Source: a virus. From it: a stretch of DNA of 64,000 nt. Where the stretch lies: IMG/VR virus record IMGVR_UViG_3300023179_000046, positions 38,990-102,989 of that record. One strand, given 5' to 3'. The position numbers were made by a program, and so were the translations under genes. Each line of letters starts with the position of its first letter. Position 1 is the first letter of the stretch. The notes beneath the pieces were generated by a model, which did no database searches, was not told the DNA's origin, and saw nothing but the letters and a program-made list of their open reading frames with translations. Positions 1 through 64,000 of this stretch are shown piece after piece.

Positions 1-212
1 GCGATAGGCTGATGCATTTCCCTTAGGTTGCCTCTAAAAGCACTAAAGGCTTTTTCGCTCGCCTCCGGCGAAACAATATCACCGTGGCGGTCTAGGTTGT
101 CTAGGGTTGCAAATCCAGAGACGGTTCTTTTTTCCTTATCGACTTTTGCAATTGGAAAAGCCATCTTAATCTTTTCCTTGCTATTAGTCCAATTAACCTT
201 GTTAATGTCCAT
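1..212 (-). CDS. Prohead (capsid maturation) protease, N-terminal part; runs off the window
   Basis: Manual translation from ATG at 212: MDINKVNW...KVDKEKRTVSGFATLDNLDRHGDIV...FRGNLREMHQPI, an HK97-type protease motif; directly downstream of portal. Confidence 0.85.
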   Translation of the reverse strand, partial: MDINKVNWTNSKEKIKMAFPIAKVDKEKRTVSGFATLDNLDRHGDIVSPEASEKAFSAFRGNLREMHQPI

Positions 213-250
213 TTGAATTAATAATAACAATATTCTTTATGAAAACAAAA

Positions 251-1831
251 TTACGGGGTTTTGCGACCTTCGCCCTGAGGATTTCTTTCACCCTCAGAGT
301 CAGAAGCATTAATGCTGCGCTGTTGATCCCGCGCCCTATTTTTAGTGCCCTGAGCCGTCTGCTCAGCAGACTGCTGTGCATTAAGAACAACAGGGCTATC
401 ACCATCGGGGCGGGGAGATAGATTCTTCCTAACACGAATCTCATTAGGAACAACAACCTGCATACGAAGCAAAGATTCATCAATCTTGCTCTGAGTTAAT
501 TCATCAGTCAAAGTCAATTCATCAAGTTGCAAAGTAAAGGCATCTGTAAACTCTCTAATAATTAAGTTTACCTTTCTCTCCAACTCGTCCTGCATCGGAC
601 GACAAACTTGTTCCTTAAACGTTTTGTCTGCTGCCATTGATGCAGCATTACCAACACCATTAGGCATTCCTATTTTAGTAATAGGTACACCATTCGCAAA
701 TAGGATACGGTCGCGGTTTTCCGTTGTATAGTTTTGGAAAGAAGAATCTTGAATTCCTGACTCTACCGGCTCCATCTTAAACTCTACCCGCGAATTTTCA
801 CCATCTGACGGAAGTGGAATGTAAAGAGTTCTATGGTTTCTGCCACGCAAACCAGTTTGAAAAAATTCAAGCAGTTTTCTTTCAGATTCAGCAGAAAGTT
901 TAGCGCCTTTGACTGTGATAATGTATCGGGGTACTGCTTTATTCTCAAAATAGTCTAGGTTGAACCGGGAGGCAAATTCATCACCGGCCACAGCGTTCTT
1001 TGCGGATAAAATATCTGGAATACCGTAATATGTATGAGTTGGACTGTATTTCTTAAAATGAATAACCTCATTCGGTTGAGGGTCAGTTCCAATCTGATCT
1101 ATAGTTTCTTTGTCGCCAAAGTTTCTAAAGAATGTGTAGCGATTATAAACAACCTGAACAAAGCCGTCGCGGTGCCGACGAATTCTCATAGTTGTTGTAG
1201 GTATGTGGCCAATGTATCCGATTCTACCAGTACTAGTCCTGCCAATTTCCATATAACCATTACCGCAAGTTTCAAGATCAACGTAGATTTTGTGCATGAT
1301 CCATAAGAAACTATCATCTGAATTTAACGACTCTAGGTATTCTCGCAGGTCGCTCTTGGCTGACGTAATTTTTCTTCTCAGTTTATCTAGTTTTTCTGGA
1401 TTATTTAATACGTCCTCAATCTTGTCTAAAACTTTTTGACTTTCCTGAAAATGATATCCAAGCCCAACAACATTAGATGCTTTAGCGTTTACCGCAGCAT
1501 GTTGAATCGGAGACACATCATATAATTGTGCAAGATACATTAAGTTATACGGCGGCTGAACAATTTGAAATAAAGAATAACCAGTTAAATCTAGAGGGTC
1601 AAGTTTCTTAGACTTTGCATCCTCTATGCCCTCATAAGCCTTAGCAATGCGATTAGTTTTTCTTTTAAAGTTAGCACTAAGGCCTTCCATTTTAGAGATT
1701 TGCTCCCAATCCTGAGAAAACAAATCTTCAAACTGAGATTCATTTATGGCAATAGAAGGTCCAGCACCGCCGACCCTAATTCTCACTAAATCAGAATCAT
1801 CGTCTAAATCTTCTATTGGCACTAGTGACAT
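251..1831 (-). CDS. Phage portal protein
   Basis: NEVIHFKKYSP..YYGIPD, DYFENKAVPRYII, VPNEIR motifs; likely start MSLVPIEDL at 1831 overlapping the upstream stop. Confidence 0.92.
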   Translation of the reverse strand: MSLVPIEDLDDDSDLVRIRVGGAGPSIAINESQFEDLFSQDWEQISKMEGLSANFKRKTNRIAKAYEGIEDAKSKKLDPLDLTGYSLFQIVQPPYNLMYLAQLYDVSPIQHAAVNAKASNVVGLGYHFQESQKVLDKIEDVLNNPEKLDKLRRKITSAKSDLREYLESLNSDDSFLWIMHKIYVDLETCGNGYMEIGRTSTGRIGYIGHIPTTTMRIRRHRDGFVQVVYNRYTFFRNFGDKETIDQIGTDPQPNEVIHFKKYSPTHTYYGIPDILSAKNAVAGDEFASRFNLDYFENKAVPRYIITVKGAKLSAESERKLLEFFQTGLRGRNHRTLYIPLPSDGENSRVEFKMEPVESGIQDSSFQNYTTENRDRILFANGVPITKIGMPNGVGNAASMAADKTFKEQVCRPMQDELERKVNLIIREFTDAFTLQLDELTLTDELTQSKIDESLLRMQVVVPNEIRVRKNLSPRPDGDSPVVLNAQQSAEQTAQGTKNRARDQQRSINASDSEGERNPQGEGRKTP

Positions 1832-2175
1832 TAAATAAGGCCCATTTTCTTTTGATTGTCTAAATCTTCCTTGATGGCCGGGACATCTAATTCGTCTGGA
1901 ATTAGCCCCCACTCCATTCTTTGCTTTTGTTCTTCATATTCATCTTCCGTAACTTGACGGTGGGCGCTAAACCATACAGGCTGACCTTCTTCTAAATCAA
2001 ATTCTTTAGCGAATCTTTTGAGTTCATTAATTCTTTTAACGTCACCCTTTATGGCAGCAATATTCATGTAGTTGCCTTCATCGTCCATGACGAGGCTACC
2101 GTCTGGCATTTGCCAAAGATATAGGCCATAGGAAACTTCTTCTATTTGTGTAATATTAGACTTCTTCATAGACAA
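1831..2175 (-). CDS. Conserved hypothetical protein upstream of portal
   Basis: 114 aa ORF with extended -10 TGGTAAAAT just upstream. Confidence 0.75.
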   Translation of the reverse strand: MSMKKSNITQIEEVSYGLYLWQMPDGSLVMDDEGNYMNIAAIKGDVKRINELKRFAKEFDLEEGQPVWFSAHRQVTEDEYEEQKQRMEWGLIPDELDVPAIKEDLDNQKKMGLI

Positions 2176-2219
2176 ATTTTACCACCTTTTAAACAAAACT
2201 GCACAATTTGTGCCGCCAA

Positions 2220-2861
2220 CTATCCAATTTTGTACGCAGTCACACCAGAAATGCTTGCAGAGTTCCAATTTGGTAACCAGTTGTATCCAACTGTACTATC
2301 TGTAACGACAGTTGGATCACTCCCTATAAAGTTTTTATATCTTGGCAAAGCCAATGATGATATATCGTTAAAGTATGTGACTAGTGTATCAACAAAATAA
2401 CTAGCATTTGTTGGTGAAACACTGGCGGGAAATGTATTACCTGCACCATATGAATATAAACCGTTAACACCCCCGCCGGGGGCAGTTAAGTCTCCCGATA
2501 CCAAATCTGAATTAAAAATTGTATTACCATAAGTATACGAACCATCAGGAGAAAAATATGAAATTACATACAGAGTATTTGCAGTAATAGGTACTGGAAC
2601 ATTAAAGTAAACATATTGCCACTTCCAACTAGCAGTAGTTATATTTGAAAAAGTTGCACTAGCAAGTAGGGTTCCGGCAGAAGTCCACAATGACGCAATA
2701 TGTGTGCTGCCTGCAAGAGTTTCTGTATAAAACTTAGCACCAATAACCTGACCGTCCCTAGAGGATTTGAACTTTACCCCTAAAGTTACTGCACTACTAG
2801 GTCGTGCAACAAAGGCAGATGCTATTGTGCTGTCATTTATTAAGGAATATACACCGCTCAT
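2220..2861 (-). CDS. DUF4082-domain virion protein
   Basis: VTLGVKFKSSRDGQVIGAKFY...SLWTSAGTLLASATF...YVISY...NASYFVD is typical of DUF4082. Confidence 0.8.
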   Translation of the reverse strand: MSGVYSLINDSTIASAFVARPSSAVTLGVKFKSSRDGQVIGAKFYTETLAGSTHIASLWTSAGTLLASATFSNITTASWKWQYVYFNVPVPITANTLYVISYFSPDGSYTYGNTIFNSDLVSGDLTAPGGGVNGLYSYGAGNTFPASVSPTNASYFVDTLVTYFNDISSLALPRYKNFIGSDPTVVTDSTVGYNWLPNWNSASISGVTAYKIG

Positions 2862-2870
2862 AAAATTATC

Positions 2871-5357
2871 CTATTCATTAGAATTCCAAATATTAATAAA
2901 ACCATATGACCCATGAGAATGTCTACCTGTAGTAATTTTACTTGCATTTAAATAGATAGAGTCACCAGTGTATGCCCCGTCAAAATCAAAGAACAGGTGG
3001 TGTGGGTCGGCTGTTGTTAAAGTAACCGTTCCAGATGGAGCATATTGTCCATTAACATATACATTAACATAAGTTGTACTGCCAGAATATGAAAATCCGC
3101 TAGCAGAACCACCATCAATGAAGCGTGTGTACGTTGAGAGCGGGCTGCCGCCGTCGATGCTGCTATCAAAAATAATAGTAGAAGCAGAACCTCCGTCTAT
3201 TGATGCTGAAACAATCGCGTTTTCGTAAAATAATACACCAGACGCATTAGTATAAGCGTAAAAAGAAACACCACTTTCGACTCCCCTAGTATCAATAATA
3301 AAATTGGATGCAGATGGATAAGACTCAGGCCTAAACCAAAAATCAATAGCGATAGGATTGATTTCGGGTCGCCTCTTGTTTATCTCTATACCGCCCTCAA
3401 CCTGACCTGACGTTTTATCAAAACTTAGACCAAACTTTCTCTGCCTCTGTTGAATCGGATGAGAAAAAGATCCTATGACATAAGAATGTGACGAAGCAGT
3501 ATCAACAATACTATCTATCGCATAGTTACCATCATTACTTAAAATTGATAAATCTTTGTACAAAGAAACTTTTATGGAGTTAAATGATTGATTGTATTGC
3601 TCAATTTCATATTCATAGGGAACAAGAATTCTGAGCATCGCATCGTCAGTTAAAGTATTGTATGGAATAGGAAGTTGCTCATTATTGTTTATTGTTGTCC
3701 AAGGTAGATATCCAGATGCCGCATCAGAATACAAAGAGTATTGAACGAGGCAGTTGTCCATTCCGTCCCACGAAATTTTACTACCAACAATATCAGTGTC
3801 ATAGTCGGATAATTCTATTTGACTAATATATGTGGCAGCCTGACTAATTGAAAGGTCATCAGTAAATCTTGCCATATACATTCTATTTTCAGAAAAATTA
3901 TATGTTGAGGCAGAAGTACCTAATTCGCTGGCAATAAAAGCGTCATTGTCCATTCCAAAATTTTTAATATATAAGGAATTAGCATAGGGCAATTCAGGCA
4001 TATTGCCTATCGCTAATGATAAACTTTGAGGTATGGATAACTGTGGAATGGTGGCGCTTGCGGCTATGTTGTTTGCATATAGGTGAATATCTTCATCTTT
4101 TATGCAAAATGCTACATTGTATGTGCTTGCAGAATTTAACGTAGACGGTATATATATTATGCTTGACGAGGACGCCGAATCTGGATCATACTTCTGTATA
4201 TAAAATCCACTTGCATTAACCGTGGCGTACAAATTTGTATTAGTCTCAACAACATCATTCATAGAGAAAATTGTTGACATTGATGCTGTTACATTTGAAA
4301 TTTGAGTAGTAATGGTTTTATATTTTTCTCCGCTAAACAATAAGCCGTAGTCTACCATTTGGGCGTATGCTGAGGCTGATACTTGAAGCCCCGCCGATGA
4401 AGTACTAATTGATCCGCTAGACAGTGAACCTAAATTAATACTATTAATTCTTTTATAGGAAATACCTAACTCTGTTGAAAAGTTAGTATTGTTTTCATAG
4501 ATATAGTTATCTTTAAATGAGTCACCTATAATAAATTTTTGATAAATTGTATTGTAGTCTTTTTCGGTTAAGTCAAAAAAGGAAGTATTATATGCGGCGG
4601 TAATTTGAGAAGGCTTTTCTGCATTATAGGCATATACGGCCCTGAGCCTTTGACGATCTTTAGGTAATATATAATTATATAGACCTAAATTGCTGATTAT
4701 AAAACTTTTTGTTGAATCGTTAATTGAGTTAGAGTTAACGTTAAAGTTAATTTTTTCTACTGCACCGGTAAGTGGTTGAAACGCAAAATTATCTACAACT
4801 GCGCCTGATCCACCATCATGACCGTTGACTGATAGTGTTAAAGACCCTTTAGTGTAGGTGGCACAAATATAAAAATTAGTGTCTAGGTTTCTTACTGGAT
4901 AGATAGCATCAGTGTTACCCGTTCCATAAATTCTAAACCTAAATGTGTTTCTTTTGTAGTCGTAGAGAATGGCTCCTACATCAGTTGAGCCATTTTTTAT
5001 GCTAACAATTTTTAACTCATTATTAATGTAGTATCTTGTTGAAGAATTAAGATTATTTAAATATCCAGAGCCATCCAAAGTTCCATTGAAAGAAAACCAA
5101 AACTCAATAGTAAAATTATTATTTTCAGTGCCCTTATAAAAACACTTAGGGTCGCCATACAGTCGATAAGAAAAATTATTAGTCTTAGTAAAAAGCGGAG
5201 TGGCACTTGAACTGTTATCTACAATAATATTATTCTTTATCGAACTTCTAGTTCCAGAACTAGCACTTTGAATAAGTCCATTACTCGCGTATACGTCATT
5301 AAGGTCACCTGTATAGCCCACAGGTTGATCTGAAATGACTAAATTTTTATACGACAA
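2871..5357 (-). CDS. LamG/ConA-like minor tail protein
   Basis: N-terminal MSYKNLVISDQP, FTIEFWF and IDFWFRP LamG-like motifs; S/T/N-rich; 828 aa. Confidence 0.7.
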   Translation of the reverse strand: MSYKNLVISDQPVGYTGDLNDVYASNGLIQSASSGTRSSIKNNIIVDNSSSATPLFTKTNNFSYRLYGDPKCFYKGTENNNFTIEFWFSFNGTLDGSGYLNNLNSSTRYYINNELKIVSIKNGSTDVGAILYDYKRNTFRFRIYGTGNTDAIYPVRNLDTNFYICATYTKGSLTLSVNGHDGGSGAVVDNFAFQPLTGAVEKINFNVNSNSINDSTKSFIISNLGLYNYILPKDRQRLRAVYAYNAEKPSQITAAYNTSFFDLTEKDYNTIYQKFIIGDSFKDNYIYENNTNFSTELGISYKRINSINLGSLSSGSISTSSAGLQVSASAYAQMVDYGLLFSGEKYKTITTQISNVTASMSTIFSMNDVVETNTNLYATVNASGFYIQKYDPDSASSSSIIYIPSTLNSASTYNVAFCIKDEDIHLYANNIAASATIPQLSIPQSLSLAIGNMPELPYANSLYIKNFGMDNDAFIASELGTSASTYNFSENRMYMARFTDDLSISQAATYISQIELSDYDTDIVGSKISWDGMDNCLVQYSLYSDAASGYLPWTTINNNEQLPIPYNTLTDDAMLRILVPYEYEIEQYNQSFNSIKVSLYKDLSILSNDGNYAIDSIVDTASSHSYVIGSFSHPIQQRQRKFGLSFDKTSGQVEGGIEINKRRPEINPIAIDFWFRPESYPSASNFIIDTRGVESGVSFYAYTNASGVLFYENAIVSASIDGGSASTIIFDSSIDGGSPLSTYTRFIDGGSASGFSYSGSTTYVNVYVNGQYAPSGTVTLTTADPHHLFFDFDGAYTGDSIYLNASKITTGRHSHGSYGFINIWNSNE

Positions 5358-5408
5358 AGTAATGCTCCTATTGGAATATAATAATTATACCAAAGCAGAG
5401 GCGTTTTA

Positions 5409-8210
5409 CTACTTTTTAACTTCTGCCGTGGAGCCAATGTCTACAATTTCACAAGCCCCGGCGCTACAGGCCAATTCTTGCGATCCAGTAGTTGAATCAA
5501 TAGTCTCATAGAGAGGTAGCATTTCCCACTGAATATACTCAGGGAAATTCTTTACTGCCTCTAAATATGTTGATTCGTCTATTTCCTGATAGGGAGCCTG
5601 ACGGTAGGTATGCTCAGAATAAGGTAAGAATGAGATACCTGACACTTCATCAAAGTGCTTCCAAATCCAAGCACCTACCTCCATCCATTCTTCTTCCTTG
5701 ACGGAAACGGTGATTGAAGGCTTATGTTCACACCATGCTCTTTGATATGCCAGCCAAATATCTAAATGCTGTAAAGCGTTAATGTTTTCGCGCAGTACCG
5801 CATTTTTGGGTGCTTTTATTGGAAACGAGAATACTGTAGTGTCATTAGGTTTCATAACGTCATCTTCTGCTGGAACACCGCAGTCAGTGAGGAAACGTGT
5901 TAAAGGATCTTTCTTATCGCCTCTGACAGTGCGGGTATAGTATTGTGAGTGCCACGGATGCATCCCTGAGGATACTCCTGTTAATTGTGATACTGTTCCT
6001 GATGGCTTGACACAGGTGATGGCGGCTGATGGGTTGATGCCTATTTTTTTGGCTTCTTCTACGTTTGCGGCTACTGCAATTTCTCGTAAATTGTAGAGGG
6101 TTCTTGTCAATTTTGCTATGCCTTCTTGTCCTGACATTAGAGTGTTGCCGAATTGCCCGGTCAGTGAAACACCAAGTAGTCTTTCTTCTTCTGTGTTTTG
6201 ACGCCAAATTTTTCTTAAGTATTTGAAATCTGTCAGTGTTGATTGCCATGTGCCTAGAATGGTTGCTAATTCAACCTTTCTGGATAGGGTTTCTTCATCA
6301 TCATTTTCTCGCACAATCACTTCTGACAGGTTGCAGAATTGGTATGGGCGTAGAATGATTTCGCTGCATGGGTTGGTGCCATAGTTTATTGTTTCGTCCC
6401 GGCGACCATATTTGGCTGCTTGACGTTGTGCGGCCTTAACATTATAGATGCCACGTTCACCTGATTTAGAATCATACAGGTTCTTCCACTCGTCCATAAA
6501 TTCGCTCATTGAGGGTCGGTCTGAATATGCCACGGAGTTATTTGAAAGCGCCCTGTGACCGTCTGTGTTCCACCATGAGCCAAATTTTGCCTTAGCCATA
6601 TCTCCGTCGCCTAGGTCAGATAGGCTAATCATGGCACTACGACGAACACCCCCAACTACGACCACTTCACCGATCTTGCACATAATGTCGTGGGCTTCGA
6701 TTGGGCGCAGGCGACGACCAGCCGCCTGCTTAAAGATATGCACACAGAATTCGAATAAGTTGATGAGGGGTTCTGGGCCTGATGCCATACCGCCAAAGGT
6801 CTTAAGTCGTGCGCCTGCTGGACGTACCTTAGATGTATTCCATGTGGGGATTTGACCAGCGTAAAGCATAGCAATAAGTTCTCTTAAAGATCGTGCCCAT
6901 CCCGCCTTTGAATCCTCTACAACAATAGTTGTATCGGATTTCTCAAAATGCTCATTGACTACGGGCAGTTTGTTAATGTATTTTGCTTCTACGGAGAATC
7001 CTACTCCTGTCCCACACATGAGAATATACATTGCTTCATCGAAGGAGCGAGGGGAGTCAATTGGTAGGAAAGAACAATTTCCAGTAATCAGCCCCCCAGA
7101 AAGAACAAAGTTGCTAGTTTCTGGGACCACCAGACAGTAAACGTCCTGTTCTTCTAATTCAGATATTGACTCAACAACAAATTCCTTGCTGGCTCGCAGG
7201 CTAATTCTTGCTAGCGGGTTAGACCTTTCTCCAAAATTAGTTGGCCTATTGTTGTAGTTAATTCCAGTTACAACGTATCCGGCCAATGGTGCGTTCTTAA
7301 CCAGCCACTCATAAGCGCCCGGAAATTGTGAGTCCAATTTTGGAGAGGTGGAGCGAATCTGATTGCCATCGGCCAAAAGCCAGCCATAAATAAAGCCTGC
7401 AATGTAACTTGAGTTCTTAGAAGAAGGAAATTCTTTGCAGTTATCTGGTACAGTCCAATATCCAACTGCATCACCATCGTAAGATGGTGGGAAGGAATGT
7501 GATTCAAAGTATGAAAGCATTTCATCCTTGTGCTGACCACAAAGCCTTACAAAATGTCCAATATTACCATTCGACTGGCGCTTGCTTATAGTTCCGTCGC
7601 CAAAAATAATACCATGGCGCACCCCATTTCGGTAATCTTCATCCTCAACGACATCTGCCGAGATAGCAATAACTTTATCTCCAACAGAAAGCGCAGTAGT
7701 TTTTAGACCATTGGACAAAATCCATCTATGGTCAGGAGTAACATCATAACTAAGTCTATGATTGCTTCTGTCAGAAGACGGCCTAAAGACTACCCTTTGA
7801 GTAGACTGAACCCCAAAATATTCGGCACGCGCAGACTTCCATCCAAAAGGTGTAAGCGCCGTAACGGTCTGATCATAAATGTCATCTAGTCTAACCGAGC
7901 CGTACTCTTTCGTAACAACCTCAGTACTGCCCACAAAACAGTTATATCCTGCCACATTGTCACGATCCAACGCAACACCAGCAGTCATGACTGCACGCAT
8001 GGAAGGCATAATGTCCATTTTTAATACGGCAGACTTTAACTCAGTTACAAGGGCGGGGTCAGGAGTGTAATTCTTTTCACCTAAATGGGTAACCATAAAG
8101 TTAAAGTAACGGTCTACAGTTTCATCCCACGATTCGCGTCGGTTTTCATCTTCCAACCAACGGGCATAACGACTAACAGCAATAAAATTTTGAAACGGAT
8201 TCTCAATCAC
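5409..8210 (-). CDS. nrdJ: Class II (AdoCbl-dependent) ribonucleotide reductase with intein
   Basis: MPSMR, GTGVGFS, VVVGGVRRSA, TNPCSEI, TCVKPSGTVSQL, C-terminal CSAGACE; probable GTG start at 8210. Confidence 0.95.
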   Translation of the reverse strand: MIENPFQNFIAVSRYARWLEDENRRESWDETVDRYFNFMVTHLGEKNYTPDPALVTELKSAVLKMDIMPSMRAVMTAGVALDRDNVAGYNCFVGSTEVVTKEYGSVRLDDIYDQTVTALTPFGWKSARAEYFGVQSTQRVVFRPSSDRSNHRLSYDVTPDHRWILSNGLKTTALSVGDKVIAISADVVEDEDYRNGVRHGIIFGDGTISKRQSNGNIGHFVRLCGQHKDEMLSYFESHSFPPSYDGDAVGYWTVPDNCKEFPSSKNSSYIAGFIYGWLLADGNQIRSTSPKLDSQFPGAYEWLVKNAPLAGYVVTGINYNNRPTNFGERSNPLARISLRASKEFVVESISELEEQDVYCLVVPETSNFVLSGGLITGNCSFLPIDSPRSFDEAMYILMCGTGVGFSVEAKYINKLPVVNEHFEKSDTTIVVEDSKAGWARSLRELIAMLYAGQIPTWNTSKVRPAGARLKTFGGMASGPEPLINLFEFCVHIFKQAAGRRLRPIEAHDIMCKIGEVVVVGGVRRSAMISLSDLGDGDMAKAKFGSWWNTDGHRALSNNSVAYSDRPSMSEFMDEWKNLYDSKSGERGIYNVKAAQRQAAKYGRRDETINYGTNPCSEIILRPYQFCNLSEVIVRENDDEETLSRKVELATILGTWQSTLTDFKYLRKIWRQNTEEERLLGVSLTGQFGNTLMSGQEGIAKLTRTLYNLREIAVAANVEEAKKIGINPSAAITCVKPSGTVSQLTGVSSGMHPWHSQYYTRTVRGDKKDPLTRFLTDCGVPAEDDVMKPNDTTVFSFPIKAPKNAVLRENINALQHLDIWLAYQRAWCEHKPSITVSVKEEEWMEVGAWIWKHFDEVSGISFLPYSEHTYRQAPYQEIDESTYLEAVKNFPEYIQWEMLPLYETIDSTTGSQELACSAGACEIVDIGSTAEVKK
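7077..7940 (-). mobile_element. Intein with LAGLIDADG-like endonuclease in NrdJ (288 aa)
   Basis: Starts CFVGSTEV after AGYN; TPDHRW block B; GIIFGDG and GWLLADG; ends VYCLVVPETSNFVL..ITGN before Cys+1. Confidence 0.92.
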
Positions 8211-8280
8211 AAAAAAGCACCTAAATTCACATAAAATATTTAACAGAGACACCAAGTGTAGCACGCCCCCTGCCTTAAAC

Positions 8281-9303
8281 TTACATATTTTTGTAAATTT
8301 TTCTCAACCGGGCGACCATAGGACGAGTGACCTTCACCCAATCATATTCTCTATGAATTTGTAAAGCATTTTTGAACGCAATCTTAGACCACTCATCATG
8401 CATGGCGGGTGCAGCGTGCATATACTCCCGTAACTGTGTGTGATCGGGGCGCAACATCAGGCCGGGATGGATAGACTGCCAAGGTGACGTAGCCCAAGTA
8501 GACCCCAACGGGGCGGTAATATAATCCCCATACTCAGCCCACCCATCAGTACAAATCGTAGGAATGCCCATAGCCATAGCCTGCAAAGGATTAAACCCGA
8601 ACCCCTCACCCCACGACGGATAAACAAAAACATCAGCCATAGCATACAAAGAAACCATCTCATACTCTGAATACATATCCGTAATGACCAAAACATTACT
8701 ATGAAACAACTCAGGACTAGCCGCGACACCATTATAGGCTTTAGTTTGAACCGTAGAAGAATTAGAACCCTTGACAATTAATCTAAACCTATCATCACCA
8801 CCATAAAGGTCAAGAAAAGTATCAACTACACGCTGACCGTCCTTGCGAACCGCAGGTTCCCCCACAAACAAAAACGTAAACGGCCTATCCTTACTAAAAC
8901 CATCAAACTTCACCCGCCTCGGACTAAAAATTTTAGAAATACCATGCGGATAAACACAAATATCCTTACCGCCAACAAACGGTTTAAAAATATCCTTATT
9001 CCACTGAGAAGGAGTCCAAATCTCATCACACACAGCAGCACCCTCAACCCAACCCGGCAACCACTGAGTAGACTCCCAAGCAGTAAACCCAATCTTAAAA
9101 CTAGACTCACAATAAAACCTATAATGACTAGGATGAGTGAACGCAATCTCAAAATCAGCCCTCACACTATCACCATCCTCAGGACGACGACACACCACAT
9201 CAACACCCAACTCCTTAAAAGCATTAAACGACTGCGCCGCAGCCGTCCCATACCCAAAAGTCGAATTACAATGCTCAAACGCGCCAGACAAATAAACTCT
9301 CAT
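8281..9303 (-). CDS. GT4 (GT-B) glycosyltransferase
   Basis: FLFVG..RK, ADVFVYPSWGEGFGFNPLQAMAMGIP. Confidence 0.9.
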   Translation of the reverse strand: MRVYLSGAFEHCNSTFGYGTAAAQSFNAFKELGVDVVCRRPEDGDSVRADFEIAFTHPSHYRFYCESSFKIGFTAWESTQWLPGWVEGAAVCDEIWTPSQWNKDIFKPFVGGKDICVYPHGISKIFSPRRVKFDGFSKDRPFTFLFVGEPAVRKDGQRVVDTFLDLYGGDDRFRLIVKGSNSSTVQTKAYNGVAASPELFHSNVLVITDMYSEYEMVSLYAMADVFVYPSWGEGFGFNPLQAMAMGIPTICTDGWAEYGDYITAPLGSTWATSPWQSIHPGLMLRPDHTQLREYMHAAPAMHDEWSKIAFKNALQIHREYDWVKVTRPMVARLRKIYKNM

Positions 9304-9459
9304 GCTACACTTTCTCTATAAGTACTTAATAAGAACAAAATATAATATATATAAATTATAGTATATATTACTATATAGTATAGTTAACTAAAGTTAACTA
9401 TACTATACCACCCCCACCCTGAAAAATGATACACTAGGAATCTCCTTGAAAGGAACACC

Positions 9460-9684
9460 ATGTTAATCATTCCAATAAACAAACACACCCTAAGCCTCGT
9501 CACAGTACTAAACGACGACGTAGAACCACCAATACCAGTACACGAAAAATTCCCCAACCTTGACGCCACATACCTCCTATGGGACAAAAAAGGCAACAAC
9601 GTTTACACAAAAATAATCCACTGGACCGAACACGAACTCTTGAAAGAAGATGTCGGACACCCAATCTTCTTTAGAGAACAATAA
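9460..9684 (+). CDS. Hypothetical protein
   Basis: RBS GAAAGGA; translationally coupled to the next ORF. Confidence 0.7.
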   Translation: MLIIPINKHTLSLVTVLNDDVEPPIPVHEKFPNLDATYLLWDKKGNNVYTKIIHWTEHELLKEDVGHPIFFREQ

Positions 9685-9938
9685 TGCCCCAAAGCAACAC
9701 ACCAAAAAACCAAACCCTAACATACTACTTCGAATACACGCAACTAGTAGCCCAACAAAAAACAAAACCACTACTAGACTGCGCCAACAACCACCAAATG
9801 CTACACCCACACTACGACACACAAAAAAACAAACTATACTTCCAATGCCTCACCTGCGACCAAAAAGTCCACCCCGGCCAAAACATCACACAAAAAATAA
9901 AACAAATAGTAAACCAACACCAAGAAAACAACCCATGA
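9684..9938 (+). CDS. Hypothetical Zn-ribbon-like protein
   Basis: C..H and CLTC motifs; coupled ORF. Confidence 0.7.
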   Translation: MPQSNTPKNQTLTYYFEYTQLVAQQKTKPLLDCANNHQMLHPHYDTQKNKLYFQCLTCDQKVHPGQNITQKIKQIVNQHQENNP

Positions 9939-10135
9939 ACCAACAACAAACAGACACCCTCCTAGAAATACTCACAGGCATCTACATACAAACACTCCGC
10001 ATATACGACCAACTCGCCATCATCGGAGACAAACTAGGAGCAGACACCACACAACTAGCCAACCTACACGAACAAGGACACACCATCGGCCCCGACCCCG
10101 CCCTCACAATAGACCAAGACCAAGGACAAACATGA
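9935..10135 (+). CDS. Hypothetical protein (MNQQQTDTLLEIL...)
   Basis: ATGA overlaps at both ends; ATG at 9935 inside the longer called ORF. Confidence 0.7.
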   Translation: MNQQQTDTLLEILTGIYIQTLRIYDQLAIIGDKLGADTTQLANLHEQGHTIGPDPALTIDQDQGQT

Positions 10136-10332
10136 CACACTGGAACCAAAAAATAACAAACCTCCTATGGAAAGCCATAGACGACAACCACGAAACAATA
10201 AACAAACTAAGAATCAAAAAAGAAGAAGCACAACAAACAATCCAAACAATAAACCAAGAAATCGAAAACCTACACAACGACAACCACGAAATACAACAAC
10301 AAATACTAAAAATAGTCTCACCAAAAAACTAA
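10132..10332 (+). CDS. Hypothetical coiled-coil protein
   Basis: RBS AAGGA, heptad pattern. Confidence 0.7.
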   Translation: MTHWNQKITNLLWKAIDDNHETINKLRIKKEEAQQTIQTINQEIENLHNDNHEIQQQILKIVSPKN

Positions 10333-10606
10333 ACCCAAAACGACAAAATGTTAACAAAAAAATTCAAACCCAAAACCACAAAATGTTAACAAATTTTTAA
10401 AATGTATGGATACGCCTTCGGCATAGCGGCGCGCGCTAAGGTAGTGCGCCCATACGGGCGGCGTGTCAAGCCTTATGGCGTGTGACATACGCCACATCGT
10501 GTTTGGTTGCAGAATGGTTGCAAACGCCCGTTTCGGGTCGCTGACTGTCGGACCCCTAGTGTAGTGTTCTACTTGTCAGAGAGAAACACTAATGAAAGGT
10601 TAGACA

Positions 10607-10789
10607 ATGATCCACAAGTACCAAACTCGTCTCACGACCGCCGCTGCGTTGCGCGCCGGTCAAGTCCTTTACCACGGCGGGTCCATCTCGTCGGTGTCGT
10701 TCGATGGTCTTAGCGTCATCGTTCGCGCTTGCGGTAGGGAGTACACGTTCCAAGCGCGCGAGCGCGTTCGGATCTACCCTAACCTCTAG
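10607..10789 (+). CDS. Small hypothetical protein, paralog of 12002..12199
   Basis: Shared YQTRL...YHGG.I...RVRIYPNL; RBS GAAAGG. Confidence 0.85.
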   Translation: MIHKYQTRLTTAAALRAGQVLYHGGSISSVSFDGLSVIVRACGREYTFQARERVRIYPNL

Positions 10790-10871
10790 GTTGCAGTAGG
10801 GGTGCAACGTCACCCCTACTGTCGGACCCCCGTGCTAGGCTCTCACTATCAACAACAACGAAAGGCAAGAA

Positions 10872-11135
10872 ATGACCATCAAGGGCGAACGTCACCTTAT
10901 CAACTACCGGGGCAGCGTAATCTTCGCTGGCCGCTCGCCGTGGGATCTCAATCACCCTGAGAAGGCTCTAGTTCGGGTTCACATCAACGGCCAGTGCTAC
11001 TCGGACGGCGTATGGTCAGACACTCGCACCGATGAGGCGATGGACTACATCGACCGCATCCTAGGCACCTATGGCCCCGACCTTATGCCACAGGGCAGGC
11101 TTGCCCAGTGGATTGTCGAACGCGCCAACGTCTGA
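10872..11135 (+). CDS. Hypothetical protein
   Basis: Own promoter and RBS GAAAGG. Confidence 0.8.
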   Translation: MTIKGERHLINYRGSVIFAGRSPWDLNHPEKALVRVHINGQCYSDGVWSDTRTDEAMDYIDRILGTYGPDLMPQGRLAQWIVERANV

Positions 11136-11177
11136 CCCCTGCACTACCCCTGCAATATCAAACACTAACGAAAGGTA

Positions 11178-11417
11178 ATGCCCATGTATTCATCCGGTGT
11201 CAACGCTTATGGACACGCTGTGGAGTTGGAACACTACACGCGCTTTGTCTACTCGGAGGATGGTCTAGATGAGACCGTTGTGCCGTGCGGTTTCGTTGGA
11301 ATGGTGGATGCATCATTCGATGGGTCTAACGGTATTCTTGACTGCCCCGCCTGTGGCGATGAAATCGAAATCGAAGATGGTAAAGCCCATTGGGCCGATG
11401 CTTGGATTAGTGCCTAA
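11178..11417 (+). CDS. Hypothetical protein with CPACG motif
   Basis: RBS GAAAGG; Zn-ribbon-like. Confidence 0.75.
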   Translation: MPMYSSGVNAYGHAVELEHYTRFVYSEDGLDETVVPCGFVGMVDASFDGSNGILDCPACGDEIEIEDGKAHWADAWISA

Positions 11418-11445
11418 TCATTCTCTAGAAAGAAAGAAGAAATAA

Positions 11446-11595
11446 ATGATGATGAAATACATTGACACATTCCCGCTTTGCGAGCATTGCGATATCGAAA
11501 TGACCGAAGAATGCAACTTCGGATATCGCCACTGGCAATGCAACTGCATTGTTTGTAAAGAATGTCTATGTGCATTCATCGCCCCAATGCATTAG
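11446..11595 (+). CDS. Cys-rich micro-protein (below ORF cut-off)
   Basis: MMMKYIDTFPLCEHC...QCNCIVCKECLCAFIAPMH; followed by hairpin 11595-11620. Confidence 0.6.
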   Translation: MMMKYIDTFPLCEHCDIEMTEECNFGYRHWQCNCIVCKECLCAFIAPMH

Positions 11596-12001
11596 GGGGG
11601 ATATTCTAATATTCCCCCCGCCATTGTTTGATAAAAGAATAGCGAATAAAAAGAATGCATAAAAGAATGCATTCTAAAATAAAAAAGAATGCGATTTGAC
11701 ATTTTTTTAGAATGCGGGCAAGTACTTTGCCCGCGAAATTAATACTTGTCAATGCTTTAAGATAACGATTATGTAACGCTTTTGTAAATGCATTTATTTA
11801 ATTCATGAATAACAATTCAATAACAATTCAATAAACATATTCATGAATAATATGCATAACCATGCATAATATACACACATGGCATGTGATGTAGGTCACA
11901 TCGGCTTAGGTTGCAGAACGGTTGCAAACAGCCCGTTTAGACAAACTACTGTCAGACCCCCATGCTAGACTGATACCATCAACAACAAGAAAGGCAAGAC
12001 A

Positions 12002-12199
12002 ATGACTAAGACCAACGTTCGTTACCAGACCCGCCTAGTGGCCGCCCGCAATTTGCAGGTCGGCACCGTGTGCTACCACGGGGGCGAGATTGTCTCGCGC
12101 GTGCCCAAGAACGGCATCGGAATCGTTGTCACGTTCCGTGACGGTTCCGAGCGTTACTTTGCATACTCTGATCGGGTCAGAATCTACCCCAATCTCTGA
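12002..12199 (+). CDS. Small hypothetical protein, paralog of 10607..10789
   Basis: Shared motifs; promoter at 11950. Confidence 0.85.
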   Translation: MTKTNVRYQTRLVAARNLQVGTVCYHGGEIVSRVPKNGIGIVVTFRDGSERYFAYSDRVRIYPNL

Positions 12200-12251
12200 C
12201 CTGTCAGCCCCCCATGCTAGGCTCTATCAACAACAACGAAAGGTAATCAAA

Positions 12252-12362
12252 ATGTGGGAAATCATCTGTGAATTCGGATCGTGCAAGAACGTTGCAGAGG
12301 TCACCTACCCCGATGGTCGGGGAGATCAAATCCACTATTGCGGATTCCACGAACCGAATTAG
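12252..12362 (+). CDS. Micro-protein (MWEIICEFGSC...YCGFH)
   Basis: Promoter at 12202, RBS GAAAGG. Confidence 0.65.
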   Translation: MWEIICEFGSCKNVAEVTYPDGRGDQIHYCGFHEPN

Positions 12363-12391
12363 GTTCTCCCAACAACAAGAAAGGCAACACC

Positions 12392-12520
12392 ATGAATCAG
12401 GACATATGGGACCAACTCAATGACCTGCACTGGCAGGATGAGTCGCTCTGGTGCCCCCAATGCTCCGAGTGCTCTCAGCCGTGGCCCTGCCTCACCCGTC
12501 AACTCCTAGACCGTCTCTAA
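12392..12520 (+). CDS. Micro-protein, paralog of 14772..14918
   Basis: CSECSQPWPCLTRQLL vs CNECGKSWPCPTRWLL. Confidence 0.75.
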   Translation: MNQDIWDQLNDLHWQDESLWCPQCSECSQPWPCLTRQLLDRL

Positions 12521-12535
12521 AGAAAAGGTAATACA

Positions 12536-12721
12536 ATGATCGTTCACAAATCAATTTCGTACAATGAGTACTTCAATTCCGTTGGCCTTGACCAATGCAT
12601 TCCCTGTAACGAAATGTACATTGTTCTGGAATGCATTGAATGCGGCGATACAATTGGCTGCTACTATTGTGAGGATGACTATTCTATTCCTCACGATTGT
12701 TTCGCATACATTTCGGAATAA
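12536..12721 (+). CDS. Cys-rich hypothetical protein
   Basis: Three CxxC motifs; RBS AAGG. Confidence 0.7.
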   Translation: MIVHKSISYNEYFNSVGLDQCIPCNEMYIVLECIECGDTIGCYYCEDDYSIPHDCFAYISE

Positions 12722-12928
12722 ATAGAATACCCGCCGAAATTAGCGGGTAATTCTTTTCCAAAAAAGAATGCAATTTGACTAAATTTTAAAAGGCGGGCAA
12801 GTTCTTGCCCGCTTGACCTATCTCTGTCAAGCCTTACGTTGCATACATTACATAGGCTTTTTGGCTTGCCATTGTCGGCCCCACCGTGTAGAGTTTGGCT
12901 ACCAACCCAACGAGCGAGAGGCCCGCCC

Positions 12929-13078
12929 ATGTTTGACGACCGCACCCCCGCGCTGGAAGAAATTGCCGAAATGTGGCTCTACGATTGGGCCGTCCTCTGG
13001 GCCGCGAACGAGTATTTCCCTGAGGATTGGGAGGACCGCGACCCGGCTGAATGGCTGGACGACGCGCCAGAATTCTAA
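12929..13078 (+). CDS. Acidic micro-protein, paralog of 14189..14365
   Basis: Shared PE.WEDRDPAEWLDDAP and near-identical 5' UTR; sole gene in its module. Confidence 0.8.
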   Translation: MFDDRTPALEEIAEMWLYDWAVLWAANEYFPEDWEDRDPAEWLDDAPEF

Positions 13079-13291
13079 AACCCTTGCCCCTTCGGGGGCA
13101 AGCGGGTAAGTACTTGCCCGCGCAGAGCGCGCTGTCAAGTACTTACGATAACGATTAAGTAACGCATTTATATTCACATTTATTGCATATTATTCATGGT
13201 TGCAGAATGGTAGCAAGATCAGTTTGGGTCTTGTGAACTGTCGGACCCCCATGCTACGCTGGCTCTATCAACAACGACGAAAGGTGATCGA

Positions 13292-13516
13292 ATGATTCCC
13301 CTCCCGCCCATTCCCAACGATGCAATTAACGAGGCTACGGCAGAAGTATTCGCCATCACAAACTCGCTCACCCTAGCCGCACGGGTAGGACACGATGCAC
13401 TAAACGCTGCCCTGCCTTACATTGTTATTGCGACGCTGCGCCACTTTGCTGACTGGAACCCCGATGGTGGACTTGACTTGCTGGCCGACGAGATTGAGGG
13501 GGAACTAAACAAATGA
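13292..13516 (+). CDS. Hypothetical protein
   Basis: Promoter at 13239, RBS GAAAGG. Confidence 0.75.
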   Translation: MIPLPPIPNDAINEATAEVFAITNSLTLAARVGHDALNAALPYIVIATLRHFADWNPDGGLDLLADEIEGELNK

Positions 13517-13681
13517 CCACCCTACGCTCATTCTGCGTTTGCCTTCACGAATCCTACATGCGATTCCAGTATAATGAAGAAACCGGGCTTATTCATTGCC
13601 CCAAATGCAATTACCCGTCGTGGTACAGCCTGTACCCCGAAGAACTGTCTCAATCAGAATACTAGACAACGGAGAAATAAA

Positions 13682-13870
13682 ATGACCTACACCATCATTA
13701 GCAACAAGGCACAATGCGGAGAATGCGGATTCATTATCGAATCCCGCCACCGCCACGACTTCGCCTCCTGTAAATGTGGTAACATCTTCGTTGACGGAGG
13801 AAAAGAATACCTCCGCAGAGGATTCAAGAACGCAGACACATTCATCGAATTGTCAGAAACAGAGGGATAA
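13682..13870 (+). CDS. Common small phage Zn-binding protein
   Basis: AQCGECG..IES.HRHDF..CKCG...VDGG..YLRR pattern; RBS GGAG. Confidence 0.8.
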   Translation: MTYTIISNKAQCGECGFIIESRHRHDFASCKCGNIFVDGGKEYLRRGFKNADTFIELSETEG

Positions 13871-14188
13871 TAACTAATGATGCGCTCCCGCCGAAATAGG
13901 GCACTATTGAAAAGCGCAGCCTGCCCGTGGTATTGCTGCTGCGAATTGGAACGCAACCGAACATATCGCACCCGCGAAAAAAACAATTGGCGTAAATGGC
14001 GAAAAGAATACTAGAGAGCCGCTTGACCCTTCGGGGTCAAGCGGGCAAGTATTTCCCCGCGCGAAATACTTTGTCAACCTCTTACGATGTGGCTTACGTC
14101 ACACAGAAATAACACTGTTTTGAGTTGCATCTGTCAGTCCCGCCCTGTATCGTTCTACCTACCAACCCACCGAGCGAGAGGCACGCCC

Positions 14189-14365
14189 ATGCTGCACCCC
14201 ACCACCGACCAGTTCCTGCCCGAAGAATGGGAGGACCGCGACCCCGCCGAGTGGCTGGACGACGCGCCCGATGACGAGCCTCCCATGCCCGAGGACGACG
14301 AGGACTGGGGGGACCATTGGGAGGACGCCGCCGCCGAATATTTCTTATTCGGAGGTGACTACTAA
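14189..14365 (+). CDS. Acidic micro-protein, paralog of 12929..13078
   Basis: Shared motif; very D/E-rich; sole gene in its module. Confidence 0.8.
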   Translation: MLHPTTDQFLPEEWEDRDPAEWLDDAPDDEPPMPEDDEDWGDHWEDAAAEYFLFGGDY

Positions 14366-14543
14366 AACCCTTGCCCCTTCGGGGGCAAGCGGGTAAGTAC
14401 TTGCCCACGGCAAGTACTTAGTCAACACCTTACGATGTGACATACGACACACTAAAATAACGCTGTTTGGGGTTCCATATGTCAGACCCATCCGGTAAAG
14501 TTCTACCTGTCAGCAAGAAACCCCAACCGAAAGGAAGTGCCCC

Positions 14544-14702
14544 GTGGGAATCTCATCCCCCACCGTCATCGTCTCCACCGAAATCTGGTCCACCAAGCAC
14601 GGCAAGGTCACCAAGGCCGTCGTTCGTACCCCCAACGGCACCTTCCTTGGAGCCACCAACCAGACCGCCGCGATTGCCCCGGTTGTAGTTGGTCGTCGGT
14701 AA
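14544..14702 (+). CDS. 52-aa protein missed by the ORF track, paralog of 20958..21122
   Basis: GTG start after GAAAGGA; STEIWSTKHGKVTKAVVRTPNGTFLGATNQTAAIAP; hairpin follows. Confidence 0.85.
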   Translation: MGISSPTVIVSTEIWSTKHGKVTKAVVRTPNGTFLGATNQTAAIAPVVVGRR

Positions 14703-14771
14703 ATAGATCGAACAATGGCCCCCCGCATTGTTCGGGGGGCATTGTTGTTACTAAAAGAATAGGATAAAGAA

Positions 14772-14918
14772 ATGTCATCAGTCTCCGACACGCTTGACGA
14801 ACTTTTCGAAATGCATGGCCCCGACCTTAGCAATTCGTGGATGCCCCCGTACCTCTGCAACGAGTGCGGAAAGTCATGGCCGTGCCCGACGCGCTGGCTG
14901 CTGAACCATCTAGCGTAA
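14772..14918 (+). CDS. Micro-protein, paralog of 12392..12520
   Basis: CxxC...WPC.TR.LL motif; RBS AGGA. Confidence 0.7.
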   Translation: MSSVSDTLDELFEMHGPDLSNSWMPPYLCNECGKSWPCPTRWLLNHLA

Positions 14919-15049
14919 CGATGCTTGACCCTTCGGGGTCAAGCGGGCAAGTACTTGCCCGCCAAAGGCGGGCTGTCAAGTACTTACGATGTGACATACG
15001 ACACACGATTATGCTTCCATTTGTCGGCCCGCTGTGGTAGATTGCTCTC

Positions 15050-15762
15050 ATGACACAGACACTCACCCGCAGCAAAGACCGCAAGGTCGCCAACCTAGTT
15101 TCCCCTAATGGCAAGTCGGCAGTAATTGCTAATTCATTCGGTATTCCCGCCGGTAAGCAATTCTCTTGCCCCTCTGCCACCGATTTCTGTTCCACCATTT
15201 GCTACGCTGGCAAACTGGAGAAGATTTACACTAACGTCAAGTCTGCGCTAATTCGCAATTGGGAAGCGTTGCAGGATAAGTCCACCGAAGAATTGTATGA
15301 CATTCTTTCGGGAATGATCGCAGAATTCAATTCGGAATGTGACAAGCGCGGAGCCGATAAACTATTCCGTATCCATTGGGACGGTGATTTCTTCGCCCCG
15401 CATTACACCGCCGCATGGTCTAAGGTAATTGCAAACAACCCACAGATTCAATTCTGGGTCTATACTCGCGTTGCCACCGCTGCCCTATTCTTGCACGCGC
15501 GCAAGTATTCCAACCTTGGATTGTATTTCTCTGCCGACCCTGACAATATTGAGGCTGCCCGCCTATTAGAGTCTAAAGGCATCAATATTGCCTATGTCGA
15601 TAAGTCATTCGCTCAGGGTAAAGAACAATTCCCCAACGCTACCCGCTGCCCGAGAACAATAAGGCACTCCCGCTAATCACCGATAAGGGATCAGCCTGTG
15701 CCCGTTGCGGATTGTGTATCAATGGCCGCAAGTCCGTGCTATTCTCCACTAGTAAGAAGTGA
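15050..15762 (+). pseudogene. Gp88-like Cys-motif (radical-SAM-like) protein with a 1-nt frameshift near 15650
   Basis: SCPSAT.FC..ICYA and FRIHWDGDFF; expected C-terminus (CPENNK...CARCGLC...KK) continues in another frame to TGA 15760-15762; apparently leaderless start. Confidence 0.75.
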
Positions 15763-15847
15763 GCATCCTAGACGTAATTGTGTTTCTATTCGTCTATCTC
15801 CCCGCAATGATTGGCATGTTCATAGTAATACCATTTCTAATTGCATT

Positions 15848-15905
15848 CATCTTGCATAAAGAATAGCGGTCATCTTGCATAAAGAATAGCGGTCATCTTG
15901 CATAA
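15848..15905. repeat. 23-bp tandem repeat, 2.5 copies
   Basis: CATCTTGCATAAAGAATAGCGGT at 15848 and 15871, partial at 15894. Confidence 0.9.
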
Positions 15906-16131
15906 TAGTTAACGGTGGGGCGGCTAATGTCGCCCCACCTAAGTACTTGACAGCCCGCCTGTCGGCGGGCAAGTACTTGCCCGCAGGGCAAGCACTTGTC
16001 AATACCTTACGATGTGATCTTTGACACGTTTTTTAGGTTGCAGAATGGTTGCAGGTGGTAGGGCACTGTCAGTCGGCTGTGCTAATCTTCTCTCAGTCGA
16101 AAGGTTCGGCTACACAAGAACAGGAGTCACC

Positions 16132-16389
16132 ATGTGGCAGTTTGACGCAGCGTGCGACACGCAAGACACCGAAATCTTCTTCTCTGAACTCCGCAGCAAG
16201 GTTGTCAAGGCTAAGGCAATCTGCGCCACATGCCCCGTTCGTAGCCAATGCCTCTCATTCGCTATTGCCGAAGATATCGACACCGGAATCTTCGGAGGCC
16301 TCACCCCCGCCGAGCGTAAAGAATTGTTGCGCCCTAAGAACAACGAAGGCCCCCGCGCCCAATGGGAAATCGACCTACTTGACTCGTAA
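16132..16389 (+). CDS. whiB: WhiB-family transcription factor
   Basis: AAC...FFS...AKAICATCPVRSQC...GIFGGLTPAER; RBS AGGAG. Confidence 0.93.
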   Translation: MWQFDAACDTQDTEIFFSELRSKVVKAKAICATCPVRSQCLSFAIAEDIDTGIFGGLTPAERKELLRPKNNEGPRAQWEIDLLDS

Positions 16390-16424
16390 TCCTGCAACAT
16401 CAAACAACTAATAAGGAGAAACAA

Positions 16425-16760
16425 ATGGGAATTATTCAGCACGACGCCGTTCTCGTCACATTCAGCGACTACGCAGAATCGCGGGGCACATTCGAACTTG
16501 AGAAATTGCGCGCTCTCCTGCCCGTAGAGGTCGCAAGCCTGCTCTCTGTCACCGATGCCGTATCCAACGGATACCGTACCCTATTCTTTGCCCCCGATGG
16601 GTCTAAGGAGGGATGGGAAACTTCTAACGATGGCGACGACGCCCGTGACATTATTCGCCAATACTGCGAAGAAACGTTGCCCTATTGCGAAGTTATTGTA
16701 GTTTCCTATGGAGAACTGGGAAACAGAATTTGGGATTACCCCGACGGATATGTAAACTAA
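16425..16760 (+). CDS. Hypothetical protein
   Basis: RBS AAGGAG; [11 protein letters not shown] motif. Confidence 0.8.
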
Positions 16761-16942
16761 ACAATGGCACGATAATGCCGAAATTGGGCGAACGCGCGCC
16801 GGTGGTTGTGTTGTATCTGCGCGGTCTGCTGGGTGTGCCGACTTTGCCGTGATGCGGCCTTTCGGACCCCCGGATCTTTGGAACGCCAATAGCCTGCAAA
16901 CCCCCTGGTCTTTGGAACGTAAGTTGGTAGAGTTCAACCACG

Positions 16943-17240
16943 GCGATCCTTCGCGGTCCGGCCGCGTGGTCGCCAACATGGAAGCCTCGCTCGGCGTTCC
17001 CACCGCAACGAGCGTGCGCGGCGTGCCAGCGAAGTTGCTCATTGACAACCGAATCGTCATCAACAACCACCTCGCGCGCGCACGGCCGACAGTTGAGGCC
17101 AAGGAGGCGGCGTGGGCAGCAGCAGTCGAGAGTGACGAGTTGTCCAACGCGATCCTCGGCGCCACCGTGGGGGGCTTCAACCAGCCCGATCAGCGTGACC
17201 TGCTTCGTCCGTTCGTGGACAAGTACGTCGCCGCCCTGTC
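16943..17240 (+). other. High-GC mosaic of bacterial gene fragments (kgd/sucA-like then pepN-like)
   Basis: [37 protein letters not shown] resembles actinobacterial Kgd; [12 protein letters not shown]...[19 protein letters not shown] resembles the PepN C-terminal domain. Confidence 0.75.
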
Positions 17241-17278
17241 ACGGCGGAGGTCACGGGTTCGAATCCCGTTAGAGTCGC
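17229..17278 (+). tRNA. tRNA-Asp(GTC), 3' half only
   Basis: CCGCC-CTGTCAC-GGCGG anticodon arm, GGTTCGAATCC T arm, TAGAGTCG acceptor strand; no 5' half upstream. Confidence 0.8.
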
Positions 17279-17563
17279 TTGACACCCGCCCTTCGGGCGG
17301 GTAAGTACTTGCCCGCCAACGGCGGGCTGTCAAGTACTTTACGTTGTGACATTCACCACACATTTTTTGCCGTTTATCCTTGACTCTAGGATAGCCGTAC
17401 TGTAAAGTACATACCATGAAGAACAAGCGCAGAGAGCAGAAGCAGAAAGAATACGTCGAACACGTCCAGAATCTCCGCAGAGGTTCTACCACTGACCGTC
17501 ACAAGTCCGTCAAGGATTACCGCCGTAAGAATAAGTCAAACACTCTAGGATGGGAGAAAGAAT

Positions 17564-17962
17564 ATGCGTGACATTATTGTGTTCCACCCCGGCACAGGTA
17601 CTATCCTGCCCCTGAACGATGAGGTTTACCTTATCGACTATGCCTCCCTTAGCGAAGAAGAACAGGGAATGGTTGACTACGGCAACATCGACCTTGACGA
17701 AATCGAAACCTACCGTTTGTCCAACCACCTTGTCGGCTATCAGTACTTTGGCGACGAGATTGACGACTCCGATGACTACCTTGTTGGCATCCCGACTACC
17801 TCCATCCCGCTTGACGTTGTGGTTGACCCTAACGAGGACTTTGGCGAGTTGCTTGACGACGACGAAGATGAGGACTTTGGCGATTCGGAAGCGTGGACGG
17901 AAGAAGAAATAGAAGATCTCAAGAAAGTATTAGCAGAATGGACGCCCCCGGCACCCGAATGA
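17564..17962 (+). CDS. Highly acidic hypothetical protein
   Basis: D/E-rich, RBS GGAG; downstream of a TTGACT-N17-TAAAGT promoter at ~17380. Confidence 0.75.
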   Translation: MRDIIVFHPGTGTILPLNDEVYLIDYASLSEEEQGMVDYGNIDLDEIETYRLSNHLVGYQYFGDEIDDSDDYLVGIPTTSIPLDVVVDPNEDFGELLDDDEDEDFGDSEAWTEEEIEDLKKVLAEWTPPAPE

Positions 17963-18395
17963 GCGCATACGCTGTACTTGCAATCATAGTTTTAACTTTC
18001 GCTCCCGCCCTCACATACTACCTAGGCTATAAGCAGGGTAGATCAGACCTAAACTATGAATGGGGTAAAGATGCCTAATCTAGAATACATTGGCTCGCTA
18101 GCCCACTACCACGGGCCATGCGAAATCGTAGACGAAGCCTACACACGACAGGGCCGCTACTCCATTGTTCTCCCCAACGGCAAAATGCTAATCAACGTCC
18201 GCCCCCAATCCATTCTCATAATCCAAGACTAAACTGCTTGACCCTTCGGGGTCAAGCGGGTAAGTACTTGCCCGCAAGGCAAGCACTTGTCAACCCCTTA
18301 CGATGTGACATTACGCACACCAAAAAAGGTTACAATTCTGGCCTCCTTGCCGTAAAGTTTGTCCTGTCAGAAAGCCCCCCACATAAGGAGTCACA

Positions 18396-18914
18396 GTGCC
18401 CAACTGGTGCAGCAACAGTATCCGAGTCAGCCCCAAGGGCTACAACTTGGCTATCTCTTACTCATTCATGCTCGCGCTAATGTCATACTACCCATTCTTC
18501 ACACTCTCCGCTGTCAAGGGCAAGGCACCCAACGACACCGACTCCTATGACTGGAATGTCAAGAACTATGGCACCAAGTGGGACATTGACCCGGTGGCAT
18601 GGAAGATTGAGATTGACGATGTAGACTATTGGTACACCCTATGGGTTACCTTTGACACCGCATGGTCCCCGGCCACACCCGTCGTAGAACAACTGTCCAT
18701 CGAATATCCCCAATTGGTATTCACCCACGCCTACTGCGAAATGGGAATGGACTACCTAGGCGTAGACCAATGGCAAGCGGGGGAAAAGACTGTAATTGAG
18801 GACAGCGCACCATCTGAATATGATTGGGACGACGAAGATCCCTACTCTATGCCCGAAACCCCCTCAGACCTTGCTGAGTTTCTAGAGGCAAACCGCATCC
18901 ACCTAGGAGGATAA
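18396..18914 (+). CDS. DUF1281/YubB-like ferredoxin-fold protein
   Basis: MPNWCSN...DWNVKNYGTKWD...FDTAWSP. Confidence 0.85.
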   Translation: MPNWCSNSIRVSPKGYNLAISYSFMLALMSYYPFFTLSAVKGKAPNDTDSYDWNVKNYGTKWDIDPVAWKIEIDDVDYWYTLWVTFDTAWSPATPVVEQLSIEYPQLVFTHAYCEMGMDYLGVDQWQAGEKTVIEDSAPSEYDWDDEDPYSMPETPSDLAEFLEANRIHLGG

Positions 18915-18917
18915 CCA

Positions 18918-19130
18918 ATGGTATTCCAAGAAGCCTACGGAGAACTAACTAAAGAACAATGGAGACTCTACAAGAAACACTCCATTACTCCCGCCGAACA
19001 CTACATGCTAGAATCATACGCAAACTATGACGCCCAACAAATAATTCAAATAATCAAAAACTCCATAAACAAAGCAGGCAAACTCTCCCCCTCATTCCTT
19101 ATGAGCGCAATTGCAGAAATAAACAACTAA
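18918..19130 (+). CDS. Hypothetical protein
   Basis: RBS AGGAGG. Confidence 0.75.
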   Translation: MVFQEAYGELTKEQWRLYKKHSITPAEHYMLESYANYDAQQIIQIIKNSINKAGKLSPSFLMSAIAEINN

Positions 19131-19320
19131 CAAGCCCTTGCCCCTTCGGGGGCAAGCGGGTAAGTACTTGCCCGCGCGGAGCGCGGCTGTCAAGTACTTT
19201 ACGTTGTGACTTACGACACACTAAAATAACTACAAATATCCTAGAAAAACCCTTCCGTTTGTCAGACTGATGATGTAGTCTATGACTACAAAGTTAGCCA
19301 CTACCCACTAGGAGATTCAC

Positions 19321-20331
19321 ATGCATGGTCTAGAAACCAATGGCACAGAGGTCGCTTTCGCCCTCCGTGGTGCCCCCGCGTGGCACAACCTCGCAAACAA
19401 GACTTTCGGTGCCGATGAGACGGTCACTACCTCGCAGATGCTTGACGCTGCCATGCTTTCCAACTGGAACATCCAACTGCACGCCGTTTCGGAGTACGCG
19501 CCCGAGTCATTCCGTTTCTCGTCCGACTCGTACATGGTCACCCGTACCAACCCGTTCGACGGTGGCACTGACGTTCTCGCCACCGTTGGCGAGCGTTACA
19601 CTGTCGTTCAGAACGAGAGCCTGTTTGAGTTTGCCGATCACATTCTGGACGGCGGCGCATCGTGGGAGTCGGCTGGCTCCATCAAGGGCGGTCGTCGTGT
19701 GTTCGGTTCGCTCGTCATCCCGCGCGAGATTGTTCTGGACCCCAACGGTGCCAACGACAAGACTGTCACCTACCTGCTCGTCAACACGTCGCACGACGGA
19801 TCAACCGCTGTGCAGGCTTCCATCACCCCCGTTCGCGTGGTCTGCCAGAACACGCTCAACCTTGCGCTCCACAAGGTCAAGCAGACCTACAAGATCCGTC
19901 ACACTCAGACCGTGGGCGGTAAGGTTGCTGCGGCTCAGTCTGCGCTTGGCCTGACCTACACCTACATGGACGCTTTCAGTGCAGAGGTTACTGCCCTGTT
20001 TGAGCAGTCCATCACCGATCAGACTTTCGACTCCATCGTCAAGGCTATCTACCCTCAGCCTGAGAAGGACGCTAAGGGTGCCCTGACCAAGTGGACGAAC
20101 AAGGTCGATCTCGTTCAGGACTTGTACCGTACCTCCCCCACTAACGCCAACATCAAGGGCACCGCGTGGGGCGCGCTCAACGCTCTCACTGAGCGCCTTG
20201 ACTGGTTCCGCAACGGTCGCGGCGATGACTCTAAGGAGAACGTGGCCGCTGCCGCTACTGGCTTCGACCCCGTGACCAACACGGAGAAGAACCGCATCCT
20301 GTCCGTTGTCAAGGAACTTTCTTTCGCCTAG
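19321..20331 (+). CDS. DUF932 (phage/plasmid-like TIGR03299-type) protein
   Basis: PAWHNL, VG.RY.VVQN, SHDGS, TPVRVVCQNTL, IRHT, GTAWGALNA.TE. Confidence 0.92.
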   Translation: MHGLETNGTEVAFALRGAPAWHNLANKTFGADETVTTSQMLDAAMLSNWNIQLHAVSEYAPESFRFSSDSYMVTRTNPFDGGTDVLATVGERYTVVQNESLFEFADHILDGGASWESAGSIKGGRRVFGSLVIPREIVLDPNGANDKTVTYLLVNTSHDGSTAVQASITPVRVVCQNTLNLALHKVKQTYKIRHTQTVGGKVAAAQSALGLTYTYMDAFSAEVTALFEQSITDQTFDSIVKAIYPQPEKDAKGALTKWTNKVDLVQDLYRTSPTNANIKGTAWGALNALTERLDWFRNGRGDDSKENVAAAATGFDPVTNTEKNRILSVVKELSFA

Positions 20332-20566
20332 AGCGAACATGCAGCAGCACCCCCCGGCTCACGCCGGGGGGAGTTGTTGTCAAATTGTTACCTAAAAGTA
20401 CTTGACAAAATTTTTTTGCGGGCAAGTACTTGACCGCGCGAAGCGCGGCTGTCAAGTACTTTACGGTGTGTATTACGACACACATTTTTTAGCACAAAAA
20501 TGTATTGACCTTGGGGTCGGGGGATGCTAAGGTTTACCTACAACGACAGAGAGGGAGGTACAGGAT

Positions 20567-20764
20567 ATGGTTGTTACTATTCAGGCACCGTCATCTGCCG
20601 CACAGAAGCGTGCTTTTAGTCAGTGTATGATTATGGGTTTGGAAGCGACTGTTTTGGAGGACAATTGTATTGATTTGGTTGTTCAGCAGTTGTGGAAGGC
20701 TAAGCATGTTGCTGGTATGGTTGATGGTGAGATTGTTGCGGTTCATGACCGGGTTAAGATTTAG
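20567..20764 (+). CDS. Hypothetical protein
   Basis: TTGACC-N17-TAAGGT promoter at ~20505 and RBS GGAGG. Confidence 0.75.
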   Translation: MVVTIQAPSSAAQKRAFSQCMIMGLEATVLEDNCIDLVVQQLWKAKHVAGMVDGEIVAVHDRVKI

Positions 20765-20957
20765 GAGTTTGTATGGCTGACAGTAATGATGCGCGTGCGA
20801 TTCAGATTTTTACTCAGGCTTGGAATAGTGGTTATGATGACGCTATTGCTGAGGTTATTGATTATTTATCTTCATTGTATGATATGACTAATAGTTTTGC
20901 GGAAAAGCAGTTGATTGATTCTATTATTGCCAATTTTGAGTCTAACTAAGGAGTATT

Positions 20958-21122
20958 ATGTCTAACATTGTTTCTACCCCCGCCGTTGTTGTTTCTACTG
21001 AGGTTTGGTCTACCAAGCACGGTAAGGTGACGAAGGCTGTTGTTCGCACCCCGTCCGGTACGTTCCTTGGTGCTACTAATCAGACTGCGGCGATTGCGCC
21101 GATGATTGTAGGTCGCCGCTAG
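20958..21122 (+). CDS. 54-aa protein missed by the ORF track, paralog of 14544..14702
   Basis: RBS AAGGAG; STEVWSTKHGKVTKAVVRTPSGTFLGATNQTAAIAP. Confidence 0.85.
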   Translation: MSNIVSTPAVVVSTEVWSTKHGKVTKAVVRTPSGTFLGATNQTAAIAPMIVGRR

Positions 21123-21134
21123 ATTTAAGTCATT

Positions 21135-21160
21135 AGGGGGAGGCTGAGCCTCCCCCTTTT
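21135..21160 (+). terminator. Intrinsic terminator
   Basis: AGGGGGAGGC-TGA-GCCTCCCCCT followed by TTT. Confidence 0.8.
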
Positions 21161-21167
21161 GGCGTGC

Positions 21168-21249
21168 GCGGGTGTGGCGGAATTGGCACACGCAGCAAAC
21201 TTAAAATTTGCCACCGAAAGGTATACGGGTTCAACTCCCGTCACCCGCA
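21168..21249 (+). tRNA. tRNA-Leu(TAA)
   Basis: Acceptor GCGGGTG/CACCCGC, D loop GGAATTGG, anticodon arm GCAAA-CTTAAAA-TTTGC, variable arm, GGTTCAACTCC. Confidence 0.92.
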
Positions 21250-21273
21250 CGCTAGTTTAGTTTAAGGAGAGAT

Positions 21274-21489
21274 ATGCCTAAATGTTTTGATTGTAATAAT
21301 GTTACAATGTTTGAATTTTCTACTACACAATGGGATACAGTTTACTTTGACCCCGAGGGATTTATCGTTGACACCAAGAGGCTCTATAAGGTAGACTCAT
21401 TCCTACCGCCCACCTGTGGGCGGTGTGAAAGTACGAATATTGATGCCACATTCCTTGATGCTGCACTATTGGAGGTAGAAGATGAATGA
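21274..21489 (+). CDS. Hypothetical protein with two CxxC motifs
   Basis: RBS AAGGAG. Confidence 0.75.
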   Translation: MPKCFDCNNVTMFEFSTTQWDTVYFDPEGFIVDTKRLYKVDSFLPPTCGRCESTNIDATFLDAALLEVEDE

Positions 21490-21826
21490 TAGGGACTTCC
21501 TAAGGAGTTTAGGTTTTGTTGTTGGTGAGCGTGGTCGTTTCTCTAAGGAGATGGTGGCTGCCCTAGCATCTCGCAATTCTAAGACTGAGACATCTACCAA
21601 GTTTGACAAGATTGATGAGGCGGGACTTCCTGAGAAACTAAAGCGAACACCTGTCAGGGAAGCCGAACAACTATATGGCTATGACAAGTATGGTCACAAG
21701 ATTGCTTTCGTACTTTGTAATTCATGTAATCAGCATATGATTTGGTGTACCTGCAAGGCAGGTATTCTCGCCCCGTCCCATATTATTCGTAGCGAAAACC
21801 CCCTAGTCACTGTCCGTGCGGCATGA
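21482..21826 (+). CDS. Hypothetical protein, Lsr2-DNA-binding-like N-terminus
   Basis: R.FLRS.GFVVGERGRFS resembles the Lsr2 RGR motif; C-terminal Cys cluster. Confidence 0.55.
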   Translation: MNDRDFLRSLGFVVGERGRFSKEMVAALASRNSKTETSTKFDKIDEAGLPEKLKRTPVREAEQLYGYDKYGHKIAFVLCNSCNQHMIWCTCKAGILAPSHIIRSENPLVTVRAA

Positions 21827-21859
21827 TACTATTAGACACCATCGACACTAGGAGGCAGT

Positions 21860-22192
21860 ATGGCTAGGACCACGGAAGATAAGGTAGCCAAGTATCTGAT
21901 TGACGGATGCGCGGATTCTCGTCTCAACGAGGTTGCGTTGGCTCACACTATGGGGAGGCAGGCGTATGACGTACAGGCGCGGTTCTGGAACACTCTGGTT
22001 TCTTACATTTACTTTCATGCTCACAATTATGAGCATGGTCTATTTGACGAAGGTACATATGAGATTGCTAGATTGTCTAAGAAGATCAAGGACTTAGCGT
22101 TTGCTGATGAGCGTAAGTATTCCTCTGATCCCGTTCATGAACGGTATGGAGATTTTGAGTTGCAAGATGGTCAATTGCGTCAAGGGTTTTAA
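21860..22192 (+). CDS. Hypothetical protein
   Basis: RBS AGGAGG; promoter variant at 21811. Confidence 0.75.
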   Translation: MARTTEDKVAKYLIDGCADSRLNEVALAHTMGRQAYDVQARFWNTLVSYIYFHAHNYEHGLFDEGTYEIARLSKKIKDLAFADERKYSSDPVHERYGDFELQDGQLRQGF

Positions 22193-22352
22193 TATGAGTT
22201 TAATTTTAGATTATATTTCTGTGCCTTGTGATGCTTGCGGGGCGGAAGTTGGAGAAATTTGTCGTCCCCATTGTATAGGTATAGTAAAATACTATGAGGT
22301 AGATACGCTATCAGACTAATCAGTCAAGTGTTATAAAGAATTACATCTACCT

Positions 22353-22383
22353 AGGGCGGGAGTTTTTAACTCCCGCCCTTTTA
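22353..22383 (+). terminator. Intrinsic terminator ending the plus-strand region
   Basis: AGGGCGGGAGTT...AACTCCCGCCCT followed by TTT. Confidence 0.8.
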
Positions 22384-22802
22384 GTTTGCCTAAGTACTTG
22401 ACACGGCCCGCTGGCGCGGGCAAGTACTTGACCTCACATATTTTTTTTGTCTAGACCTTTACGATGGGTTGTTTTTAGCACATTTTTGGCATGTTTTTAT
22501 AGTTATGCAAGTAAGCATACTCTCATGTTTTTCTATTTTTATAGACATTACGATGATTTGATTTTGGCACTGTTATGAGGGTACAAAAAAAACTCATGTT
22601 ATGGGATTCCATAGCATGAGTTTGCATGCGTTTACGTATGCAAGCACGCCAAAGGCGTGTATATACTTTGTTTTAGCAAGAGAATATAGTTTGTATTAAG
22701 GTTTAATGGTTAACTCTTAATATGGGGCGGGTATATCTAGGGTTATCCCCCTTGTATATCTATAGGGATATACATATCATGCATCCCGCCCAATATATGC
22801 AT

Positions 22803-22890
22803 AAACTACGGATTTCGTTGTCTACCCCTAGAGCAAAACCATAATATCCGTTGTCTAACCCCCTTAAAACTACGGATTCCGTTGTTTAGG
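22803..22890. repeat. Three iteron-like direct repeats in a long non-coding stretch
   Basis: AAACTACGGATTTCGTTGTCTA, AAACCATAATATCCGTTGTCTA, AAACTACGGATTCCGTTGTTTA at ~32-bp period. Confidence 0.75.
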
Positions 22891-23303
22891 CTGCCTAGAA
22901 CAACAATTTATACCCTAAAATGCTTACCAAAATAGGGTTAAAACGAGGCAGAATTGCTTAAAAAGCAACAAAAACCACCCAAAACCACCCAAAAATGCTC
23001 AAAAAACAACAAAAATGGCTAAACAATAAAATTTACTGTCTAAAGGGCATATCACAGGAAAATTTACGGAAAATAGGGTCAAATTCAGGAAAAAAAAGGG
23101 TTTACGGGGGATATGTAACTAAGTTAATTACATAAATTTCTCTTTAACATTCGTATGTGTGTGTTTTTTTGGTTTGATGTGGCGTTTTATGCATGTGTTT
23201 GCATATTTATGCGTTTGTTTGCATACGTTTGTAGTCATTATTCATTTGTATTCGTTTGTTTGCATTGGTTTGGCACGCCTTTGGCGTGCATTGTATTCGT
23301 TTA

Positions 23304-23924
23304 TCAGTAAATACGAAATGTTTTCTGGGTGGGGATTGGCGTTTTCTGAGTGGGGATTGGTCCAACATAGTTCTTACTTTCAATATAGTCTTTACTCTGC
23401 TTTAATAGTTTGATTTCTTGGATTAGGGTTTCTAGTTCTCTCTCAGTCTCCCGCCCGATTCGCTTACGCTCATTCAAACTTTCATTAAGACGAGCAATCT
23501 CAACAGCCAAAACCGCATTATGTTCCTTAGCAGTCTTTAATTGCAGAGCCAACACTTCCTCCTTAGTGACAGTTTTATAAGGGTCAGAGGGATCAGATGA
23601 GGATTCTAGTTCCTCCCACAAATCCCCCGCCGCGATAGAATACTGCTTATACTTCTCAGTCTTGTTAGACATAAAAATATATTCTTCATAAATCATCTTG
23701 TTAATGATTCTCAAAGCATCCTTAGTCTGATAGGTGCCACTCCAAACTCCCTCAGAGTCTAGAAAGGTTCTCGGTACATTAATTCCTAGACTGCGTGCCG
23801 CCCTGTCAATATCATCCTCCTGAAAAAACAAAGCATCTTCCACACTATAAAGAAAATCAGCAATCATAGAATCACTAATCTCCTTGTTAGCGGCAAGAGC
23901 AACTAATCTCTCCTTAAATTCCAT
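23304..23924 (-). CDS. Hypothetical protein
   Basis: 206 aa ORF, coupled to the upstream gene. Confidence 0.7.
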   Translation of the reverse strand: MEFKERLVALAANKEISDSMIADFLYSVEDALFFQEDDIDRAARSLGINVPRTFLDSEGVWSGTYQTKDALRIINKMIYEEYIFMSNKTEKYKQYSIAAGDLWEELESSSDPSDPYKTVTKEEVLALQLKTAKEHNAVLAVEIARLNESLNERKRIGRETERELETLIQEIKLLKQSKDYIESKNYVGPIPTQKTPIPTQKTFRIY

Positions 23925-24406
23925 TACTTCCCTCCCTGTTTAATCGCATTACGCAAACAATCCATCAAACTAACAGTCTCATATGCCTTAAGAATTGTAA
24001 TGGGTCCATGATTTCTAATCAAGTCCTCCCAATAAAGAGACTCACGAAATCCCGGCCTAGTAGATGTAAAGTATTCATTGGATCTTTTCATTGGCACGCC
24101 GCCCCTACGCCACAACGTACCATCGAATGTGACAACAGCAAGCACGTCATCGCCATAGGGAAAAACTAATTCAGGAGCGCGCTCAACTACACGAACATGA
24201 GTAAGCCAAGGAGGGGCCATTCCCTGATCGAAAAGTTGCCAACTCTGACCCATGAAGTTAAGGGTTGCCATTTTATATGGCAACTCATTTTCCACCACAT
24301 GGACATCTCCAGTAACAATAATTTTACTTTTACCGTGGGACCAATGAGCCTCAATGGTATCCCCGTCGCGCAGCGAACGAAGAACGTCTAACAAATCATC
24401 AGACAT
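23924..24406 (-). CDS. Hypothetical protein
   Basis: Coupled ORF. Confidence 0.75.
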   Translation of the reverse strand: MSDDLLDVLRSLRDGDTIEAHWSHGKSKIIVTGDVHVVENELPYKMATLNFMGQSWQLFDQGMAPPWLTHVRVVERAPELVFPYGDDVLAVVTFDGTLWRRGGVPMKRSNEYFTSTRPGFRESLYWEDLIRNHGPITILKAYETVSLMDCLRNAIKQGGK

Positions 24407-24936
24407 TACTTCTGTCCCTCCATAGTCATTTCAAACAACCTTGTCTGAGCAAGAAGTCTCACACCAAGATCCTCGTTGTTCAATTGCTCCTTAACGACCC
24501 ATAGAGGCACATTAGGGGCGTATAGAATTCCCGTAAGCATATCTGCGTTGAGGGTTTTGTAGAAGGCGTACAGAGCCTCTGCATCGGACGATACGGGGTC
24601 GGTAGTTGATGCCTGCTTCTCCGCTGCCTGCGCCTCCGCTGCCCTCTGCTTTTCAAGTACTCCTGCCATATATTCAATGTAATCCATATCATTTTCACAC
24701 TCTCGTTCAAAGGAACGAAAACAATCCTGCTTAGCCTCAATGATGTAACGGAGAATGTCGATAGATTCTTCGGGAGTAAAGCAACGCACTCCATCCCAAG
24801 CAATATCCAATTCAGAAACCCAAACCTTAAAGGCGGCGTGGCTAATGGGAAACAGGGGATCATTCACCTGTGCAATCAGTGCATCCATAGTCATAGGATA
24901 GAAAACAGGGTTTGCATCTCTCTTATTCAGTATCAT
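24406..24936 (-). CDS. Hypothetical protein
   Basis: RBS AAGGAG; upstream TTGACC...TAAAGT promoter. Confidence 0.75.
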   Translation of the reverse strand: MILNKRDANPVFYPMTMDALIAQVNDPLFPISHAAFKVWVSELDIAWDGVRCFTPEESIDILRYIIEAKQDCFRSFERECENDMDYIEYMAGVLEKQRAAEAQAAEKQASTTDPVSSDAEALYAFYKTLNADMLTGILYAPNVPLWVVKEQLNNEDLGVRLLAQTRLFEMTMEGQK

Positions 24937-25065
24937 TGATATCTCCTTCTTGTTGAGGTTGTAGGTGCTACTTTAGCATCCCGCCCCATATAGGGTCAAG
25001 AGTTTTTAAGAGCCAGCAGGGGCGGTATTTCTACCGCCCCTGCCAACACATACTAACTATAAATA

Positions 25066-25980
25066 CTACTCCTGCTCGTCCTCGTCATGGCAGTAGCACT
25101 CATCAACGAAGTAGTGGCAGACATCGCAAGCCACGTCATCCTCAAACAAAGAGTCATAAGGATTAGCATTAGACTCAGAACCATAACCTAGATCAACAGC
25201 GACCTCCTTGACCTCAGCAGAAACTACCTTGTAACGGCAGCACCGAATCTTTTGAGAATCACAATCAGAGGGAACAGATACAACGTCCCTAGGGTTAATT
25301 TCAACCATGAGGATAGTATCGCCTGAGAACGCCTTAGCGTAATCGTAGGTGCCAGCGTGCAGGCCACGCCCACAACCGACCTCAGGGGTGCTAGAAATGT
25401 CACTACGGGGCATTGTGACAACGCTATTTACACTCTGTGGAATGTTGCCGTTGTAAACAGTACCGTCCACCACAGCATTACCCTGACTAATAGAAATGTA
25501 ATCAAAGTTTTCCAGATCAGAAGTCTGGACAGACTTATAGGCGAGGAAGTTACCCTCAGGGGTTACAACAAATTCACGATTGCGAAGCCAGTTGTAAAGT
25601 TGCTCACGGCTATGAGCGTTAGGGTTGTCATACAACTTCTCCATAAACTTGACAAGAGATTGCCAGTCATCCCGCCCAGATCGCATGTAGGCGAAAGCCT
25701 GATTAGTTAGAATGTTGTCAACAAGGTCACCATCAAAGTAGAAGTTGCCATTGGCAAACGAGACGCGCTCCGAAATGTTCTCAAATTGCTTAACAAATTC
25801 GCGGGCGTAGTCAAACAAACTAACAATGTAGGTGTCTGAGAAGTCATACAGACTGTTATTCTCTAGAGCATCAACGATCTTAAGAAAGTTGGGGTGTGAC
25901 CCTTCGGCCACATACAAATTACCGTTAAGGATAGCGGAGACGGTCGCTGTGCCGTCCTTGCCTGTGACACGAAACTTCAT
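25066..25980 (-). CDS. rIIB: RIIB-like protein
   Basis: NPNAHSREQLY.WL, G.FLAYKSV, CGRGLHAG, INPRDVVSVPSD...KIRCCRY. Confidence 0.92.
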   Translation of the reverse strand: MKFRVTGKDGTATVSAILNGNLYVAEGSHPNFLKIVDALENNSLYDFSDTYIVSLFDYAREFVKQFENISERVSFANGNFYFDGDLVDNILTNQAFAYMRSGRDDWQSLVKFMEKLYDNPNAHSREQLYNWLRNREFVVTPEGNFLAYKSVQTSDLENFDYISISQGNAVVDGTVYNGNIPQSVNSVVTMPRSDISSTPEVGCGRGLHAGTYDYAKAFSGDTILMVEINPRDVVSVPSDCDSQKIRCCRYKVVSAEVKEVAVDLGYGSESNANPYDSLFEDDVACDVCHYFVDECYCHDEDEQE

Positions 25981-28010
25981 CAGATAGTCCCTTCGTAGAA
26001 GAAGTTGAGGTATTGATAGATGTGGTCATGAGTAGCGGCAGGGATGGTTACCTTGACGCTGTTGTGACGCGATACTGAGTCTACAGTAATCATGGGGTAT
26101 TTCGCAAGAGTGTTTTGGACATAAGAAATGTCGTCATCGTTAGTCAAGTCAGACAAACTAGTCTGACGCACAATGGCAGCGTACTGGTTGCCATAGAATG
26201 ACTGCCACTTAGAGTCCAGAGCGGCACGACAATCAGCGATAAGGGTACGAACGTCAGGATCGTTAACCTTAGTCTCATCCCACTTAGCCATATCGCGCAT
26301 GGCAAGAGCATCTAAACGAGAATAGAGAACGTCATGCTTAGTGCGATGAGCAATAATTACAGTAGCAACTTTGCGAATCTCTGGGAGATAGTTGGGAACG
26401 TTGGGGTAGTTACGCACAAACTTGTCAATCTGATTAGCATTGACAATAACAAAGTTGTGACTAGGGAGCATGGAACGGAGACGACTCAACGAATGGTCAC
26501 GCTGCTCGTCAAGAGAGCCACGGTGATAGCCAGCCAAACTAAGGAAGTCAGCGGTAGAAATCCAAACAGTATTACCCTCGTTAGGCACATCTTGTCGCTG
26601 AATGCCACTCTTACCATTAATTACATATGCATTGTATTGGTTGGGGATAAGGTTAGGATTCTTGCGAGACGGAGACTTAGAATAGGGTGTGGCAGCCTTT
26701 AGTGCATCCCAAGACACAATCTTGCATTCGGAAAGGAACGGGTCGGTAACGTCATCCTTAGTAATAAAGATACCGTTAGGCTCAATACCCTGATTCTCAA
26801 TGTAGAGAGCAATACGGTCACGAATGGCAGCGTCAGTCTGCGAAAGGCCAGTAATGAAAAGGCCACCAACGCTGGTGTGAGTAACAGAAGTTCGCTTCTG
26901 GTGGTGACGGTTACCCCTCTTGTCTAGGAACAATTCAAGGCCATCGAAGTTTACAACCTGTGGGACAATGCTGCCTCTGTAAGTAAACTTAGAGTCAGTG
27001 ATAGACTTCTGCTTGAAGATACCCCGCCACTGGTTGAGCAAGAACCAAGCATCACCAAAAGACTCTGCGCTACTAATCAAGTTCTGAATCGCAGACAGCG
27101 ACAATGCATCAGCCTGAGCAACGACACGATCAAGAGTGCGCTTAGTCAAGTTAGTCATGTGCAAAGACTCGCGGGACGGCGTGAAGTTAACCTCACCCAT
27201 CTTAGCAAAGTAGATAACACTCCATGACGAGTAGTAACTACTAGAGTCAAGGTTGTTAAATACGTGGTCGCTGCCACGTCCACGGTCAACATGAGAATAG
27301 GCAACGTTACCCATGACAATCTTGTGAGTGTCAGAGCGGGAAAGGTAGAGGTCGTCAGACAACTTGATGACGCCCTTGCCAGACAGGAAAGACTTAGGCT
27401 GCTCGCCGTTAACTAAAACAGAATCAGCAGGCCAGTAAGAATAGAATTCAGCAGACTTGTCGGAGAACGAGGTAACGTCACGGAGGTTAACGGGAATTGT
27501 AATCTCTACACCGTTAGGCAGAGTGGTGGAGGCGGTATCAATAATCTCCATCTGTCCCGCCCCTGAATCAGAACGAGAAACCACAACAGAAACCTTGACG
27601 CCGTTCTTGACAGAAGAAACAAGGAATTGGTCAGCATAAGTCAAACCTGACTTGCATCCCAAACCAAGCATACCCGACTGAGTGTTGTCGTCACGCTTAG
27701 TTGATGCACCATACTGAGAGTAAATGTTTACAATGTCATCGACAGACAGGCCTAGCCCGTAGTCCTTGACAATAAAGTTAGCGTTAAGCGGGCTAGGCAG
27801 AGTGACCTCAATGGGGCGAGTCTGACCCGAAGCAACGTGACTGTCGTAAGCGTTGGTGCTGTACTCACGAATGACAGCCTGAATGGGGTCAGAGTAAAGG
27901 TCAGTAAGCACTGACATAATGTGTTCCATCGAAGCGGCATCGACGGACATAGCAACCTTAGAACCGCCAAGGTCACCACGGGACTGAATGTTAGACTTAG
28001 TTGGCTGCAC
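25980..28010 (-). CDS. rIIA: RIIA-like protein (GHKL ATPase N-terminus)
   Basis: LYSDPIQAVIREYSTNAYDSH, DYGLGLS, GASTK, GMLGLGCKS. Confidence 0.92.
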   Translation of the reverse strand: MQPTKSNIQSRGDLGGSKVAMSVDAASMEHIMSVLTDLYSDPIQAVIREYSTNAYDSHVASGQTRPIEVTLPSPLNANFIVKDYGLGLSVDDIVNIYSQYGASTKRDDNTQSGMLGLGCKSGLTYADQFLVSSVKNGVKVSVVVSRSDSGAGQMEIIDTASTTLPNGVEITIPVNLRDVTSFSDKSAEFYSYWPADSVLVNGEQPKSFLSGKGVIKLSDDLYLSRSDTHKIVMGNVAYSHVDRGRGSDHVFNNLDSSSYYSSWSVIYFAKMGEVNFTPSRESLHMTNLTKRTLDRVVAQADALSLSAIQNLISSAESFGDAWFLLNQWRGIFKQKSITDSKFTYRGSIVPQVVNFDGLELFLDKRGNRHHQKRTSVTHTSVGGLFITGLSQTDAAIRDRIALYIENQGIEPNGIFITKDDVTDPFLSECKIVSWDALKAATPYSKSPSRKNPNLIPNQYNAYVINGKSGIQRQDVPNEGNTVWISTADFLSLAGYHRGSLDEQRDHSLSRLRSMLPSHNFVIVNANQIDKFVRNYPNVPNYLPEIRKVATVIIAHRTKHDVLYSRLDALAMRDMAKWDETKVNDPDVRTLIADCRAALDSKWQSFYGNQYAAIVRQTSLSDLTNDDDISYVQNTLAKYPMITVDSVSRHNSVKVTIPAATHDHIYQYLNFFYEGTI

Positions 28011-28512
28011 TGGACTTCCTCTCGCTTGTGGGTTGGATGATTAGCGTAACATACCAAGGGGTAGAATGAAATACCTTTCCACCAAGTTCCTGCTGCCAAT
28101 CTGCGGCAGACTTAGTTGACTGGAAGGTGCCCTTCGACGTGACCACACCATCAAGATGCGGTACTCCGTCTACCTTATCGGTACGGAGGGTAATAAAGCA
28201 AGTGTTTCCTAGAGAAAGAATCTTCTCCAACTCAGCCGCCCGCTCAGCAGGCGGCAGGACGTTAAGAACATAGTTACTAATAACTACATCGAAGGAGTGA
28301 TCCGGCAGCACCCGACGTTCCTCAAACTTGCTATAAGGATCGTATGCGGTAACCTCTAGACAGTTTTCACGCATCAGGCTAGTGTCGGCATACGCCTTGC
28401 CCTCACCGTGATGCAGAACGTACATGCCCTGCAAGTCAATCTTGTTAAGGATACGGCGGGTAGGGGCAGAGCAAGCCTTACGACTGATCTGCGTAGCAGC
28501 ACTCTTGAACAT
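27997..28512 (-). CDS. Class I SAM-dependent methyltransferase-like protein
   Basis: VLHHGEGK, AYDPY, FDVVISNYVLNVL. Confidence 0.7.
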   Translation of the reverse strand: MFKSAATQISRKACSAPTRRILNKIDLQGMYVLHHGEGKAYADTSLMRENCLEVTAYDPYSKFEERRVLPDHSFDVVISNYVLNVLPPAERAAELEKILSLGNTCFITLRTDKVDGVPHLDGVVTSKGTFQSTKSAADWQQELGGKVFHSTPWYVTLIIQPTSERKSSAAN

Positions 28513-28682
28513 CTTGCCTCCCTGTTGTCGTCGTTGTGAGAGCAACTTTACCGTGTGGAGGCATAGGAGTCAATACTTTTTTGACACCATGTTTCAGGGG
28601 CTGAGAAAGTAAATAAACATACCCATAGTCAACGCGAGGATGAGGATGGACCCAATCACGTCACCCAAAATAGTTACTCATC

Positions 28683-28955
28683 TTAGAGGTAGCCATGATG
28701 TTGTTCCCAATCATTAACAAATCCTTCACCAGACTGAATCTCGTCAACGTGTGTGCTTAAATCGCGGGATGGCTTATAGTTCTTCACGATGCCTAAATAG
28801 TCATCTAAAGATATGACCTCATCAGCATCAAACTTGGCAAGAATATCGTTGCCAAACTTGACAATGACTTCCTCTTTAAAAGTAGTTTTATTTTCAGACA
28901 CTTTTAAAATTACAACTTCTAGAAATGCTTTTTGACCTTTACGAAAGACGCTCAT
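28683..28955 (-). CDS. Hypothetical protein
   Basis: ORF in the operon direction. Confidence 0.65.
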   Translation of the reverse strand: MSVFRKGQKAFLEVVILKVSENKTTFKEEVIVKFGNDILAKFDADEVISLDDYLGIVKNYKPSRDLSTHVDEIQSGEGFVNDWEQHHGYL

Positions 28956-29040
28956 TTACACTGTTTCCAATCTCATTTTAACCTTTACGAAGGAACTCAT
29001 TAACACTGTTATAGGTAACAATAATAGCATAAGGTTAAGT

Positions 29041-29283
29041 TTAGTAGCCAAGCCCCGCCTCTTTTTCAAGGTGCGTCAATCGTTCCGCGCGCATCTCAAT
29101 AATCTCCAGACGAAGATCGTCAAGATCGGCTTGCCTCTGGATCTCGCGCTTGGTCCTCAGCAACTTTCGTCTCTCAAAGTCAAAGGATCGGCGTAACGCA
29201 GTCATAAGTCCATCACCATCTAAGGAAACCATAACCCATGAAAACAGAAGAACCGCAAACAGCAGGGTCAGCACGCCGCGCAT
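29041..29283 (-). CDS. Hypothetical membrane-anchored protein
   Basis: Hydrophobic N-terminus, charged tail. Confidence 0.55.
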   Translation of the reverse strand: MRGVLTLLFAVLLFSWVMVSLDGDGLMTALRRSFDFERRKLLRTKREIQRQADLDDLRLEIIEMRAERLTHLEKEAGLGY

Positions 29284-29397
29284 GGCGTCAGCCCCACTGT
29301 CTTAATTTCAACCACGGCCAAATCACCGGGCTTCCAATCGTGTGTCATAGTTACTCCATACTCTAAGTGTTTGATGTTGATGCTAGTGTACTAGGGG

Positions 29398-30300
29398 TCA
29401 GATATTCTGTCTACCCGCTTTTTGCCTGTACCCTATAATTAATCTAGCAACAGCAGAGTAAGCAAGTCTTAGTTTCTTGGACGCTTCTTCATAGTCTTTG
29501 TCATTTAAAGTTACGGTTTCATCCAGCATAGACTTAATGTATTCTATTTCGCTTCCGTAAAGTATTTTGTCTAACTCATCCATTGTCATCTAAGACTGTT
29601 GACAGGTAAGTATAGACAGCGTTAGATACTTTTTCTTGGCTTTCATCCTTGGCGCGGTAGCGCATGAGGCTCATCAAAATAGTTTCTATTTCATAGCGAG
29701 TAAGATTAAGAGTATAGTTAGGCTCTGTCTTACCAATTACATCATAAATGTTTTCTGAATCCTTCATTGTTTTCCTTAAACTAAACCGTCATATTTAGAT
29801 GAAGCGGTATCTGAACAATTATTTATATCCGGCCTTTGAATATAACCTAAATAGCCGGGATCTCTATGAGATACATAATGTATCCCACTATCAAATATAT
29901 AGCAATACTTTTTTGATTCTTCATCATAAAAGATGTGAACATGATGATCTTCTGCTATTGATAAATAAATGTTTTTATTTTGATAATCATTAATGTACTT
30001 ACTTATTAGAGACATTTCTGGCCTTTACGACGCGCTCATTTTCGCACTGTTGCATCAACACAACAACAAATAGTGCCTTGTGAATCATACAATCTCTAAA
30101 CTACTCTTAGCAACAAGTTTATTCATGTTTTCCATAAACACATTGATAACAAACGAAGAAACATCAATACAAAAATTGGTAGTGTTCTCTAATTCTTCAT
30201 CAGGAACATCATTCTCAATACAAAGTTTTTCAAGAAGGGCGCTGGAAACGTTAGCAACAATTTCCTCTAAGTCCTTTAAGGACACCGGAATGTCGTTCAT
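29398..30300 (-). CDS. Run of four small hypothetical ORFs (29398-29589, 29576-29767, 29776-30015, 30085-30300)
   Basis: Closely packed, co-oriented, with RBS-like sequences. Confidence 0.6.
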
Positions 30301-30309
30301 GTTTGACTC

Positions 30310-30645
30310 CTATGCTTCGGGGGACGGCTTAATCTTATGCTTGGGCGGAATATTATCTTCAAGACTAGTTATTCTAATTTGAAGTTCGCCAATTAACTTT
30401 TCTAACTCTACATTCTTCTGTAACGCATCATAGTACTTTAGCGTTAAATCTTCAATCTTTTCTTTCAACTGACTGTTAATGAGTCTTAACTCTGTTAACT
30501 CTGAACGTTGTTCTGAACGGATAAGGGCTGCAAAGTCTACATTTGATTTTTTAGTGTTATAAAGATAGTCAATTATTTTTGCTCCAAGCCCGCCGCCTAG
30601 TGCGCCTAAGGCTCCGACTATTAGTGCTAGTGTTGCAGTATCCAA
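30310..30645 (-). CDS. Membrane protein with coiled coil
   Basis: N-terminal TM helix plus heptads. Confidence 0.65.
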   Translation of the reverse strand: MDTATLALIVGALGALGGGLGAKIIDYLYNTKKSNVDFAALIRSEQRSELTELRLINSQLKEKIEDLTLKYYDALQKNVELEKLIGELQIRITSLEDNIPPKHKIKPSPEA

Positions 30646-30660
30646 TTCATATTCACGCCT

Positions 30661-30894
30661 TTACGATATTAGTTCGTTAGCAGTAATTTCTGGTCCGACA
30701 TACTTGCGCTTAACAATATATTGTTTAACAGATTCAAAACCATGAGAACGACCACCCAAAACAATCGCCCACCTTGGCTCAAAATTGTTATCTAAACAAG
30801 TTTGACAAACCAGAACAGTTACTCCCTTAATGATATCAGACTTCTTTGCGAAAACCTGATTTTTTTGCTTTCTACACGAACCACACTCAGTCAT
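30661..30894 (-). CDS. Zn-finger hypothetical protein
   Basis: CGSC...CQTC...FEPRW. Confidence 0.7.
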   Translation of the reverse strand: MTECGSCRKQKNQVFAKKSDIIKGVTVLVCQTCLDNNFEPRWAIVLGGRSHGFESVKQYIVKRKYVGPEITANELIS

Positions 30895-30897
30895 TTC

Positions 30898-31188
30898 CTA
30901 AGACCTCTTTCTCGGAATGTAAGTCTCTCCATTAAGTTCACAAGGAACATTGTATGAACGAATAACATCTCTAACCATAATTAGATAAGACATAATGGCT
31001 TCTCTCTGAGAGTCACTATACTCTAAAATGTTTTCTTCGTAAACGGTAACCGCCAAAAAGTTTGGTAGACCCTTGATGTCCATAACTAGGCCTTTAACTG
31101 GCTGCTTAATTCTTCTAACAGCCGCCGCCATATTAAGATTATAAACAATTCTACCAGTCTGTTCTGGCTTATAGTTGCCCTCGTCCAT
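30898..31188 (-). CDS. Hypothetical protein
   Basis: Coupled ORF. Confidence 0.7.
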   Translation of the reverse strand: MDEGNYKPEQTGRIVYNLNMAAAVRRIKQPVKGLVMDIKGLPNFLAVTVYEENILEYSDSQREAIMSYLIMVRDVIRSYNVPCELNGETYIPRKRS

Positions 31189-31489
31189 GTATCTTCCTCA
31201 ATTTCTTCCAAGTATCCTCAGTCTTATGAGAATTCTGATCCTTGTCTATTCTACCCAAGTTTAAATATACCCCGCCCCAAACACCAAACTCTTTACCTTT
31301 AATGCCTTCTTGGAGACAGAATTTAGCAACGGGGCAGGTAGAACAAATAGAATCTACCTGCTGAGCATGTACCTTATTAGATTCATAGTCATCATAAAAC
31401 CAATTGACTGACATATTCTTACAACTAGCAAGTTGATACCACGCAACGTGATCTTCTTCTAGCCCTAAGTTTTCTAATGAATCACTCAT
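31169..31489 (-). CDS. whiB: WhiB-family transcription factor
   Basis: ASC...ICSTCPVAKFC...FGVWGG. Confidence 0.9.
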   Translation of the reverse strand: MSDSLENLGLEEDHVAWYQLASCKNMSVNWFYDDYESNKVHAQQVDSICSTCPVAKFCLQEGIKGKEFGVWGGVYLNLGRIDKDQNSHKTEDTWKKLRKIHGRGQL

Positions 31490-31710
31490 ACATACTTACT
31501 CAATACTGACCAAGTGCCACTATCTTGCAGGCGAATCTTCACAGCAAATCCCCAATTATTATTGCGGAACATGCCGTTCTTTTGAGTATAACCATTGGGA
31601 CTAACAGTAAACTTTACAATGTCCCACCCGTCCCAATAAAAACCCTTGTGCTTATTGGACTGCACAAAAGCGTGGGCTTGCTCATAGTTTAACTCTGTAT
31701 AAGTAGACAC
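31486..31710 (-). CDS. Hypothetical protein
   Basis: FYWDGWDIV motif; coupled ORF. Confidence 0.7.
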   Translation of the reverse strand: MSTYTELNYEQAHAFVQSNKHKGFYWDGWDIVKFTVSPNGYTQKNGMFRNNNWGFAVKIRLQDSGTWSVLSKYV

Positions 31711-31782
31711 AATATTTTCCTCTGTGTAGGTGATATGTTATGTATTAATAGTACCATTAGAAACTTACTTCGTCAACAGGTT

Positions 31783-32097
31783 TTAGGTATAGATAACCTT
31801 CGAAATACCTGCCTCTAAAATTGCTAAATGACAATTGTCACAGGGACGGGAAAGCAAAGCAACCCCCTGATTATTTACCCTAGCAATATATAGGGTGGCA
31901 CCCTTGGTGTCACCCGCACGCCCAATAGCATCAACCTCAGCATGAACAGAACATTCCTGCTTAACCTTAGACTTCTCAATAATGTCAGGATGATTACGCC
32001 ACTTGTTGATACCAACAGACATAACCCTTCCAGACTTTACGACAACGCATCCATGCTTCTGTCTCATAGTGGACGCTTCGGCAACCTTAGTTGCCAA
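31783..32097 (-). CDS. dCMP/cytidine deaminase family protein
   Basis: KHGCVVV, HAE, SRPCDNC. Confidence 0.88.
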   Translation of the reverse strand: MATKVAEASTMRQKHGCVVVKSGRVMSVGINKWRNHPDIIEKSKVKQECSVHAEVDAIGRAGDTKGATLYIARVNNQGVALLSRPCDNCHLAILEAGISKVIYT

Positions 32098-32157
32098 GCG
32101 TAGGAAAGAACTCTCAGTTTTGGTAAGCCTACGGCTTACCTGCTCCTTTGGGCACGA

Positions 32158-32553
32158 CTACTCCTTAATAACAGTTGTGGGGATATCATGTGACTTCAAA
32201 ATACTAATACAGTAATTGCCACGCTTGTCAGAATCCTTTATGAACACCAACGCTGCATCAATTCCTGACGTAATCATATCGTAGTCACCAGTAATTCTGT
32301 CAACCTTTTCGCCAGAACGCCTCTTAATGAAAAGTTCTTCCTTAATTCGGATTCCCTTTTGACGAAGGTATCTCTCAACCTTGCCAATATACTCAGTAGT
32401 CATATTTTCAGCGCCAGCCTTACCAGTATGGACAAACACAACATTCTTGTTATCGTCGTCAACATACTTCAAGTCCTCAATAATGACTGTCAAATTTCTT
32501 ACAACTGAATTATAATTAGTCCAATTAGGACTACCAACTACTAGCACTCTCAT
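32158..32553 (-). CDS. SLOG/DUF2493-like protein
   Basis: MRVLVVGS..W..Y, VH.G..GAE. Confidence 0.6.
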   Translation of the reverse strand: MRVLVVGSPNWTNYNSVVRNLTVIIEDLKYVDDDNKNVVFVHTGKAGAENMTTEYIGKVERYLRQKGIRIKEELFIKRRSGEKVDRITGDYDMITSGIDAALVFIKDSDKRGNYCISILKSHDIPTTVIKE

Positions 32554-32626
32554 TACGATACCCTCCTAAATAAACAAGCAGGTCTATTGACCTGCCTGCC
32601 CACTAAATAAAAAATTATTTATTTAA

Positions 32627-33139
32627 TCAATCTTCAAACTTAAATACAGTTCTCAACGCATTAGTTGGAATAAGGGGTGAAAAAGCATTGCCCCAAACAG
32701 ACTTTTGCATTTCATTTTCCTCATCGTCATCAACTTGCTGATCGGTTGCCTTATTTACAACAGAGCATTTATCACAGCAGTCGCCAGTACAATCAGCATC
32801 GCACTCGCCGCAACAAGAACACGCTTCAACAGTCTCAGCCTTTTCCATATTGCACAAGGCAAGGTCGCAGCATTTCAGGTCACAATCTAAACCAGAACAA
32901 GTATCGCAACAACCCGCGCCTTTTGTCATAGCCAACTTACCGCCGGAATCAGGCTCAACTGTTGCATTATCTGGAACAGAATACGAGTCATCAGGGCTGG
33001 AAGTCACACCAATATTGTTATTGGCTTTATCCATATCATTTTCACCACCTTTGACATAATATTCTATAGACTTGTCATCCTCTTTATGTTGAGAAGAAGA
33101 TGTAGTTATTGGCGACAAAGACCCATTCCTATCAGGCAT
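32627..33139 (-). CDS. Protein with metallothionein-like Cys clusters
   Basis: CCDTC..DC..KCC, CSCCGECDADC..DCCDKC. Confidence 0.7.
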   Translation of the reverse strand: MPDRNGSLSPITTSSSQHKEDDKSIEYYVKGGENDMDKANNNIGVTSSPDDSYSVPDNATVEPDSGGKLAMTKGAGCCDTCSGLDCDLKCCDLALCNMEKAETVEACSCCGECDADCTGDCCDKCSVVNKATDQQVDDDEENEMQKSVWGNAFSPLIPTNALRTVFKFED

Positions 33140-33392
33140 TGGGACCAGTCTCGTTGTTTACGCTACCCTGCTCTAGAGAAACAATAGGACCACCGTAAGG
33201 GGTGTTAACTGTCATAGAAACATTAGGGCCAGTAATTGGGGAAGCAACATTAATGGTTTTAGGCTCAGCAATACCTAGATCAGTGATCTGGCGAGAAACC
33301 TCCATTGGTGCAAACACAGTGGACTCTGCGGGGTGTGAACCCTCTTGTTGAGAAATTTTACTGTTACCGTTCATTTTTTCACCTACTCTCAC
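33132..33392 (-). CDS. Hypothetical protein
   Basis: Extended -10 TGATATAAT upstream. Confidence 0.65.
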   Translation of the reverse strand: MRVGEKMNGNSKISQQEGSHPAESTVFAPMEVSRQITDLGIAEPKTINVASPITGPNVSMTVNTPYGGPIVSLEQGSVNNETGPNA

Positions 33393-33424
33393 AGATATAT
33401 AAACTATATACTCATAACATTATA

Positions 33425-33964
33425 TCAGTTATTTTGGAATTGTCTAGAGTATTCATACATGGCAATGCCAGAAGCAGTACCAACATTCAAACTACGAACA
33501 GAACCTTGCTGCGGAATATATACTTTATTGTCACACCATTCAAGTAATTCATCAGAAATACCCCGCCCTTCCTCACCAAAACACATCACAGTATTGGCAG
33601 GGAAAACAAAATCATAAATACTTTCAGAAGACTCAACATTATCAACACCAACCCAACGATACGAACAAGCAACATCAACACTCATAGTGTCAATCAAATG
33701 ATCTATTGAATCAACATAGATAACATTCTCATAATGATGAGTGCCAACAGTGCCACGCTTGTCATACCTACGAGCGCGGGGACCAACAATATAAATATCA
33801 GACCCCAAGAAAGCATTATGATTTCTAATACCAGAAGCCTTATTGAAATCCCCATTAATGTGTTCAAAAACAGAGATAAAAGGCCTACGCTTTAACTTAA
33901 GATCATTAACAATCTTTTCATGCGGCCAATACTTATACATATCAATGACATTACGACCGTCCAT
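33425..33964 (-). CDS. TrmH/SpoU-family RNA methyltransferase
   Basis: FGEEGRGIS, VYIPQQGSVRSLNVGTASGIAMY. Confidence 0.92.
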   Translation of the reverse strand: MDGRNVIDMYKYWPHEKIVNDLKLKRRPFISVFEHINGDFNKASGIRNHNAFLGSDIYIVGPRARRYDKRGTVGTHHYENVIYVDSIDHLIDTMSVDVACSYRWVGVDNVESSESIYDFVFPANTVMCFGEEGRGISDELLEWCDNKVYIPQQGSVRSLNVGTASGIAMYEYSRQFQNN

Positions 33965-34181
33965 ATTTACGCCAATTCAATAAGTCTGTACCCATAATAG
34001 TTTCCCCTTCAACTTTCTTCTCACAGTGCAAACACTTATACATGATGTATAATCCGTTTAAGATTTCATCGGTTTTCTGATACTCATGCTTATGATTTGC
34101 CTTCTTAGGGCGGGGCTTCCTATCAATCTTGCGAGGACGAGTGATTTCATCACGCTCGTCAGAATAATCCTTATACTTCAT
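33951..34181 (-). CDS. Hypothetical protein
   Basis: KKANHKHEY...CLHC. Confidence 0.7.
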   Translation of the reverse strand: MKYKDYSDERDEITRPRKIDRKPRPKKANHKHEYQKTDEILNGLYIMYKCLHCEKKVEGETIMGTDLLNWRKYGRS

Positions 34182-34201
34182 GATCCCAATTCTTGTAGAA
34201 G

Positions 34202-34432
34202 TTACGCACTACTATCCGGCTTTTGATTGATCTTATCACGATTATCAACGATTTGGTAAGAGTAATTTCTAATGTCCTTCTCATACTTCTCAAAATGATG
34301 CTTACAAAAGGTCAGGGGGCCGTAAGCCCCCTTCGCCAAAACATATGCCTGCGACCCGCAACGATCACACCTATCAAAACCAGTAATTTCATCGACAGGT
34401 TCTTCTACTTCTTTAACTTTTTCATCCAACAC
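34202..34432 (-). CDS. Small actinobacterial Zn-finger protein
   Basis: DRCDRCGSQAYV...L.FCKHH. Confidence 0.75.
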   Translation of the reverse strand: MLDEKVKEVEEPVDEITGFDRCDRCGSQAYVLAKGAYGPLTFCKHHFEKYEKDIRNYSYQIVDNRDKINQKPDSSA

Positions 34433-34480
34433 GGTTTCCTCCTAGCATATGTTTTACATTAATAGTTTATCATGGTAGCG

Positions 34481-34556
34481 TCCCGACGACAGGGGTCGAA
34501 CCTGCATGTATCCATTAACCTTTCTAGCGGGTAGAAACCGCAGGGTATACGTCGGG
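34481..34556 (-). ncRNA. Non-canonical tRNA-like RNA (possible TCT/Arg anticodon; no D-arm, long variable region)
   Basis: Acceptor CCCGACG/CGTCGGG+A, T arm GCAGG-TTCGACC-CCTGT, GCGG-TTTCTAC-CCGC arm; only TATACCCT in the D-arm position. Confidence 0.7.
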
Positions 34557-34569
34557 CGGCACAACTAGC

Positions 34570-35163
34570 CTAGGTAGCAATTCTTTTATTGTTTCTTAGA
34601 TATTTATATGCCGATAAAATTATATCTGGATTATCATTCAGTAAGCCCATTCCGTTATTGCATCTATTACAGAGTAGACCCCTTATGCATTTACCGCAAG
34701 TTATTCTGTTGGATGGACAACATGAATGGTCATGGTCTACACAGAATTTATCAGATGCTTTATCACATATAGCGCATCTACCACCTTGAGACTCTAGCAG
34801 AAATTCCCATTGATCTATACTAATCTTATATTTTCTAATTAAACTAGAGTGTTTTTTCATTCTTATCTGACATTTAACGCAGCGGTTCTTATGATTGCTT
34901 TTTTTAAATTCTTCTAGCGGAAATATATTCTTGCACCGTGAACATAGTCTAACCTTATCGTTATTTACCTTGCTTCCCAAGTTGCGAGAATTGGGAGGCT
35001 TGCCGCCTCTGTTATTACAGTTTGAACATAGCCCACGGGTGTTTGCGGCTGGTAGCCCACAATTGTTTTTGCAGAGGCCATACTGTTCAAGATTCCAGTG
35101 GCTAGTGCAAAGCCCTCTGGCACGAATTTTTTCTCTATTGCAATCTTTATAAATACATATCAT
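34570..35163 (-). CDS. Endonuclease VII-family HNH homing endonuclease
   Basis: QGGRCAIC...VDHDH.CC....CGKCIRGLLC.RCN..G; leaderless start after TGGTATAAT. Confidence 0.9.
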   Translation of the reverse strand: MICIYKDCNREKIRARGLCTSHWNLEQYGLCKNNCGLPAANTRGLCSNCNNRGGKPPNSRNLGSKVNNDKVRLCSRCKNIFPLEEFKKSNHKNRCVKCQIRMKKHSSLIRKYKISIDQWEFLLESQGGRCAICDKASDKFCVDHDHSCCPSNRITCGKCIRGLLCNRCNNGMGLLNDNPDIILSAYKYLRNNKRIAT

Positions 35164-35170
35164 GCATATA

Positions 35171-35659
35171 TTATACCACAAATCCGTGGGATGCGAGAGG
35201 CCAATAATAGTTACACGATGAGCAACAAACATCTGCCGCAGCCGCAACTTCATGGCTCTTGTAAAGATCATAGTGGATGGGATCTTTTAAGTAAAGGGCA
35301 CGCCTATGAGTATTTACTACACGGTCAAGAGCAGTCGAATCTGAAATCCACGCAGGCGGGGTGTGTTCATACTGAACAGACTTAAAAGCATTGTTGTAGA
35401 TATTTTGAATAGACTGCCAATTATTTTGCCACTTGAAGTTACGGATTTCCATTTCATCACGAATGGCTGAAAGGTAGTAGTAAAAGTGTCCACCATGCCC
35501 CGCCCACATTTTAACTGCTGGATGATGCCTCCAACCATTACGATTGCCTGCAATAACATCAATGATCTGGAGGCCTTCCAGAAGTTGTTTGACCAACCTT
35601 TTAGTGTCAAGAACGCTGGCAGACTCAGCAAAAGTATATTCCGAAAGAAAGGTTTGCAT
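35171..35659 (-). CDS. Pyrimidine dimer glycosylase-like (MSMEG_6728-type) protein
   Basis: MQTFL...LD.KRL.KQ..E..QI...W.HHPAVKMW.G...KDP.HY. Confidence 0.85.
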   Translation of the reverse strand: MQTFLSEYTFAESASVLDTKRLVKQLLEGLQIIDVIAGNRNGWRHHPAVKMWAGHGGHFYYYLSAIRDEMEIRNFKWQNNWQSIQNIYNNAFKSVQYEHTPPAWISDSTALDRVVNTHRRALYLKDPIHYDLYKSHEVAAAADVCCSSCNYYWPLASHGFVV

Positions 35660-35687
35660 TATACCTCAAATCTAGTAGAAGTTATAG

Positions 35688-36085
35688 TTACTTTAACCCG
35701 CCGCGATACTTCTTCTTAATGCGTGGGGCTAGGCCAGACTTTACCAGAGAAAGATAAGCCTGTCCATACTTTTTCTCAGCAGCATCCCCCGGCTTACCCC
35801 CAATACCCTTCTTCAACTCAACAGACGCCGCGTTAAACGCGCGCCACAAATCATCTGCATTATCAGACATTACGACTCCTTATCAATAGGTGTAGGTGCT
35901 GTGGCCCGTGTGCCACAATTTACGCATTCCATATCAAGTGCATACCAAGAAATTTCATAATCTTCAAAACCAACCACAATCTTCCACATATTTGCTTTGC
36001 ATATACACTCATGGAGGATAATACCCTTCATATCATATGAACGCAAGGGTTCCTGTGGAACAAAATCTAATATATTTTTGCTCAT
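35688..36085 (-). CDS. Two small hypothetical ORFs (35688-35870; 35870-36085 Zn-ribbon)
   Basis: Coupled ORFs; CIC...CVNCG..ATAPTP. Confidence 0.65.
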
Positions 36086-36633
36086 GATGACTCAAAGTGG
36101 AAGGGTGAGGATACGCTAGGGCTATGCTTTTCAGCAGCCCTCAAAGCCAAATTTAAATAATCAAGAGGGTGCATTTCTTCGTCTGTCGAAAGTGCTTCTA
36201 GGGCACCCAAAGCATAGGGGGAGCCTGAACCTATCGCATGGTAATCTCTGTCATAACTGCTTACATTAAAGTCATCTTCTATGATGAAGATGTTGCCTCT
36301 CACGCCTACAATTAAACTCCATCCATTTGCCTCATCTAACAAACTAGGGTAGCAATTTTCTGTAAGACAGGCGCGGAGCGCAGGAATAAAATGTTTAACC
36401 ATAAACTTTATAAGAAAGTCATGTTCATCAGAATCAGAAATAATTTTAGGAGGCTTGAAATGATATTCTACTATCTGCCCTAACCTAAAACTATGACAAT
36501 ATCCAATTAGAAAATCACCATTAGAAAAAACTTTAGGGCGTATCTGTGTGGATATCTCTGTGTCGCTTGCGGCAGCGGAGTCAGATGCCATATATACTTT
36601 CCCGTCCCTAATACAAGCAACTACACACGTCAT
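36082..36633 (-). CDS. Ntn-hydrolase (HslV/proteasome-like) protease
   Basis: N-terminal MTC, MASDS, AIGSGS.YALGAL. Confidence 0.85.
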   Translation of the reverse strand: MTCVVACIRDGKVYMASDSAAASDTEISTQIRPKVFSNGDFLIGYCHSFRLGQIVEYHFKPPKIISDSDEHDFLIKFMVKHFIPALRACLTENCYPSLLDEANGWSLIVGVRGNIFIIEDDFNVSSYDRDYHAIGSGSPYALGALEALSTDEEMHPLDYLNLALRAAEKHSPSVSSPFHFESS

Positions 36634-36926
36634 TAGTTTGGTCCCAATCCAATAGAGTTTTTATAGTTAACAACATTAACTGCATGAACAATGTCCTCAG
36701 CAGTCAATTCTTTTTGCTGCCGTATAAATATTTCTTGCAAATAGGTTAGGGAAAGAGCGACCCATTTTAAAACCATGTAAGCAATAAGTAGTAGGACGGG
36801 AAGATACGGAATATTACGATTGTATACTTCCATGACAAAGCCTACGGGGACGGCAACATAAACAAAACTACGAATAAATATTTGAGTTGCATACCCAAAA
36901 TAGTAAGCAATATCACTCATCTTCAT
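36633..36926 (-). CDS. Two-TM membrane protein
   Basis: Two hydrophobic helices. Confidence 0.65.
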   Translation of the reverse strand: MKMSDIAYYFGYATQIFIRSFVYVAVPVGFVMEVYNRNIPYLPVLLLIAYMVLKWVALSLTYLQEIFIRQQKELTAEDIVHAVNVVNYKNSIGLGPN

Positions 36927-38071
36927 TTGTTTAACCTGCTTCTCTTGTTATTCTTAACAATCTTCTCAATAGTCTCTAACCATAGCGGTGCAACGTTAAC
37001 AATATTATACTTGTCAGAAACTAATTCGTATCCACGATCCGCTTGTTCTTTACGATAGGACGGATCAATAAGTTTTTCCATATGATTAATCCAATGACGA
37101 GCCTTAGTTGCAGTATTACCCGCCCCCTCAGATTCTAACTTCTTGTACTCATAAGAACCATAGGCAACGAAGGGGATGCCAGACATAGCGTACTCTAACC
37201 CCTTTAGATTACTCTTAGCCTCATTAAATGGCAAAGAGTTAAGAGGAACAATACCAATGTCCATAGGGAGAAGCAAGTTGCCATAATATTGTGCGCTAGA
37301 GCCAGTAGTCCCCGTCAATCTTTCAGGATCAATCTTAGCAATCCTAGCAAATTCTTTAGGATCTTGTGGATTAATACCTGCATGATGAAAACGAAGGTCA
37401 TGGCGGTCCAAGAACGGCCCTAGCCAGCCCTGTAATTCCTCAATGTCACCAGAACGCCACACCATAATACCAACCCATCCCACAGTGGGCTTAACGCCAG
37501 CAGAATCCCAACGCTTAACAAAATGTTTAGGGTCAATCGAATTATAAACTTGATAGCAATTCTCATTCTTTTTAGAATAGAAATCATTAAGAAACTTAGT
37601 GCTTGTAATTAAACCATCACAATAACGATATGAGGCAAGCATATGGTTTCTATTCCATGTAGCGTCTCTATCGGGGTGGGTAGTTTGAAAAGCAATATTG
37701 GTAGTAGGAAGTCCATCAAACCAGTCATCAACATCAAAAATGATAGTTTGACCTAGTTTTTGGGCCTTCTCGAAATACTCCTTGGCCTCATGCCACATCC
37801 AAAGTTTAAAAATTACGACATCTATGCCGCCAGAGTATTCCTTAGGATTAATAATCGGTCCACGACTATTTGTTTTTAATCTTTCTACTGTTGGTACAGC
37901 AACGAATCCTTCATCGTCCCGCCAACCAACTTCACCAATAACTGTGTCTAACCCTAATTTATTTAACTGCTCGGAAGGACCAAAGCATCTGATCCAAGTA
38001 CAACCTCCCGGCTGTGATGAAACATAATCGCCCCAATCCGAACTGAGAAAGGCTACCTTCATACTACCCAC
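36923..38071 (-). CDS. GT-B glycosyltransferase
   Basis: DVDD, VGWVG, DIGIVPL...FNEAKSNLKGLEY. Confidence 0.85.
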   Translation of the reverse strand: MGSMKVAFLSSDWGDYVSSQPGGCTWIRCFGPSEQLNKLGLDTVIGEVGWRDDEGFVAVPTVERLKTNSRGPIINPKEYSGGIDVVIFKLWMWHEAKEYFEKAQKLGQTIIFDVDDWFDGLPTTNIAFQTTHPDRDATWNRNHMLASYRYCDGLITSTKFLNDFYSKKNENCYQVYNSIDPKHFVKRWDSAGVKPTVGWVGIMVWRSGDIEELQGWLGPFLDRHDLRFHHAGINPQDPKEFARIAKIDPERLTGTTGSSAQYYGNLLLPMDIGIVPLNSLPFNEAKSNLKGLEYAMSGIPFVAYGSYEYKKLESEGAGNTATKARHWINHMEKLIDPSYRKEQADRGYELVSDKYNIVNVAPLWLETIEKIVKNNKRSRLNK

Positions 38072-38097
38072 CCTTAAAATAGAAAAGAACTACTTAC

Positions 38098-38634
38098 TTA
38101 GAATCCACACGACCAGCGGCCTCCACGCCACGGACTTTTGTTTCTTCCATTCTGCCATACTGCCCAAAATGCGCGGTCCTGATCTAACCTAGACCATCTA
38201 GAAATAGGCTTATAAGCCAACTTTTTCTTATTTAACATTTTGGCGAGTTTCTTAGTCCAGAAGGGCATAAACTGGTAGGCACCCTGAGCGCCACTGTGTC
38301 TATTAACAACACGGTAGTTTCCCTCTGACTCTCTCTTAACAATACATTTACGGGTCGGTTCCCATCTAACATGAAACCCCGTACCCCGCCACGCTGAGGA
38401 AGCAACACTTCCATAGGAATAAATCATTCTCTGCGGTGCGATAAAAGAAACATTACGAACGTTAGGTTCTGTAAAAGAAACATTACGAACATTAACTTTA
38501 CTTGCATTTATGTTACTTATAGTAATCATACTTTCATTATTGCTGTCACGCTCTTGGGCTGATGCTACCTGTACTCCAACTAGCGAAGTAAGAAGGACAA
38601 CAGCGGAGAGCATGACTCTCATAATTTGAGTCAT
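38098..38634 (-). CDS. Secreted lysozyme-like transglycosylase
   Basis: Signal peptide; CIVKRESEGNY...GAQGAYQF...W...QD...PW; internal NVRNVSF duplication. Confidence 0.85.
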   Translation of the reverse strand: MTQIMRVMLSAVVLLTSLVGVQVASAQERDSNNESMITISNINASKVNVRNVSFTEPNVRNVSFIAPQRMIYSYGSVASSAWRGTGFHVRWEPTRKCIVKRESEGNYRVVNRHSGAQGAYQFMPFWTKKLAKMLNKKKLAYKPISRWSRLDQDRAFWAVWQNGRNKSPWRGGRWSCGF

Positions 38635-38679
38635 TAATACAGAATAGCACTGTAAATTCCATAAGTCAATGCAAAATGA

Positions 38680-39120
38680 CTATTGAGACACAGTACTTCG
38701 TAGTTGCCAATCCCAAAACTGATGCTTGTCAATACGTTCAGCGAGGAAATTAGCGACACCCTGCTCGTTTTCAGCGTCAGCAACAATAAAAGTTTCTTTC
38801 AACAAATCAATAATCTTTGAATTAGTTTCAATCAAAACTCTGACCATTTCCATAGCATCAAGAGTCGGGGTTTCATCAAACTTGATAGTAGAATTCATCT
38901 GCCAACTACGCAAGCCAAACGGTGCGTACACTCCAAGTTTACGCAAATTTTCAGCATAAGCATCAATAGAATCAAAAACATCTTCATAGATTTCTAAGAA
39001 AAACGCATGTAGTTCTTTAAAGAACGGCCCTCTAACATTCCAATGAAAGCCATGAGACTGTGCATACATGCCAACAGCATTGGCTTGCAGGTTTACCAAT
39101 TTTTCTACCAAGAAAGACAT
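38680..39120 (-). CDS. dps: Dps-family ferritin-like protein
   Basis: HGFHWNV.GP.F..LH.F..EIY...D..AE..R.LG. Confidence 0.93.
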   Translation of the reverse strand: MSFLVEKLVNLQANAVGMYAQSHGFHWNVRGPFFKELHAFFLEIYEDVFDSIDAYAENLRKLGVYAPFGLRSWQMNSTIKFDETPTLDAMEMVRVLIETNSKIIDLLKETFIVADAENEQGVANFLAERIDKHQFWDWQLRSTVSQ

Positions 39121-39195
39121 ATTACTCCCTATAAAGCATTAGGGTAGTGGACAAATAATTCATCCACTACCCTAATATTGTATCATCAATGATGA

Positions 39196-40101
39196 TTAAT
39201 CTTCAACAGTAAACCCATAACGCTTACCAAGTTCGGTAAGAGTCTTAACACCCGGCTTACCATTTGCATCGTCACCAGAATAACCTAAAGACTTCTGCCA
39301 CTGAGAATAGGCAGCCTTAGTGCTTGCACCAAAATATCCATCAAAAGCCTTAGGATCAAATCCTGCTTCACGCAAGGCCACCTGAACGGCTGCAACCTGA
39401 CGGTTGCGAGACCCCGGCTGAACATTATTTACCCGCACCTTGCTAGCCGTAGTAATATTTTCTGGTACAGGAACAGGCTTAGGCGCAACAACAGGCTTAG
39501 GCAAAGGCTTAGGCGCGTTAACGGGGGGCTTAGGAGTTGGCTTTACAACATTAACAATTTGACCAACAATGGACACTGTACCATTGCTCTTAATCCCTAG
39601 GCGTTTCTGAACATTAAGAAAGTCATCAACGGTAGCGTTTTTACCCTGAGAACCCGGTGACCAGTTTTGAATAGCCTCAACATGCATTTCGTCTGCAAAC
39701 TTACCGGGAGTCCAGTCACCACCCCAACCAAAGACACGCTTACCGTCAGAGGTAACATACTTGTCTAGCAACTTGTGCATAGCCTTGTGTTGGGTTTCAG
39801 TCATGTGAATCTTACGGTCAGCCTTCAAAATGTCATAACGCATATCGGTAGCAACGCCGCCAGCGTGCTGACTAAATGCATCAACGGCGCGAGCCTTGCG
39901 ATAAGTCCATCCATCCAAAGGACCGTCCTTTAGAGGAATAACCTTTTTATTAACTTCTGCAAGAAATGCAAGGAATACTGGAAGTACTTCCTTACGCATT
40001 CTGATAGAAAGATTAGTACCCGGCACTTTGCCAACAGCCAATCTACTATCAAAGGGTTTTTCCACTGTAGGCCAACCGCCCACGGTGTATTCAGTCATCA
40101 T
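39196..40101 (-). CDS. Endolysin (M15-like peptidase plus PG-binding domain)
   Basis: S.HAGG.A.D, WGGDW...DEMHVE, Pro-rich linker, DGYFG..TK.AY..WQ. Confidence 0.88.
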   Translation of the reverse strand: MMTEYTVGGWPTVEKPFDSRLAVGKVPGTNLSIRMRKEVLPVFLAFLAEVNKKVIPLKDGPLDGWTYRKARAVDAFSQHAGGVATDMRYDILKADRKIHMTETQHKAMHKLLDKYVTSDGKRVFGWGGDWTPGKFADEMHVEAIQNWSPGSQGKNATVDDFLNVQKRLGIKSNGTVSIVGQIVNVVKPTPKPPVNAPKPLPKPVVAPKPVPVPENITTASKVRVNNVQPGSRNRQVAAVQVALREAGFDPKAFDGYFGASTKAAYSQWQKSLGYSGDDANGKPGVKTLTELGKRYGFTVED

Positions 40102-40121
40102 TACTCCTTAAATAATTTTTA

Positions 40122-40550
40122 TTATGTAGAACTTCTATTACCATATCCGGTACTAGGTTTGCCATCTTTTTGTGGTGGCGTATTATATGTTGAAACCCAT
40201 CCCGGTTCTTGTACCTCAGAAGAATTATCAATACCTAACGTACCCTTCTGAGCAGGGAAAAATACTCCATCCCAAATAGATAATGTTTTATTAACTGAAT
40301 TAGTTTCTGCATATTCGGAGGGAGTTTTAGTTGTTCTAACTTCCTGCCCCAATATGTCAGTCATTTCAACAATCATTAAATTGCGATGATCGTTGGCTTC
40401 CTTTTCAGTTTTATGGCATCCAACAACTTGACCTGTTCCGTCTTTTATAACGGCCCAACCACCCTGACAATCAGGAACATTGTATTCAACCTTAAACTCT
40501 TTACTGCCACCAAACATAAAGAGTTTTTTGATTTCATCATCATTTGTCAT
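40122..40550 (-). CDS. Hypothetical protein
   Basis: WAVIK...VVGCHKT..EA motif; extended -10 upstream. Confidence 0.75.
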   Translation of the reverse strand: MTNDDEIKKLFMFGGSKEFKVEYNVPDCQGGWAVIKDGTGQVVGCHKTEKEANDHRNLMIVEMTDILGQEVRTTKTPSEYAETNSVNKTLSIWDGVFFPAQKGTLGIDNSSEVQEPGWVSTYNTPPQKDGKPSTGYGNRSST

Positions 40551-40580
40551 ATTTTTATTATATCATCATCAAGAAAAAGA

Positions 40581-40697
40581 TTGCGAGGGGCGGAAATTCC
40601 ACAGCACAAAATAGCGCATAACTTCTGTCATATCGCTCCCGTGGATAATTTGCCGGACATTGTAACTATATCCACCCTAAGGTTTTTCCCCTCGCAA
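40581..40697 (-). ncRNA. Unassigned structured RNA candidate
   Basis: 10-bp closing stem TTGCGAGGGG/CCCCTCGCAA, internal GTGGATA/TATCCAC and AGCG/CGCT stems, U-rich run after it on the minus strand. Confidence 0.5.
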
Positions 40698-40706
40698 CCT
40701 CGCGCA

Positions 40707-41237
40707 TTAATGGGTTTGATCCCTCACATCTAAAATGTTTAATGCCTGTGTACTTTTTAAGTACACCGCCCCGGCTATTAATTTTTCAACCCTGTCATCA
40801 GCATGACCTAACATTCTATTGCATGGGCCACACAGCAAGCCCCTTACACATTTATCACAACCAGTCTCACCGGGACAACAAGCATGGTCGTGATCTATTT
40901 CAGCAGCGGGACCAACCTTACAAATCCAGCACTTACCATTATGCAAATTAAATAAAGCATCATACTTTTCTTGCGTCAAGCCATGCTTTCTGATTCTAAT
41001 AAGTAATCTGTTCTCTTTTTTGTAAATACTAGACTGACTTCTAACAAATTCATGATTTCTTTGGTAGTAATCTCTATATTTTTCACGACGGCACTCCCGG
41101 CATTGAGATTCAGGCTCGCCCTTTTTCTTATTGAAATCCTGATAGTATTTAATCAAGCCACAGGCTGTACATTGTGCCCGCAAACCATCATTAAATCGCT
41201 TAGTACCCTGAGTACCTATCTTTGAATCTTGTGTCAT
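40707..41237 (-). CDS. Endonuclease VII-family HNH homing endonuclease
   Basis: CWIC...IDHDHACC....CDKCVRGLLC..CN..LG. Confidence 0.9.
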   Translation of the reverse strand: MTQDSKIGTQGTKRFNDGLRAQCTACGLIKYYQDFNKKKGEPESQCRECRREKYRDYYQRNHEFVRSQSSIYKKENRLLIRIRKHGLTQEKYDALFNLHNGKCWICKVGPAAEIDHDHACCPGETGCDKCVRGLLCGPCNRMLGHADDRVEKLIAGAVYLKSTQALNILDVRDQTH

Positions 41238-41262
41238 GTTAACATTCTACCTTATCCATCTA

Positions 41263-41339
41263 TGGTACGGCGTCAGGTTACTGCCACCTGCTCTAAAATA
41301 CTTATAAGATATTTTCTGACCACTAGCCAGCCACGCCGC
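41263..41339 (-). tRNA. tRNA-Ile(TAT)-like gene with atypical T loop
   Basis: Acceptor GCGGCGT/ACGCCGT+ACCA, D arm CTGG/TCAG, anticodon loop CTTATAA, T arm CAGGT-GGCAGTA-ACCTG. Confidence 0.75.
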
Positions 41340-41351
41340 TCAGTCATCTAA

Positions 41352-44261
41352 CTATAAAACCGTAAAATTGTCAACAAAATTCATACCATCATCTTCATAT
41401 CCAGAGTTAAAATAGTCCCTCAAAGACTCTGGCATACCCTCTGATCTATGAGGTAACTCTATCACATGAGGATTTTTAGCCGCAAACGTTTCTTCCTCAT
41501 AGTCGTCATAAGAATCATAAGTGTGAATCCTAATTTCACGATCAAGGTCGGGGGGTGTCAGACTTATAGCATTATAGATAGCCCCGCAGGTAGCGTCAGC
41601 CAAGTCCTTAGAACCCGTCCTTGGGTGGTCAACCTTATCCTTAACAATTCTGAGTTTTAGCAACTCATTAATTAGAATGTCATTGTGTGGACCGTTAACT
41701 CTTTCTTCCATGACAACAAGAGCCATATCCTCATAATGTTTCTTAGCGACAGAAAGAATTTCACAATTCATTCCATAAGCCTTTAGTTGCTGCATCATAT
41801 CGTGAGAATTCCAACGGTCAAAAGTCACCCGCCCAATATTAAAACCACGTTGCTGCAAAGAAATAATATAGTTTTTAACCTCTGTAAAGTCTACGCTCTT
41901 GTCAGACTTAGGTGTCCACCATCTGATAGCATCGACTATTACGAACGGGGCAGCCTCAGATACTTGATCGCCAACCTTAATATGCTTCCATTCCTCAACG
42001 TGAGCCATAGTCACCGCACAGCGGTCGTGCTTTTGTGCAAGGTCAACATGGACATAATAAATCTTGCCGGGTAGGGGATTAAACCATTCTTGGAATCTCC
42101 ACTGTTCATCAAGATTGGGGTTAAGGTTAGAGAAGGCCTTCTCAATCTTCTCCCGCGATTTAAAAAATGCATCTACCGAATCGGGGGGCATACACGCAAA
42201 ACGGCTTAGAGCATCCGTAGGGTCCGTAAAGAACGCTAACGTAAAGTCCTCTATCTTTCTAGTGGGATTAATTTCCCACGTTGGCCTTTTAAGAGCAAAG
42301 ACACGGGGCCGGGAGTAGGCTTGAATATGATCTTCTTCCCACTCAATAGAAAACAAATTACTCTCTATGTCATCAGGCAAGTCAGGATCAATCTTAAAGG
42401 TATGAGTCCTAACTATGACCTCTTTAGTGTCAACTACTTCCTCATACCTACGCTGAATATAGTCACCCTTGTAGCGCGGGAAAGAAAGCAAGACAACCTT
42501 ACCATAGTCAGGGAATCGTGAATCAACAGAGCCGCGATACATCTTATAGATAGCGTCTGCGGTTTTAGCGTTTTCGTTTCCAGAAGTAGTCTCTATATCG
42601 AAACCTGAAATTTCGTCAAGGATGACGAGGATGACGTTGTAGCCCTCCCATGATTCTCTCTGAGAGTGTCCTGAGTGTACGGTAATAGCCTTATCAAATT
42701 CAATAGAAGTGGCCTTTGAATCGTACCGGCCTTGGAACCAAGGGCAGCGCACAATAAGGTTTTTGAAACCTTTAAAGAACACACGGTTAGCCTGCACAGC
42801 GTTAATAGCAATATTGATAATGTCAATAGCGTCACCGGGCGGCTTGCCGTAATATTTAGCAGGATCTTTTAGACACAACAATAAATAAACTATATAGCAG
42901 CAGGCGATGGTTGATACAAAGTCCTTGCCTGAATTTGCAGAAATCATCCCATTACCAACAAAGTTACCAGTGTCGGGTACAGTTAATGTCCAATAATCAC
43001 CAACGCCTATTTTCTCAATAGACACTATTTTGTCATAATATAAATTATTTTCTATTCTTTTATATACCCTACCTTGTTTTTTATCTATAGAAACATTTTT
43101 ATGGTCTAGTAGACTAATAACATTAAAAAATTTATCTATACATTCTTGGCTAGACACAGTAACATATCCCGCCTCTGATGCATTATCAAAATTTGATTTA
43201 GGAGTTCTAAATCTTATTCCAGCAGGGACGCCTATTCTAAGCAGAGCGCGTTGCACATCAATACAAAGTTGCCTAGAAATAGACACAAATTCCGCAGTTG
43301 TACCATTCTTTTTGTATACGCAACCATCTGTTTGCCACAATTTAGATAGGGTAGCCGCGAGGACATTGTTGTCTGAGTTCCACACGGCATCCGGTATTTT
43401 TTTGTTGCCTGAACGAAAATTTATCATCCCATACTGGACTGCAAGCGCGACAGCATTTGACTTTGTTCCATGCCTAAAGAATGTAAGATTTTTTGTCTTG
43501 TGTGTGGTTTTGGTTGGCTCATCACCGATAAACTTACAAAGTTCTTCGTATCTTTTAATGCTTTCTACTTCATCCGAACAAAAATCCATATTGATAATCA
43601 TGTTATGTTCAGCAGGCAGCATCCCGTCACCAAGCCAATATCCAATAAGTTCAGCATGTTCAATGGGAATATTTTTTGGATTAACAACATCTAGGCCTAA
43701 GCCTAAGGCAATTCTATCTCCAACATTAAGTTTATTTATAGTCTCATAGGAAGGACTATATCCACGGTGTCTTTTATAAAATTTAGATTTTTTGTAAGAT
43801 AGATATTTATGTTCAACAAATACATCTTCTTCCCATCCCAAGGAAGTCTTAACCCTGACCATATCCCCCGTGCCAACCTTAAATGCTTCCGTGGCATAAT
43901 GAACAATACCATCATCTGAAATAACAGAACCATCTGCCACAACCTCATCTAGACGATTCCAATTGCCAGTAAGAGGATTATATATCGGAGTATAGGGTGC
44001 GTTACACCCTTTACCAAGTTGGAAAATAATCTCATTACGAGTCTCAGTATATTTACGAGAACCTTCTTCCTCCCCGTAAAGTTTAATTAAAGTTTCTTTC
44101 TTATAAATTTGAGACATAGCCTTAATCATCTGGAACTGATAATCAGAAAGAGGCGGGAGCGACAAGAATTCCTTAGACATTACGAATTCTTCAATTAGTA
44201 CTGGCTTTTCCTCAAACTCATCACCATCAAGAAGGCCAAGGAAGTCATCAAATTCGCTCAA
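41352..44261 (-). CDS. Terminase large subunit with intein
   Basis: Walker A LGKG|SGKD split by the intein, Walker B VILDE, nuclease HVDLA, DHP..GSKDLADA. Confidence 0.95.
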   Translation of the reverse strand: MSEFDDFLGLLDGDEFEEKPVLIEEFVMSKEFLSLPPLSDYQFQMIKAMSQIYKKETLIKLYGEEEGSRKYTETRNEIIFQLGKGCNAPYTPIYNPLTGNWNRLDEVVADGSVISDDGIVHYATEAFKVGTGDMVRVKTSLGWEEDVFVEHKYLSYKKSKFYKRHRGYSPSYETINKLNVGDRIALGLGLDVVNPKNIPIEHAELIGYWLGDGMLPAEHNMIINMDFCSDEVESIKRYEELCKFIGDEPTKTTHKTKNLTFFRHGTKSNAVALAVQYGMINFRSGNKKIPDAVWNSDNNVLAATLSKLWQTDGCVYKKNGTTAEFVSISRQLCIDVQRALLRIGVPAGIRFRTPKSNFDNASEAGYVTVSSQECIDKFFNVISLLDHKNVSIDKKQGRVYKRIENNLYYDKIVSIEKIGVGDYWTLTVPDTGNFVGNGMISANSGKDFVSTIACCYIVYLLLCLKDPAKYYGKPPGDAIDIINIAINAVQANRVFFKGFKNLIVRCPWFQGRYDSKATSIEFDKAITVHSGHSQRESWEGYNVILVILDEISGFDIETTSGNENAKTADAIYKMYRGSVDSRFPDYGKVVLLSFPRYKGDYIQRRYEEVVDTKEVIVRTHTFKIDPDLPDDIESNLFSIEWEEDHIQAYSRPRVFALKRPTWEINPTRKIEDFTLAFFTDPTDALSRFACMPPDSVDAFFKSREKIEKAFSNLNPNLDEQWRFQEWFNPLPGKIYYVHVDLAQKHDRCAVTMAHVEEWKHIKVGDQVSEAAPFVIVDAIRWWTPKSDKSVDFTEVKNYIISLQQRGFNIGRVTFDRWNSHDMMQQLKAYGMNCEILSVAKKHYEDMALVVMEERVNGPHNDILINELLKLRIVKDKVDHPRTGSKDLADATCGAIYNAISLTPPDLDREIRIHTYDSYDDYEEETFAAKNPHVIELPHRSEGMPESLRDYFNSGYEDDGMNFVDNFTVL
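42933..44006 (-). mobile_element. LAGLIDADG intein in the terminase Walker A motif (358 aa)
   Basis: Starts CNAPYTP; LIGYWLGDG and LWQTDGC; ends NFVGNGMISAN before Ser+1. Confidence 0.92.
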
Positions 44262-44782
44262 TCTATGACAATCCCTTCAACTTTATTAGAAGCAGAAGAA
44301 AGCCTCTTGGCAACCTCATACTTACAATGATCGCAGTTAGAAACAACATCTTTAAGAATGTCTGTAAGAATCTTTTGCTTACGTTCTGTTTCTACTACTT
44401 GTTGGGCTAGTTCAGAGTTTTCTAAAACCCCGGCCTTGTTGAGAGAATCAAGCCTCTTGCCCTCTATATCGGCAGCCAACTTTAAAGCCTGTACCTTTAT
44501 TCCGTACTGAGAATTGCTGTCTGCCTGCTCTGCCGTTTCCCATGCTTGCTGAATAAGCAAAGCATAGTGTTGATCGGCACCGGCAAGTGCTTCTCTTGCT
44601 CTCGTATGTATATTCTGATCGTTGTGAACAATTTCTTTCCATTCAGCAATCAACTCCATTACTAGGGCACGGGAAAATGATAATTTAGTTGCTATCTGTT
44701 TAGGATCTGAACCTTTTAATAATTCTTCAACTACCCGGTTCATATCGTCAAAGCGATCTTTTAATTCTATTTCTTTACTCAT
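44258..44782 (-). CDS. HTH protein, candidate terminase small subunit
   Basis: Directly upstream of TerL; N-terminal HTH, helical. Confidence 0.6.
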   Translation of the reverse strand: MSKEIELKDRFDDMNRVVEELLKGSDPKQIATKLSFSRALVMELIAEWKEIVHNDQNIHTRAREALAGADQHYALLIQQAWETAEQADSNSQYGIKVQALKLAADIEGKRLDSLNKAGVLENSELAQQVVETERKQKILTDILKDVVSNCDHCKYEVAKRLSSASNKVEGIVID

Positions 44783-45069
44783 TATATCTTCTTAGCAATA
44801 CTTTTCTTAGGAGTAACCACACCTTTAAGTTGATCCATATAAAATCCCCGCCAATGCCCTGTTTTCTTATCCATACAATCAATCCAAGTAACATCTAACT
44901 CTGAATTGTGAACCCACTTGTAGAATATAAAAGTGCCCCGCTGGTTTTTAATTTTAATTTCCATGCCGGGACGTATAATAATTTTTTTATAAGGAAGTTC
45001 TGTGTAAACAAAAATCTTTGGATTGTGACCGTAAGGCTTAGGTGCCTCTCCGGTCAGTTTCTTTCTCAT
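44782..45069 (-). CDS. Hypothetical protein
   Basis: Coupled ORF. Confidence 0.7.
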   Translation of the reverse strand: MRKKLTGEAPKPYGHNPKIFVYTELPYKKIIIRPGMEIKIKNQRGTFIFYKWVHNSELDVTWIDCMDKKTGHWRGFYMDQLKGVVTPKKSIAKKI

Positions 45070-45254
45070 GAGTACCCACCGTTACGGGTGGGACTCCAAA
45101 CTAGGCCGGGGCGATCCAATCCTCTAACTAACTTATAACCACACTCATGACAGTAAGCATTGTCTCGCTGTTCCATTGGTTGAAGCCTTTCTATCCGTTT
45201 ATCACAAGTAACACAAGTATATGTATAGGTAGGCACTTTATCTCCAATTGTCAC
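45066..45254 (-). CDS. FmdB-like Zn-ribbon protein
   Basis: PTYTYTCVTC...CHECG. Confidence 0.8.
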   Translation of the reverse strand: MTIGDKVPTYTYTCVTCDKRIERLQPMEQRDNAYCHECGYKLVRGLDRPGLVWSPTRNGGYS

Positions 45255-45633
45255 GCAATGCTATCTTATATAGTACCAGATAGCCTATCAAATCGTCAAT
45301 GGTATCCTCACCCTGATACTCATGGCCTTTCTTTATTCTGTTTAGTTTGTCATCAATGCGAGTAGAAATTTGGTCTAACGCTGATGATTTAGCAAAAACA
45401 TTAGATGGCTCTAAAGCAGAGTTGCCATAGGCGCGGTTCTTCTCAATCAATAAATTTTTAATATCATCACATACAGTAACAATTTCTCTTTCAGTATTAT
45501 TTCTGAGAGGTTCGTCATTAATATAAATATTATCTAATTTAGTTGCATCGAAATACTTTTTATTGATAGGATTAATGTTTCTAATTCTATCAGGATTAGA
45601 TACGTTAGAATCCATGAGCGGATTAGAGTCCAT
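45238..45633 (-). CDS. DUF1599-like nucleotide-modification-associated protein
   Basis: KN..YG.S...RIDDKLNRI...EDTI.DLIGY. Confidence 0.75.
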   Translation of the reverse strand: MDSNPLMDSNVSNPDRIRNINPINKKYFDATKLDNIYINDEPLRNNTEREIVTVCDDIKNLLIEKNRAYGNSALEPSNVFAKSSALDQISTRIDDKLNRIKKGHEYQGEDTIDDLIGYLVLYKIALRDNWR

Positions 45634-46672
45634 GAGCGTTACTCTCCTTTACACTGTTAGTTGTTACCTTAATGAATTCTGAAAAAAGTTGCAAGTCAGA
45701 CAGAGAATAGGTTCCAGAATAGGAGCAGCCGCTTGAAATTCCGGCGCGGAATTTGTCAAGAGTATCACCAAGACTACCCCTTAACAATTTCTCAGTAGAA
45801 ACACCCTCAACATAATTAGTTTTACCATAAGCCTTCTGTACTTCCTCGCTAGCCATACCACGAACCACCTTGTACGATTTACCGTCACGCTCCACAACCT
45901 TGCCGGGAGACTCATTATGAGCAGCGAGAGCATTACCTAGCATGACCGCATCAGCACCGGCAGCAAACGCCTTTGTAGCGTCACCAGAATTTCTAATACC
46001 ACCATCAGCAATAATAGACGTGGGGAGATTTAAACGCTCCTGCATTTCGTATACCTCCATGATAGAGGACAACGTAGGCATCCCATGACCAGTAGCAATA
46101 CGAGTAGTACACATACTACCGCCGCCAATACCCACCCTAATAGAGTCTGCGCCTGCGGCAGAAAGGGCTAAAAATCCATCCCAAGTAGAAACATTACCAG
46201 ACATAATGTGAACGTCTGGAAAGGCCCGCCTAATTTCTCTCACAGTGTTAACAGTCAAAACATTATGACCATTGGCAGCATCAACAAGAATAACCCTTGC
46301 ACCAGAAATAATTAAAGACTCAACCTTAGGCAATACAGATTGTGTGTTTGAAACACCAACGGCCGCCCCAACCATAAACTTTCTAGAAGCAACCTCGTTA
46401 ACATGCCAATTCTGCTCAGCGTCCTTAGCAAAACGATGAATTATGCCAAGGCCTCCGTACTGTGCCATAACTAAAGCAGCATCACTCTCACACACAGTAT
46501 CCATCGGGGCGGCGATGATCGGTAAATATAAATCAATCTTTCTGCTATCAAACCCAATAGACATCGACAAGTCAACGTCCCTACGACTAATTACATCAGA
46601 AGCCTTCGGGACTAATAGAATATCATCAAAGCATATGTTACTTTGCGTGTTATATAATTTCATGTTTACCAA
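45623..46672 (-). CDS. IMP dehydrogenase/GMP reductase family (no CBS domains)
   Basis: [37 protein letters not shown]. Confidence 0.92.
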
Positions 46673-47343
46673 TCCTTTAGGGTTAAGTTTGGATCATTGA
46701 AAGGGGTTGAGAATTTTTCTTCTCCCGGCATACCGCCCCATTTTTTAACATAATATAATCTATTTTCTTCAAATTTGGCTGGCTTGACTGCCCAATTATC
46801 TATAATGTTGTTTTTATTAGGATTTTGAGTTGCCGAGCCATGATGAAAAATCTTTGCATCAGTATTAATTTTAATAGTAAGGCCTGCTAACTCTATGCGA
46901 CGCCTCATATCATTGTCCTCAAAGTAGGCGGGATAAAAATTTTCATCAAAATATCCGCATTTGAGAATTAATTTATTTAAATTAACCGCAAAACACGCAA
47001 ATGGCGAGAAGTACACATCGCTATGGGTTTCATTAATCAAGCCGTTGTTTTCTCTATCTTCAATCTGATCTGCGCCTATAACAACGTGTTCATTCATAGC
47101 AATACTATCATGTAATTTTTTAATTGTGTCTTTTCTAAAAACTACATCATCGTTGGATATGATTGCATAATCAAATTTATTTTTTTTTGCTATAACCATT
47201 CCATTATTCCATGCTGATGATACTCCACGATTATCATTCCAATTGTCCATAATGATAGGATGAATCGGATAGTCTACAGAATGAATTAATTCTGTAAAAA
47301 GATCAAATCTTTTTAACACAGGAACAATTAGAGCAACAGTCAT
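46666..47343 (-). CDS. GT2 glycosyltransferase
   Basis: GVS.AWN.G, ISNDD, FDENFYPAYFEDND; likely start MTVALIVP at 47343. Confidence 0.88.
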   Translation of the reverse strand: MTVALIVPVLKRFDLFTELIHSVDYPIHPIIMDNWNDNRGVSSAWNNGMVIAKKNKFDYAIISNDDVVFRKDTIKKLHDSIAMNEHVVIGADQIEDRENNGLINETHSDVYFSPFACFAVNLNKLILKCGYFDENFYPAYFEDNDMRRRIELAGLTIKINTDAKIFHHGSATQNPNKNNIIDNWAVKPAKFEENRLYYVKKWGGMPGEEKFSTPFNDPNLTLKDW

Positions 47344-47441
47344 TGAATATTTAACCATTCTGGACGTTTAAGAGTCCACTTGACTGTTCCTTCAAGAGAT
47401 TTCTTTAGCGGTACCGGCAGAATCCAGCCAGTTTCAGTCAT
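47340..47441 (-). pseudogene. C-terminal remnant of an NDP-sugar dehydratase (RmlB-like)
   Basis: TGWILPVPLKKSLEGTVKWTLKRPEWL resembles the GW.P...EE.L..TV.W....EW tail of extended SDRs. Confidence 0.55.
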
Positions 47442-48336
47442 TTGTTTTATTCATTCCTTTATTTATTATTTCTTCACGAACAATTCTACCGACTTCCCAT
47501 TCGTCATAAGTGCTAGAAAAAATAATTTTATTTCTATGGCTGACACCTGTATGTGGAGACAACTCAATATTTGCCAACAAGACAATCATAGTTTTATTTC
47601 CACAATTAAAATTGTATCTAGTCATTGCAAATGTACCGGGGCCACTACAATTAGTAACAATGATTTTGCATCCCTCAGAGATTTTAGCAACTTCTGGTAA
47701 AGGGTTATACCCGCAATTTTCAAAATTAGTCATATCGTTGGTATAAAAAATATTTTCTTTTTCTATCCCAATGCTTTGAGTACAAATAAAATTTACATTT
47801 TGAAATTCTTCTGCCAAACTTAAAATTGCACCCGGCATAGAATTTATTAAAGTCTGCCCCGACCACGGAGTACTATTGGCAAAAAATACAGAGTTGGGCG
47901 GCGCTTTATCATACTTCCCTAACATTTTACTAGTAATGTTTGGTACAGTTAACTCTGGATTGACAATACATTCTAAATGAAATCCAGTCTCTCTTTCTAT
48001 ATGATCTGCTATTGATTTCCACATGGGTATTTGATTTACAAAATTATGGTTACCACCGTCACCACCAATAAGTCTATGGTGTCCGACCCAGATATTAATG
48101 TAAAAAGTACTCTCGCCTTCATCCCAAAAAGAGGGGGGGTTTGACATAAGTCTAGGCCAATTAGTAATATGCTCAGACTTTAATCTGTCAATATTTACGA
48201 TGTGTGGGTCTCGTGAAGTAACTGCAACACACTCTATTCCAGATTTATCAAATTGTAAAAAGAAATTTTCAATAAAAGATTTGGCTAGGTGCCAATCTCC
48301 ATGATGCCATGAACAATAGAATACTACGCGCTTCAA
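47434..48336 (-). CDS. Hypothetical GT-like protein, distant paralog of 53787..54620
   Basis: Shared H.GD near the N-terminus, NS..SGQT/NS.ARSSQT, and A.(I/L)...CK motifs. Confidence 0.6.
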   Translation of the reverse strand: MKRVVFYCSWHHGDWHLAKSFIENFFLQFDKSGIECVAVTSRDPHIVNIDRLKSEHITNWPRLMSNPPSFWDEGESTFYINIWVGHHRLIGGDGGNHNFVNQIPMWKSIADHIERETGFHLECIVNPELTVPNITSKMLGKYDKAPPNSVFFANSTPWSGQTLINSMPGAILSLAEEFQNVNFICTQSIGIEKENIFYTNDMTNFENCGYNPLPEVAKISEGCKIIVTNCSGPGTFAMTRYNFNCGNKTMIVLLANIELSPHTGVSHRNKIIFSSTYDEWEVGRIVREEIINKGMNKTND

Positions 48337-48690
48337 CTAATCTCCCTTGATTATTCTATAACTATCATCATCAAAGTGTTGAGTAGAAAATTCAAACACT
48401 CTAGAGTTTTCTATACCAACAAGCATGTGCTTTAGGCCGGGGGGAACATTAAAAATCATACCGGGCTTTAAAACAATAGAACTAGAATTTTCTAAATAAT
48501 TGGACTCTCCATAGTACAGACAAACTTTACCAGTTTCAACATAAAAAGTTTCATCCTTTATTTTATGAAAATGCCAAGACATTTTTTTGTCCTTGTTTAT
48601 ATGAAGAATCTTTGCACAATACTTATTTGTATTTGTAAGGACTTCTTCATACCCCCATCCTTTATCAATGAAGCATTGCTCTACAATCAT
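48337..48690 (-). CDS. Cupin (sugar isomerase-like)
   Basis: KGWGYE, SWHFH..KDETFY, FEFSTQHFDDDSYR. Confidence 0.85.
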   Translation of the reverse strand: MIVEQCFIDKGWGYEEVLTNTNKYCAKILHINKDKKMSWHFHKIKDETFYVETGKVCLYYGESNYLENSSSIVLKPGMIFNVPPGLKHMLVGIENSRVFEFSTQHFDDDSYRIIKGD

Positions 48691-49007
48691 GACTCTCCAA
48701 AAAAATCTGTGTCTTTAATTGCCTTATCGTCCACATATACATCTGCACTAGGCTTGCCTAAAATCAATTCATGATACTTGCATCCCCACTCAAACAACTG
48801 AGATTCTGTAAGCCCTCTAAACATTATATCAGCAGCATCAGAATTATCCTTTAGCCTGCCCATGCCCCTAGCAGTATGATACACAATTACATTACCCTCA
48901 TCGTACAATTTATTTATTTGACTAATCCTGCTCATAATAGGGCTAGAGAGTTTATAATCATTAAATGAATTACATATAGTTCCATCAATGTCGAATACAT
49001 ATTTCAT
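48687..49007 (-). CDS. HAD-family phosphatase (capsule-biosynthesis type)
   Basis: FDIDGTIC, TARG, GKP.ADVYVDDKA. Confidence 0.88.
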   Translation of the reverse strand: MKYVFDIDGTICNSFNDYKLSSPIMSRISQINKLYDEGNVIVYHTARGMGRLKDNSDAADIMFRGLTESQLFEWGCKYHELILGKPSADVYVDDKAIKDTDFFGES

Positions 49008-49009
49008 TT

Positions 49010-49399
49010 TTATTCTTCTTTTAAAATTTTTGTTGTGGAGTAATCACCGATTCTATTAAAAAAAATATTTTTACAAAACGAATTAATCTCTGGGCGGGGT
49101 TTATCTTTCCAGTCCGACCCCATTAACCACCACTCAGGACGTTCAAGATTTAAAATATTTTCTAGATCCACTTCATCCTTAAACGAAACAACCTTGTCTA
49201 CATAACGAATAGAACTTAATACTTCCATTCGATCCTCTAGATTATTAAAAGGCCTAGAGTTACCTTTTTTACTTTTAATTCGATCATCTTCATCTATGGC
49301 AATGATAAAATAATCACACATAGACCTACCATATTTAATAATTTCTATATGGCCCCTATGTATAATATCAAAAGAGCCAGTCATAAAACCTTTAATCAT
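49010..49399 (-). CDS. Nucleotidyltransferase (HldE domain II-like)
   Basis: GSFDIIHRGH, KG..RP, GSDW, YSTT. Confidence 0.88.
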   Translation of the reverse strand: MIKGFMTGSFDIIHRGHIEIIKYGRSMCDYFIIAIDEDDRIKSKKGNSRPFNNLEDRMEVLSSIRYVDKVVSFKDEVDLENILNLERPEWWLMGSDWKDKPRPEINSFCKNIFFNRIGDYSTTKILKEE

Positions 49400-50183
49400 T
49401 TATATACCCTTCTACGGTAATAAAATTTTTGTAATCAAATTCTTGCTTTGCACAAGTATATTTTTGATATTTACTTTTTAAAATTTTAGGAAAATCTATA
49501 AATTTAATGTCCGCATTATATTTATTGGCTACAGATTCCGCAACAGATTGAAAGGATACTGGCTGACCAGTCCCGAGGTCAAAAATGCCTGAATCATTCT
49601 GATTGTTTAAAACTATTTCTACAAGATCACTTACACAAATAAAATCTCTATAAAAATTTTGGGAGCCTTTAAATAATTTAATAACTCCGGTGTCCCTAGA
49701 CTGCCAGACGAATTTGCTGACCGGGCTTGCCTGCTCAGCCTTATGTTCTTCATTGTTTCCGTACACATTAAAATATCTAAACCCTTGTATTTTTGAAAAT
49801 TTATCAATATTGTCTAAAACCCAATAATCTATTTGAAGTTTAGAGATAGCATATTGATTCAACGGGTTAAAACATTTATCTTCATTGCCATATACAGATG
49901 CAGAAGATGCATATTTTACGGGAATACCAAACTCTATTGCTTTGTTGAATAACTCTAAAGTAAAATATACATTAAATTTATTTATTTTTTGTATATCGGT
50001 TTCCGTAGTAGAAGATATTGCACCCTGATGAATAATTAAATCTACTTCATCCCAATTGTTAAAATTTTTAATAAAATCTAAACAATCATCAATTTCTACT
50101 TCTAAAACATCATTTAAATATTTTTTAAAATGACTACCTATAAAGCCTTTGGACCCCGTAAGAATTATCAAACTTCTTCCCAA
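49392..50183 (-). CDS. hldD: ADP-heptose 6-epimerase-like SDR
   Basis: TG..GFIGS, HQGAISSTTE, YASSASVYG, PLN.YA.SK, RYFNVYG..E.HK, YQ.YT.A. Confidence 0.85.
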   Translation of the reverse strand: MGRSLIILTGSKGFIGSHFKKYLNDVLEVEIDDCLDFIKNFNNWDEVDLIIHQGAISSTTETDIQKINKFNVYFTLELFNKAIEFGIPVKYASSASVYGNEDKCFNPLNQYAISKLQIDYWVLDNIDKFSKIQGFRYFNVYGNNEEHKAEQASPVSKFVWQSRDTGVIKLFKGSQNFYRDFICVSDLVEIVLNNQNDSGIFDLGTGQPVSFQSVAESVANKYNADIKFIDFPKILKSKYQKYTCAKQEFDYKNFITVEGYIND

Positions 50184-50881
50184 TCATTAATATCTATTTC
50201 TGTCACAAGTCGCCCACCGCGAGTGTGGGTGTCATATAGAGACTTGTTAGAGGATGGATAGACGTATGACCATTCAGGCTTTTCATAACCAAAAAAATCT
50301 AAAACTTCATCCTTAATGGCAATCATATCATCAACATGAACCCAAACTACAGAAAATCCAAAACTTTCAAATAATTTTTTAAACGCTAGCGGGGACGCCC
50401 CGTACCATGCGCTACCGTCCCAATTCCAATTATCGTCATATTTTAAAGTATAACTTTCATCTGGTTCAAATCTGACGTTTGTTTCGACCATAACTACCCT
50501 TGGCCTATATTTTTCTAAAACTGATTTTAAAATCCAATAATCCATTCCGTCCAAATCTACACATAAAAAATCAAATTCTTCTGGAACAGAGTATTGATTG
50601 AATAGATCACAAACATTGTCCTTGCTAATTCTTTTAATGTATAAATTGATATCTTTATTCTCCAGATATTGGGTGTCCCCCTCTAGCAAGAGGCCAGTCC
50701 AACCATCTCTCTCCCGAAGAAAAGAAACATTAGAGAGATGAAACCCATCAGTTGCACCAAGATCAACGTAGTACTTATTTGTATATCCAATTTTGTCAAA
50801 GGTGGCCTGTATAAAGGCATCCTGTCCCTTTTGAGAATTCATAATAACACTTGGAACAATCTCATGGTAATTTAATTTCAT
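50168..50881 (-). CDS. FkbM-like methyltransferase
   Basis: SQ.GQD, DLGATDG...SN, DFLCVDLDGMDYW. Confidence 0.8.
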   Translation of the reverse strand: MKLNYHEIVPSVIMNSQKGQDAFIQATFDKIGYTNKYYVDLGATDGFHLSNVSFLRERDGWTGLLLEGDTQYLENKDINLYIKRISKDNVCDLFNQYSVPEEFDFLCVDLDGMDYWILKSVLEKYRPRVVMVETNVRFEPDESYTLKYDDNWNWDGSAWYGASPLAFKKLFESFGFSVVWVHVDDMIAIKDEVLDFFGYEKPEWSYVYPSSNKSLYDTHTRGGRLVTEIDINDWEEV

Positions 50882-51603
50882 ATTGTTGTTACCCCTTTAT
50901 GCTTAACGACTTCTGTTGCACATGAATTAGCGTACATAATGCTTTTCTCTATATCTTTAGTATTTAAAAAATCAATTGCAAGAGCGGAGATGAATGTATC
51001 CCCCGCGCCGCTGGAATCTTTTACGTCTACCTTTTCCGTATAGTATTGTTTACCCTGATATATGCATCCATCAGAGCCAACCGTTCTGATGATTTTATTG
51101 ATTAATTTATCAGAGAATGGTTCTGATTTTTTGTATTCGTGATTATTTATTTTAATAAATTTTGCATCTCCTGCCCAATCTCCCAAAAATTTTTTTGTAT
51201 CTAGAAAAACTGTGGGATGCCTCTGACATATTTCTTTAATGTCAGACTCAGTTAGAAAACCTTTGTCGTAGTCTGAAATAACAATAATGTCACAATTATA
51301 ATCAATTTTTGATAGATCTATTCTATTGACAGGTTTTTCTTCATCGACCCGAAAAAACATATGATTGCTTTCCCAATGCATATAACGAATTTTTACATTT
51401 TCTTTCCAATTATCATTAGTAATAATTTTTACATCAGAAACTTTGACTGATATGTTATTAAAAACATTCATTGCCATGCCAGAGTTACTGGTATTTTTTT
51501 GAATTCTTAGAACTGGAACTGGTACATCTGGAGCCAGTCGTAGCGCATCACAATAAACAAATTTATCTACACAACTTTCTCCTATTACCGTTATCTTTGT
51601 CAT
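50878..51603 (-). CDS. PfkB-family sugar kinase (HldE domain I-like)
   Basis: VIGE.C.D, RLAP.VPVP, SDYDKG, D.SGAGDTF. Confidence 0.88.
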   Translation of the reverse strand: MTKITVIGESCVDKFVYCDALRLAPDVPVPVLRIQKNTSNSGMAMNVFNNISVKVSDVKIITNDNWKENVKIRYMHWESNHMFFRVDEEKPVNRIDLSKIDYNCDIIVISDYDKGFLTESDIKEICQRHPTVFLDTKKFLGDWAGDAKFIKINNHEYKKSEPFSDKLINKIIRTVGSDGCIYQGKQYYTEKVDVKDSSGAGDTFISALAIDFLNTKDIEKSIMYANSCATEVVKHKGVTTI

Positions 51604-52808
51604 TAGTATCTTGATTTTCTTTCTATTACAATGACTGGCCTCTCACTATTTACCGCTCCACGAAAGGCAGAAAGAATATCTTTGCCATCCACAGGGTCAA
51701 TCACCGGAAAACTTACAGCCTCACGCAACATCTTGGTAAAATCTTGAGAATGAGTAATTCCAGAATAAAATGGCCCTGCATCAGCGGTTACTGCGCGAAT
51801 AACAATAGGAACCTTATATTCTCCATGAGAAATTCTTTCAATCTTATCAATATGATTTACAATGGCATCCATAGCGACGAGGATAAAGTCGTGCCTTTCA
51901 AAATAAATGACAGGAAGGAACCCTTCAAATGACATACCAATGGCTAGGCCAGACATTAAATTTTCTGCTACGGGCGTTTCTAACTTTTGATCGCTTGAAA
52001 CATTTTTTAGTGTTCCCATCGCATCGCCGCGCGCCACATTATATCCAATAAAAATTGCACCTTGATTGCCAAGTTCTGTCATTGCAACCTCTACAGCATT
52101 TTTATAAGACAATTGACTTTCTTCATCGCTTATCTCAAAACTCCAGTCCTTATCCGTCAGGAGTGGAAAATATTCTTCGTCTGTTTTTTTAGTAGCCTTG
52201 GATAAATCAATCATACCCGGTTTCCGTGCATGAGGATAGGTAATCTCATAATGGTACTTGATAACGTGTGGAGAGTTCCATTCGTATTCAGCAGCCTTCC
52301 CCCAACGTTCTTCATTCGTAGACTCAACAGACCTATTATTGTTTTCGATAATAAATGTTACAGGTAGATCAAATCCCTCTGCATACCTGACTGCCTCATA
52401 GGTATGACCATTGTCCTCTGTGCCATCACCAATAAAACACCAAACTTTTTGCTTGGAGCCTTTTCTTTTAAGTGCCCAAGCAATGCCTGCGGCAATAGCG
52501 GGCGTACCACCAATGATTGCGGAACAGAAAAAATTTCTTTCCCTGTCATATATGAACATGCTTCTTCCATTAAGAATTCTATCCTCTACAACTTCGGGCG
52601 GAATTCCATGAAGCAATGCATGATAATGGCTTCTATGATTAGAAATAACATAGTCACCCGGCTTGATTTCCTTAAAAATATCAATTAACTCATCTTCATT
52701 ACCACAAGAAAGATGAAAAAGGAAAGGCAACTTATTATCTAAGTAAAGTTCACCAATATGGTTTTCAAATTCTATTAAATCTTCCTTTGTCCAATCGCGC
52801 TTATCCAT
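51603..52808 (-). CDS. Fused TPP-dependent E1-alpha/E1-beta-like enzyme
   Basis: HR.H.HAL, GDG...ENN TPP motif followed by ETPVAEN..GLA.G and G..HSQ. Confidence 0.85.
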   Translation of the reverse strand: MDKRDWTKEDLIEFENHIGELYLDNKLPFLFHLSCGNEDELIDIFKEIKPGDYVISNHRSHYHALLHGIPPEVVEDRILNGRSMFIYDRERNFFCSAIIGGTPAIAAGIAWALKRKGSKQKVWCFIGDGTEDNGHTYEAVRYAEGFDLPVTFIIENNNRSVESTNEERWGKAAEYEWNSPHVIKYHYEITYPHARKPGMIDLSKATKKTDEEYFPLLTDKDWSFEISDEESQLSYKNAVEVAMTELGNQGAIFIGYNVARGDAMGTLKNVSSDQKLETPVAENLMSGLAIGMSFEGFLPVIYFERHDFILVAMDAIVNHIDKIERISHGEYKVPIVIRAVTADAGPFYSGITHSQDFTKMLREAVSFPVIDPVDGKDILSAFRGAVNSERPVIVIERKSRY

Positions 52809-53790
52809 TATGCATCCTAATCATAATCCTACCTGCTGTGCCATTTTGCAACAGATCAAATGCTTTGTTGACGTCATCTAAATTAAACCTATGAGTAACA
52901 ACATTCATGTTAAAACTACTATTTTTTTTCAAATACCTAGGAATATCCCTTTCAGGGATGAACCCGCCGCCTTGACTTGCCTTTATCATTTTACCACTAC
53001 CGTCAAAAAAACTTAAGCCATCGTCTAAATAAATTTTTTCATCTGGATCTGGCTGGCCCACTAGAATCAATCTTCCTCCACCATTAAGACTGCTAAATGC
53101 TTTATTTATTACATTGGGGCGACCAGTGGTATCAATAATCACATCCCATTTTCTATCAAACTCAGTGATAAAATTTACCCCCAAGGAGTTTACGAGACTC
53201 ATTTTATTTTTGTTTATATCTAGACCAGTGGGAATTCCCCCTGCAAATAGGACAGCCTGAATAATATTCAGCCCCACACCGCCACAACCAATGACTAAAA
53301 CTTCCTGACCAATAGACACTTGGGCTTCATTTTCTACAACACCTAGGGAAGTAGACAGCCCACACCCAAGTAATGCACCAAACTCTGGATCTGTATTTTC
53401 TGGAACCTTAGTGATTCTATTTTCTGACACAATAGAAAATTCGCTTAAAGTGGTTACTTTACCGCTGCTCATGGCCTTGCCATTATAGACGTATGAGGGA
53501 AAATCAGACTCAATTCCAAGACCGGGCCTCCAGTGCATAATTACGTTATCCCCGACCCTCACAGTTGTAACACCATCCCCAACTTCTTGAACTATTCCGT
53601 AACCTTCGTGTCCTAGCAGGTGGGGTAAGAATTTTTTGTTACCTTTGTTTCCCTTTATCTCATGAAGTTGTGACCCACAGATTCCACTAACAATATTTTT
53701 TACTAACACTTGACCATATTTTAATTCTCCAAGTTCCACATCGGCAACTTGTAACAAAGAATTTAATTCTCTTAAAACTACTGCTCTCAT
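52801..53790 (-). CDS. Zn-dependent alcohol dehydrogenase family
   Basis: GICGS, GHEG, GCGGVG. Confidence 0.9.
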   Translation of the reverse strand: MRAVVLRELNSLLQVADVELGELKYGQVLVKNIVSGICGSQLHEIKGNKGNKKFLPHLLGHEGYGIVQEVGDGVTTVRVGDNVIMHWRPGLGIESDFPSYVYNGKAMSSGKVTTLSEFSIVSENRITKVPENTDPEFGALLGCGLSTSLGVVENEAQVSIGQEVLVIGCGGVGLNIIQAVLFAGGIPTGLDINKNKMSLVNSLGVNFITEFDRKWDVIIDTTGRPNVINKAFSSLNGGGRLILVGQPDPDEKIYLDDGLSFFDGSGKMIKASQGGGFIPERDIPRYLKKNSSFNMNVVTHRFNLDDVNKAFDLLQNGTAGRIMIRMHNG

Positions 53791-54620
53791 ATAAAATCCT
53801 TTATGTGTTCTAGTCTAAGTTCGTATGGACTTAAATTATAAAATTTATCAAAATTAAAATTTAAATCTTGATGGCGTATGTTTATAAAAACATTACATTT
53901 TTTTAGTGCTAATTCATTTACTGAAACTAGAAATGGAGAAGTGGGTATCCCAACCACTACTTTACATTTTGTAGCCAAACGTCCGATATCTACAATATTC
54001 ATTTTTTTATCAGTGGTGCATGGAAATCCATTTATTTTATAAGTAGTAATAAATTTTATTCCATGTAACCTTAATAAATTTGCTAAATTTAAAAAATAAT
54101 TATCTTGCTCTTGCTCAGACCAATGTGTTTGACTACTCCTTGCATAACTATTAACTAGTAGCACGTCGTAGCCTAAAAAATTATTTTCAAATACGTCCCC
54201 ATCAAAAACAACATCTTCTAATGTTTTATATGGCAATTGTAGATTAAGAGTTTCTGCTACATAATTACCAGATTCAAACATCATTTCAAAAATATTTTGT
54301 TTATTGGGAAAACCATGTATTCCCCCGTGTAATTCATTTAAAGGCTTTATTCTCATAAGATGAGGTAGTATGCCGTGCATCCAAAGACCGTTTGCTTCTG
54401 GGTGTTCGTAATTACTAATTTTTATTTTTTTTTCTAATTTTATAAAATCATTTAGGGCTGCAATTGAATCACCAACATATGAAAAATCAGAAGAATATTC
54501 ACATTCAATTTCTTCGTTGGCCCTACAAAGTTTTTTTAAAAAATCTAAAGAAAAAAGGTTGTCCCCTATGTGAGTGGGCACCCCGCCGCCGGGACCAAAA
54601 TAATTAAAATAATACTTCAT
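53787..54620 (-). CDS. Hypothetical GT-like protein
   Basis: HIGD motif; similar to 47434..48336; lies in the sugar island. Confidence 0.6.
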   Translation of the reverse strand: MKYYFNYFGPGGGVPTHIGDNLFSLDFLKKLCRANEEIECEYSSDFSYVGDSIAALNDFIKLEKKIKISNYEHPEANGLWMHGILPHLMRIKPLNELHGGIHGFPNKQNIFEMMFESGNYVAETLNLQLPYKTLEDVVFDGDVFENNFLGYDVLLVNSYARSSQTHWSEQEQDNYFLNLANLLRLHGIKFITTYKINGFPCTTDKKMNIVDIGRLATKCKVVVGIPTSPFLVSVNELALKKCNVFINIRHQDLNFNFDKFYNLSPYELRLEHIKDFI

Positions 54621-54763
54621 TGCCTTATAAAACCCGCCTTAGTTAAGGCTCTTTGAATAGTCATATGACTACAACCTGCCTCTTTAGCAATCTCAATTAT
54701 ATTCTTCTTCTCAACAACATATCTCTGATACAGCCAAATCCTAGACTGATAAAGTTTACTCAC
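54617..54763 (-). CDS. Small HTH protein (below ORF cut-off)
   Basis: MSKLYQSRIWLYQRYV...EIAKEAGCSHMTIQRAL. Confidence 0.75.
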   Translation of the reverse strand: MSKLYQSRIWLYQRYVVEKKNIIEIAKEAGCSHMTIQRALTKAGFIRQ

Positions 54764-55337
54764 GGATATTTTGCCTCGTTAAATTATTAACCGCATAGTA
54801 ACTTATACCAGCGGCATCTGCAACATTGTCAGACTTAGTTATTATACCTTTACCGGCCATAAAAAGTAAAGTCCGTTCCTTACGCAAAGTTCTAATCTTA
54901 TTACTATACCAAGTTTTACTTTTACCGGGATACTCCCGGTACACTTCCTCTTTCTCAGCCTTATTAAAATTCTTATTACCAATAAAACTTTGCCAAGTTA
55001 CAGGATGAACCTCAACAACCTTAATGCCGTCATCTAACACCTCACCCATAATAGCCCCAAAGATGTATGCCATTTTAATTCCCGTGGCCGCAGAGCGCAC
55101 CATGACGCCCGCCTCAATAGCCATAAAGTCAACATCGAAGAATCCTATCTTCCTCAAAGCAGACATTTTTCTTTTAGCATCTAGGATGCGCTCGTAAACG
55201 TCACCACCATCAAAAAATATTTCACCATAACTTTCAACATCATCACCGTTGAAAATGCAAAAAGCGACGCTATGCGTACTAGCGTCGATCCCTAAAACTC
55301 TTTTTGCAGGTGTCTTATTTAACTTAGCCAACGACAT
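54756..55337 (-). CDS. RuvC-like resolvase
   Basis: VLGIDAST, AIE, P.TWQS.IG, DNVADAAGI. Confidence 0.85.
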   Translation of the reverse strand: MSLAKLNKTPAKRVLGIDASTHSVAFCIFNGDDVESYGEIFFDGGDVYERILDAKRKMSALRKIGFFDVDFMAIEAGVMVRSAATGIKMAYIFGAIMGEVLDDGIKVVEVHPVTWQSFIGNKNFNKAEKEEVYREYPGKSKTWYSNKIRTLRKERTLLFMAGKGIITKSDNVADAAGISYYAVNNLTRQNIRE

Positions 55338-55626
55338 TAGACATAATCTCTAACAACTCTGCCCTAGAATTGTTTTTAACCTTATTCTCACACTGTAAAC
55401 AAGTAGACTCTGTGTTGTACCGACTCAAAACATTAGAGCAACCACGATTGGCACAAATCCTTTTCTTACCGCTCAGGCGTTGCTTGTCCTCATAATACTT
55501 CTCTTTAATCTTTAAATTAGTAACAATACGACAACATACATCAGAACAATACTTTTGATTATGTGTTTGTTTAATTACAGTATTGTTACATTCGGAATTA
55601 GCACAAGCAATTTCTTCTGGCTTCAT
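55324..55626 (-). CDS. Cys-rich hypothetical protein
   Basis: Multiple Cys pairs; QKYCS..C. Confidence 0.75.
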   Translation of the reverse strand: MKPEEIACANSECNNTVIKQTHNQKYCSDVCCRIVTNLKIKEKYYEDKQRLSGKKRICANRGCSNVLSRYNTESTCLQCENKVKNNSRAELLEIMSNVVG

Positions 55627-56402
55627 TTCGGAGGCTCGTATGCTCTAATAATATTGTCACCATTCTCCAACTTGTTCCAACAAGTATCAAAAACGGGGCA
55701 ACCCTTACAGGCAGGCTTACTCTTAGTAAACGCCCTATTGGGCAAAGACTTCTGCTCCCAAGCAGCCCGCGTCTCCCTAAGCCAAGCAAACAACTCATCA
55801 ATTATTTCAATATATTTAGCGTTAACAGTAATAGGAATAAGACACAACTCTTGCGTATTCTTATTCTCATAAATAAAAACACCCTGACGACTCTTAGTTA
55901 ACTTCATATAAATCAGCAACTGCAAAAGATGATTACTAGAAGGTTTCATGCTGGCACGACGTTGATCGTATACTTCCTGCTTGGCGGTCTTAACCTCGCC
56001 AATAACCTTCTCCCCGTTCCAATTTAAAATAGCATCAATGTAGCCACGGATAGGAGGATCTTCACTCTTAACCTCAACCTCAGACTCAACCAACCTACCC
56101 GTACCCTCCAAGTAGCCGTCGATACGCTTATGAGCGAGAGTACCATTTTCCATATTGGCTAACCCCTGAGACGTAAAAGTATCAGTAAACTCTGCACCCT
56201 CAAAAGCAATATACCAATAACGCGCACAATTACCATGACCATAGCCAACAGTGCTTGGACTAAAAGTTTCCTTCTTCTTAAAAGCCTTATCGCTCTTATT
56301 CCTAAGAACAGACTTTTCTATTTCGTCGCCAAAAGCAACATGATCGAAACCATCAGCCTCAGGCTTTTGAAACTTTAGCGTGCCAATTATAGACTTACTC
56401 AT
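55623..56402 (-). CDS. Cas4-like PD-(D/E)xK exonuclease
   Basis: SPS...C.RYW, GT..H, G.ID, E.KT, Q...Y, C..CP...C. Confidence 0.88.
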   Translation of the reverse strand: MSKSIIGTLKFQKPEADGFDHVAFGDEIEKSVLRNKSDKAFKKKETFSPSTVGYGHGNCARYWYIAFEGAEFTDTFTSQGLANMENGTLAHKRIDGYLEGTGRLVESEVEVKSEDPPIRGYIDAILNWNGEKVIGEVKTAKQEVYDQRRASMKPSSNHLLQLLIYMKLTKSRQGVFIYENKNTQELCLIPITVNAKYIEIIDELFAWLRETRAAWEQKSLPNRAFTKSKPACKGCPVFDTCWNKLENGDNIIRAYEPPK

Positions 56403-56421
56403 TATTCTCCAATATAGAACA

Positions 56422-56748
56422 TTAATAATTACCGCGCATCGTATACTTCATAGCCGAAGTTAACTTATCAATAGCATCAGAGGCAGTATAGTAAACGTTC
56501 TTCTTCCTACCGGCCTCCACGCCCTTCTCAAAAGACGTATAGTACCTAGCGAGCATTTGAAACTTAGCACTCATAGCCTGCAACTTAACAATTAATTCAG
56601 GAGCCTTAGCAGCAGGAACATCAGATCGCACTATTAATTTTATCACAAGTGCCAAAGCCTCATCCAAATCCTTGTCATTCATGTACGCAGAAATGTCATT
56701 AAACTCAGTCAACTCGCTAATGACCTCAAATATGTTGTTGTCGCTCAT
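56422..56748 (-). CDS. Hypothetical protein
   Basis: Helical ORF in the recombination operon. Confidence 0.7.
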   Translation of the reverse strand: MSDNNIFEVISELTEFNDISAYMNDKDLDEALALVIKLIVRSDVPAAKAPELIVKLQAMSAKFQMLARYYTSFEKGVEAGRKKNVYYTASDAIDKLTSAMKYTMRGNY

Positions 56749-57040
56749 TATAGACACCAATCAATTCTTCCAAGAAAGACCACTCAATAATAGCCAGTCG
56801 TACCTTGCTGTTATCCTCACCAATAATAATTTTTAGAGCAGGCTGTAATTCACTAGAAACTTTAAAAGTATCAGTACAAATCTTAGACCATACTGCCTTA
56901 TTTAATGTAAAAGATTTATTTGCTTCCTTATAGTCTACTAAGAAAGGCTTAAGAATAGCATCGCCCTTCTGAAACTTGCCCCGCCCTGAATTCTTTTGAG
57001 CATTAGCGCCGTCGCGCTTAACTTCTGCACGCTCACTCAT
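56726..57040 (-). CDS. Holliday junction resolvase-like protein
   Basis: KNSGRG..KGDA...DYKE. Confidence 0.75.
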   Translation of the reverse strand: MSERAEVKRDGANAQKNSGRGKFQKGDAILKPFLVDYKEANKSFTLNKAVWSKICTDTFKVSSELQPALKIIIGEDNSKVRLAIIEWSFLEELIGVYNERQQHI

Positions 57041-57231
57041 TATAGATTAATTACAGATTCATGATTGTCGGGACAAGTCCAAGCAAGAACGCCGTTAACG
57101 CCGTCATAGTAGGCATACTCAGAATACTCAGGGCAACTCTTACAACCATACTTACCCACTAGTTTTTCCCATCCAGCATACTTGTCAACAGGATCTTTGC
57201 TCTTGCCAAGAAAATTCTCTAACCTACTCAC
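57040..57231 (-). CDS. Small Zn-binding hypothetical protein
   Basis: GTG start at 57231; CKSC...WTCPDNH. Confidence 0.65.
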   Translation of the reverse strand: MSRLENFLGKSKDPVDKYAGWEKLVGKYGCKSCPEYSEYAYYDGVNGVLAWTCPDNHESVINL

Positions 57232-58225
57232 CAAGTTTCTCCAATATCTTTTCTGCAACCTCAGGGTTATTGCGTAAATACGCTGCCGCGTTCTTCGGCC
57301 CCTGAATCTTTTCCTCACCAATAGTGTACCAAGAACCGCCCTTATGAATAAGACCACTAGCCTCACCCAAAGTTACAATCTCGCTGTATCTGTCAATGCC
57401 TAAACTATCGCCTTGATAGTAAAAATCATACTCGCCAGACAAATTTGGCGGGCCTAATTTATTGTAGTCAATAATCCAAGTCACAGGACGACCAATTTTT
57501 TGTTGCAAAATTTTATCTCCTGAGGTAACACTACCCATAATGGCATTCTTTTCAGCATCGCTAGCCCACAATTTAATGATGGTACTGGAAAAAAACTTTA
57601 CAGCCATACCACCAGTAGGAATATGGCTAGCGTGCATAGAGCCAAATTGATTACGTTGCTGAGAAATAAGGACAAGCAGGGTATTCTTGTTTGCATAGTT
57701 AAGCATTTTTACCGCATGAGTCATATCTTTGGCTTCCGCGCCGATTTGCTTAGTGTCCTGTAAGTCTTTTAACTCATGCCCGTCCTTCTCAAAATAGATA
57801 GCAGGAAGCAGAGCGGATATAGAGTCAACAACAATAATATCAACATCGGCTTCCATTAATCCAGTAGCAACATCAACCATATCGTTAATAGTTTTGGCAG
57901 GAGAATAAATCAAATTATCAGAGTCAACACCTAAGGTCTTAGCCCACTCAATGTCATATGAACTCTCAGCATCAATCCATGCACAAACTTTACCGTTCTT
58001 CTGAGCATCAGCAATCATCTGCAAGCAAAAGGACGACTTGCCTGCTGACTTTGATCCCCATATGAGAACCTGACGACCAACACCAAGCCCGCCCTTTAAT
58101 GCCCTATTAAGGCCAATACTAGGCACTGGAATTCTAACAATGTCTACCTCGTTAGCCTTAACAATTCTAGCGCGCGTCTTAGGGTCCAATTTTGCCAGAA
58201 CACTAAGCATATTTTCGTTTTCCAC
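57224..58225 (-). CDS. recA: RecA/UvsX-like recombinase
   Basis: G..SAGKS Walker A, WIDAE, IVVDS, GG.AVKFFSS, G.WY. Confidence 0.92.
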   Translation of the reverse strand: MENENMLSVLAKLDPKTRARIVKANEVDIVRIPVPSIGLNRALKGGLGVGRQVLIWGSKSAGKSSFCLQMIADAQKNGKVCAWIDAESSYDIEWAKTLGVDSDNLIYSPAKTINDMVDVATGLMEADVDIIVVDSISALLPAIYFEKDGHELKDLQDTKQIGAEAKDMTHAVKMLNYANKNTLLVLISQQRNQFGSMHASHIPTGGMAVKFFSSTIIKLWASDAEKNAIMGSVTSGDKILQQKIGRPVTWIIDYNKLGPPNLSGEYDFYYQGDSLGIDRYSEIVTLGEASGLIHKGGSWYTIGEEKIQGPKNAAAYLRNNPEVAEKILEKLGE

Positions 58226-58232
58226 GCTGCTC

Positions 58233-58484
58233 CTAAATATTTTTACTCTTATATTGGCGGGTCGTTCGACCACGCTCTTGACTATTCTTTTTAGGCTTAG
58301 GCTTAGAAACGCTAGAGCCTTCATCATATAAACTTTGCTCTAAACTTAAAGCCAAATCTTTGAGCCATTTAGAGCGACCTGTATTCATACGATCTATAAT
58401 CGCTAATATTTCTTTAACATCTTCTGTTTTAATAACTAAAAGGTACTCATCAAGCACACCTTTTAGAACATATGAATCTAGCAT
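58233..58484 (-). CDS. Hypothetical protein
   Basis: Extended -10 TGATATAAT upstream. Confidence 0.65.
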   Translation of the reverse strand: MLDSYVLKGVLDEYLLVIKTEDVKEILAIIDRMNTGRSKWLKDLALSLEQSLYDEGSSVSKPKPKKNSQERGRTTRQYKSKNI

Positions 58485-58502
58485 TTCATACTATTATATC
58501 AA

Positions 58503-58841
58503 CTAAATAAGATTGTTGTGTAGGCGTGGACGGGATGCATTCTTATCCATCTTATCTTGCACTACCTTAGTCAAAAGCAGGCGATCATCAATCCACCCGG
58601 CCTCCTGTGCCCCGGCATAGAAATCTAAAAGCCTAATCAACACATCAGCAATTTCTTCCGCGACCTCATCCGACCCCTTCCGCTTACGCAAAGCCTCCAA
58701 AGTTTCACTAACCTCTGAATGAACAAGAGCCAATTTTGCCAAAAGAAAATTAATATCAATCTCTCCATCCCAAAAACCCTTATCCTTAGCAGTTGTATGA
58801 ATAAACTTCGCCTGCCAGTCTAAATAAACGTTCTCATTCAT
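58503..58841 (-). CDS. MazG-like pyrophosphatase
   Basis: KLALVHSEVSE.LEALRK...EEIADVLIR. Confidence 0.88.
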   Translation of the reverse strand: MNENVYLDWQAKFIHTTAKDKGFWDGEIDINFLLAKLALVHSEVSETLEALRKRKGSDEVAEEIADVLIRLLDFYAGAQEAGWIDDRLLLTKVVQDKMDKNASRPRLHNNLI

Positions 58842-59037
58842 TACTGTCTACCTCCGGTGTTAACACTAACGAGAAGGAAATATGATCTTCCTTATCCTGA
58901 TCTATCTCTACTTGATAGTTATAGTAGTCCTTCAACAAAGTTTCCAACGGCATAGTAACCTTGCCAACATGCGCTAGAATGGCTGCCAATAAAAGTTCTG
59001 GCTGCAACATCAATACTTCTTCATCACTCTCAGTCAC
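58834..59037 (-). CDS. Hypothetical protein
   Basis: Coupled ORF. Confidence 0.65.
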   Translation of the reverse strand: MTESDEEVLMLQPELLLAAILAHVGKVTMPLETLLKDYYNYQVEIDQDKEDHISFSLVLTPEVDSNE

Positions 59038-62000
59038 TTTACGTCCTTAACATAAATAGTACCATCATCTAGTTTTCCTAGAATTGGCTCACAAATAGCA
59101 CCCCGGCTCATCTTGCCCAAGGCTAGCGCATAGTTTTTCGGGAAAGCAATAGCGCGAGTTAAATTCTTTTCTGAGTCAGAAAGAATAATGTGCGCCATCA
59201 TCTTATTCTGCTTAGTCTTATACGGAACAAAGTCCACTACCGCATACTTGTCATCCTCAACAGGTATACGCTCAGCCTTTAGATATTTAACAAAATAGTC
59301 ATCTTGCTTATTAAGAATATCATCAACGCTGATATACCGATGAATTCTGTTGTCTCCAACTAAGAAAACATAAACGTTGTTCTTCTCAATTTGAGAGGTT
59401 GCTGTATGGAAAATACCAACAGATTCAGTGTCATCAACAATCTCTACTCTAGACCAACCAGCCCCGCGCTTAATTGATTTAACCATAGCCATAAACACAA
59501 AGCAACCAATCTGGTCAAAGTCGGCCAGCGGAGAAAACTGTGAACGAATGTGGGCCGGAAGATCACTATTCTCAAACTTAGGAATACCTAGATACTCATA
59601 GTAGTTCTCTGACTCGTTACCGATGCGAGGATTGTCCTCGAAAGCCGCAGCCCCGATAGCGTTCATCGCTGCGATTGCCCTAGTGTTAATGCCGCTCTTT
59701 TTCTGACGACTAACCTGTAATAAATGATTGTAGTCAGTAAATGGGCGGGCATCAATAATCTTCTGACCAATGTTATTAGAAATAAACTTAATGTTAGACA
59801 GACCAAACCTAATGGCATCCCCCTGAATACTGAATTCAAGGTCCGACTCGTTAATGTGAGGCAGAAGAATCTTAATACCAAGCCGCTTAGCCTCTAGCAA
59901 ATAGTCAGTCTTAGCATCATTATCATTCTCATTCTTTAAGAGAGCGAACATGAACTCAACAGGGTAATGGTGCTTTAGCCATGCCGTCCAGTAAGAAATC
60001 ATAGAATATGCAACAGCGTGGGATCGGTTAAACGAATATCCCGCGTGAGCCTCAAAGTCATGCCACAACTGCTCCGCAACCTCTTTAGTCACATGCTCAG
60101 AGGCACCAGTAACAAACTTTTCCTTAAACACATCAAACTCATGCACATCTTTCTTCTTACCAATGATCTTACGAATCTTATCAGCATCGCCCCAAGACAT
60201 ACCTGCCAAGTGTACGCAAGTCTGCATGACCTGCTCCTGATAGATAACCACGCCATAAGTATTAGAAAGAAATGGCTGCATGATTACATGCGGATATTCT
60301 GTTACCTCATCGCCCTTCTTACGAGCAATATACTTAACGCCTACGGTATTCATCGCACCCGGCCTGACTAGAGCATTAGACGCAACCAAATCTTCAAAGT
60401 TACTAATACCCATCTTCATCATAAGATTAGTATATGGCGTAGCCTCTGCTTGGAAAATACCCTTAGTGTAACCATTTGTTAAATCTTCGTAAACCTTTGC
60501 ATCATCTAAAGGCAGCGCATTAAGATCAATCTTTCGACCCGTCCGCAACTCAATACGCTTAATCGTATCATCAATGACAGACAAAGTTTTAAGACCAAGA
60601 ACATCTAGTTTAATCAAACCAATGTCGGCGGCTTGGTCCATATCATAAGCAACAACGGGGATGCGGCCCGTAACGTCATTAGAAGAATCTGAGCGAGTCT
60701 CCATAGGGGCATAATTTCTAATAGGCTCCTTAGCCACGATAACGCCTGCGGCGTGAACACCCGTACCTCTAATGCGACCCCTCAGGTTACTAGCCAACTC
60801 TGTAACCTCAGGATACTTCATACGGAAATCCAAAGTGGCAGCATCCGACTCAAACTGCTCAAACGTCTCAACATTTTTTAGAACCTGATTAACCTCATTC
60901 AGAGGAACCATGAATACGCGGGCAGCGTCACGAACGACACCCTTGTCCTTGAAATACTGATAGGTTGAAATAGACGCTACGTTTTTAAACTTCTTGCGAA
61001 GATAATCCTTAATTTCTCCACGACGTGTATCCATACTGTCTTGGTCAATATCAGGAAAATCGTCATTTCGAGCATCACTGATGAATCTAAAGAAAAGTAA
61101 ATCGTATTTGATAGGATCAACCTGAGTAATACCAAGCGAGTAACAAATCAAAGAGCCAGCAGCGGAACCACGACCGGGACCAATAAGAATATCCTGAGAC
61201 TTAGCCCAACTAGTCATATCCTCAACAATAAGAAAATAAGCAGCAAACTTCTTCTTGCGAATAACCTCTAGTTCTTCATTAAGCCTATCAACATAAACCT
61301 GATTAGAGTCTAGACCTAAAGCCCTTAAGCCTTCCTCGCATTTCTCCCGCAACTTATCATCAGCATTACGCTTAGGAACAGGTAGAAGATTCTTGTTTTC
61401 CACAAAGTCATAATCAGAAACACTGTCAGCAACAGCAAGAGTATTCTCATAAATATCAAAACGATCAATGCCCTGTGCCTCTAACTTATCCTTAATGTTC
61501 ATTCGACTATCAATAAAAACATCAATATCAGCAAATGAGATAGGGCGGTCAGGGTATAGGTAGTTGAACCTTTCGAACAACTCCATCTTACGAGATTCGT
61601 TAAAGTCAAACTCTTTATTGTATGAAGGCTTAGTGGATAGGATAAGGAGTGCTTCTTCCGTCCCGCGCTGATTCTCTGTAGCAAAATGACAGTCAGAGGT
61701 AACAATGGGAGGCACGCCAAACTCATCGGCAAACGCTAGCAATTCATGATTCAACTTAGCAGGATTATGAGGCTGAATCTCCATAAAGAAATTCTTGTCA
61801 AACCGATCCTTGAACCATCTAATCAATTGTTCAGCACGCGGAAGGTTTTCCCTCTCAATCGCCTTAGCGATAAGACCATTCATGCATCCAGAAAGCACGG
61901 TGATTCCATCACCATATTCATGCAATACCTCTAGGTCAATGCGGGGCTTGCGATAGAATCCTTCATTCCATGCAAGTTCTGACAATGCATGGAGGTTCTT

Positions 62001-62318
62001 AAGACCGTCCTGATCCCGCGCCAACAAAATTATGTGATTAAACACCTGAGTATTGTCATCACGTTCTTTTACAGTTCGGCGGTCAAACCTATCTGTCTCA
62101 GAAATGTATGCCTCTAGGCCAATGATAGGCTTCATGCCTAATTCCTTGGCTGACTTTTGTAATTCACGCTGAGACGAAAGCGTACCATGATCGGTAATGG
62201 CTAGAGAGGTTTGCCCTAGATCCTTCGCTGCTGATAATAATTCGTGAGGGGAGCAAAGTCCATCTAGGAGCGAGTAATGTGAGTGGGCATGTAGGTGAAC
62301 AAAATCATTCATAGCCAT
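59034..62318 (-). CDS. dnaE: DNA polymerase III alpha subunit
   Basis: PHP HLHAHSHYSLLDG, GPGRGSAAGS, FPDID.D, HAAGV, KLDVLGL, YSFNRSHA. Confidence 0.96.
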   Translation of the reverse strand: MAMNDFVHLHAHSHYSLLDGLCSPHELLSAAKDLGQTSLAITDHGTLSSQRELQKSAKELGMKPIIGLEAYISETDRFDRRTVKERDDNTQVFNHIILLARDQDGLKNLHALSELAWNEGFYRKPRIDLEVLHEYGDGITVLSGCMNGLIAKAIERENLPRAEQLIRWFKDRFDKNFFMEIQPHNPAKLNHELLAFADEFGVPPIVTSDCHFATENQRGTEEALLILSTKPSYNKEFDFNESRKMELFERFNYLYPDRPISFADIDVFIDSRMNIKDKLEAQGIDRFDIYENTLAVADSVSDYDFVENKNLLPVPKRNADDKLREKCEEGLRALGLDSNQVYVDRLNEELEVIRKKKFAAYFLIVEDMTSWAKSQDILIGPGRGSAAGSLICYSLGITQVDPIKYDLLFFRFISDARNDDFPDIDQDSMDTRRGEIKDYLRKKFKNVASISTYQYFKDKGVVRDAARVFMVPLNEVNQVLKNVETFEQFESDAATLDFRMKYPEVTELASNLRGRIRGTGVHAAGVIVAKEPIRNYAPMETRSDSSNDVTGRIPVVAYDMDQAADIGLIKLDVLGLKTLSVIDDTIKRIELRTGRKIDLNALPLDDAKVYEDLTNGYTKGIFQAEATPYTNLMMKMGISNFEDLVASNALVRPGAMNTVGVKYIARKKGDEVTEYPHVIMQPFLSNTYGVVIYQEQVMQTCVHLAGMSWGDADKIRKIIGKKKDVHEFDVFKEKFVTGASEHVTKEVAEQLWHDFEAHAGYSFNRSHAVAYSMISYWTAWLKHHYPVEFMFALLKNENDNDAKTDYLLEAKRLGIKILLPHINESDLEFSIQGDAIRFGLSNIKFISNNIGQKIIDARPFTDYNHLLQVSRQKKSGINTRAIAAMNAIGAAAFEDNPRIGNESENYYEYLGIPKFENSDLPAHIRSQFSPLADFDQIGCFVFMAMVKSIKRGAGWSRVEIVDDTESVGIFHTATSQIEKNNVYVFLVGDNRIHRYISVDDILNKQDDYFVKYLKAERIPVEDDKYAVVDFVPYKTKQNKMMAHIILSDSEKNLTRAIAFPKNYALALGKMSRGAICEPILGKLDDGTIYVKDVK

Positions 62319-62323
62319 GCCTC

Positions 62324-62533
62324 CTATTCGTGTTCTGGAATACCGTGTTCAGCATCCAACTCTTTGTGTAAAGTTTTCTTAAAAGAATTTAAGAACCTGC
62401 TAGCAATTGGTAGCAGAAGGGCAATAATAACCAAATCAAAAAATATTGTAAACCCAACCTCTGCGAGAAGGTGGGCGGGGTCAAACTGAATGTGAACGTA
62501 TTCTTCCCAAAATGTAGAACCGTGGCTTTCCAT
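62324..62533 (-). CDS. Small membrane protein
   Basis: One TM helix; RBS AGGAG. Confidence 0.65.
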   Translation of the reverse strand: MESHGSTFWEEYVHIQFDPAHLLAEVGFTIFFDLVIIALLLPIASRFLNSFKKTLHKELDAEHGIPEHE

Positions 62534-62551
62534 TCGATACTCCTAAACGTC

Positions 62552-62584
62552 AGTGGGGAGGGAACCCGACATTCCCTCCCCACA
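62552..62584 (-). terminator. Hairpin downstream of the SSB gene
   Basis: GTGGGGAGGGAA...TTCCCTCCCCAC. Confidence 0.65.
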
Positions 62585-62607
62585 CTCTATACTAACGGGG
62601 GTATTGT

Positions 62608-63285
62608 TTACCATTCCTCGCTAGTAAATGACTTGGAATCTTGTGGTGCGCTAGATGCGCCTTGCTCTAGACCTAGATAAAATGATTCCTGCTCAGCGTA
62701 AGCAATGTCACGAACAGCAGAAGTCTCTAGATCAAACAACACCGTACCGGCAGGCGTCTCAATCTTCGCAGTAGGCAGGGGGATGATGTTGTAACTGGTG
62801 TCAGTGTTACCCGAACCTGTGCGCTTAACCTGCCAAACAACATCTGTAATGCTGCCAGTCTCATTAGCATATTCAATAATTGACGGGGTAATAGACTTAG
62901 GGCCGGTGCCCTGAGAAATTACTGCAACGAATGGGGCGTCCTTGCCATTGTCAACTAGAACATTAGCGTACAGACGTGACTTACCCTTCCACCCGGCCTT
63001 AAAGTCCTTACGGTGCTGCTCGCAGCCATAACATTGACCCTGATCGTCTGCGCTGCACAACGCCTTACGCTTAAAGTTAACAGGGTTTGAGTGCTCAATT
63101 GCAATAAATGCAACTCCTGCTTCCTTGTCATAATTAGTCGAATCGGGATCTAGTTCCTGCAAAAACTTAACCTTAACCTTTTCGCCGTCACCAATCTTAA
63201 ACCATTCAACCTTAGGACCATCACCAATACTAGAACTACTGTCTAGAGTGCGGCCCATGTTCTTCAAACCTTTAACAATTCCCAT
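62608..63285 (-). CDS. gp32-like ssDNA-binding protein
   Basis: V.FLQE, H...C....C..C, R.G....T.Y, acidic tail ending EEW. Confidence 0.75.
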   Translation of the reverse strand: MGIVKGLKNMGRTLDSSSSIGDGPKVEWFKIGDGEKVKVKFLQELDPDSTNYDKEAGVAFIAIEHSNPVNFKRKALCSADDQGQCYGCEQHRKDFKAGWKGKSRLYANVLVDNGKDAPFVAVISQGTGPKSITPSIIEYANETGSITDVVWQVKRTGSGNTDTSYNIIPLPTAKIETPAGTVLFDLETSAVRDIAYAEQESFYLGLEQGASSAPQDSKSFTSEEW

Positions 63286-63350
63286 AATAAATATTCTCCA
63301 ATATGTTTTAGTCGGACGTTTCTTGCCTTGTCCTACGACAATTATACCAT

Positions 63351-64000
63351 TTAATACATTTCTAATGAAACATATTCAACATGACTTCTAGCATTTTTGA
63401 TACAGAACGCTATCTCTGCATCAGTCATATCCCCTGCATCCTTAGCATTATGAGGATAAACTTCCTTATTGCTATGCATTGCCCAAGTAACGTCCTTATT
63501 CTTCAAGGACTGAGCAATAATCATTCCCAAATCCCTGCCGGGATTGTGACCCTTACACTCAGAAGGATAACACTTACGACAATTATCCACAACGTGTTTT
63601 TGCTTGTCATCAAAGTCGGTCATAATAATAATCTTATTAAAGTATCTGTTTAGGTTTTCTATATTGTCCTTTGAAATATAGCCACCCAATGTGGCAACAA
63701 CATTCGGAAACCCTGCGCTGTGAATCCTGATCGCATCAAAAGAACTTTCACAGACAACTACCGTGCCGCCGTGCGTCTTTGCGCGATGCAAGTTAAACAA
63801 TGTTTTGGATCGCGGCAAATTGCGACTATTTTTGAAAGTCTTTTCTGCAATACCTCTACCTACCAATCCTACAGGTAAACCTTGGGGACTGTGAACCGGA
63901 ACAATAATCATGTTCTGCTTCGCTGAATACCCCAACCTAAATAATTGTATAGCATCCAAACCAATAAACCTTGACTGCAAATACTTTAACGCCTCTACAC
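63351..64000 (-). CDS. DNA primase (Toprim), 5'-truncated by the window
   Basis: GRG, LFNLH.A, VCES.FD, ATLG, MTDFD, KDAGDM. Confidence 0.9.
   Translation of the reverse strand, partial: VEALKYLQSRFIGLDAIQLFRLGYSAKQNMIIVPVHSPQGLPVGLVGRGIAEKTFKNSRNLPRSKTLFNLHRAKTHGGTVVVCESSFDAIRIHSAGFPNVVATLGGYISKDNIENLNRYFNKIIIMTDFDDKQKHVVDNCRKCYPSECKGHNPGRDLGMIIAQSLKNKDVTWAMHSNKEVYPHNAKDAGDMTDAEIAFCIKNARSHVEYVSLEMY

Follow-up and report, generated by a model that had tools for sequence, protein, structure and literature searches.

A lineage-specific palindromic dyad, probably a module of repeated transcription-control cassettes, in a gene array of an uncultured actinobacterial phage

Results

The window, a stretch of 64,000 nt from a 103-kb record, belongs to an uncultured freshwater phage of actinobacteria related to the Streptomyces BE1 phages (Stanwilliamsviridae). 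It contains an array of small plus-strand genes, with minus-strand genes on both flanks and a GC content of 50–53% compared to about 40% in the flanks (Table 1). Among the products are a WhiB-like transcription factor, a hallmark of actinobacteria, and an Lsr2-like DNA-bridging protein, and Pfam and PHROGs searches revealed no other HTH protein in the array. The DNA after element 12 is AT-rich and poorly coding.

The array has genes in common with the ~11-kb terminal repeat of early genes in BE1 phages, and its position matches. The GP88-family gene has a homolog inside the terminal repeat of phage NootNoot (tblastn to L037 4563–5171, E 1e-45), and BE1 terminal repeats also contain an lsr2-like gene (PMC5764925). 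In NootNoot an rIIA-like gene precedes the right repeat by 12 kb and RNR follows the left repeat at 6.6 kb, which gives the order rIIA–array–RNR, as in this phage. The array is thus probably the early/host-takeover region and the counterpart of the BE1 direct terminal repeat, with its own terminal-repeat status predicted from synteny only. This correspondence was missed in the preliminary description.

Table 1. Features of the array and its front ends (window coordinates)
Feature	Position	Strand	Details
Lone AAGTACTT	9320..9327	.	divergent intergenic head of array, 17 bp upstream of minus-strand glycosyltransferase start
Array, ~38 small genes	9460..22319	+	ORF and RBS scan
Full-dyad starts	11696, 12775, 13084, 14023, 14371, 14925, 15947, 17279, 18238, 19138, 20402, 22398	+	pattern match
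Front end 0	10426..10567	+	degenerate dyad 10426-10480; CRP-like box 10481-10496; GGTTGCA x2 10505-10522; PafBC-type promoter 10546-10567
PafBC-type promoter without dyad	10820..10841	+	
Front end 1	11696..11971	+	dyad 11696-11752 (AT-rich arms, no H1 hairpin); CRP-like box 11885-11900; promoter 11950-11971
PafBC-type promoter without dyad	12202..12223	+	
Front end 2	12775..12894	+	dyad 12775-12830 (centre GTTC); promoter 12873-12894 (also TTGCCA-17-TAGAGT)
Front end 3	13084..13260	+	UUCG hairpin and dyad 13084-13138; GGTTGCA; promoter 13239-13260
Front end 4	14023..14153	+	dyad 14023-14077 (degenerate centre); CRP-like box 14088-14103; promoter 14132-14153
Front end 5	14371..14501	+	dyad 14371-14425; CRP-like box 14436-14451; promoter 14480-14501
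Front end 6	14925..15043	+	dyad 14925-14979; CRP-like box 14990-15005; promoter 15022-15043
GP88-family gene	15050..15676	+	Pfam PF17338, E 2e-46
Front end 7	15941..16088	+	three-site dyad: left AAGTACTTGACA 15941, core 15965-15984, right CAAGCACTTG
Front end 7, downstream parts	16013-16028 (box), 16067-16088 (promoter)	+	GGTTGCA x2
WhiB-like transcription factor gene	16132..16389	+	Pfam PF02467, E 1.3e-21
tRNA-Asp(GTC) remnant	17216..17269	+	3' two-thirds only
Front end 8	17279..17408	+	dyad 17279-17333; CRP-like box 17345-17360; canonical TTGACT-17-TAAAGT promoter 17380-17408; leaderless ATG 17416
Front end 9	18238..18358	+	dyad 18238-18293; CRP-like box 18304-18319; -10 TAAAGT 18353-18358
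DUF1281_C gene	18396..18914	+	
Front end 10	19138..19281	+	dyad 19138-19193; CRP-like box 19205-19220; promoter 19260-19281
DUF932 gene	19321..20331	+	homolog is NootNoot gp003, within terminal repeat
Separate terminator-like hairpin	20350-20371		upstream of front end 11
Front end 11	20396..20533	+	AAGTACTT x3 (20396, 20424, 20454); dyad 20402-20455; box 20467-20482; TTGACC-17-TAAGGT promoter 20505-20533
tRNA-Leu(TAA)	21168..21250	+	
Lsr2-like gene	21482..21826	+	PHROG 6269, E 3e-7
Element 12, last copy, array end	22392..22453	+	T8 run in right arm; preceded by hairpin 22353-22379

The repeated element is a dyad of 54–57 bp, TTGAC-N20-(A)AGTACT(T)-N19-21-GTCAA, present on the plus strand between 10.4 and 22.5 kb in 12 copies and a degenerate thirteenth (at about 10426–10480). 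The pattern TTG[AC]C-N18-20-AGT[AT][CT]T-N19-21-GTC[AT]A matched the plus strand exactly 12 times, against a mean of 0.08 in the block-shuffled genome, and the core GCGGGYAAGTACTTGCCCGC occurred 11 times with up to three mismatches compared to none in 100 shuffles. A whole-record scan found no dyad in the remaining 90 kb. The preliminary description, which counted the same copies and noticed none outside this region, is confirmed. The dyad carries two or three AAGTACTT palindromes, repeated at 28–30 bp as first reported (e.g. 20396/20424/20454), and 20 of the 21 occurrences in the window fall between 9320 and 22422. With about one site expected per window, the lone site at 9320 could be there by chance, yet it directly adjoins the array.

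All copies have the same orientation, starting 4–10 nt past a stop codon with the promoter downstream. The copies of the repeated unit are 50–140 bp long and 80–94% identical, and they extend rightwards into a CRP-like box. The order of parts in this front end is fixed. At 4–10 nt after the stop codon of the upstream gene comes a GC hairpin whose loop is usually C(UUCG)G; the dyad with its rigid geometry is next, and then a CRP/GlxR-like box, TGTGA-N6-(T/A)CACA, at a fixed 45–47 bp from the dyad centre. A promoter lies 35–90 bp further, either with the PafBC/RecA-NDp consensus (11 copies) or of the -35/-10 sigma-A type (3 copies), and leads to a common 5'UTR/RBS or to a leaderless start. In front end 3 an ATAACG-repeat box replaces the CRP-like box. 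The proposal that each unit carries its own regulatory front end plus cargo was thus borne out, with a repeated unit longer than first described and a second repeated module, the promoter 35–90 bp downstream, that had been left out. The palindrome was also said to delimit each cassette; its 12 copies are real, but the promoter-only units at 10820 and 12202 have no dyad, so it does not delimit every unit.

All eight copies of the CRP-like box in the genome with at most one mismatch fall in the array, and TGTCRG-N10-TAnnnT was found 11 times on the array plus strand and twice elsewhere in the 103 kb. The latter motif is the published PafBC consensus, tGTCgg(N10)tA(N3)T (PMC8635444). Some promoters have an additional -35-like TTGCAT or TTGCCA, so that the motif alone does not imply PafBC dependence. 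Several genes have the -10 located 6–7 nt before the ATG, which fits leaderless actinobacterial transcripts, and the transcript from front end 6, with its -10 6 nt before the GP88-family ATG, is probably leaderless. The distances from box centre to -10 were 40.5, 41.5, 50.5, 52.5 (twice), 53.5, 62.5, 63.5 and 73.5 (twice), giving a helical register with a resultant length of 0.88–0.90 at a period of 10.6–11 bp (permutation p = 0.0008, 8 unique values). Distance classes of 42.5, 52.5, 62.5 and 73.5 were found again in independent relatives. The phasing was looser between dyad and promoter.

Relatives share the promoter and the box, and the dyad is lineage-specific; no such palindrome was found in relatives whose arrays are just as dense. 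The layout recurs in NootNoot with another palindrome: its terminal repeat contains a GGGCCC-TTCG-GGGCCC hairpin, the palindrome TGTCCGGGCCCGGACA (9 copies), and then a TGTCCC-N10-TAGACT promoter and RBS.

Lake-metagenome variants, 90–97% identical, showed genes gained, lost, replaced or moved. In a count by eye that covered 15 of 38 joints, about 3 of 30 ends fell within or next to a dyad, close to the share expected by chance, and 5–7 lay in promoter/5'UTR/RBS repeats; most others were gene boundaries. The DUF1281_C gene was replaced or absent in three variants (X4, X6 and X15; joint 18398>18917), exactly from its own start codon to the start of the next gene, and another breakpoint, at 17229, was within the tRNA-Asp(GTC) remnant. 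One deletion, with its ends at 12812, where the E2 core stops, and at 13183, shortly after E3, removed the unit between two dyads. Gene duplication within the array has left paralogs in different units, and the duplicated pair 14544/20958 has no dyad boundaries. The preliminary description had units duplicated, lost and exchanged through the element; these events were seen, but exchange by way of the dyad was not supported, most ends of the 15 joints lying elsewhere.

Discussion

We favour the interpretation that a composite cassette for transcription control is repeated before small early genes, with the dyad as its upstream, lineage-specific module. The spacing of N20 and N19-21 was kept in all 12 copies, and the arm length was unchanged in three of them (E1, E2 and E11) although their AT-rich left arm cannot form a hairpin. 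This rigid geometry in unfoldable copies argues for recognition at the DNA level. Together with the register between box and promoter, it fits the phased protein-binding site first suggested. Extra copies of AAGTACTT also lie 28–30 bp from the dyad centre outside any hairpin context. The 28–30 bp spacing is a non-integral number of helical turns, which counts against this interpretation, as do the looser phasing between dyad and promoter and the absence from the array, by Pfam and PHROGs, of HTH proteins other than the WhiB-like and Lsr2-like ones.

A less likely explanation, though one with several observations in its favour, is that the dyad acts only as RNA. On this view the series of two to four hairpins behind each stop codon would serve as a terminator/insulator cluster, as a stabilising element at the 3' end or as a site of RNase III-type processing. 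Read-through early transcripts would be cut into units, much as RNase III cuts between the early genes of T7, and the recurrence of AAGTACTT would reflect mutual pairing of its copies into long stems. The arm hairpins noted earlier, CCCTTCGGGG and GCGCGAAGCGC, are real, and all elements fold very stably as RNA (-21 to -39 kcal/mol, z -3 to -5.4), in several copies with the central and right AAGUACUU paired in stems of 14–16 bp. UUCG loops are an RNA signature, and the C(UUCG)G tetraloop is found in 7 of 12 copies and in NootNoot as well. Part or all of the selection could therefore be at the RNA level. The start of the element so close to the stop codon also suits this explanation, as does an asymmetric GGGT...GCCC variant, seen in five copies and never in reverse, which makes a G-U pair in plus-strand RNA. 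In some copies a GTGTG...CACAC stem is followed by a terminal T run. However, most copies lack a U tract and few were flagged by a terminator scan, and in E7, E11 and E12 the dyad is already preceded by a separate hairpin that resembles a terminator. The central 20 bp are conserved as sequence with zero covariation, whereas the hairpins on either side show variation with covariation (CTTGCCCC/GGGGCAAG, CTTGACCC/GGGTCAAG and ACCCGCCC/GGGCGGGT). Neither the fixed arm length in hairpin-less copies nor the phasing of the box, a DNA property, would be expected from RNA alone.

A selfish nature of the dyad, as a MITE-like palindromic repeat that spread between the genes of this lineage and has no role for the phage, is very improbable. 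The lineage specificity of the dyad and the 13-bp terminal inverted repeats AAAGTACTTGACA/TGTCAAGTACTTT in three copies would agree with such an origin, but no target-site duplications were seen at the dyad ends on inspection, no transposase is present, and no copies lie beyond the early array in the 103 kb. Such an origin is also at odds with the single orientation of all copies and with their constant place, behind the terminator hairpin and ahead of the CRP-like box at the fixed 45–47 bp. The idea of the dyad as a site dedicated to recombination, at which a system of mobile cassettes, integron/attC-like or served by a novel recombinase, excises, inserts and reorders units, is hardly tenable: the cassette-like layout, the deletion between two dyads, the dispersed paralogs and a superficial likeness of the structured palindromes to attC point that way, but the absence of a tyrosine or serine recombinase, first noted for the window, holds for the whole 103-kb record, the units have their own promoters, no GTTRRRY core is present, and the variant joints, the duplicated pair and the dense arrays of relatives all argue against it.

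Of the two analogues first proposed, integron attC sites are thus not supported and the PeSL cassettes of phages are the right one. The array may be described as a set of regulatory cassettes of the PeSL kind whose operator is specific to the lineage, a function predicted from sequence. In such a cassette the first hairpin would terminate or insulate, and stabilise, the upstream transcript, and the AAGTACTT sites with the TTGAC/GTCAA arms would be a putative operator for a dimeric or multimeric DNA-binding protein. Since related phages differ in their palindrome, this protein is probably a product of the phage itself, and it would turn all units on or off at once. A host CRP-family protein may act at the box and possibly PafBC at the promoter, which is of a DNA-damage type in the host. 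The 50–140 bp of near-identical front-end sequence would make the units substrates for ordinary homologous recombination, which would shuffle genes as a by-product, as happens with PeSLs. The repeated front end looks like a shared control switch and not like an integron-like gene-shuffling machine.

A tripartite dyad heads the units of the early array

The preliminary description had divided the array into gene cassettes by a palindromic element not noticed elsewhere in the window, and its account of the element was confirmed by copy counts, shuffled sequences and a scan of the whole record. The full dyad, TTG[AC]C-N18-20-AGT[AT][CT]T-N19-21-GTC[AT]A, had exactly 12 matches, all on the + strand between 11696 and 22453, against an expected count of 0.08 (block shuffles, whole genome). 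Together with a degenerate 13th copy, these were confined to the array, and no further dyad was present in the rest of the 102,989-bp linear IMG/VR record, which is estimated to be 82% complete and of which the window covers bases 38990–102989. The core GCGGGYAAGTACTTGCCCGC was found 11 times at ≤3 mismatches and 0 times in 100 shuffles. The palindrome within the dyad, AAGTACTT, occurred 21 times in the window, with 20 of these sites falling within 9320–22422; two or three sites were often present per element, spaced 28–30 bp apart. Self-BLAST showed that the repeated unit exceeds the dyad, with 50–140 bp shared between copies at 80–94% identity.

Every dyad copy starts 4–10 nt past the stop codon of the preceding gene. 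The left arm is a GC hairpin in nine copies, seven of which have a C(UUCG)G loop; in E1, E2 and E11 (the copies are numbered E0, the degenerate one, to E12, the last) this arm is AT-rich and unfoldable, and its length is nonetheless unchanged. The central 20 bp are conserved at the sequence level. The right arm is either a variable small hairpin (e.g. GCGCGAAGCGC) or a second CAAG(T/C)ACTTG site, and ends in TGTCAA(GTACTT) followed by TTACG. A CRP-like box, TGTGA-N6-(T/A)CACA, lies immediately 3′ of TTACGA.

Two further palindromic features were recorded. The divergent region that separates the glycosyltransferase gene from the first gene of the array is AT-rich and contains a 15-bp inverted repeat, TATAGTATAGTTAAC ... 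GTTAACTATACTATA, with three overlapping promoter-like sites on the − strand adjoining it; this repeat may have a control function or be close to an end of the genome. Eight AAGTACTT octamers, a frequency far above chance, were also found in 5.9 kb of an unrelated bacterial contig with 64% GC (JAABUK010000765.1), mostly within apparent coding sequence.

Features of the array, its flanks and its lake variants (window coordinates; a>b denotes a joint between positions a and b)
Feature	Position	Strand	Remark
Insertion in the RNR gene (5409-8264)	7073-7936	−	In frame, 864 bp (288 codons)
Lone AAGTACTT	9320		Array head
Inverted repeat, 15 bp	9376-9412
Array gene products		+	WhiB-like factor; Lsr2-like protein; GP88-family; DUF932; DUF1281_C; DUF7695; tRNA-Leu
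Degenerate 13th dyad copy	~10426-10480
Tandem GGTTGCA-N4-GGTTGCA	10505-10522, 13190-13215, 16033-16050		Between CRP-like box and promoter
tRNA-Asp(GTC) remnant	17216-17269		3′ two-thirds
Variant gene losses	9442>9684, 12226>12379, 16324>16744
Variant extra mini-unit	10865>10819		Between duplicated promoter/leader copies
Variant deletion	12812>13183		End of E2 core to just past E3; only listed deletion at a dyad
Variant displacement	13285>12250		36-codon gene at 12252 moved behind unit 3 promoter and leader
Variant replacement	18398>18917		Three runs

Candidate PafBC-type promoters are phased with the CRP-like box

The motif TGTC(A/G)G-N10-TAnnnT occurred 11 times on the + strand of the array and twice elsewhere in the 103 kb, counting either strand. 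It lies 35–90 bp downstream of the box, and TGn usually precedes the −10. Units E8, E9 and E11 have TTGACN/TTACAA-17-TAA(A/G)GT instead, so that the promoter motifs (11 PafBC-type and three −35/−10) precede nearly every unit; two promoter modules, at 10820 and 12202, have no dyad. The promoter is followed by a common CAACAACGAAAGG-type leader or by an ATG 6–7 nt past the −10, which suggests leaderless starts at 15050 and 17416.

PafBC is an actinobacterial DNA-damage activator with the in vivo consensus tGTCgg(N10)tA(N3)T, in which PafB reads the GTC at about −26 and no −35 is present (Mueller et al. 2021, PMC8635444). The array module agrees with this consensus in both sequence and spacing, and relatives even have TGTCRGTGG, which contains the classical form TGTCRGTG. 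Here, in contrast to the described PafBC (RecA-NDp) promoters, the motif stands in a phage, before early genes, and several copies add a −35-like hexamer (TTGCAT/TTGCCA). By motif match, the array promoters are candidates for the PafBC/RecA-NDp type. The phage record encodes neither a WYL/PafBC-like protein (PF13280) nor a phage sigma factor (PF04542, PF08281), and no paper linking PafBC/RecA-NDp promoters to phage early genes was found in the literature searched.

At ≤1 mismatch, the CRP consensus had eight matches genome-wide, and all eight were within the array. The distances from the box centre to the first T of the −10 were 40.5, 41.5, 50.5, 52.5, 52.5, 53.5, 62.5, 63.5, 73.5 and 73.5 bp and thus step by one helical turn, with a resultant length of 0.88–0.90 at 10.6–11 bp and a permutation p of 0.0008 (eight unique values). 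The same classes (42.5, 52.5, 62.5 and 73.5) prevail in the relatives, where a single further class, 57.5, is out of phase. TGTGA-N6-TCACA therefore has the palindrome and the helically phased position of a CRP/GlxR-type site, as which it is predicted to act. The dyad centre in turn keeps a fixed distance of 45–47 bp to the box centre, which places the entire upstream module in phase with the promoter. The tandem GGTTGCA motif was seen only in units of longer spacing (62.5–73.5 bp), as if it were a two-turn insert bearing another binding site.

A promoter inside the dyad itself was considered and rejected: TTGACA-N19-AGTACT lacks a TAnnnT −10; TACGAT/TACGTT past the right arm has neither a −35 nor TGn and is wrongly spaced for the PafBC motif; and TTTACG-18-TAAAAT fits just two or three copies and is not a general feature.

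The array as a probable counterpart of the BE1 terminal repeat

Genes for RNR, a glycosyltransferase, rIIA/rIIB-like proteins and a UvsX-like protein lie in the flanks, together with one for a DnaE-type polymerase, which shares 54–55% identity with the polymerases of Streptomyces cluster BE1 phages such as BillNye, Mildred21 and NootNoot. The WhiB and Lsr2 genes point to a host among the Actinobacteria, and DNA of the phage was detected in six studies of lake and freshwater metagenomes. BE1 phages have direct terminal repeats of ~11 kb with 20–25 small ORFs, one of them an lsr2-like gene (Hughes et al. 2018, PMC5764925). The NootNoot (NC_042009) homologs of the DUF932 and GP88 proteins are located within its terminal repeat; DUF932 is 55% identical to gp003 and GP88 is 40% identical to gp008, and Lsr2-like genes are present in both phages. 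In NootNoot, the right repeat is preceded at 12 kb by a rIIA-like gene, and the left repeat is followed at 6.6 kb by RNR. When the two repeats are collapsed, the order rIIA, repeat (on the opposite strand), RNR is the order in our contig, and together with the homologous genes this led us to read the array as the probable counterpart of the BE1 terminal repeat, from which we infer a physical duplication here as well. Contig word depth in the array, a single figure per contig without read starts, was 1.1–1.9x that of the flanks and counts neither for nor against a duplication.

The likeness to the Stanwilliamsviridae BE1 repeat includes the DUF932, GP88-family and Lsr2-like genes in the same order, the location between a rIIA-like gene and RNR, and a layout of 20–25 small genes, most of which have their own hairpin, palindrome, TGTC...TAGACT promoter and GAAAGG RBS. 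On the coding strand, the NootNoot repeat carries in turn a GGGCCC-TTCG-GGGCCC hairpin, the palindrome TGTCCGGGCCCGGACA (nine copies), the promoter TTGnnn/TGTCCC-N10-TAGACT and the RBS GAAAGGGG. The palindrome differs, being TGTCCGGGCCCGGACA in NootNoot and GCGGGYAAGTACTTGCCCGC with TTGAC/GTCAA arms here, and the array, unlike the BE1 repeat, is 10% GC-richer than the rest of its genome. No paper describing the BE1 intergenic motifs was found in the literature searched.

GC content is 50–53% in the array (9400–22500) and ~37–43% in the rest of the phage, and the first kilobase (about 8.3–10.4 kb) has a strong + strand A/C skew whatever the gene direction. The insertion in the RNR gene is present here and in the near-identical phage of one lake run, and is cleanly absent from variants in three other lake runs, with a 4-bp overlap at the joint. 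Given a weak Intein_splicing match (E 5.5e-4, below the Pfam cut-off), it is probably a mobile intein.

Relatives have the promoter and box without the dyad

Through the DUF932 protein, 22 related IMG/VR loci were collected, among which dense arrays of tiny genes were found, each gene following TGTCAGACCCC-N-TGnTAnnnT or TGTC(A/G)GTGG-N-TAnnnT. The promoter motif was present 27 times in L020, 18 times in L030 and 10–12 times in L019, L021, L023 and L033, nearly always on the gene strand, and the PafBC-consensus motif was enriched on the gene strand across many of these uncultured phages (loci L019–L036). Many also had perfect TGTGA-N6-TCACA boxes. Neither AAGTACTT nor any other recurrent perfect palindrome was found in the 22 loci. 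Since these relatives have the promoter and box without AAGTACTT, we take the promoter and box to be ancestral to the group and the AAGTACTT dyad to be a lineage-specific addition in the slot between terminator hairpin and box. In six of the relatives' arrays (L018, L022, L023, L025, L030 and L033), perfect DnaA-box-like motifs, TTATCCACA / TGTGGATAA, often in tandem, follow the terminator hairpin and precede the CRP-like box, which is the position of the dyad here.

With the array as query, megablast against 50,697 phage records, from which near-identical ones may have been withheld, returned a tRNA fragment only and no relative with the same palindrome. Exact scans of IMG/VR and JGI metagenome contigs with the core yielded nothing beyond single palindromes, at chance level, on GC-rich contigs that are unrelated, and a search of IMG/VR with the rIIB-like protein gave no relative.

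The dyad as a putative DNA operator next to an RNA hairpin

Two levels of action were weighed. The elements have very stable folds (−21 to −39 kcal/mol, z −3 to −5.4), contain UUCG loops, directly follow stop codons and show a G-U-compatible asymmetry, GGGT...GCCC, which is present in five copies and reversed in none, all of which would suit a dyad working in RNA. Six observations counted for recognition at the DNA level. The arm lengths are rigid in foldable and unfoldable copies alike; the neighbouring stems covary, whereas the central palindrome shows no covariation; AAGTACTT copies also occur outside hairpins; the adjoining box is phased with the promoter; a lone AAGTACTT stands at the head of the array; and the palindrome varies between lineages, as expected of a regulator and operator that co-evolve. 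We consider a purely RNA-level role of the dyad unlikely. We lean instead towards a combination, in which the first hairpin would act in RNA as terminator, insulator and 3′ stabiliser and the AAGTACTT/TTGAC dyad would act in DNA as a multi-site operator.

In a terminator scan, most of the very stable hairpins had no T run and few neighbours were flagged; the requirement for a U tract in actinobacterial terminators is debated. No known RNA family was found over the elements, as Rfam (E≤1) returned only two tRNAs and two sub-threshold matches. A search of about 38 array ORFs for a binder (Pfam/PHROGs) gave the WhiB-like and Lsr2-like proteins and a weak zinc-finger match, and no candidate with an HTH.

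Gene flux is probably aided by the repeated control sequences

The preliminary description had further proposed that units are duplicated, lost or exchanged through the element, and had seen no site-specific recombinase in the window. The latter holds across the whole 103-kb record, estimated to be 82% complete: PF00589 (tyrosine recombinase) had no match at E≤1 with positive controls, and no serine recombinase was found. Within the array, five paralog pairs are located in different units (10607/12002, 12392/14772, 12929/14189, 13877/17416 and 14544/20958), of which 13877/17416 is weak (E 0.001).

Logan contigs of four lake runs, one from each of four studies, were compared with the phage over 6.5–26.4 kb. 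Run X2 contained a near-identical phage and the other three runs contained variants that were 90–97% identical; contigs ended at dyads, which indicates that the variants also carry the repeats. Joints were read from assembled contigs, and uncovered bins in some runs were ignored. Gene gain, loss and displacement between relatives proved to be real (see the table). Several of the joints listed (10865>10819, 12226>12379 and 13285>12250) are within promoter/5′UTR repeats, others are at gene boundaries, and one deletion joint is at a dyad. As an indication, by eye and among the joints listed, about 3/30 joint ends are in or next to dyads, roughly the share expected by chance, and five to seven of 30 are in promoter, leader or RBS repeats. 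The proposed exchange through the element was thus not borne out, and the joints listed indicate no site-specific system centred on the dyad. Gene flux is probably aided by the repeated control sequences in general.

The tRNA-Asp(GTC) remnant, which lacks the D arm and the 5′ acceptor strand, is missed by ARAGORN and scores 35 bits with Rfam. The lake variants diverge exactly at 17229 within it (joint 16787>17229), and it resembles the trace of a gene replacement with one end inside a tRNA gene.

Comparison with known systems

Judged from gene content and order, the closest system by descent is the cassette structure of the BE1 terminal repeat. Functionally, the closest described are the PeSLs of T4-type phages (Arbiol et al. 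2010, PMC2839356; Comeau et al. 2014, PMC4122927). Both have a repeated unit of composite stem-loop, early promoter and SD/start in a plastic region rich in small ORFans, with copies similar enough to allow homologous recombination and with gene insertions, deletions, replacements and displacements between close relatives. In the array, near-identical repeats do place a stem-loop upstream of an early promoter, SD and start. The spacing is larger, however, with 70–130 bp from stem-loop to promoter and the operator-like dyad and CRP-like box in between. Three copies have a sigma-70-like TTGACN-17-TAnnnT and eleven have a −10 with a TGTCRG −26 element, so that most promoters are −26/−10 (PafBC-type) rather than −35/−10. 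Among the joints listed, the promoter/5′UTR is favoured over the stem-loop/dyad. The phage is not a T4-like myovirus: it has rIIA/UvsX-like genes, and the best counterparts of its polymerase and array genes are those of Streptomyces BE1 siphoviruses. The analogy drawn earlier thus stands for the repeated stem-loop/promoter units and the gene flux. The array is not a strict member of the PeSL class, given a phage outside the T4-like group, promoters mostly of another type and the additional operator and box modules.

Among the closest in function are also the promoter-rich host-takeover modules in the terminal repeats of Bacillus phage SPO1 (its terminal redundancy) and T5 (its pre-early region), each a ~10–13 kb genome-end block of small early genes in many short operons, every one of which has a terminator and a strong promoter of host type. 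The array is unrelated to them in sequence, and SPO1 and T5 promoters are plain sigma-A/sigma-70 promoters that are not known to share a rigid dyad. The same two regions have been cited as analogues of the BE1 repeats (PMC5764925).

The stoperators of cluster A and the 17-bp dyad repeats of cluster O are likewise multicopy, intergenic, operator-like motifs in one orientation in actinophages. Cluster A mycobacteriophage stoperators bind the phage repressor and are 13-bp asymmetric sites across the whole genome of temperate phages. The present dyad is tripartite, spans 55 bp and occurs only in the early array, and its phage is of apparently lytic type.

Integron attC sites, the other analogue suggested earlier, share structured imperfect palindromes between small gene units, but every feature tested was absent: there is no IntI in the record, the units have their own promoters in place of promoterless cassettes read from a common Pc, the consensus of 13 aligned copies ends in TGTCAA-N4-5-TTACG without the R′/R″ GTTRRRY core, and the joints listed are mostly off the element. 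A MITE was also rejected, as the three-site copies have no target-site duplications at their ends.

Implications

Phage anti-defence and host-control tools are kept among the early host-takeover genes, and the on/off switching of early genes is understood in just a few model phages. PafBC is activated by ssDNA. Taken together, the features allow a joint reading, tentative and as a whole rather doubtful, in which a whole group of uncultured freshwater actinophages, and perhaps the BE1 phages too, would have placed their first-expressed terminal-repeat genes under host PafBC (−26/−10) and a CRP-family protein (box); the present lineage would later have gained the AAGTACTT operator, through which a phage-specific factor would switch the dozen units together and insulate them from each other, and the repeats would serve as shuffling joints. 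What is particular here is the rigid tripartite AAGTACTT dyad coupled to a phased CRP-like box and a PafBC-type promoter, and also the tie to a cultured phage family suited to bench testing.

The array offers a clean, repeated and testable cis-regulatory grammar of an uncultured actinophage, consisting of hairpin, tripartite operator, CRP-like box and PafBC-type promoter, and since the cultured BE1 Streptomyces phages have the same layout, it can be dissected at the bench. In the lake variants, tiny genes move between units via repeated control sequences and without a dedicated recombinase. If the promoters are indeed PafBC-dependent, these phages would exploit a DNA-damage regulator of the host to time their earliest genes.

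Follow-up and report, generated by a model that had tools for sequence, protein, structure and literature searches.

Promoters with the architecture of host PafBC-dependent DNA-damage promoters stand in an array before small genes of an actinophage lineage

PafBC-dependent (RecA-NDp) promoters, and the sigma adaptation associated with them, have been described in a series of studies (Gamulin 2004; Muller 2018, 2021; Schilling 2025). Their in-vivo consensus is tGTCgg(N10)tA(N3)T, in which the GTC is read by the HTH domain of PafB, and they have no -35 element (PMC8635444). PafBC is constitutively present, and ssDNA activates it (PMC8223512, PMC11804915). Activation requires ssDNA in the form of tails, gaps or fragments, ssRNA being ineffective (PMC11804915), and the claim of a first-pass annotation of our sequence, that single-stranded nucleic acid activates PafBC, holds for ssDNA and fails for ssRNA. 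The same annotation had suggested that phage sites might titrate PafBC, which is doubtful for naked promoter copies because, as published, PafBC needs RNAP-sigmaA in order to bind DNA carrying the motif.

Promoters of this type also occur in REP13E12 of M. tuberculosis, DNA-damage-induced insertion elements with phage attachment sites that carry RecA_NDp (PMC3381160). As in the phage described here, genes associated with a mobile element lie behind the same promoter type; however, REP13E12 are chromosomal repeats that are also controlled by LexA, and not the expression programme of an infecting phage. A comparison of PafBC with the middle promoters of T4 has been drawn before (PMC8635444). The resemblance to our phage is that the -35 gives way to an upstream box (the MotA box, at -30) lying about 10-12 bp away from a -10 of the sigma70 type, and that its role is timed phage gene expression. 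The T4 box is nevertheless unrelated in sequence to TGTCRG, and T4 uses its own factors, AsiA and MotA, to remodel sigma domain 4 (sigma appropriation), whereas here a search for WYL, sigma and PafB-HTH-like genes found no phage factor and the box is of the host type. Conjugative plasmids have ssDNA-dependent early promoters of the Frpo type in their leading regions, the ssDNA itself folding into the promoter. There, too, the first genes of an incoming element are tied to the presence of ssDNA, although in our case the promoter would be double-stranded and acted on by a host protein that senses ssDNA.

We analysed a stretch of 64,000 nt (the window) from a 103-kb viral record. All 11 exact TGTCRG-N10-TANNNT sites listed by the first-pass annotation were confirmed on the + strand, spanning 10546-19281. 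As it had proposed, they lie on the coding strand just ahead of start codons, with 7-44 nt from the end of the -10 to the start, and a TGTCCG variant is present at 21811-21832, a weaker candidate than the other sites, since its R position is occupied by C. The promoters and the genes behind them are as follows.

P1, 10546..10567, + strand: TGTCGG box, N10, -10 TAGTGT; first gene 10607-10789 (60 aa)
P2, 10820..10841, + strand: TGTCGG-ACCCCC, extended -10 TGCTAGGCT; operon from 10872
P3, 11950..11971, + strand: TGTCAG-ACCCCC, extended -10 TGCTAGACT; gene 12002-12199, paralog of 10607-10789
P4, 12202..12223, + strand: TGTCAG-CCCCCC, TGCTAGGCT; small Cys-rich genes from 12252
P5, 12873..12894, + strand: TGTCGG, -10 TAGAGT, weak TTGCCA 17 bp upstream of the -10; gene 12929-13078
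P6, 13239..13260, + strand: TGTCGG-ACCCCC, TGCTACGCT; operon from 13292
P7, 14132..14153, + strand: TGTCAG, -10 TATCGT; gene 14189-14365, paralog of 12929-13078
P8, 14480..14501, + strand: TGTCAG, -10 TAAAGT; gene 14544-14702
P9, 15022..15043, + strand: TGTCGG, extended -10 TGGTAGATT; leaderless GP88-family gene 15050-15676 (ATG at 15050)
P10, 16067..16088, + strand: TGTCAG, extended -10 TGCTAATCT; WhiB gene 16132-16389, then a longer operon
P11, 19260..19281, + strand: TGTCAG, -10 TAGTCT; DUF932 gene 19321-20331
Candidate variant, 21811..21832, + strand: TGTCCG, extended -10 TGATACTAT; gene 21860-22192
Canonical sigmaA promoter of a sibling cassette, 17380..17408, + strand: TTGACT-N17-TAAAGT; leaderless gene 17416-17571
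Canonical sigmaA promoter of a sibling cassette, 20505..20533, + strand: TTGACC-N17-(TGC)TAAGGT; small genes from 20567
Operon of the 20505 cassette, + strand: also tRNA-Leu 21168-21250 and Lsr2-like gene 21482-21826

Dinucleotide shuffles of the window gave 1.13 sites on average and five at most, none of the 100 shuffles attaining 11; across the whole record, 13 sites compare with an expectation of 1.9. Duplication links some of the sites (P2/P3/P4/P6 and P5/P7), and the box and its spacing are kept both among duplicated sites, despite diverged flanks, and in 355 unique sites from relatives. The block contains many ORFs of 35-90 aa, all on one strand, whose products are mostly without known family, and with its paralogs and high turnover it is like variable accessory cassettes. 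It also contains an Api92-like domain. Megablast with the whole block returned nothing beyond a tRNA-like fragment, and BLAST of a promoter with its leader against cultured phages gave chance-level matches only. A CRP-like box and GGTTGCA repeats are located upstream of promoters, indicating that further regulators also act in the block.

The strict 22-mer was found in 84 related viral contigs, and sites of this type numbered 506 in 851 kb of related contigs, with a strong strand bias. The samples that yielded these contigs are from lakes. All motif-bearing contigs large enough for judgement belong to one phage lineage, in which modules carry 6-26 promoters each before tiny genes. The logo of the 355 unique sites reads AA-TGTCAG-W-S-S-C-nnn-TG-n-TA-r-A-M-T. 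Relatives' sites thus add an extended -10 (TGnTAnnnT), with G at -14 in 83%, and on the promoter strand the exact box precedes 263 of 1274 TGnTAnnnT sites at the right spacing, as against 9 of 912 on the opposite strand. Box positions 1-5 are nearly invariant, and single-mismatch variants are rare, 12 of 21 falling on the last G. The distance from the -10 to the start codon is two-peaked in relatives, at 6-7 nt (37 leaderless cases) and at 24-36 nt, which validates the -10 as functional. Transcription is predicted to begin 6-7 nt downstream of the -10. The box stands before GP88 genes in 12 loci and likewise before DUF932 genes in 12.

No -35 consensus accompanies these sites. Information content at the -35 position is at most 0.25 bit over the 355 unique sites, and in the window a TTGACA-like hexamer lies 16-18 bp before the -10 only at 17380 and 20505. 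These are the two modules for which the first-pass annotation had named TTGAC-N17-TANNNT promoters; both exist, but such promoters show no enrichment across the genome (7 found versus 5.5 expected), and their genome-wide use was dropped. The sibling cassettes share the upstream architecture of the array, with an ordinary -35/-10 sigmaA promoter occupying the position of the box, and the TGTCRG box therefore stands in for the -35. A weak TTSCNT hexamer, with 3-4 of six positions matching, occurs at 17-bp spacing in five of the 11 sites of the window, so some of these promoters may fire without an activator. Judged from their sequence, the window sites are genuine sigmaA-type promoters in which a box centred near -26 replaces the -35 hexamer.

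Motif and spacing are identical to the published PafBC consensus (PMC8635444), as the first-pass annotation had held. The GTC triplet of the -26 element is present in 11/11 window sites and in the 355 unique sites of relatives, and the box is exactly 10 nt from the -10 throughout. The phage promoters therefore share with RecA-NDp promoters a TGTCRG box, with invariant GTC, 10 nt upstream of TANNNT and no conserved -35. They differ in forming an array in a large, apparently virulent phage, before genes without assigned function; in that an extended -10 is much commoner in the phage set; in having an upstream AA instead of host-type bases; and in stacking the CRP-like and GGTTGCA elements upstream.

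Against 185,579 species genomes the strict phage 22-mer gave four matches, about the chance level across all prokaryotes. All four were in Actinomycetota, three of them upstream of rpsF-ssb and of a RecB-like nuclease-helicase, and the three genomes checked each encode PafB and PafC, as a pair or as a fusion. A count of TGTCAG-N7-TGnTAnnnT over 401 Actinomycetota genomes gave 140 occurrences versus 56 for the reversed control. A recurrent class, TGTCAGACCCCC.TGCTAG, which is the longer form of the phage box and recurs in pafBC-bearing Actinomycetota only, lies upstream of rpsF (4 of 19 fetched loci), radA and recA, and a Druantia gene, the host defence gene DruA, also sits downstream of such a box. 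All 15 published genomes supplying fetched motif loci had a PafBC-like match, as against 70% of the sample. Matches in low-GC genomes of the phylum sample were set aside, being random-looking, intragenic or near unrelated genes.

The virus, a phage of about 110 kb, is on its marker genes (WhiB, Lsr2-like, GP88, DnaE) an actinophage. WhiB is present in 12 of 12 records, and DnaE is 55% identical to that of Streptomyces phages. A damage-induced prophage is unlikely, as a search for integrases of the tyrosine class found none in the record or in four complete relatives. The motif does not extend to actinophages generally: enrichment was absent from 13 cultured ones, namely three Streptomyces phages, the closest cultured relatives, and ten actinophages with PafBC-bearing hosts.

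Nothing supports the Mycobacterium link of the first-pass annotation, the window being about 40% GC and the lineage uncultured. A low-GC host was in turn dropped as a deduction from low phage GC: the Streptomyces relatives have 49-54% GC in their DnaE regions, and GC3 is elevated in the array genes (0.56-0.74 versus about 0.40 in core genes). The phage tRNA-Leu showed at most 81% full-length identity in the 401 Actinomycetota, with one 38-nt fragment at 92%, and the GC-rich DUF932 gene reached 37% as its best identity in the host-directed comparison. A PafBC-like match was found in 282 of the 401 sampled Actinomycetota, about 30% having none. Three of five small genomes (two of 46-54% GC, one of 38%) have no WYL genes and carry LexA-type boxes before recA; two 1.3-Mb genomes of 37-39% GC have tandem WYL pairs, one of them with TGTCGC-N10-TATTAT before recA.

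Since their architecture is shared with the hosts' DNA-damage promoters, the phage may use the host ssDNA alarm for these genes. We hold with moderate confidence, from motif comparison, that the best explanation is a set of PafBC-type promoters that would be read by host PafBC and RNAP-sigmaA upon ssDNA. When ssDNA arises during infection, host RNAP-sigmaA and host PafBC would transcribe the block; PafBC loaded with ssDNA would insert between the DNA and domain 4 of sigmaA, which is the 'sigma adaptation' of PafBC-dependent promoters. Possible sources of the ssDNA are resection or nicking of phage DNA, replication intermediates and damage by host defences. Such a phage could do without an activator, and its host-takeover module would fire on the host's alarm. 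We infer that PafBC is probably the reader, that the host may well encode it and that one of these sources may supply the ssDNA; from gene content, the block genes are probably early, and incoming phage DNA may be what triggers them. Of the first-pass reading that the phage uses PafBC, what survives is the motif, the actinophage, the host repair promoters and the lack of phage WYL or sigma proteins, while the link to Mycobacterium is unsupported, ssRNA is discounted as a ligand and titration is doubtful. In the literature searched, we found no paper connecting PafBC with phage promoters.

The box might instead be read by a phage-encoded or virion-delivered adaptor that recruits host RNAP-sigmaA in a role like that of T4 MotA/AsiA, making the block one of middle genes; we regard this as unlikely. 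The restriction of the motif to one phage lineage, with its absence from the 13 cultured actinophages, is what such an adaptor would explain, and the ordinary sigmaA promoters at 17380 and 20505 could act first, the block being switched on by the product of a canonical cassette or by a gene elsewhere. Candidates would not be wanting, as most block proteins are without known family and a lineage-conserved WhiB (31268-31441) belongs to a family that binds sigmaA domain 4. However, a WYL domain was found neither in the record nor in 46 related records, of which 11 are 90% complete or more, and 12 near-complete genomes gave no match to Sigma70_r2 or to a PafB-HTH protein query, the latter a weak test with no positive control; the search for a phage reader covered these three. 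The small proteins of the canonical-promoter cassettes likewise include no HTH family. The adaptor would have to copy the specificity of PafB or have diverged beyond detection, and the combination of box, C-rich spacer and TGCTAG resembles the host recA, radA and rpsF promoters beyond the need of an independent system.

It is rather improbable, in our view, that the block is PafBC-dependent but conditional, a counter-defence or stress module that stays quiet unless ssDNA accumulates through restriction, CRISPR or other nuclease cuts with resection, or in a pre-damaged cell. This would suit the ssDNA requirement of PafBC, the accessory-cassette-like content with its paralogs, turnover, DUF932 and Api92-like domain, and the position of DruA behind such a box, as well as a link between pafBC and mycobacteriophage resistance (Rafique 2025, as cited in PMC12848934). 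The block nevertheless includes regulators (WhiB after P10, and the box-preceded GP88 and DUF932) that are conserved and should be at work in any infection, and an anti-defence role of its genes is only putative.

That sigmaA holoenzyme alone uses these sites as extended -10 promoters, TGTCRG being the site of a PafBC-unrelated regulator such as a repressor or a half-site, is very unlikely, for although the extended -10 (6/11 in the window, and the G at -14 of relatives), the weak -35-like hexamers and the crowding of other operator-like elements would fit, TGn is missing from 5/11 sites, the spacing is fixed at 10 nt and five box positions are near-invariant, as is usual for a promoter element, and coincidence would have to account for the match with the PafBC consensus and with host DNA-repair promoters.

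Sigma adaptation by PafBC has so far been known only as a chromosomal stress response. Under the reading that host PafBC transcribes the block, a whole lineage of large virulent actinophages would entrust its host-takeover block to PafBC through near-perfect copies of the recA/radA/ssb promoters, the damage alarm serving as a signal that DNA is inside, which the host would be unable to silence without losing its damage response; we advance this wider proposal tentatively. If true, it would be a clear example of gene timing in a virulent phage via a host damage sensor, not via factors of the phage, and would join the PafBC regulon to phage-host conflict, in keeping with the phage resistance link and the Druantia gene behind the box. 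The array would also supply compact, strong and naturally varied PafBC-type promoters with which to study the contributions of the spacer and the extended -10.

A search for TGTCRG-N10-TANNNT returned 11 sites in the window (P1 to P11), all on the + strand and spanning 10546-19281, where 1.13 were expected and none of 100 dinucleotide shuffles reached 11; the entire 102,989-bp virus record contains 13, against 1.9 expected. The promoter-motif array described by the first-pass annotation was confirmed, with exactly the same coordinates. The sites do lie just ahead of starts on the coding strand, the end of the -10 being 7-44 nt from a same-strand start codon in every case, and the TGTCCG variant is present. 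The array and associated features are listed below.

Features of the array and other genes (window positions; strand in brackets)
10546, 10820, 11950, 12202, 12873, 13239, 14132, 14480, 15022, 16067, 19260 (+): P1 to P11
15043 (+): end of the P9 -10, with ATG at 15050; leaderless
21811: TGTCCG variant with extended -10
17380: canonical promoter, TTGACT-N17-TAAAGT, then leaderless ATG at 17416
20505: canonical promoter, TTGACC-N17-TAAGGT
10481, 11885, 14088, 14436, 14990, 16013, 17345, 18304, 19205, 20467: CRP/GlxR-like boxes, 16 nt each, TGTGA-N6-(T/A/C)CACA
13070-13149, 14009-14088, 14357-14436, 14911-14990, 17265-17344, 18224-18303, 19124-19203: inter-cassette dyad, about 80 nt
15940, 20418, 22391: further dyad copies
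10505-10522, 10789-10806, 11909-11926, 13198-13215, 16036-16053: GGTTGCA-N4-GGTTGCA direct repeat
11640-11700, 12765-12775, 15839-15916: short AAGAATGC-type repeats and a threefold 23-nt tandem repeat
10607-10789/12002-12199, 12929-13078/14189-14365, 14544-14702/20958-21122: paralog pairs, each in different cassettes
17216-17269 (+): truncated tRNA-like stretch (Rfam tRNA, 35 bits, model positions 8-63)
16132-16389: WhiB gene, an actinophage marker
31268-31441 (-): second WhiB-family gene, outside the array, of a type kept in 12 of 12 near-complete lineage members

The cassettes (a promoter plus its small genes) share an upstream architecture of hairpins, a CRP-like box and then the promoter, and at the equivalent position 11 carry the -26 box, the TGTCRG hexamer, and two an ordinary -35. 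The canonical promoters previously noted in two modules are real at 17380 and 20505, but local only; TTGAC-N17-TANNNT is not enriched genome-wide. The CRP/GlxR-like boxes lie upstream of most cassette promoters, with centres at -52.5, -62.5, -64.5 (twice), -65.5, -74.5, -75.5 and -85.5 (twice) relative to the predicted start, in steps of roughly one helical turn that resemble class I activators. The dyad comprises a TTCG-loop hairpin (CTTGACCC-TTCG-GGGTCAAG), then GCGGGCAAGTACTTGCCCGC and more CAAGTACTTG palindromes, and resembles a terminator lacking a T-run, an array of operators, or a combination of the two; the AAGAATGC-type and tandem repeats occupy AT-rich spacers just before some dyads. 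Five -26 boxes (P1, P2 variant, P3, P6 and P10) have the GGTTGCA repeat 25-40 nt upstream. The tRNA-like stretch, inside ORF 16849-17304, received no ARAGORN call and shares 95% identity over 44 nt with an Erwinia jumbo phage tRNA-Asp. The three paralog pairs indicate that duplications inside the array copied each promoter along with its gene.

A stricter 22-mer drawn from the window, TGTCRGNCCCCCNTGCTAGRCT, matched 84 IMG/VR contigs, whose loci hold 506 sites in a total of 851 kb, with strong strand bias at each. For the 46 contigs that reach 30 kb or more, genome sizes all extrapolate to about 100-120 kb, indicating a single phage lineage, and in its complete members the sites gather in one single-strand module of 3-10 kb. 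The logo from 355 unique sites, AA-TGTCAG-W-S-S-C-nnn-T-G-n-TA-r-A-M-T, joins the -26 box through a C-rich spacer to an extended -10; it shows no conserved -35 and no conservation of the GGTTGCA repeat. Downstream come an A-rich leader and then a ribosome-binding site. An exact box at the right spacing precedes 263 of 1274 TGnTAnnnT on the promoter strand versus 9 of 912 on the opposite one; one-mismatch boxes are rare in relatives, the last G being mostly the position changed. The first start codon after the -10 falls at two preferred distances, 6-7 nt (leaderless, 37 cases) and 24-36 nt, as a true -10 predicts; leaderless mRNAs are a typical actinobacterial trait. Most genes driven in this way encode unknown proteins of 35-90 aa, and the box also precedes GP88 and DUF932 homologs in 12 loci each. 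Judged from these sequences, the promoter class is real and conserved. Among 13 cultured actinophages (three Streptomyces, seven Mycobacterium, one Rhodococcus and two Microbacterium), each genome contains only 0-2 sites, indicating that the feature is specific to this lineage.

The virus is, by several marker genes, an actinophage: besides WhiB, it encodes a GP88-family protein, DUF932, an Lsr2-like protein and a DnaE-type polymerase that shares 55% identity with its counterparts in Stanwilliamsviridae Streptomyces phages. No tyrosine integrase was found in the record or in four complete relatives. The window, at about 40% GC, is therefore not mycobacterial; a low GC content in the phage need not mean the same in its host, because the DnaE regions of the Streptomyces-phage relatives have 49-54% GC and GC3 is high in the array genes (0.56-0.74, versus about 0.40 for core genes, with 0.39-0.41 for DnaE and RNR). 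This contrast, and the 52% GC of the motif block (10.4-20.4 kb) against 40% elsewhere, suggest that the block was recently acquired from sources richer in GC or is under different selection. We infer the "early" timing of the block from its gene content and strand organisation only.

The phage promoters closely match those of PafBC, the WYL-domain DNA-damage activator, as first proposed: the in vivo consensus is tGTCgg(N10)tA(N3)T (PMC8635444). The PafB HTH contacts the GTC triplet, and PafBC promoters have a sigmaA -10 and no -35 (PMC8635444). In sigma adaptation, PafBC inserts between sigmaA domain 4 and such promoters, and the exchange of box and -35 among the window's cassettes equals the "hybrid promoter" logic described there. 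RecA-NDp, this promoter type, is reported in Actinobacteria besides mycobacteria, and PafBC is present at a constant level and activated by ligand (PMC8223512). Of the previously noted activation by single-stranded nucleic acid, ssDNA (tails, gaps or fragments) stands and ssRNA does not (PMC11804915).

On the host side, the strict 22-mer had four matches in 185,579 species genomes, about the chance number over all prokaryotes, and all four fell in Actinomycetota. They precede rpsF-ssb, an unknown ORF and, in two Rothia genomes, a 1247-aa RecB-like nuclease with an SF1 helicase. In three of these genomes (one Rothia, two non-Rothia), all that were checked, a WYL pair that is either tandem or fused occurs with the PafC HTH domain. 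Across 401 sampled Actinomycetota genomes, TGTCAG-N7-TGnTAnnnT occurred 140 times versus 56 for the reversed control, with TGTCAGACCCCC.TGCTAG as a recurrent class. Downstream genes of 19 retrieved sites include rpsF (4-5), radA (two), recA (one), a Druantia DruA gene, LAGLIDADG and Uma2 endonucleases, and small toxin-antitoxin-like genes. The DruA gene, in an Actinomycetota genome (L150, G223:C1:1185615-1188400), lies directly behind a PafBC-type box, TGTCAGCCCTTCGTGATATCGT, a hint that the damage regulon includes a gene for phage defence. All 15 published genomes with retrieved motif loci had a PafBC-like match, versus 70% of the 401-genome sample. The PafBC tally includes 13 unpublished genomes (G339, G004, G151, G123, G242, G177, G021, G229, G346, G091, G051, G271 and G085) and the motif tally two; no retrieved locus, gene assignment or specific claim comes from them.

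PafBC is the only reader known for such a box. A host reader is favoured because phage searches found no WYL domain over the cut-off in the record or 46 relatives (11 of which reach 90% completeness or more), no Sigma70_r2 in the record and relatives, nothing with a PafB-HTH query (a weak test) and no DNA-binding family among the small proteins of the canonical cassettes; most phage ORFs are unannotated, and a phage-encoded adaptor may instead read the box. Separately, a 53-aa open frame at 54635-54733 (-) shows a weak Sigma70_r4-like HTH (15 bits, below cut-off) and may encode a small DNA-binding protein. A PafBC match was absent from about 30% of sampled Actinomycetota. Among five 1.3-Mb genomes, three lack a WYL gene, two of these having LexA-type boxes before recA; the remaining two (37-39% GC) encode tandem WYL pairs, one with TGTCGC-N10-TATTAT 35 nt before recA. 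Simple titration of PafBC, also raised by the first-pass annotation, is weakened, since PafBC does not bind motif DNA without RNAP-sigmaA.

A literature search of incomplete coverage found no paper tying PafBC or the RecA-NDp motif to phage promoters; the nearest precedents are RecA_NDp carried by M. tuberculosis REP13E12 elements (PMC3381160) and, as cited in PMC12848934, a 2025 report linking pafBC with mycobacteriophage resistance. PafBC dependence would be the best explanation of the promoters, with roughly even odds of being correct. From the host-side comparisons, the phage promoters copy the box, spacer and -10 context of host DNA-damage promoters, a context kept despite the AT-rich phage background.
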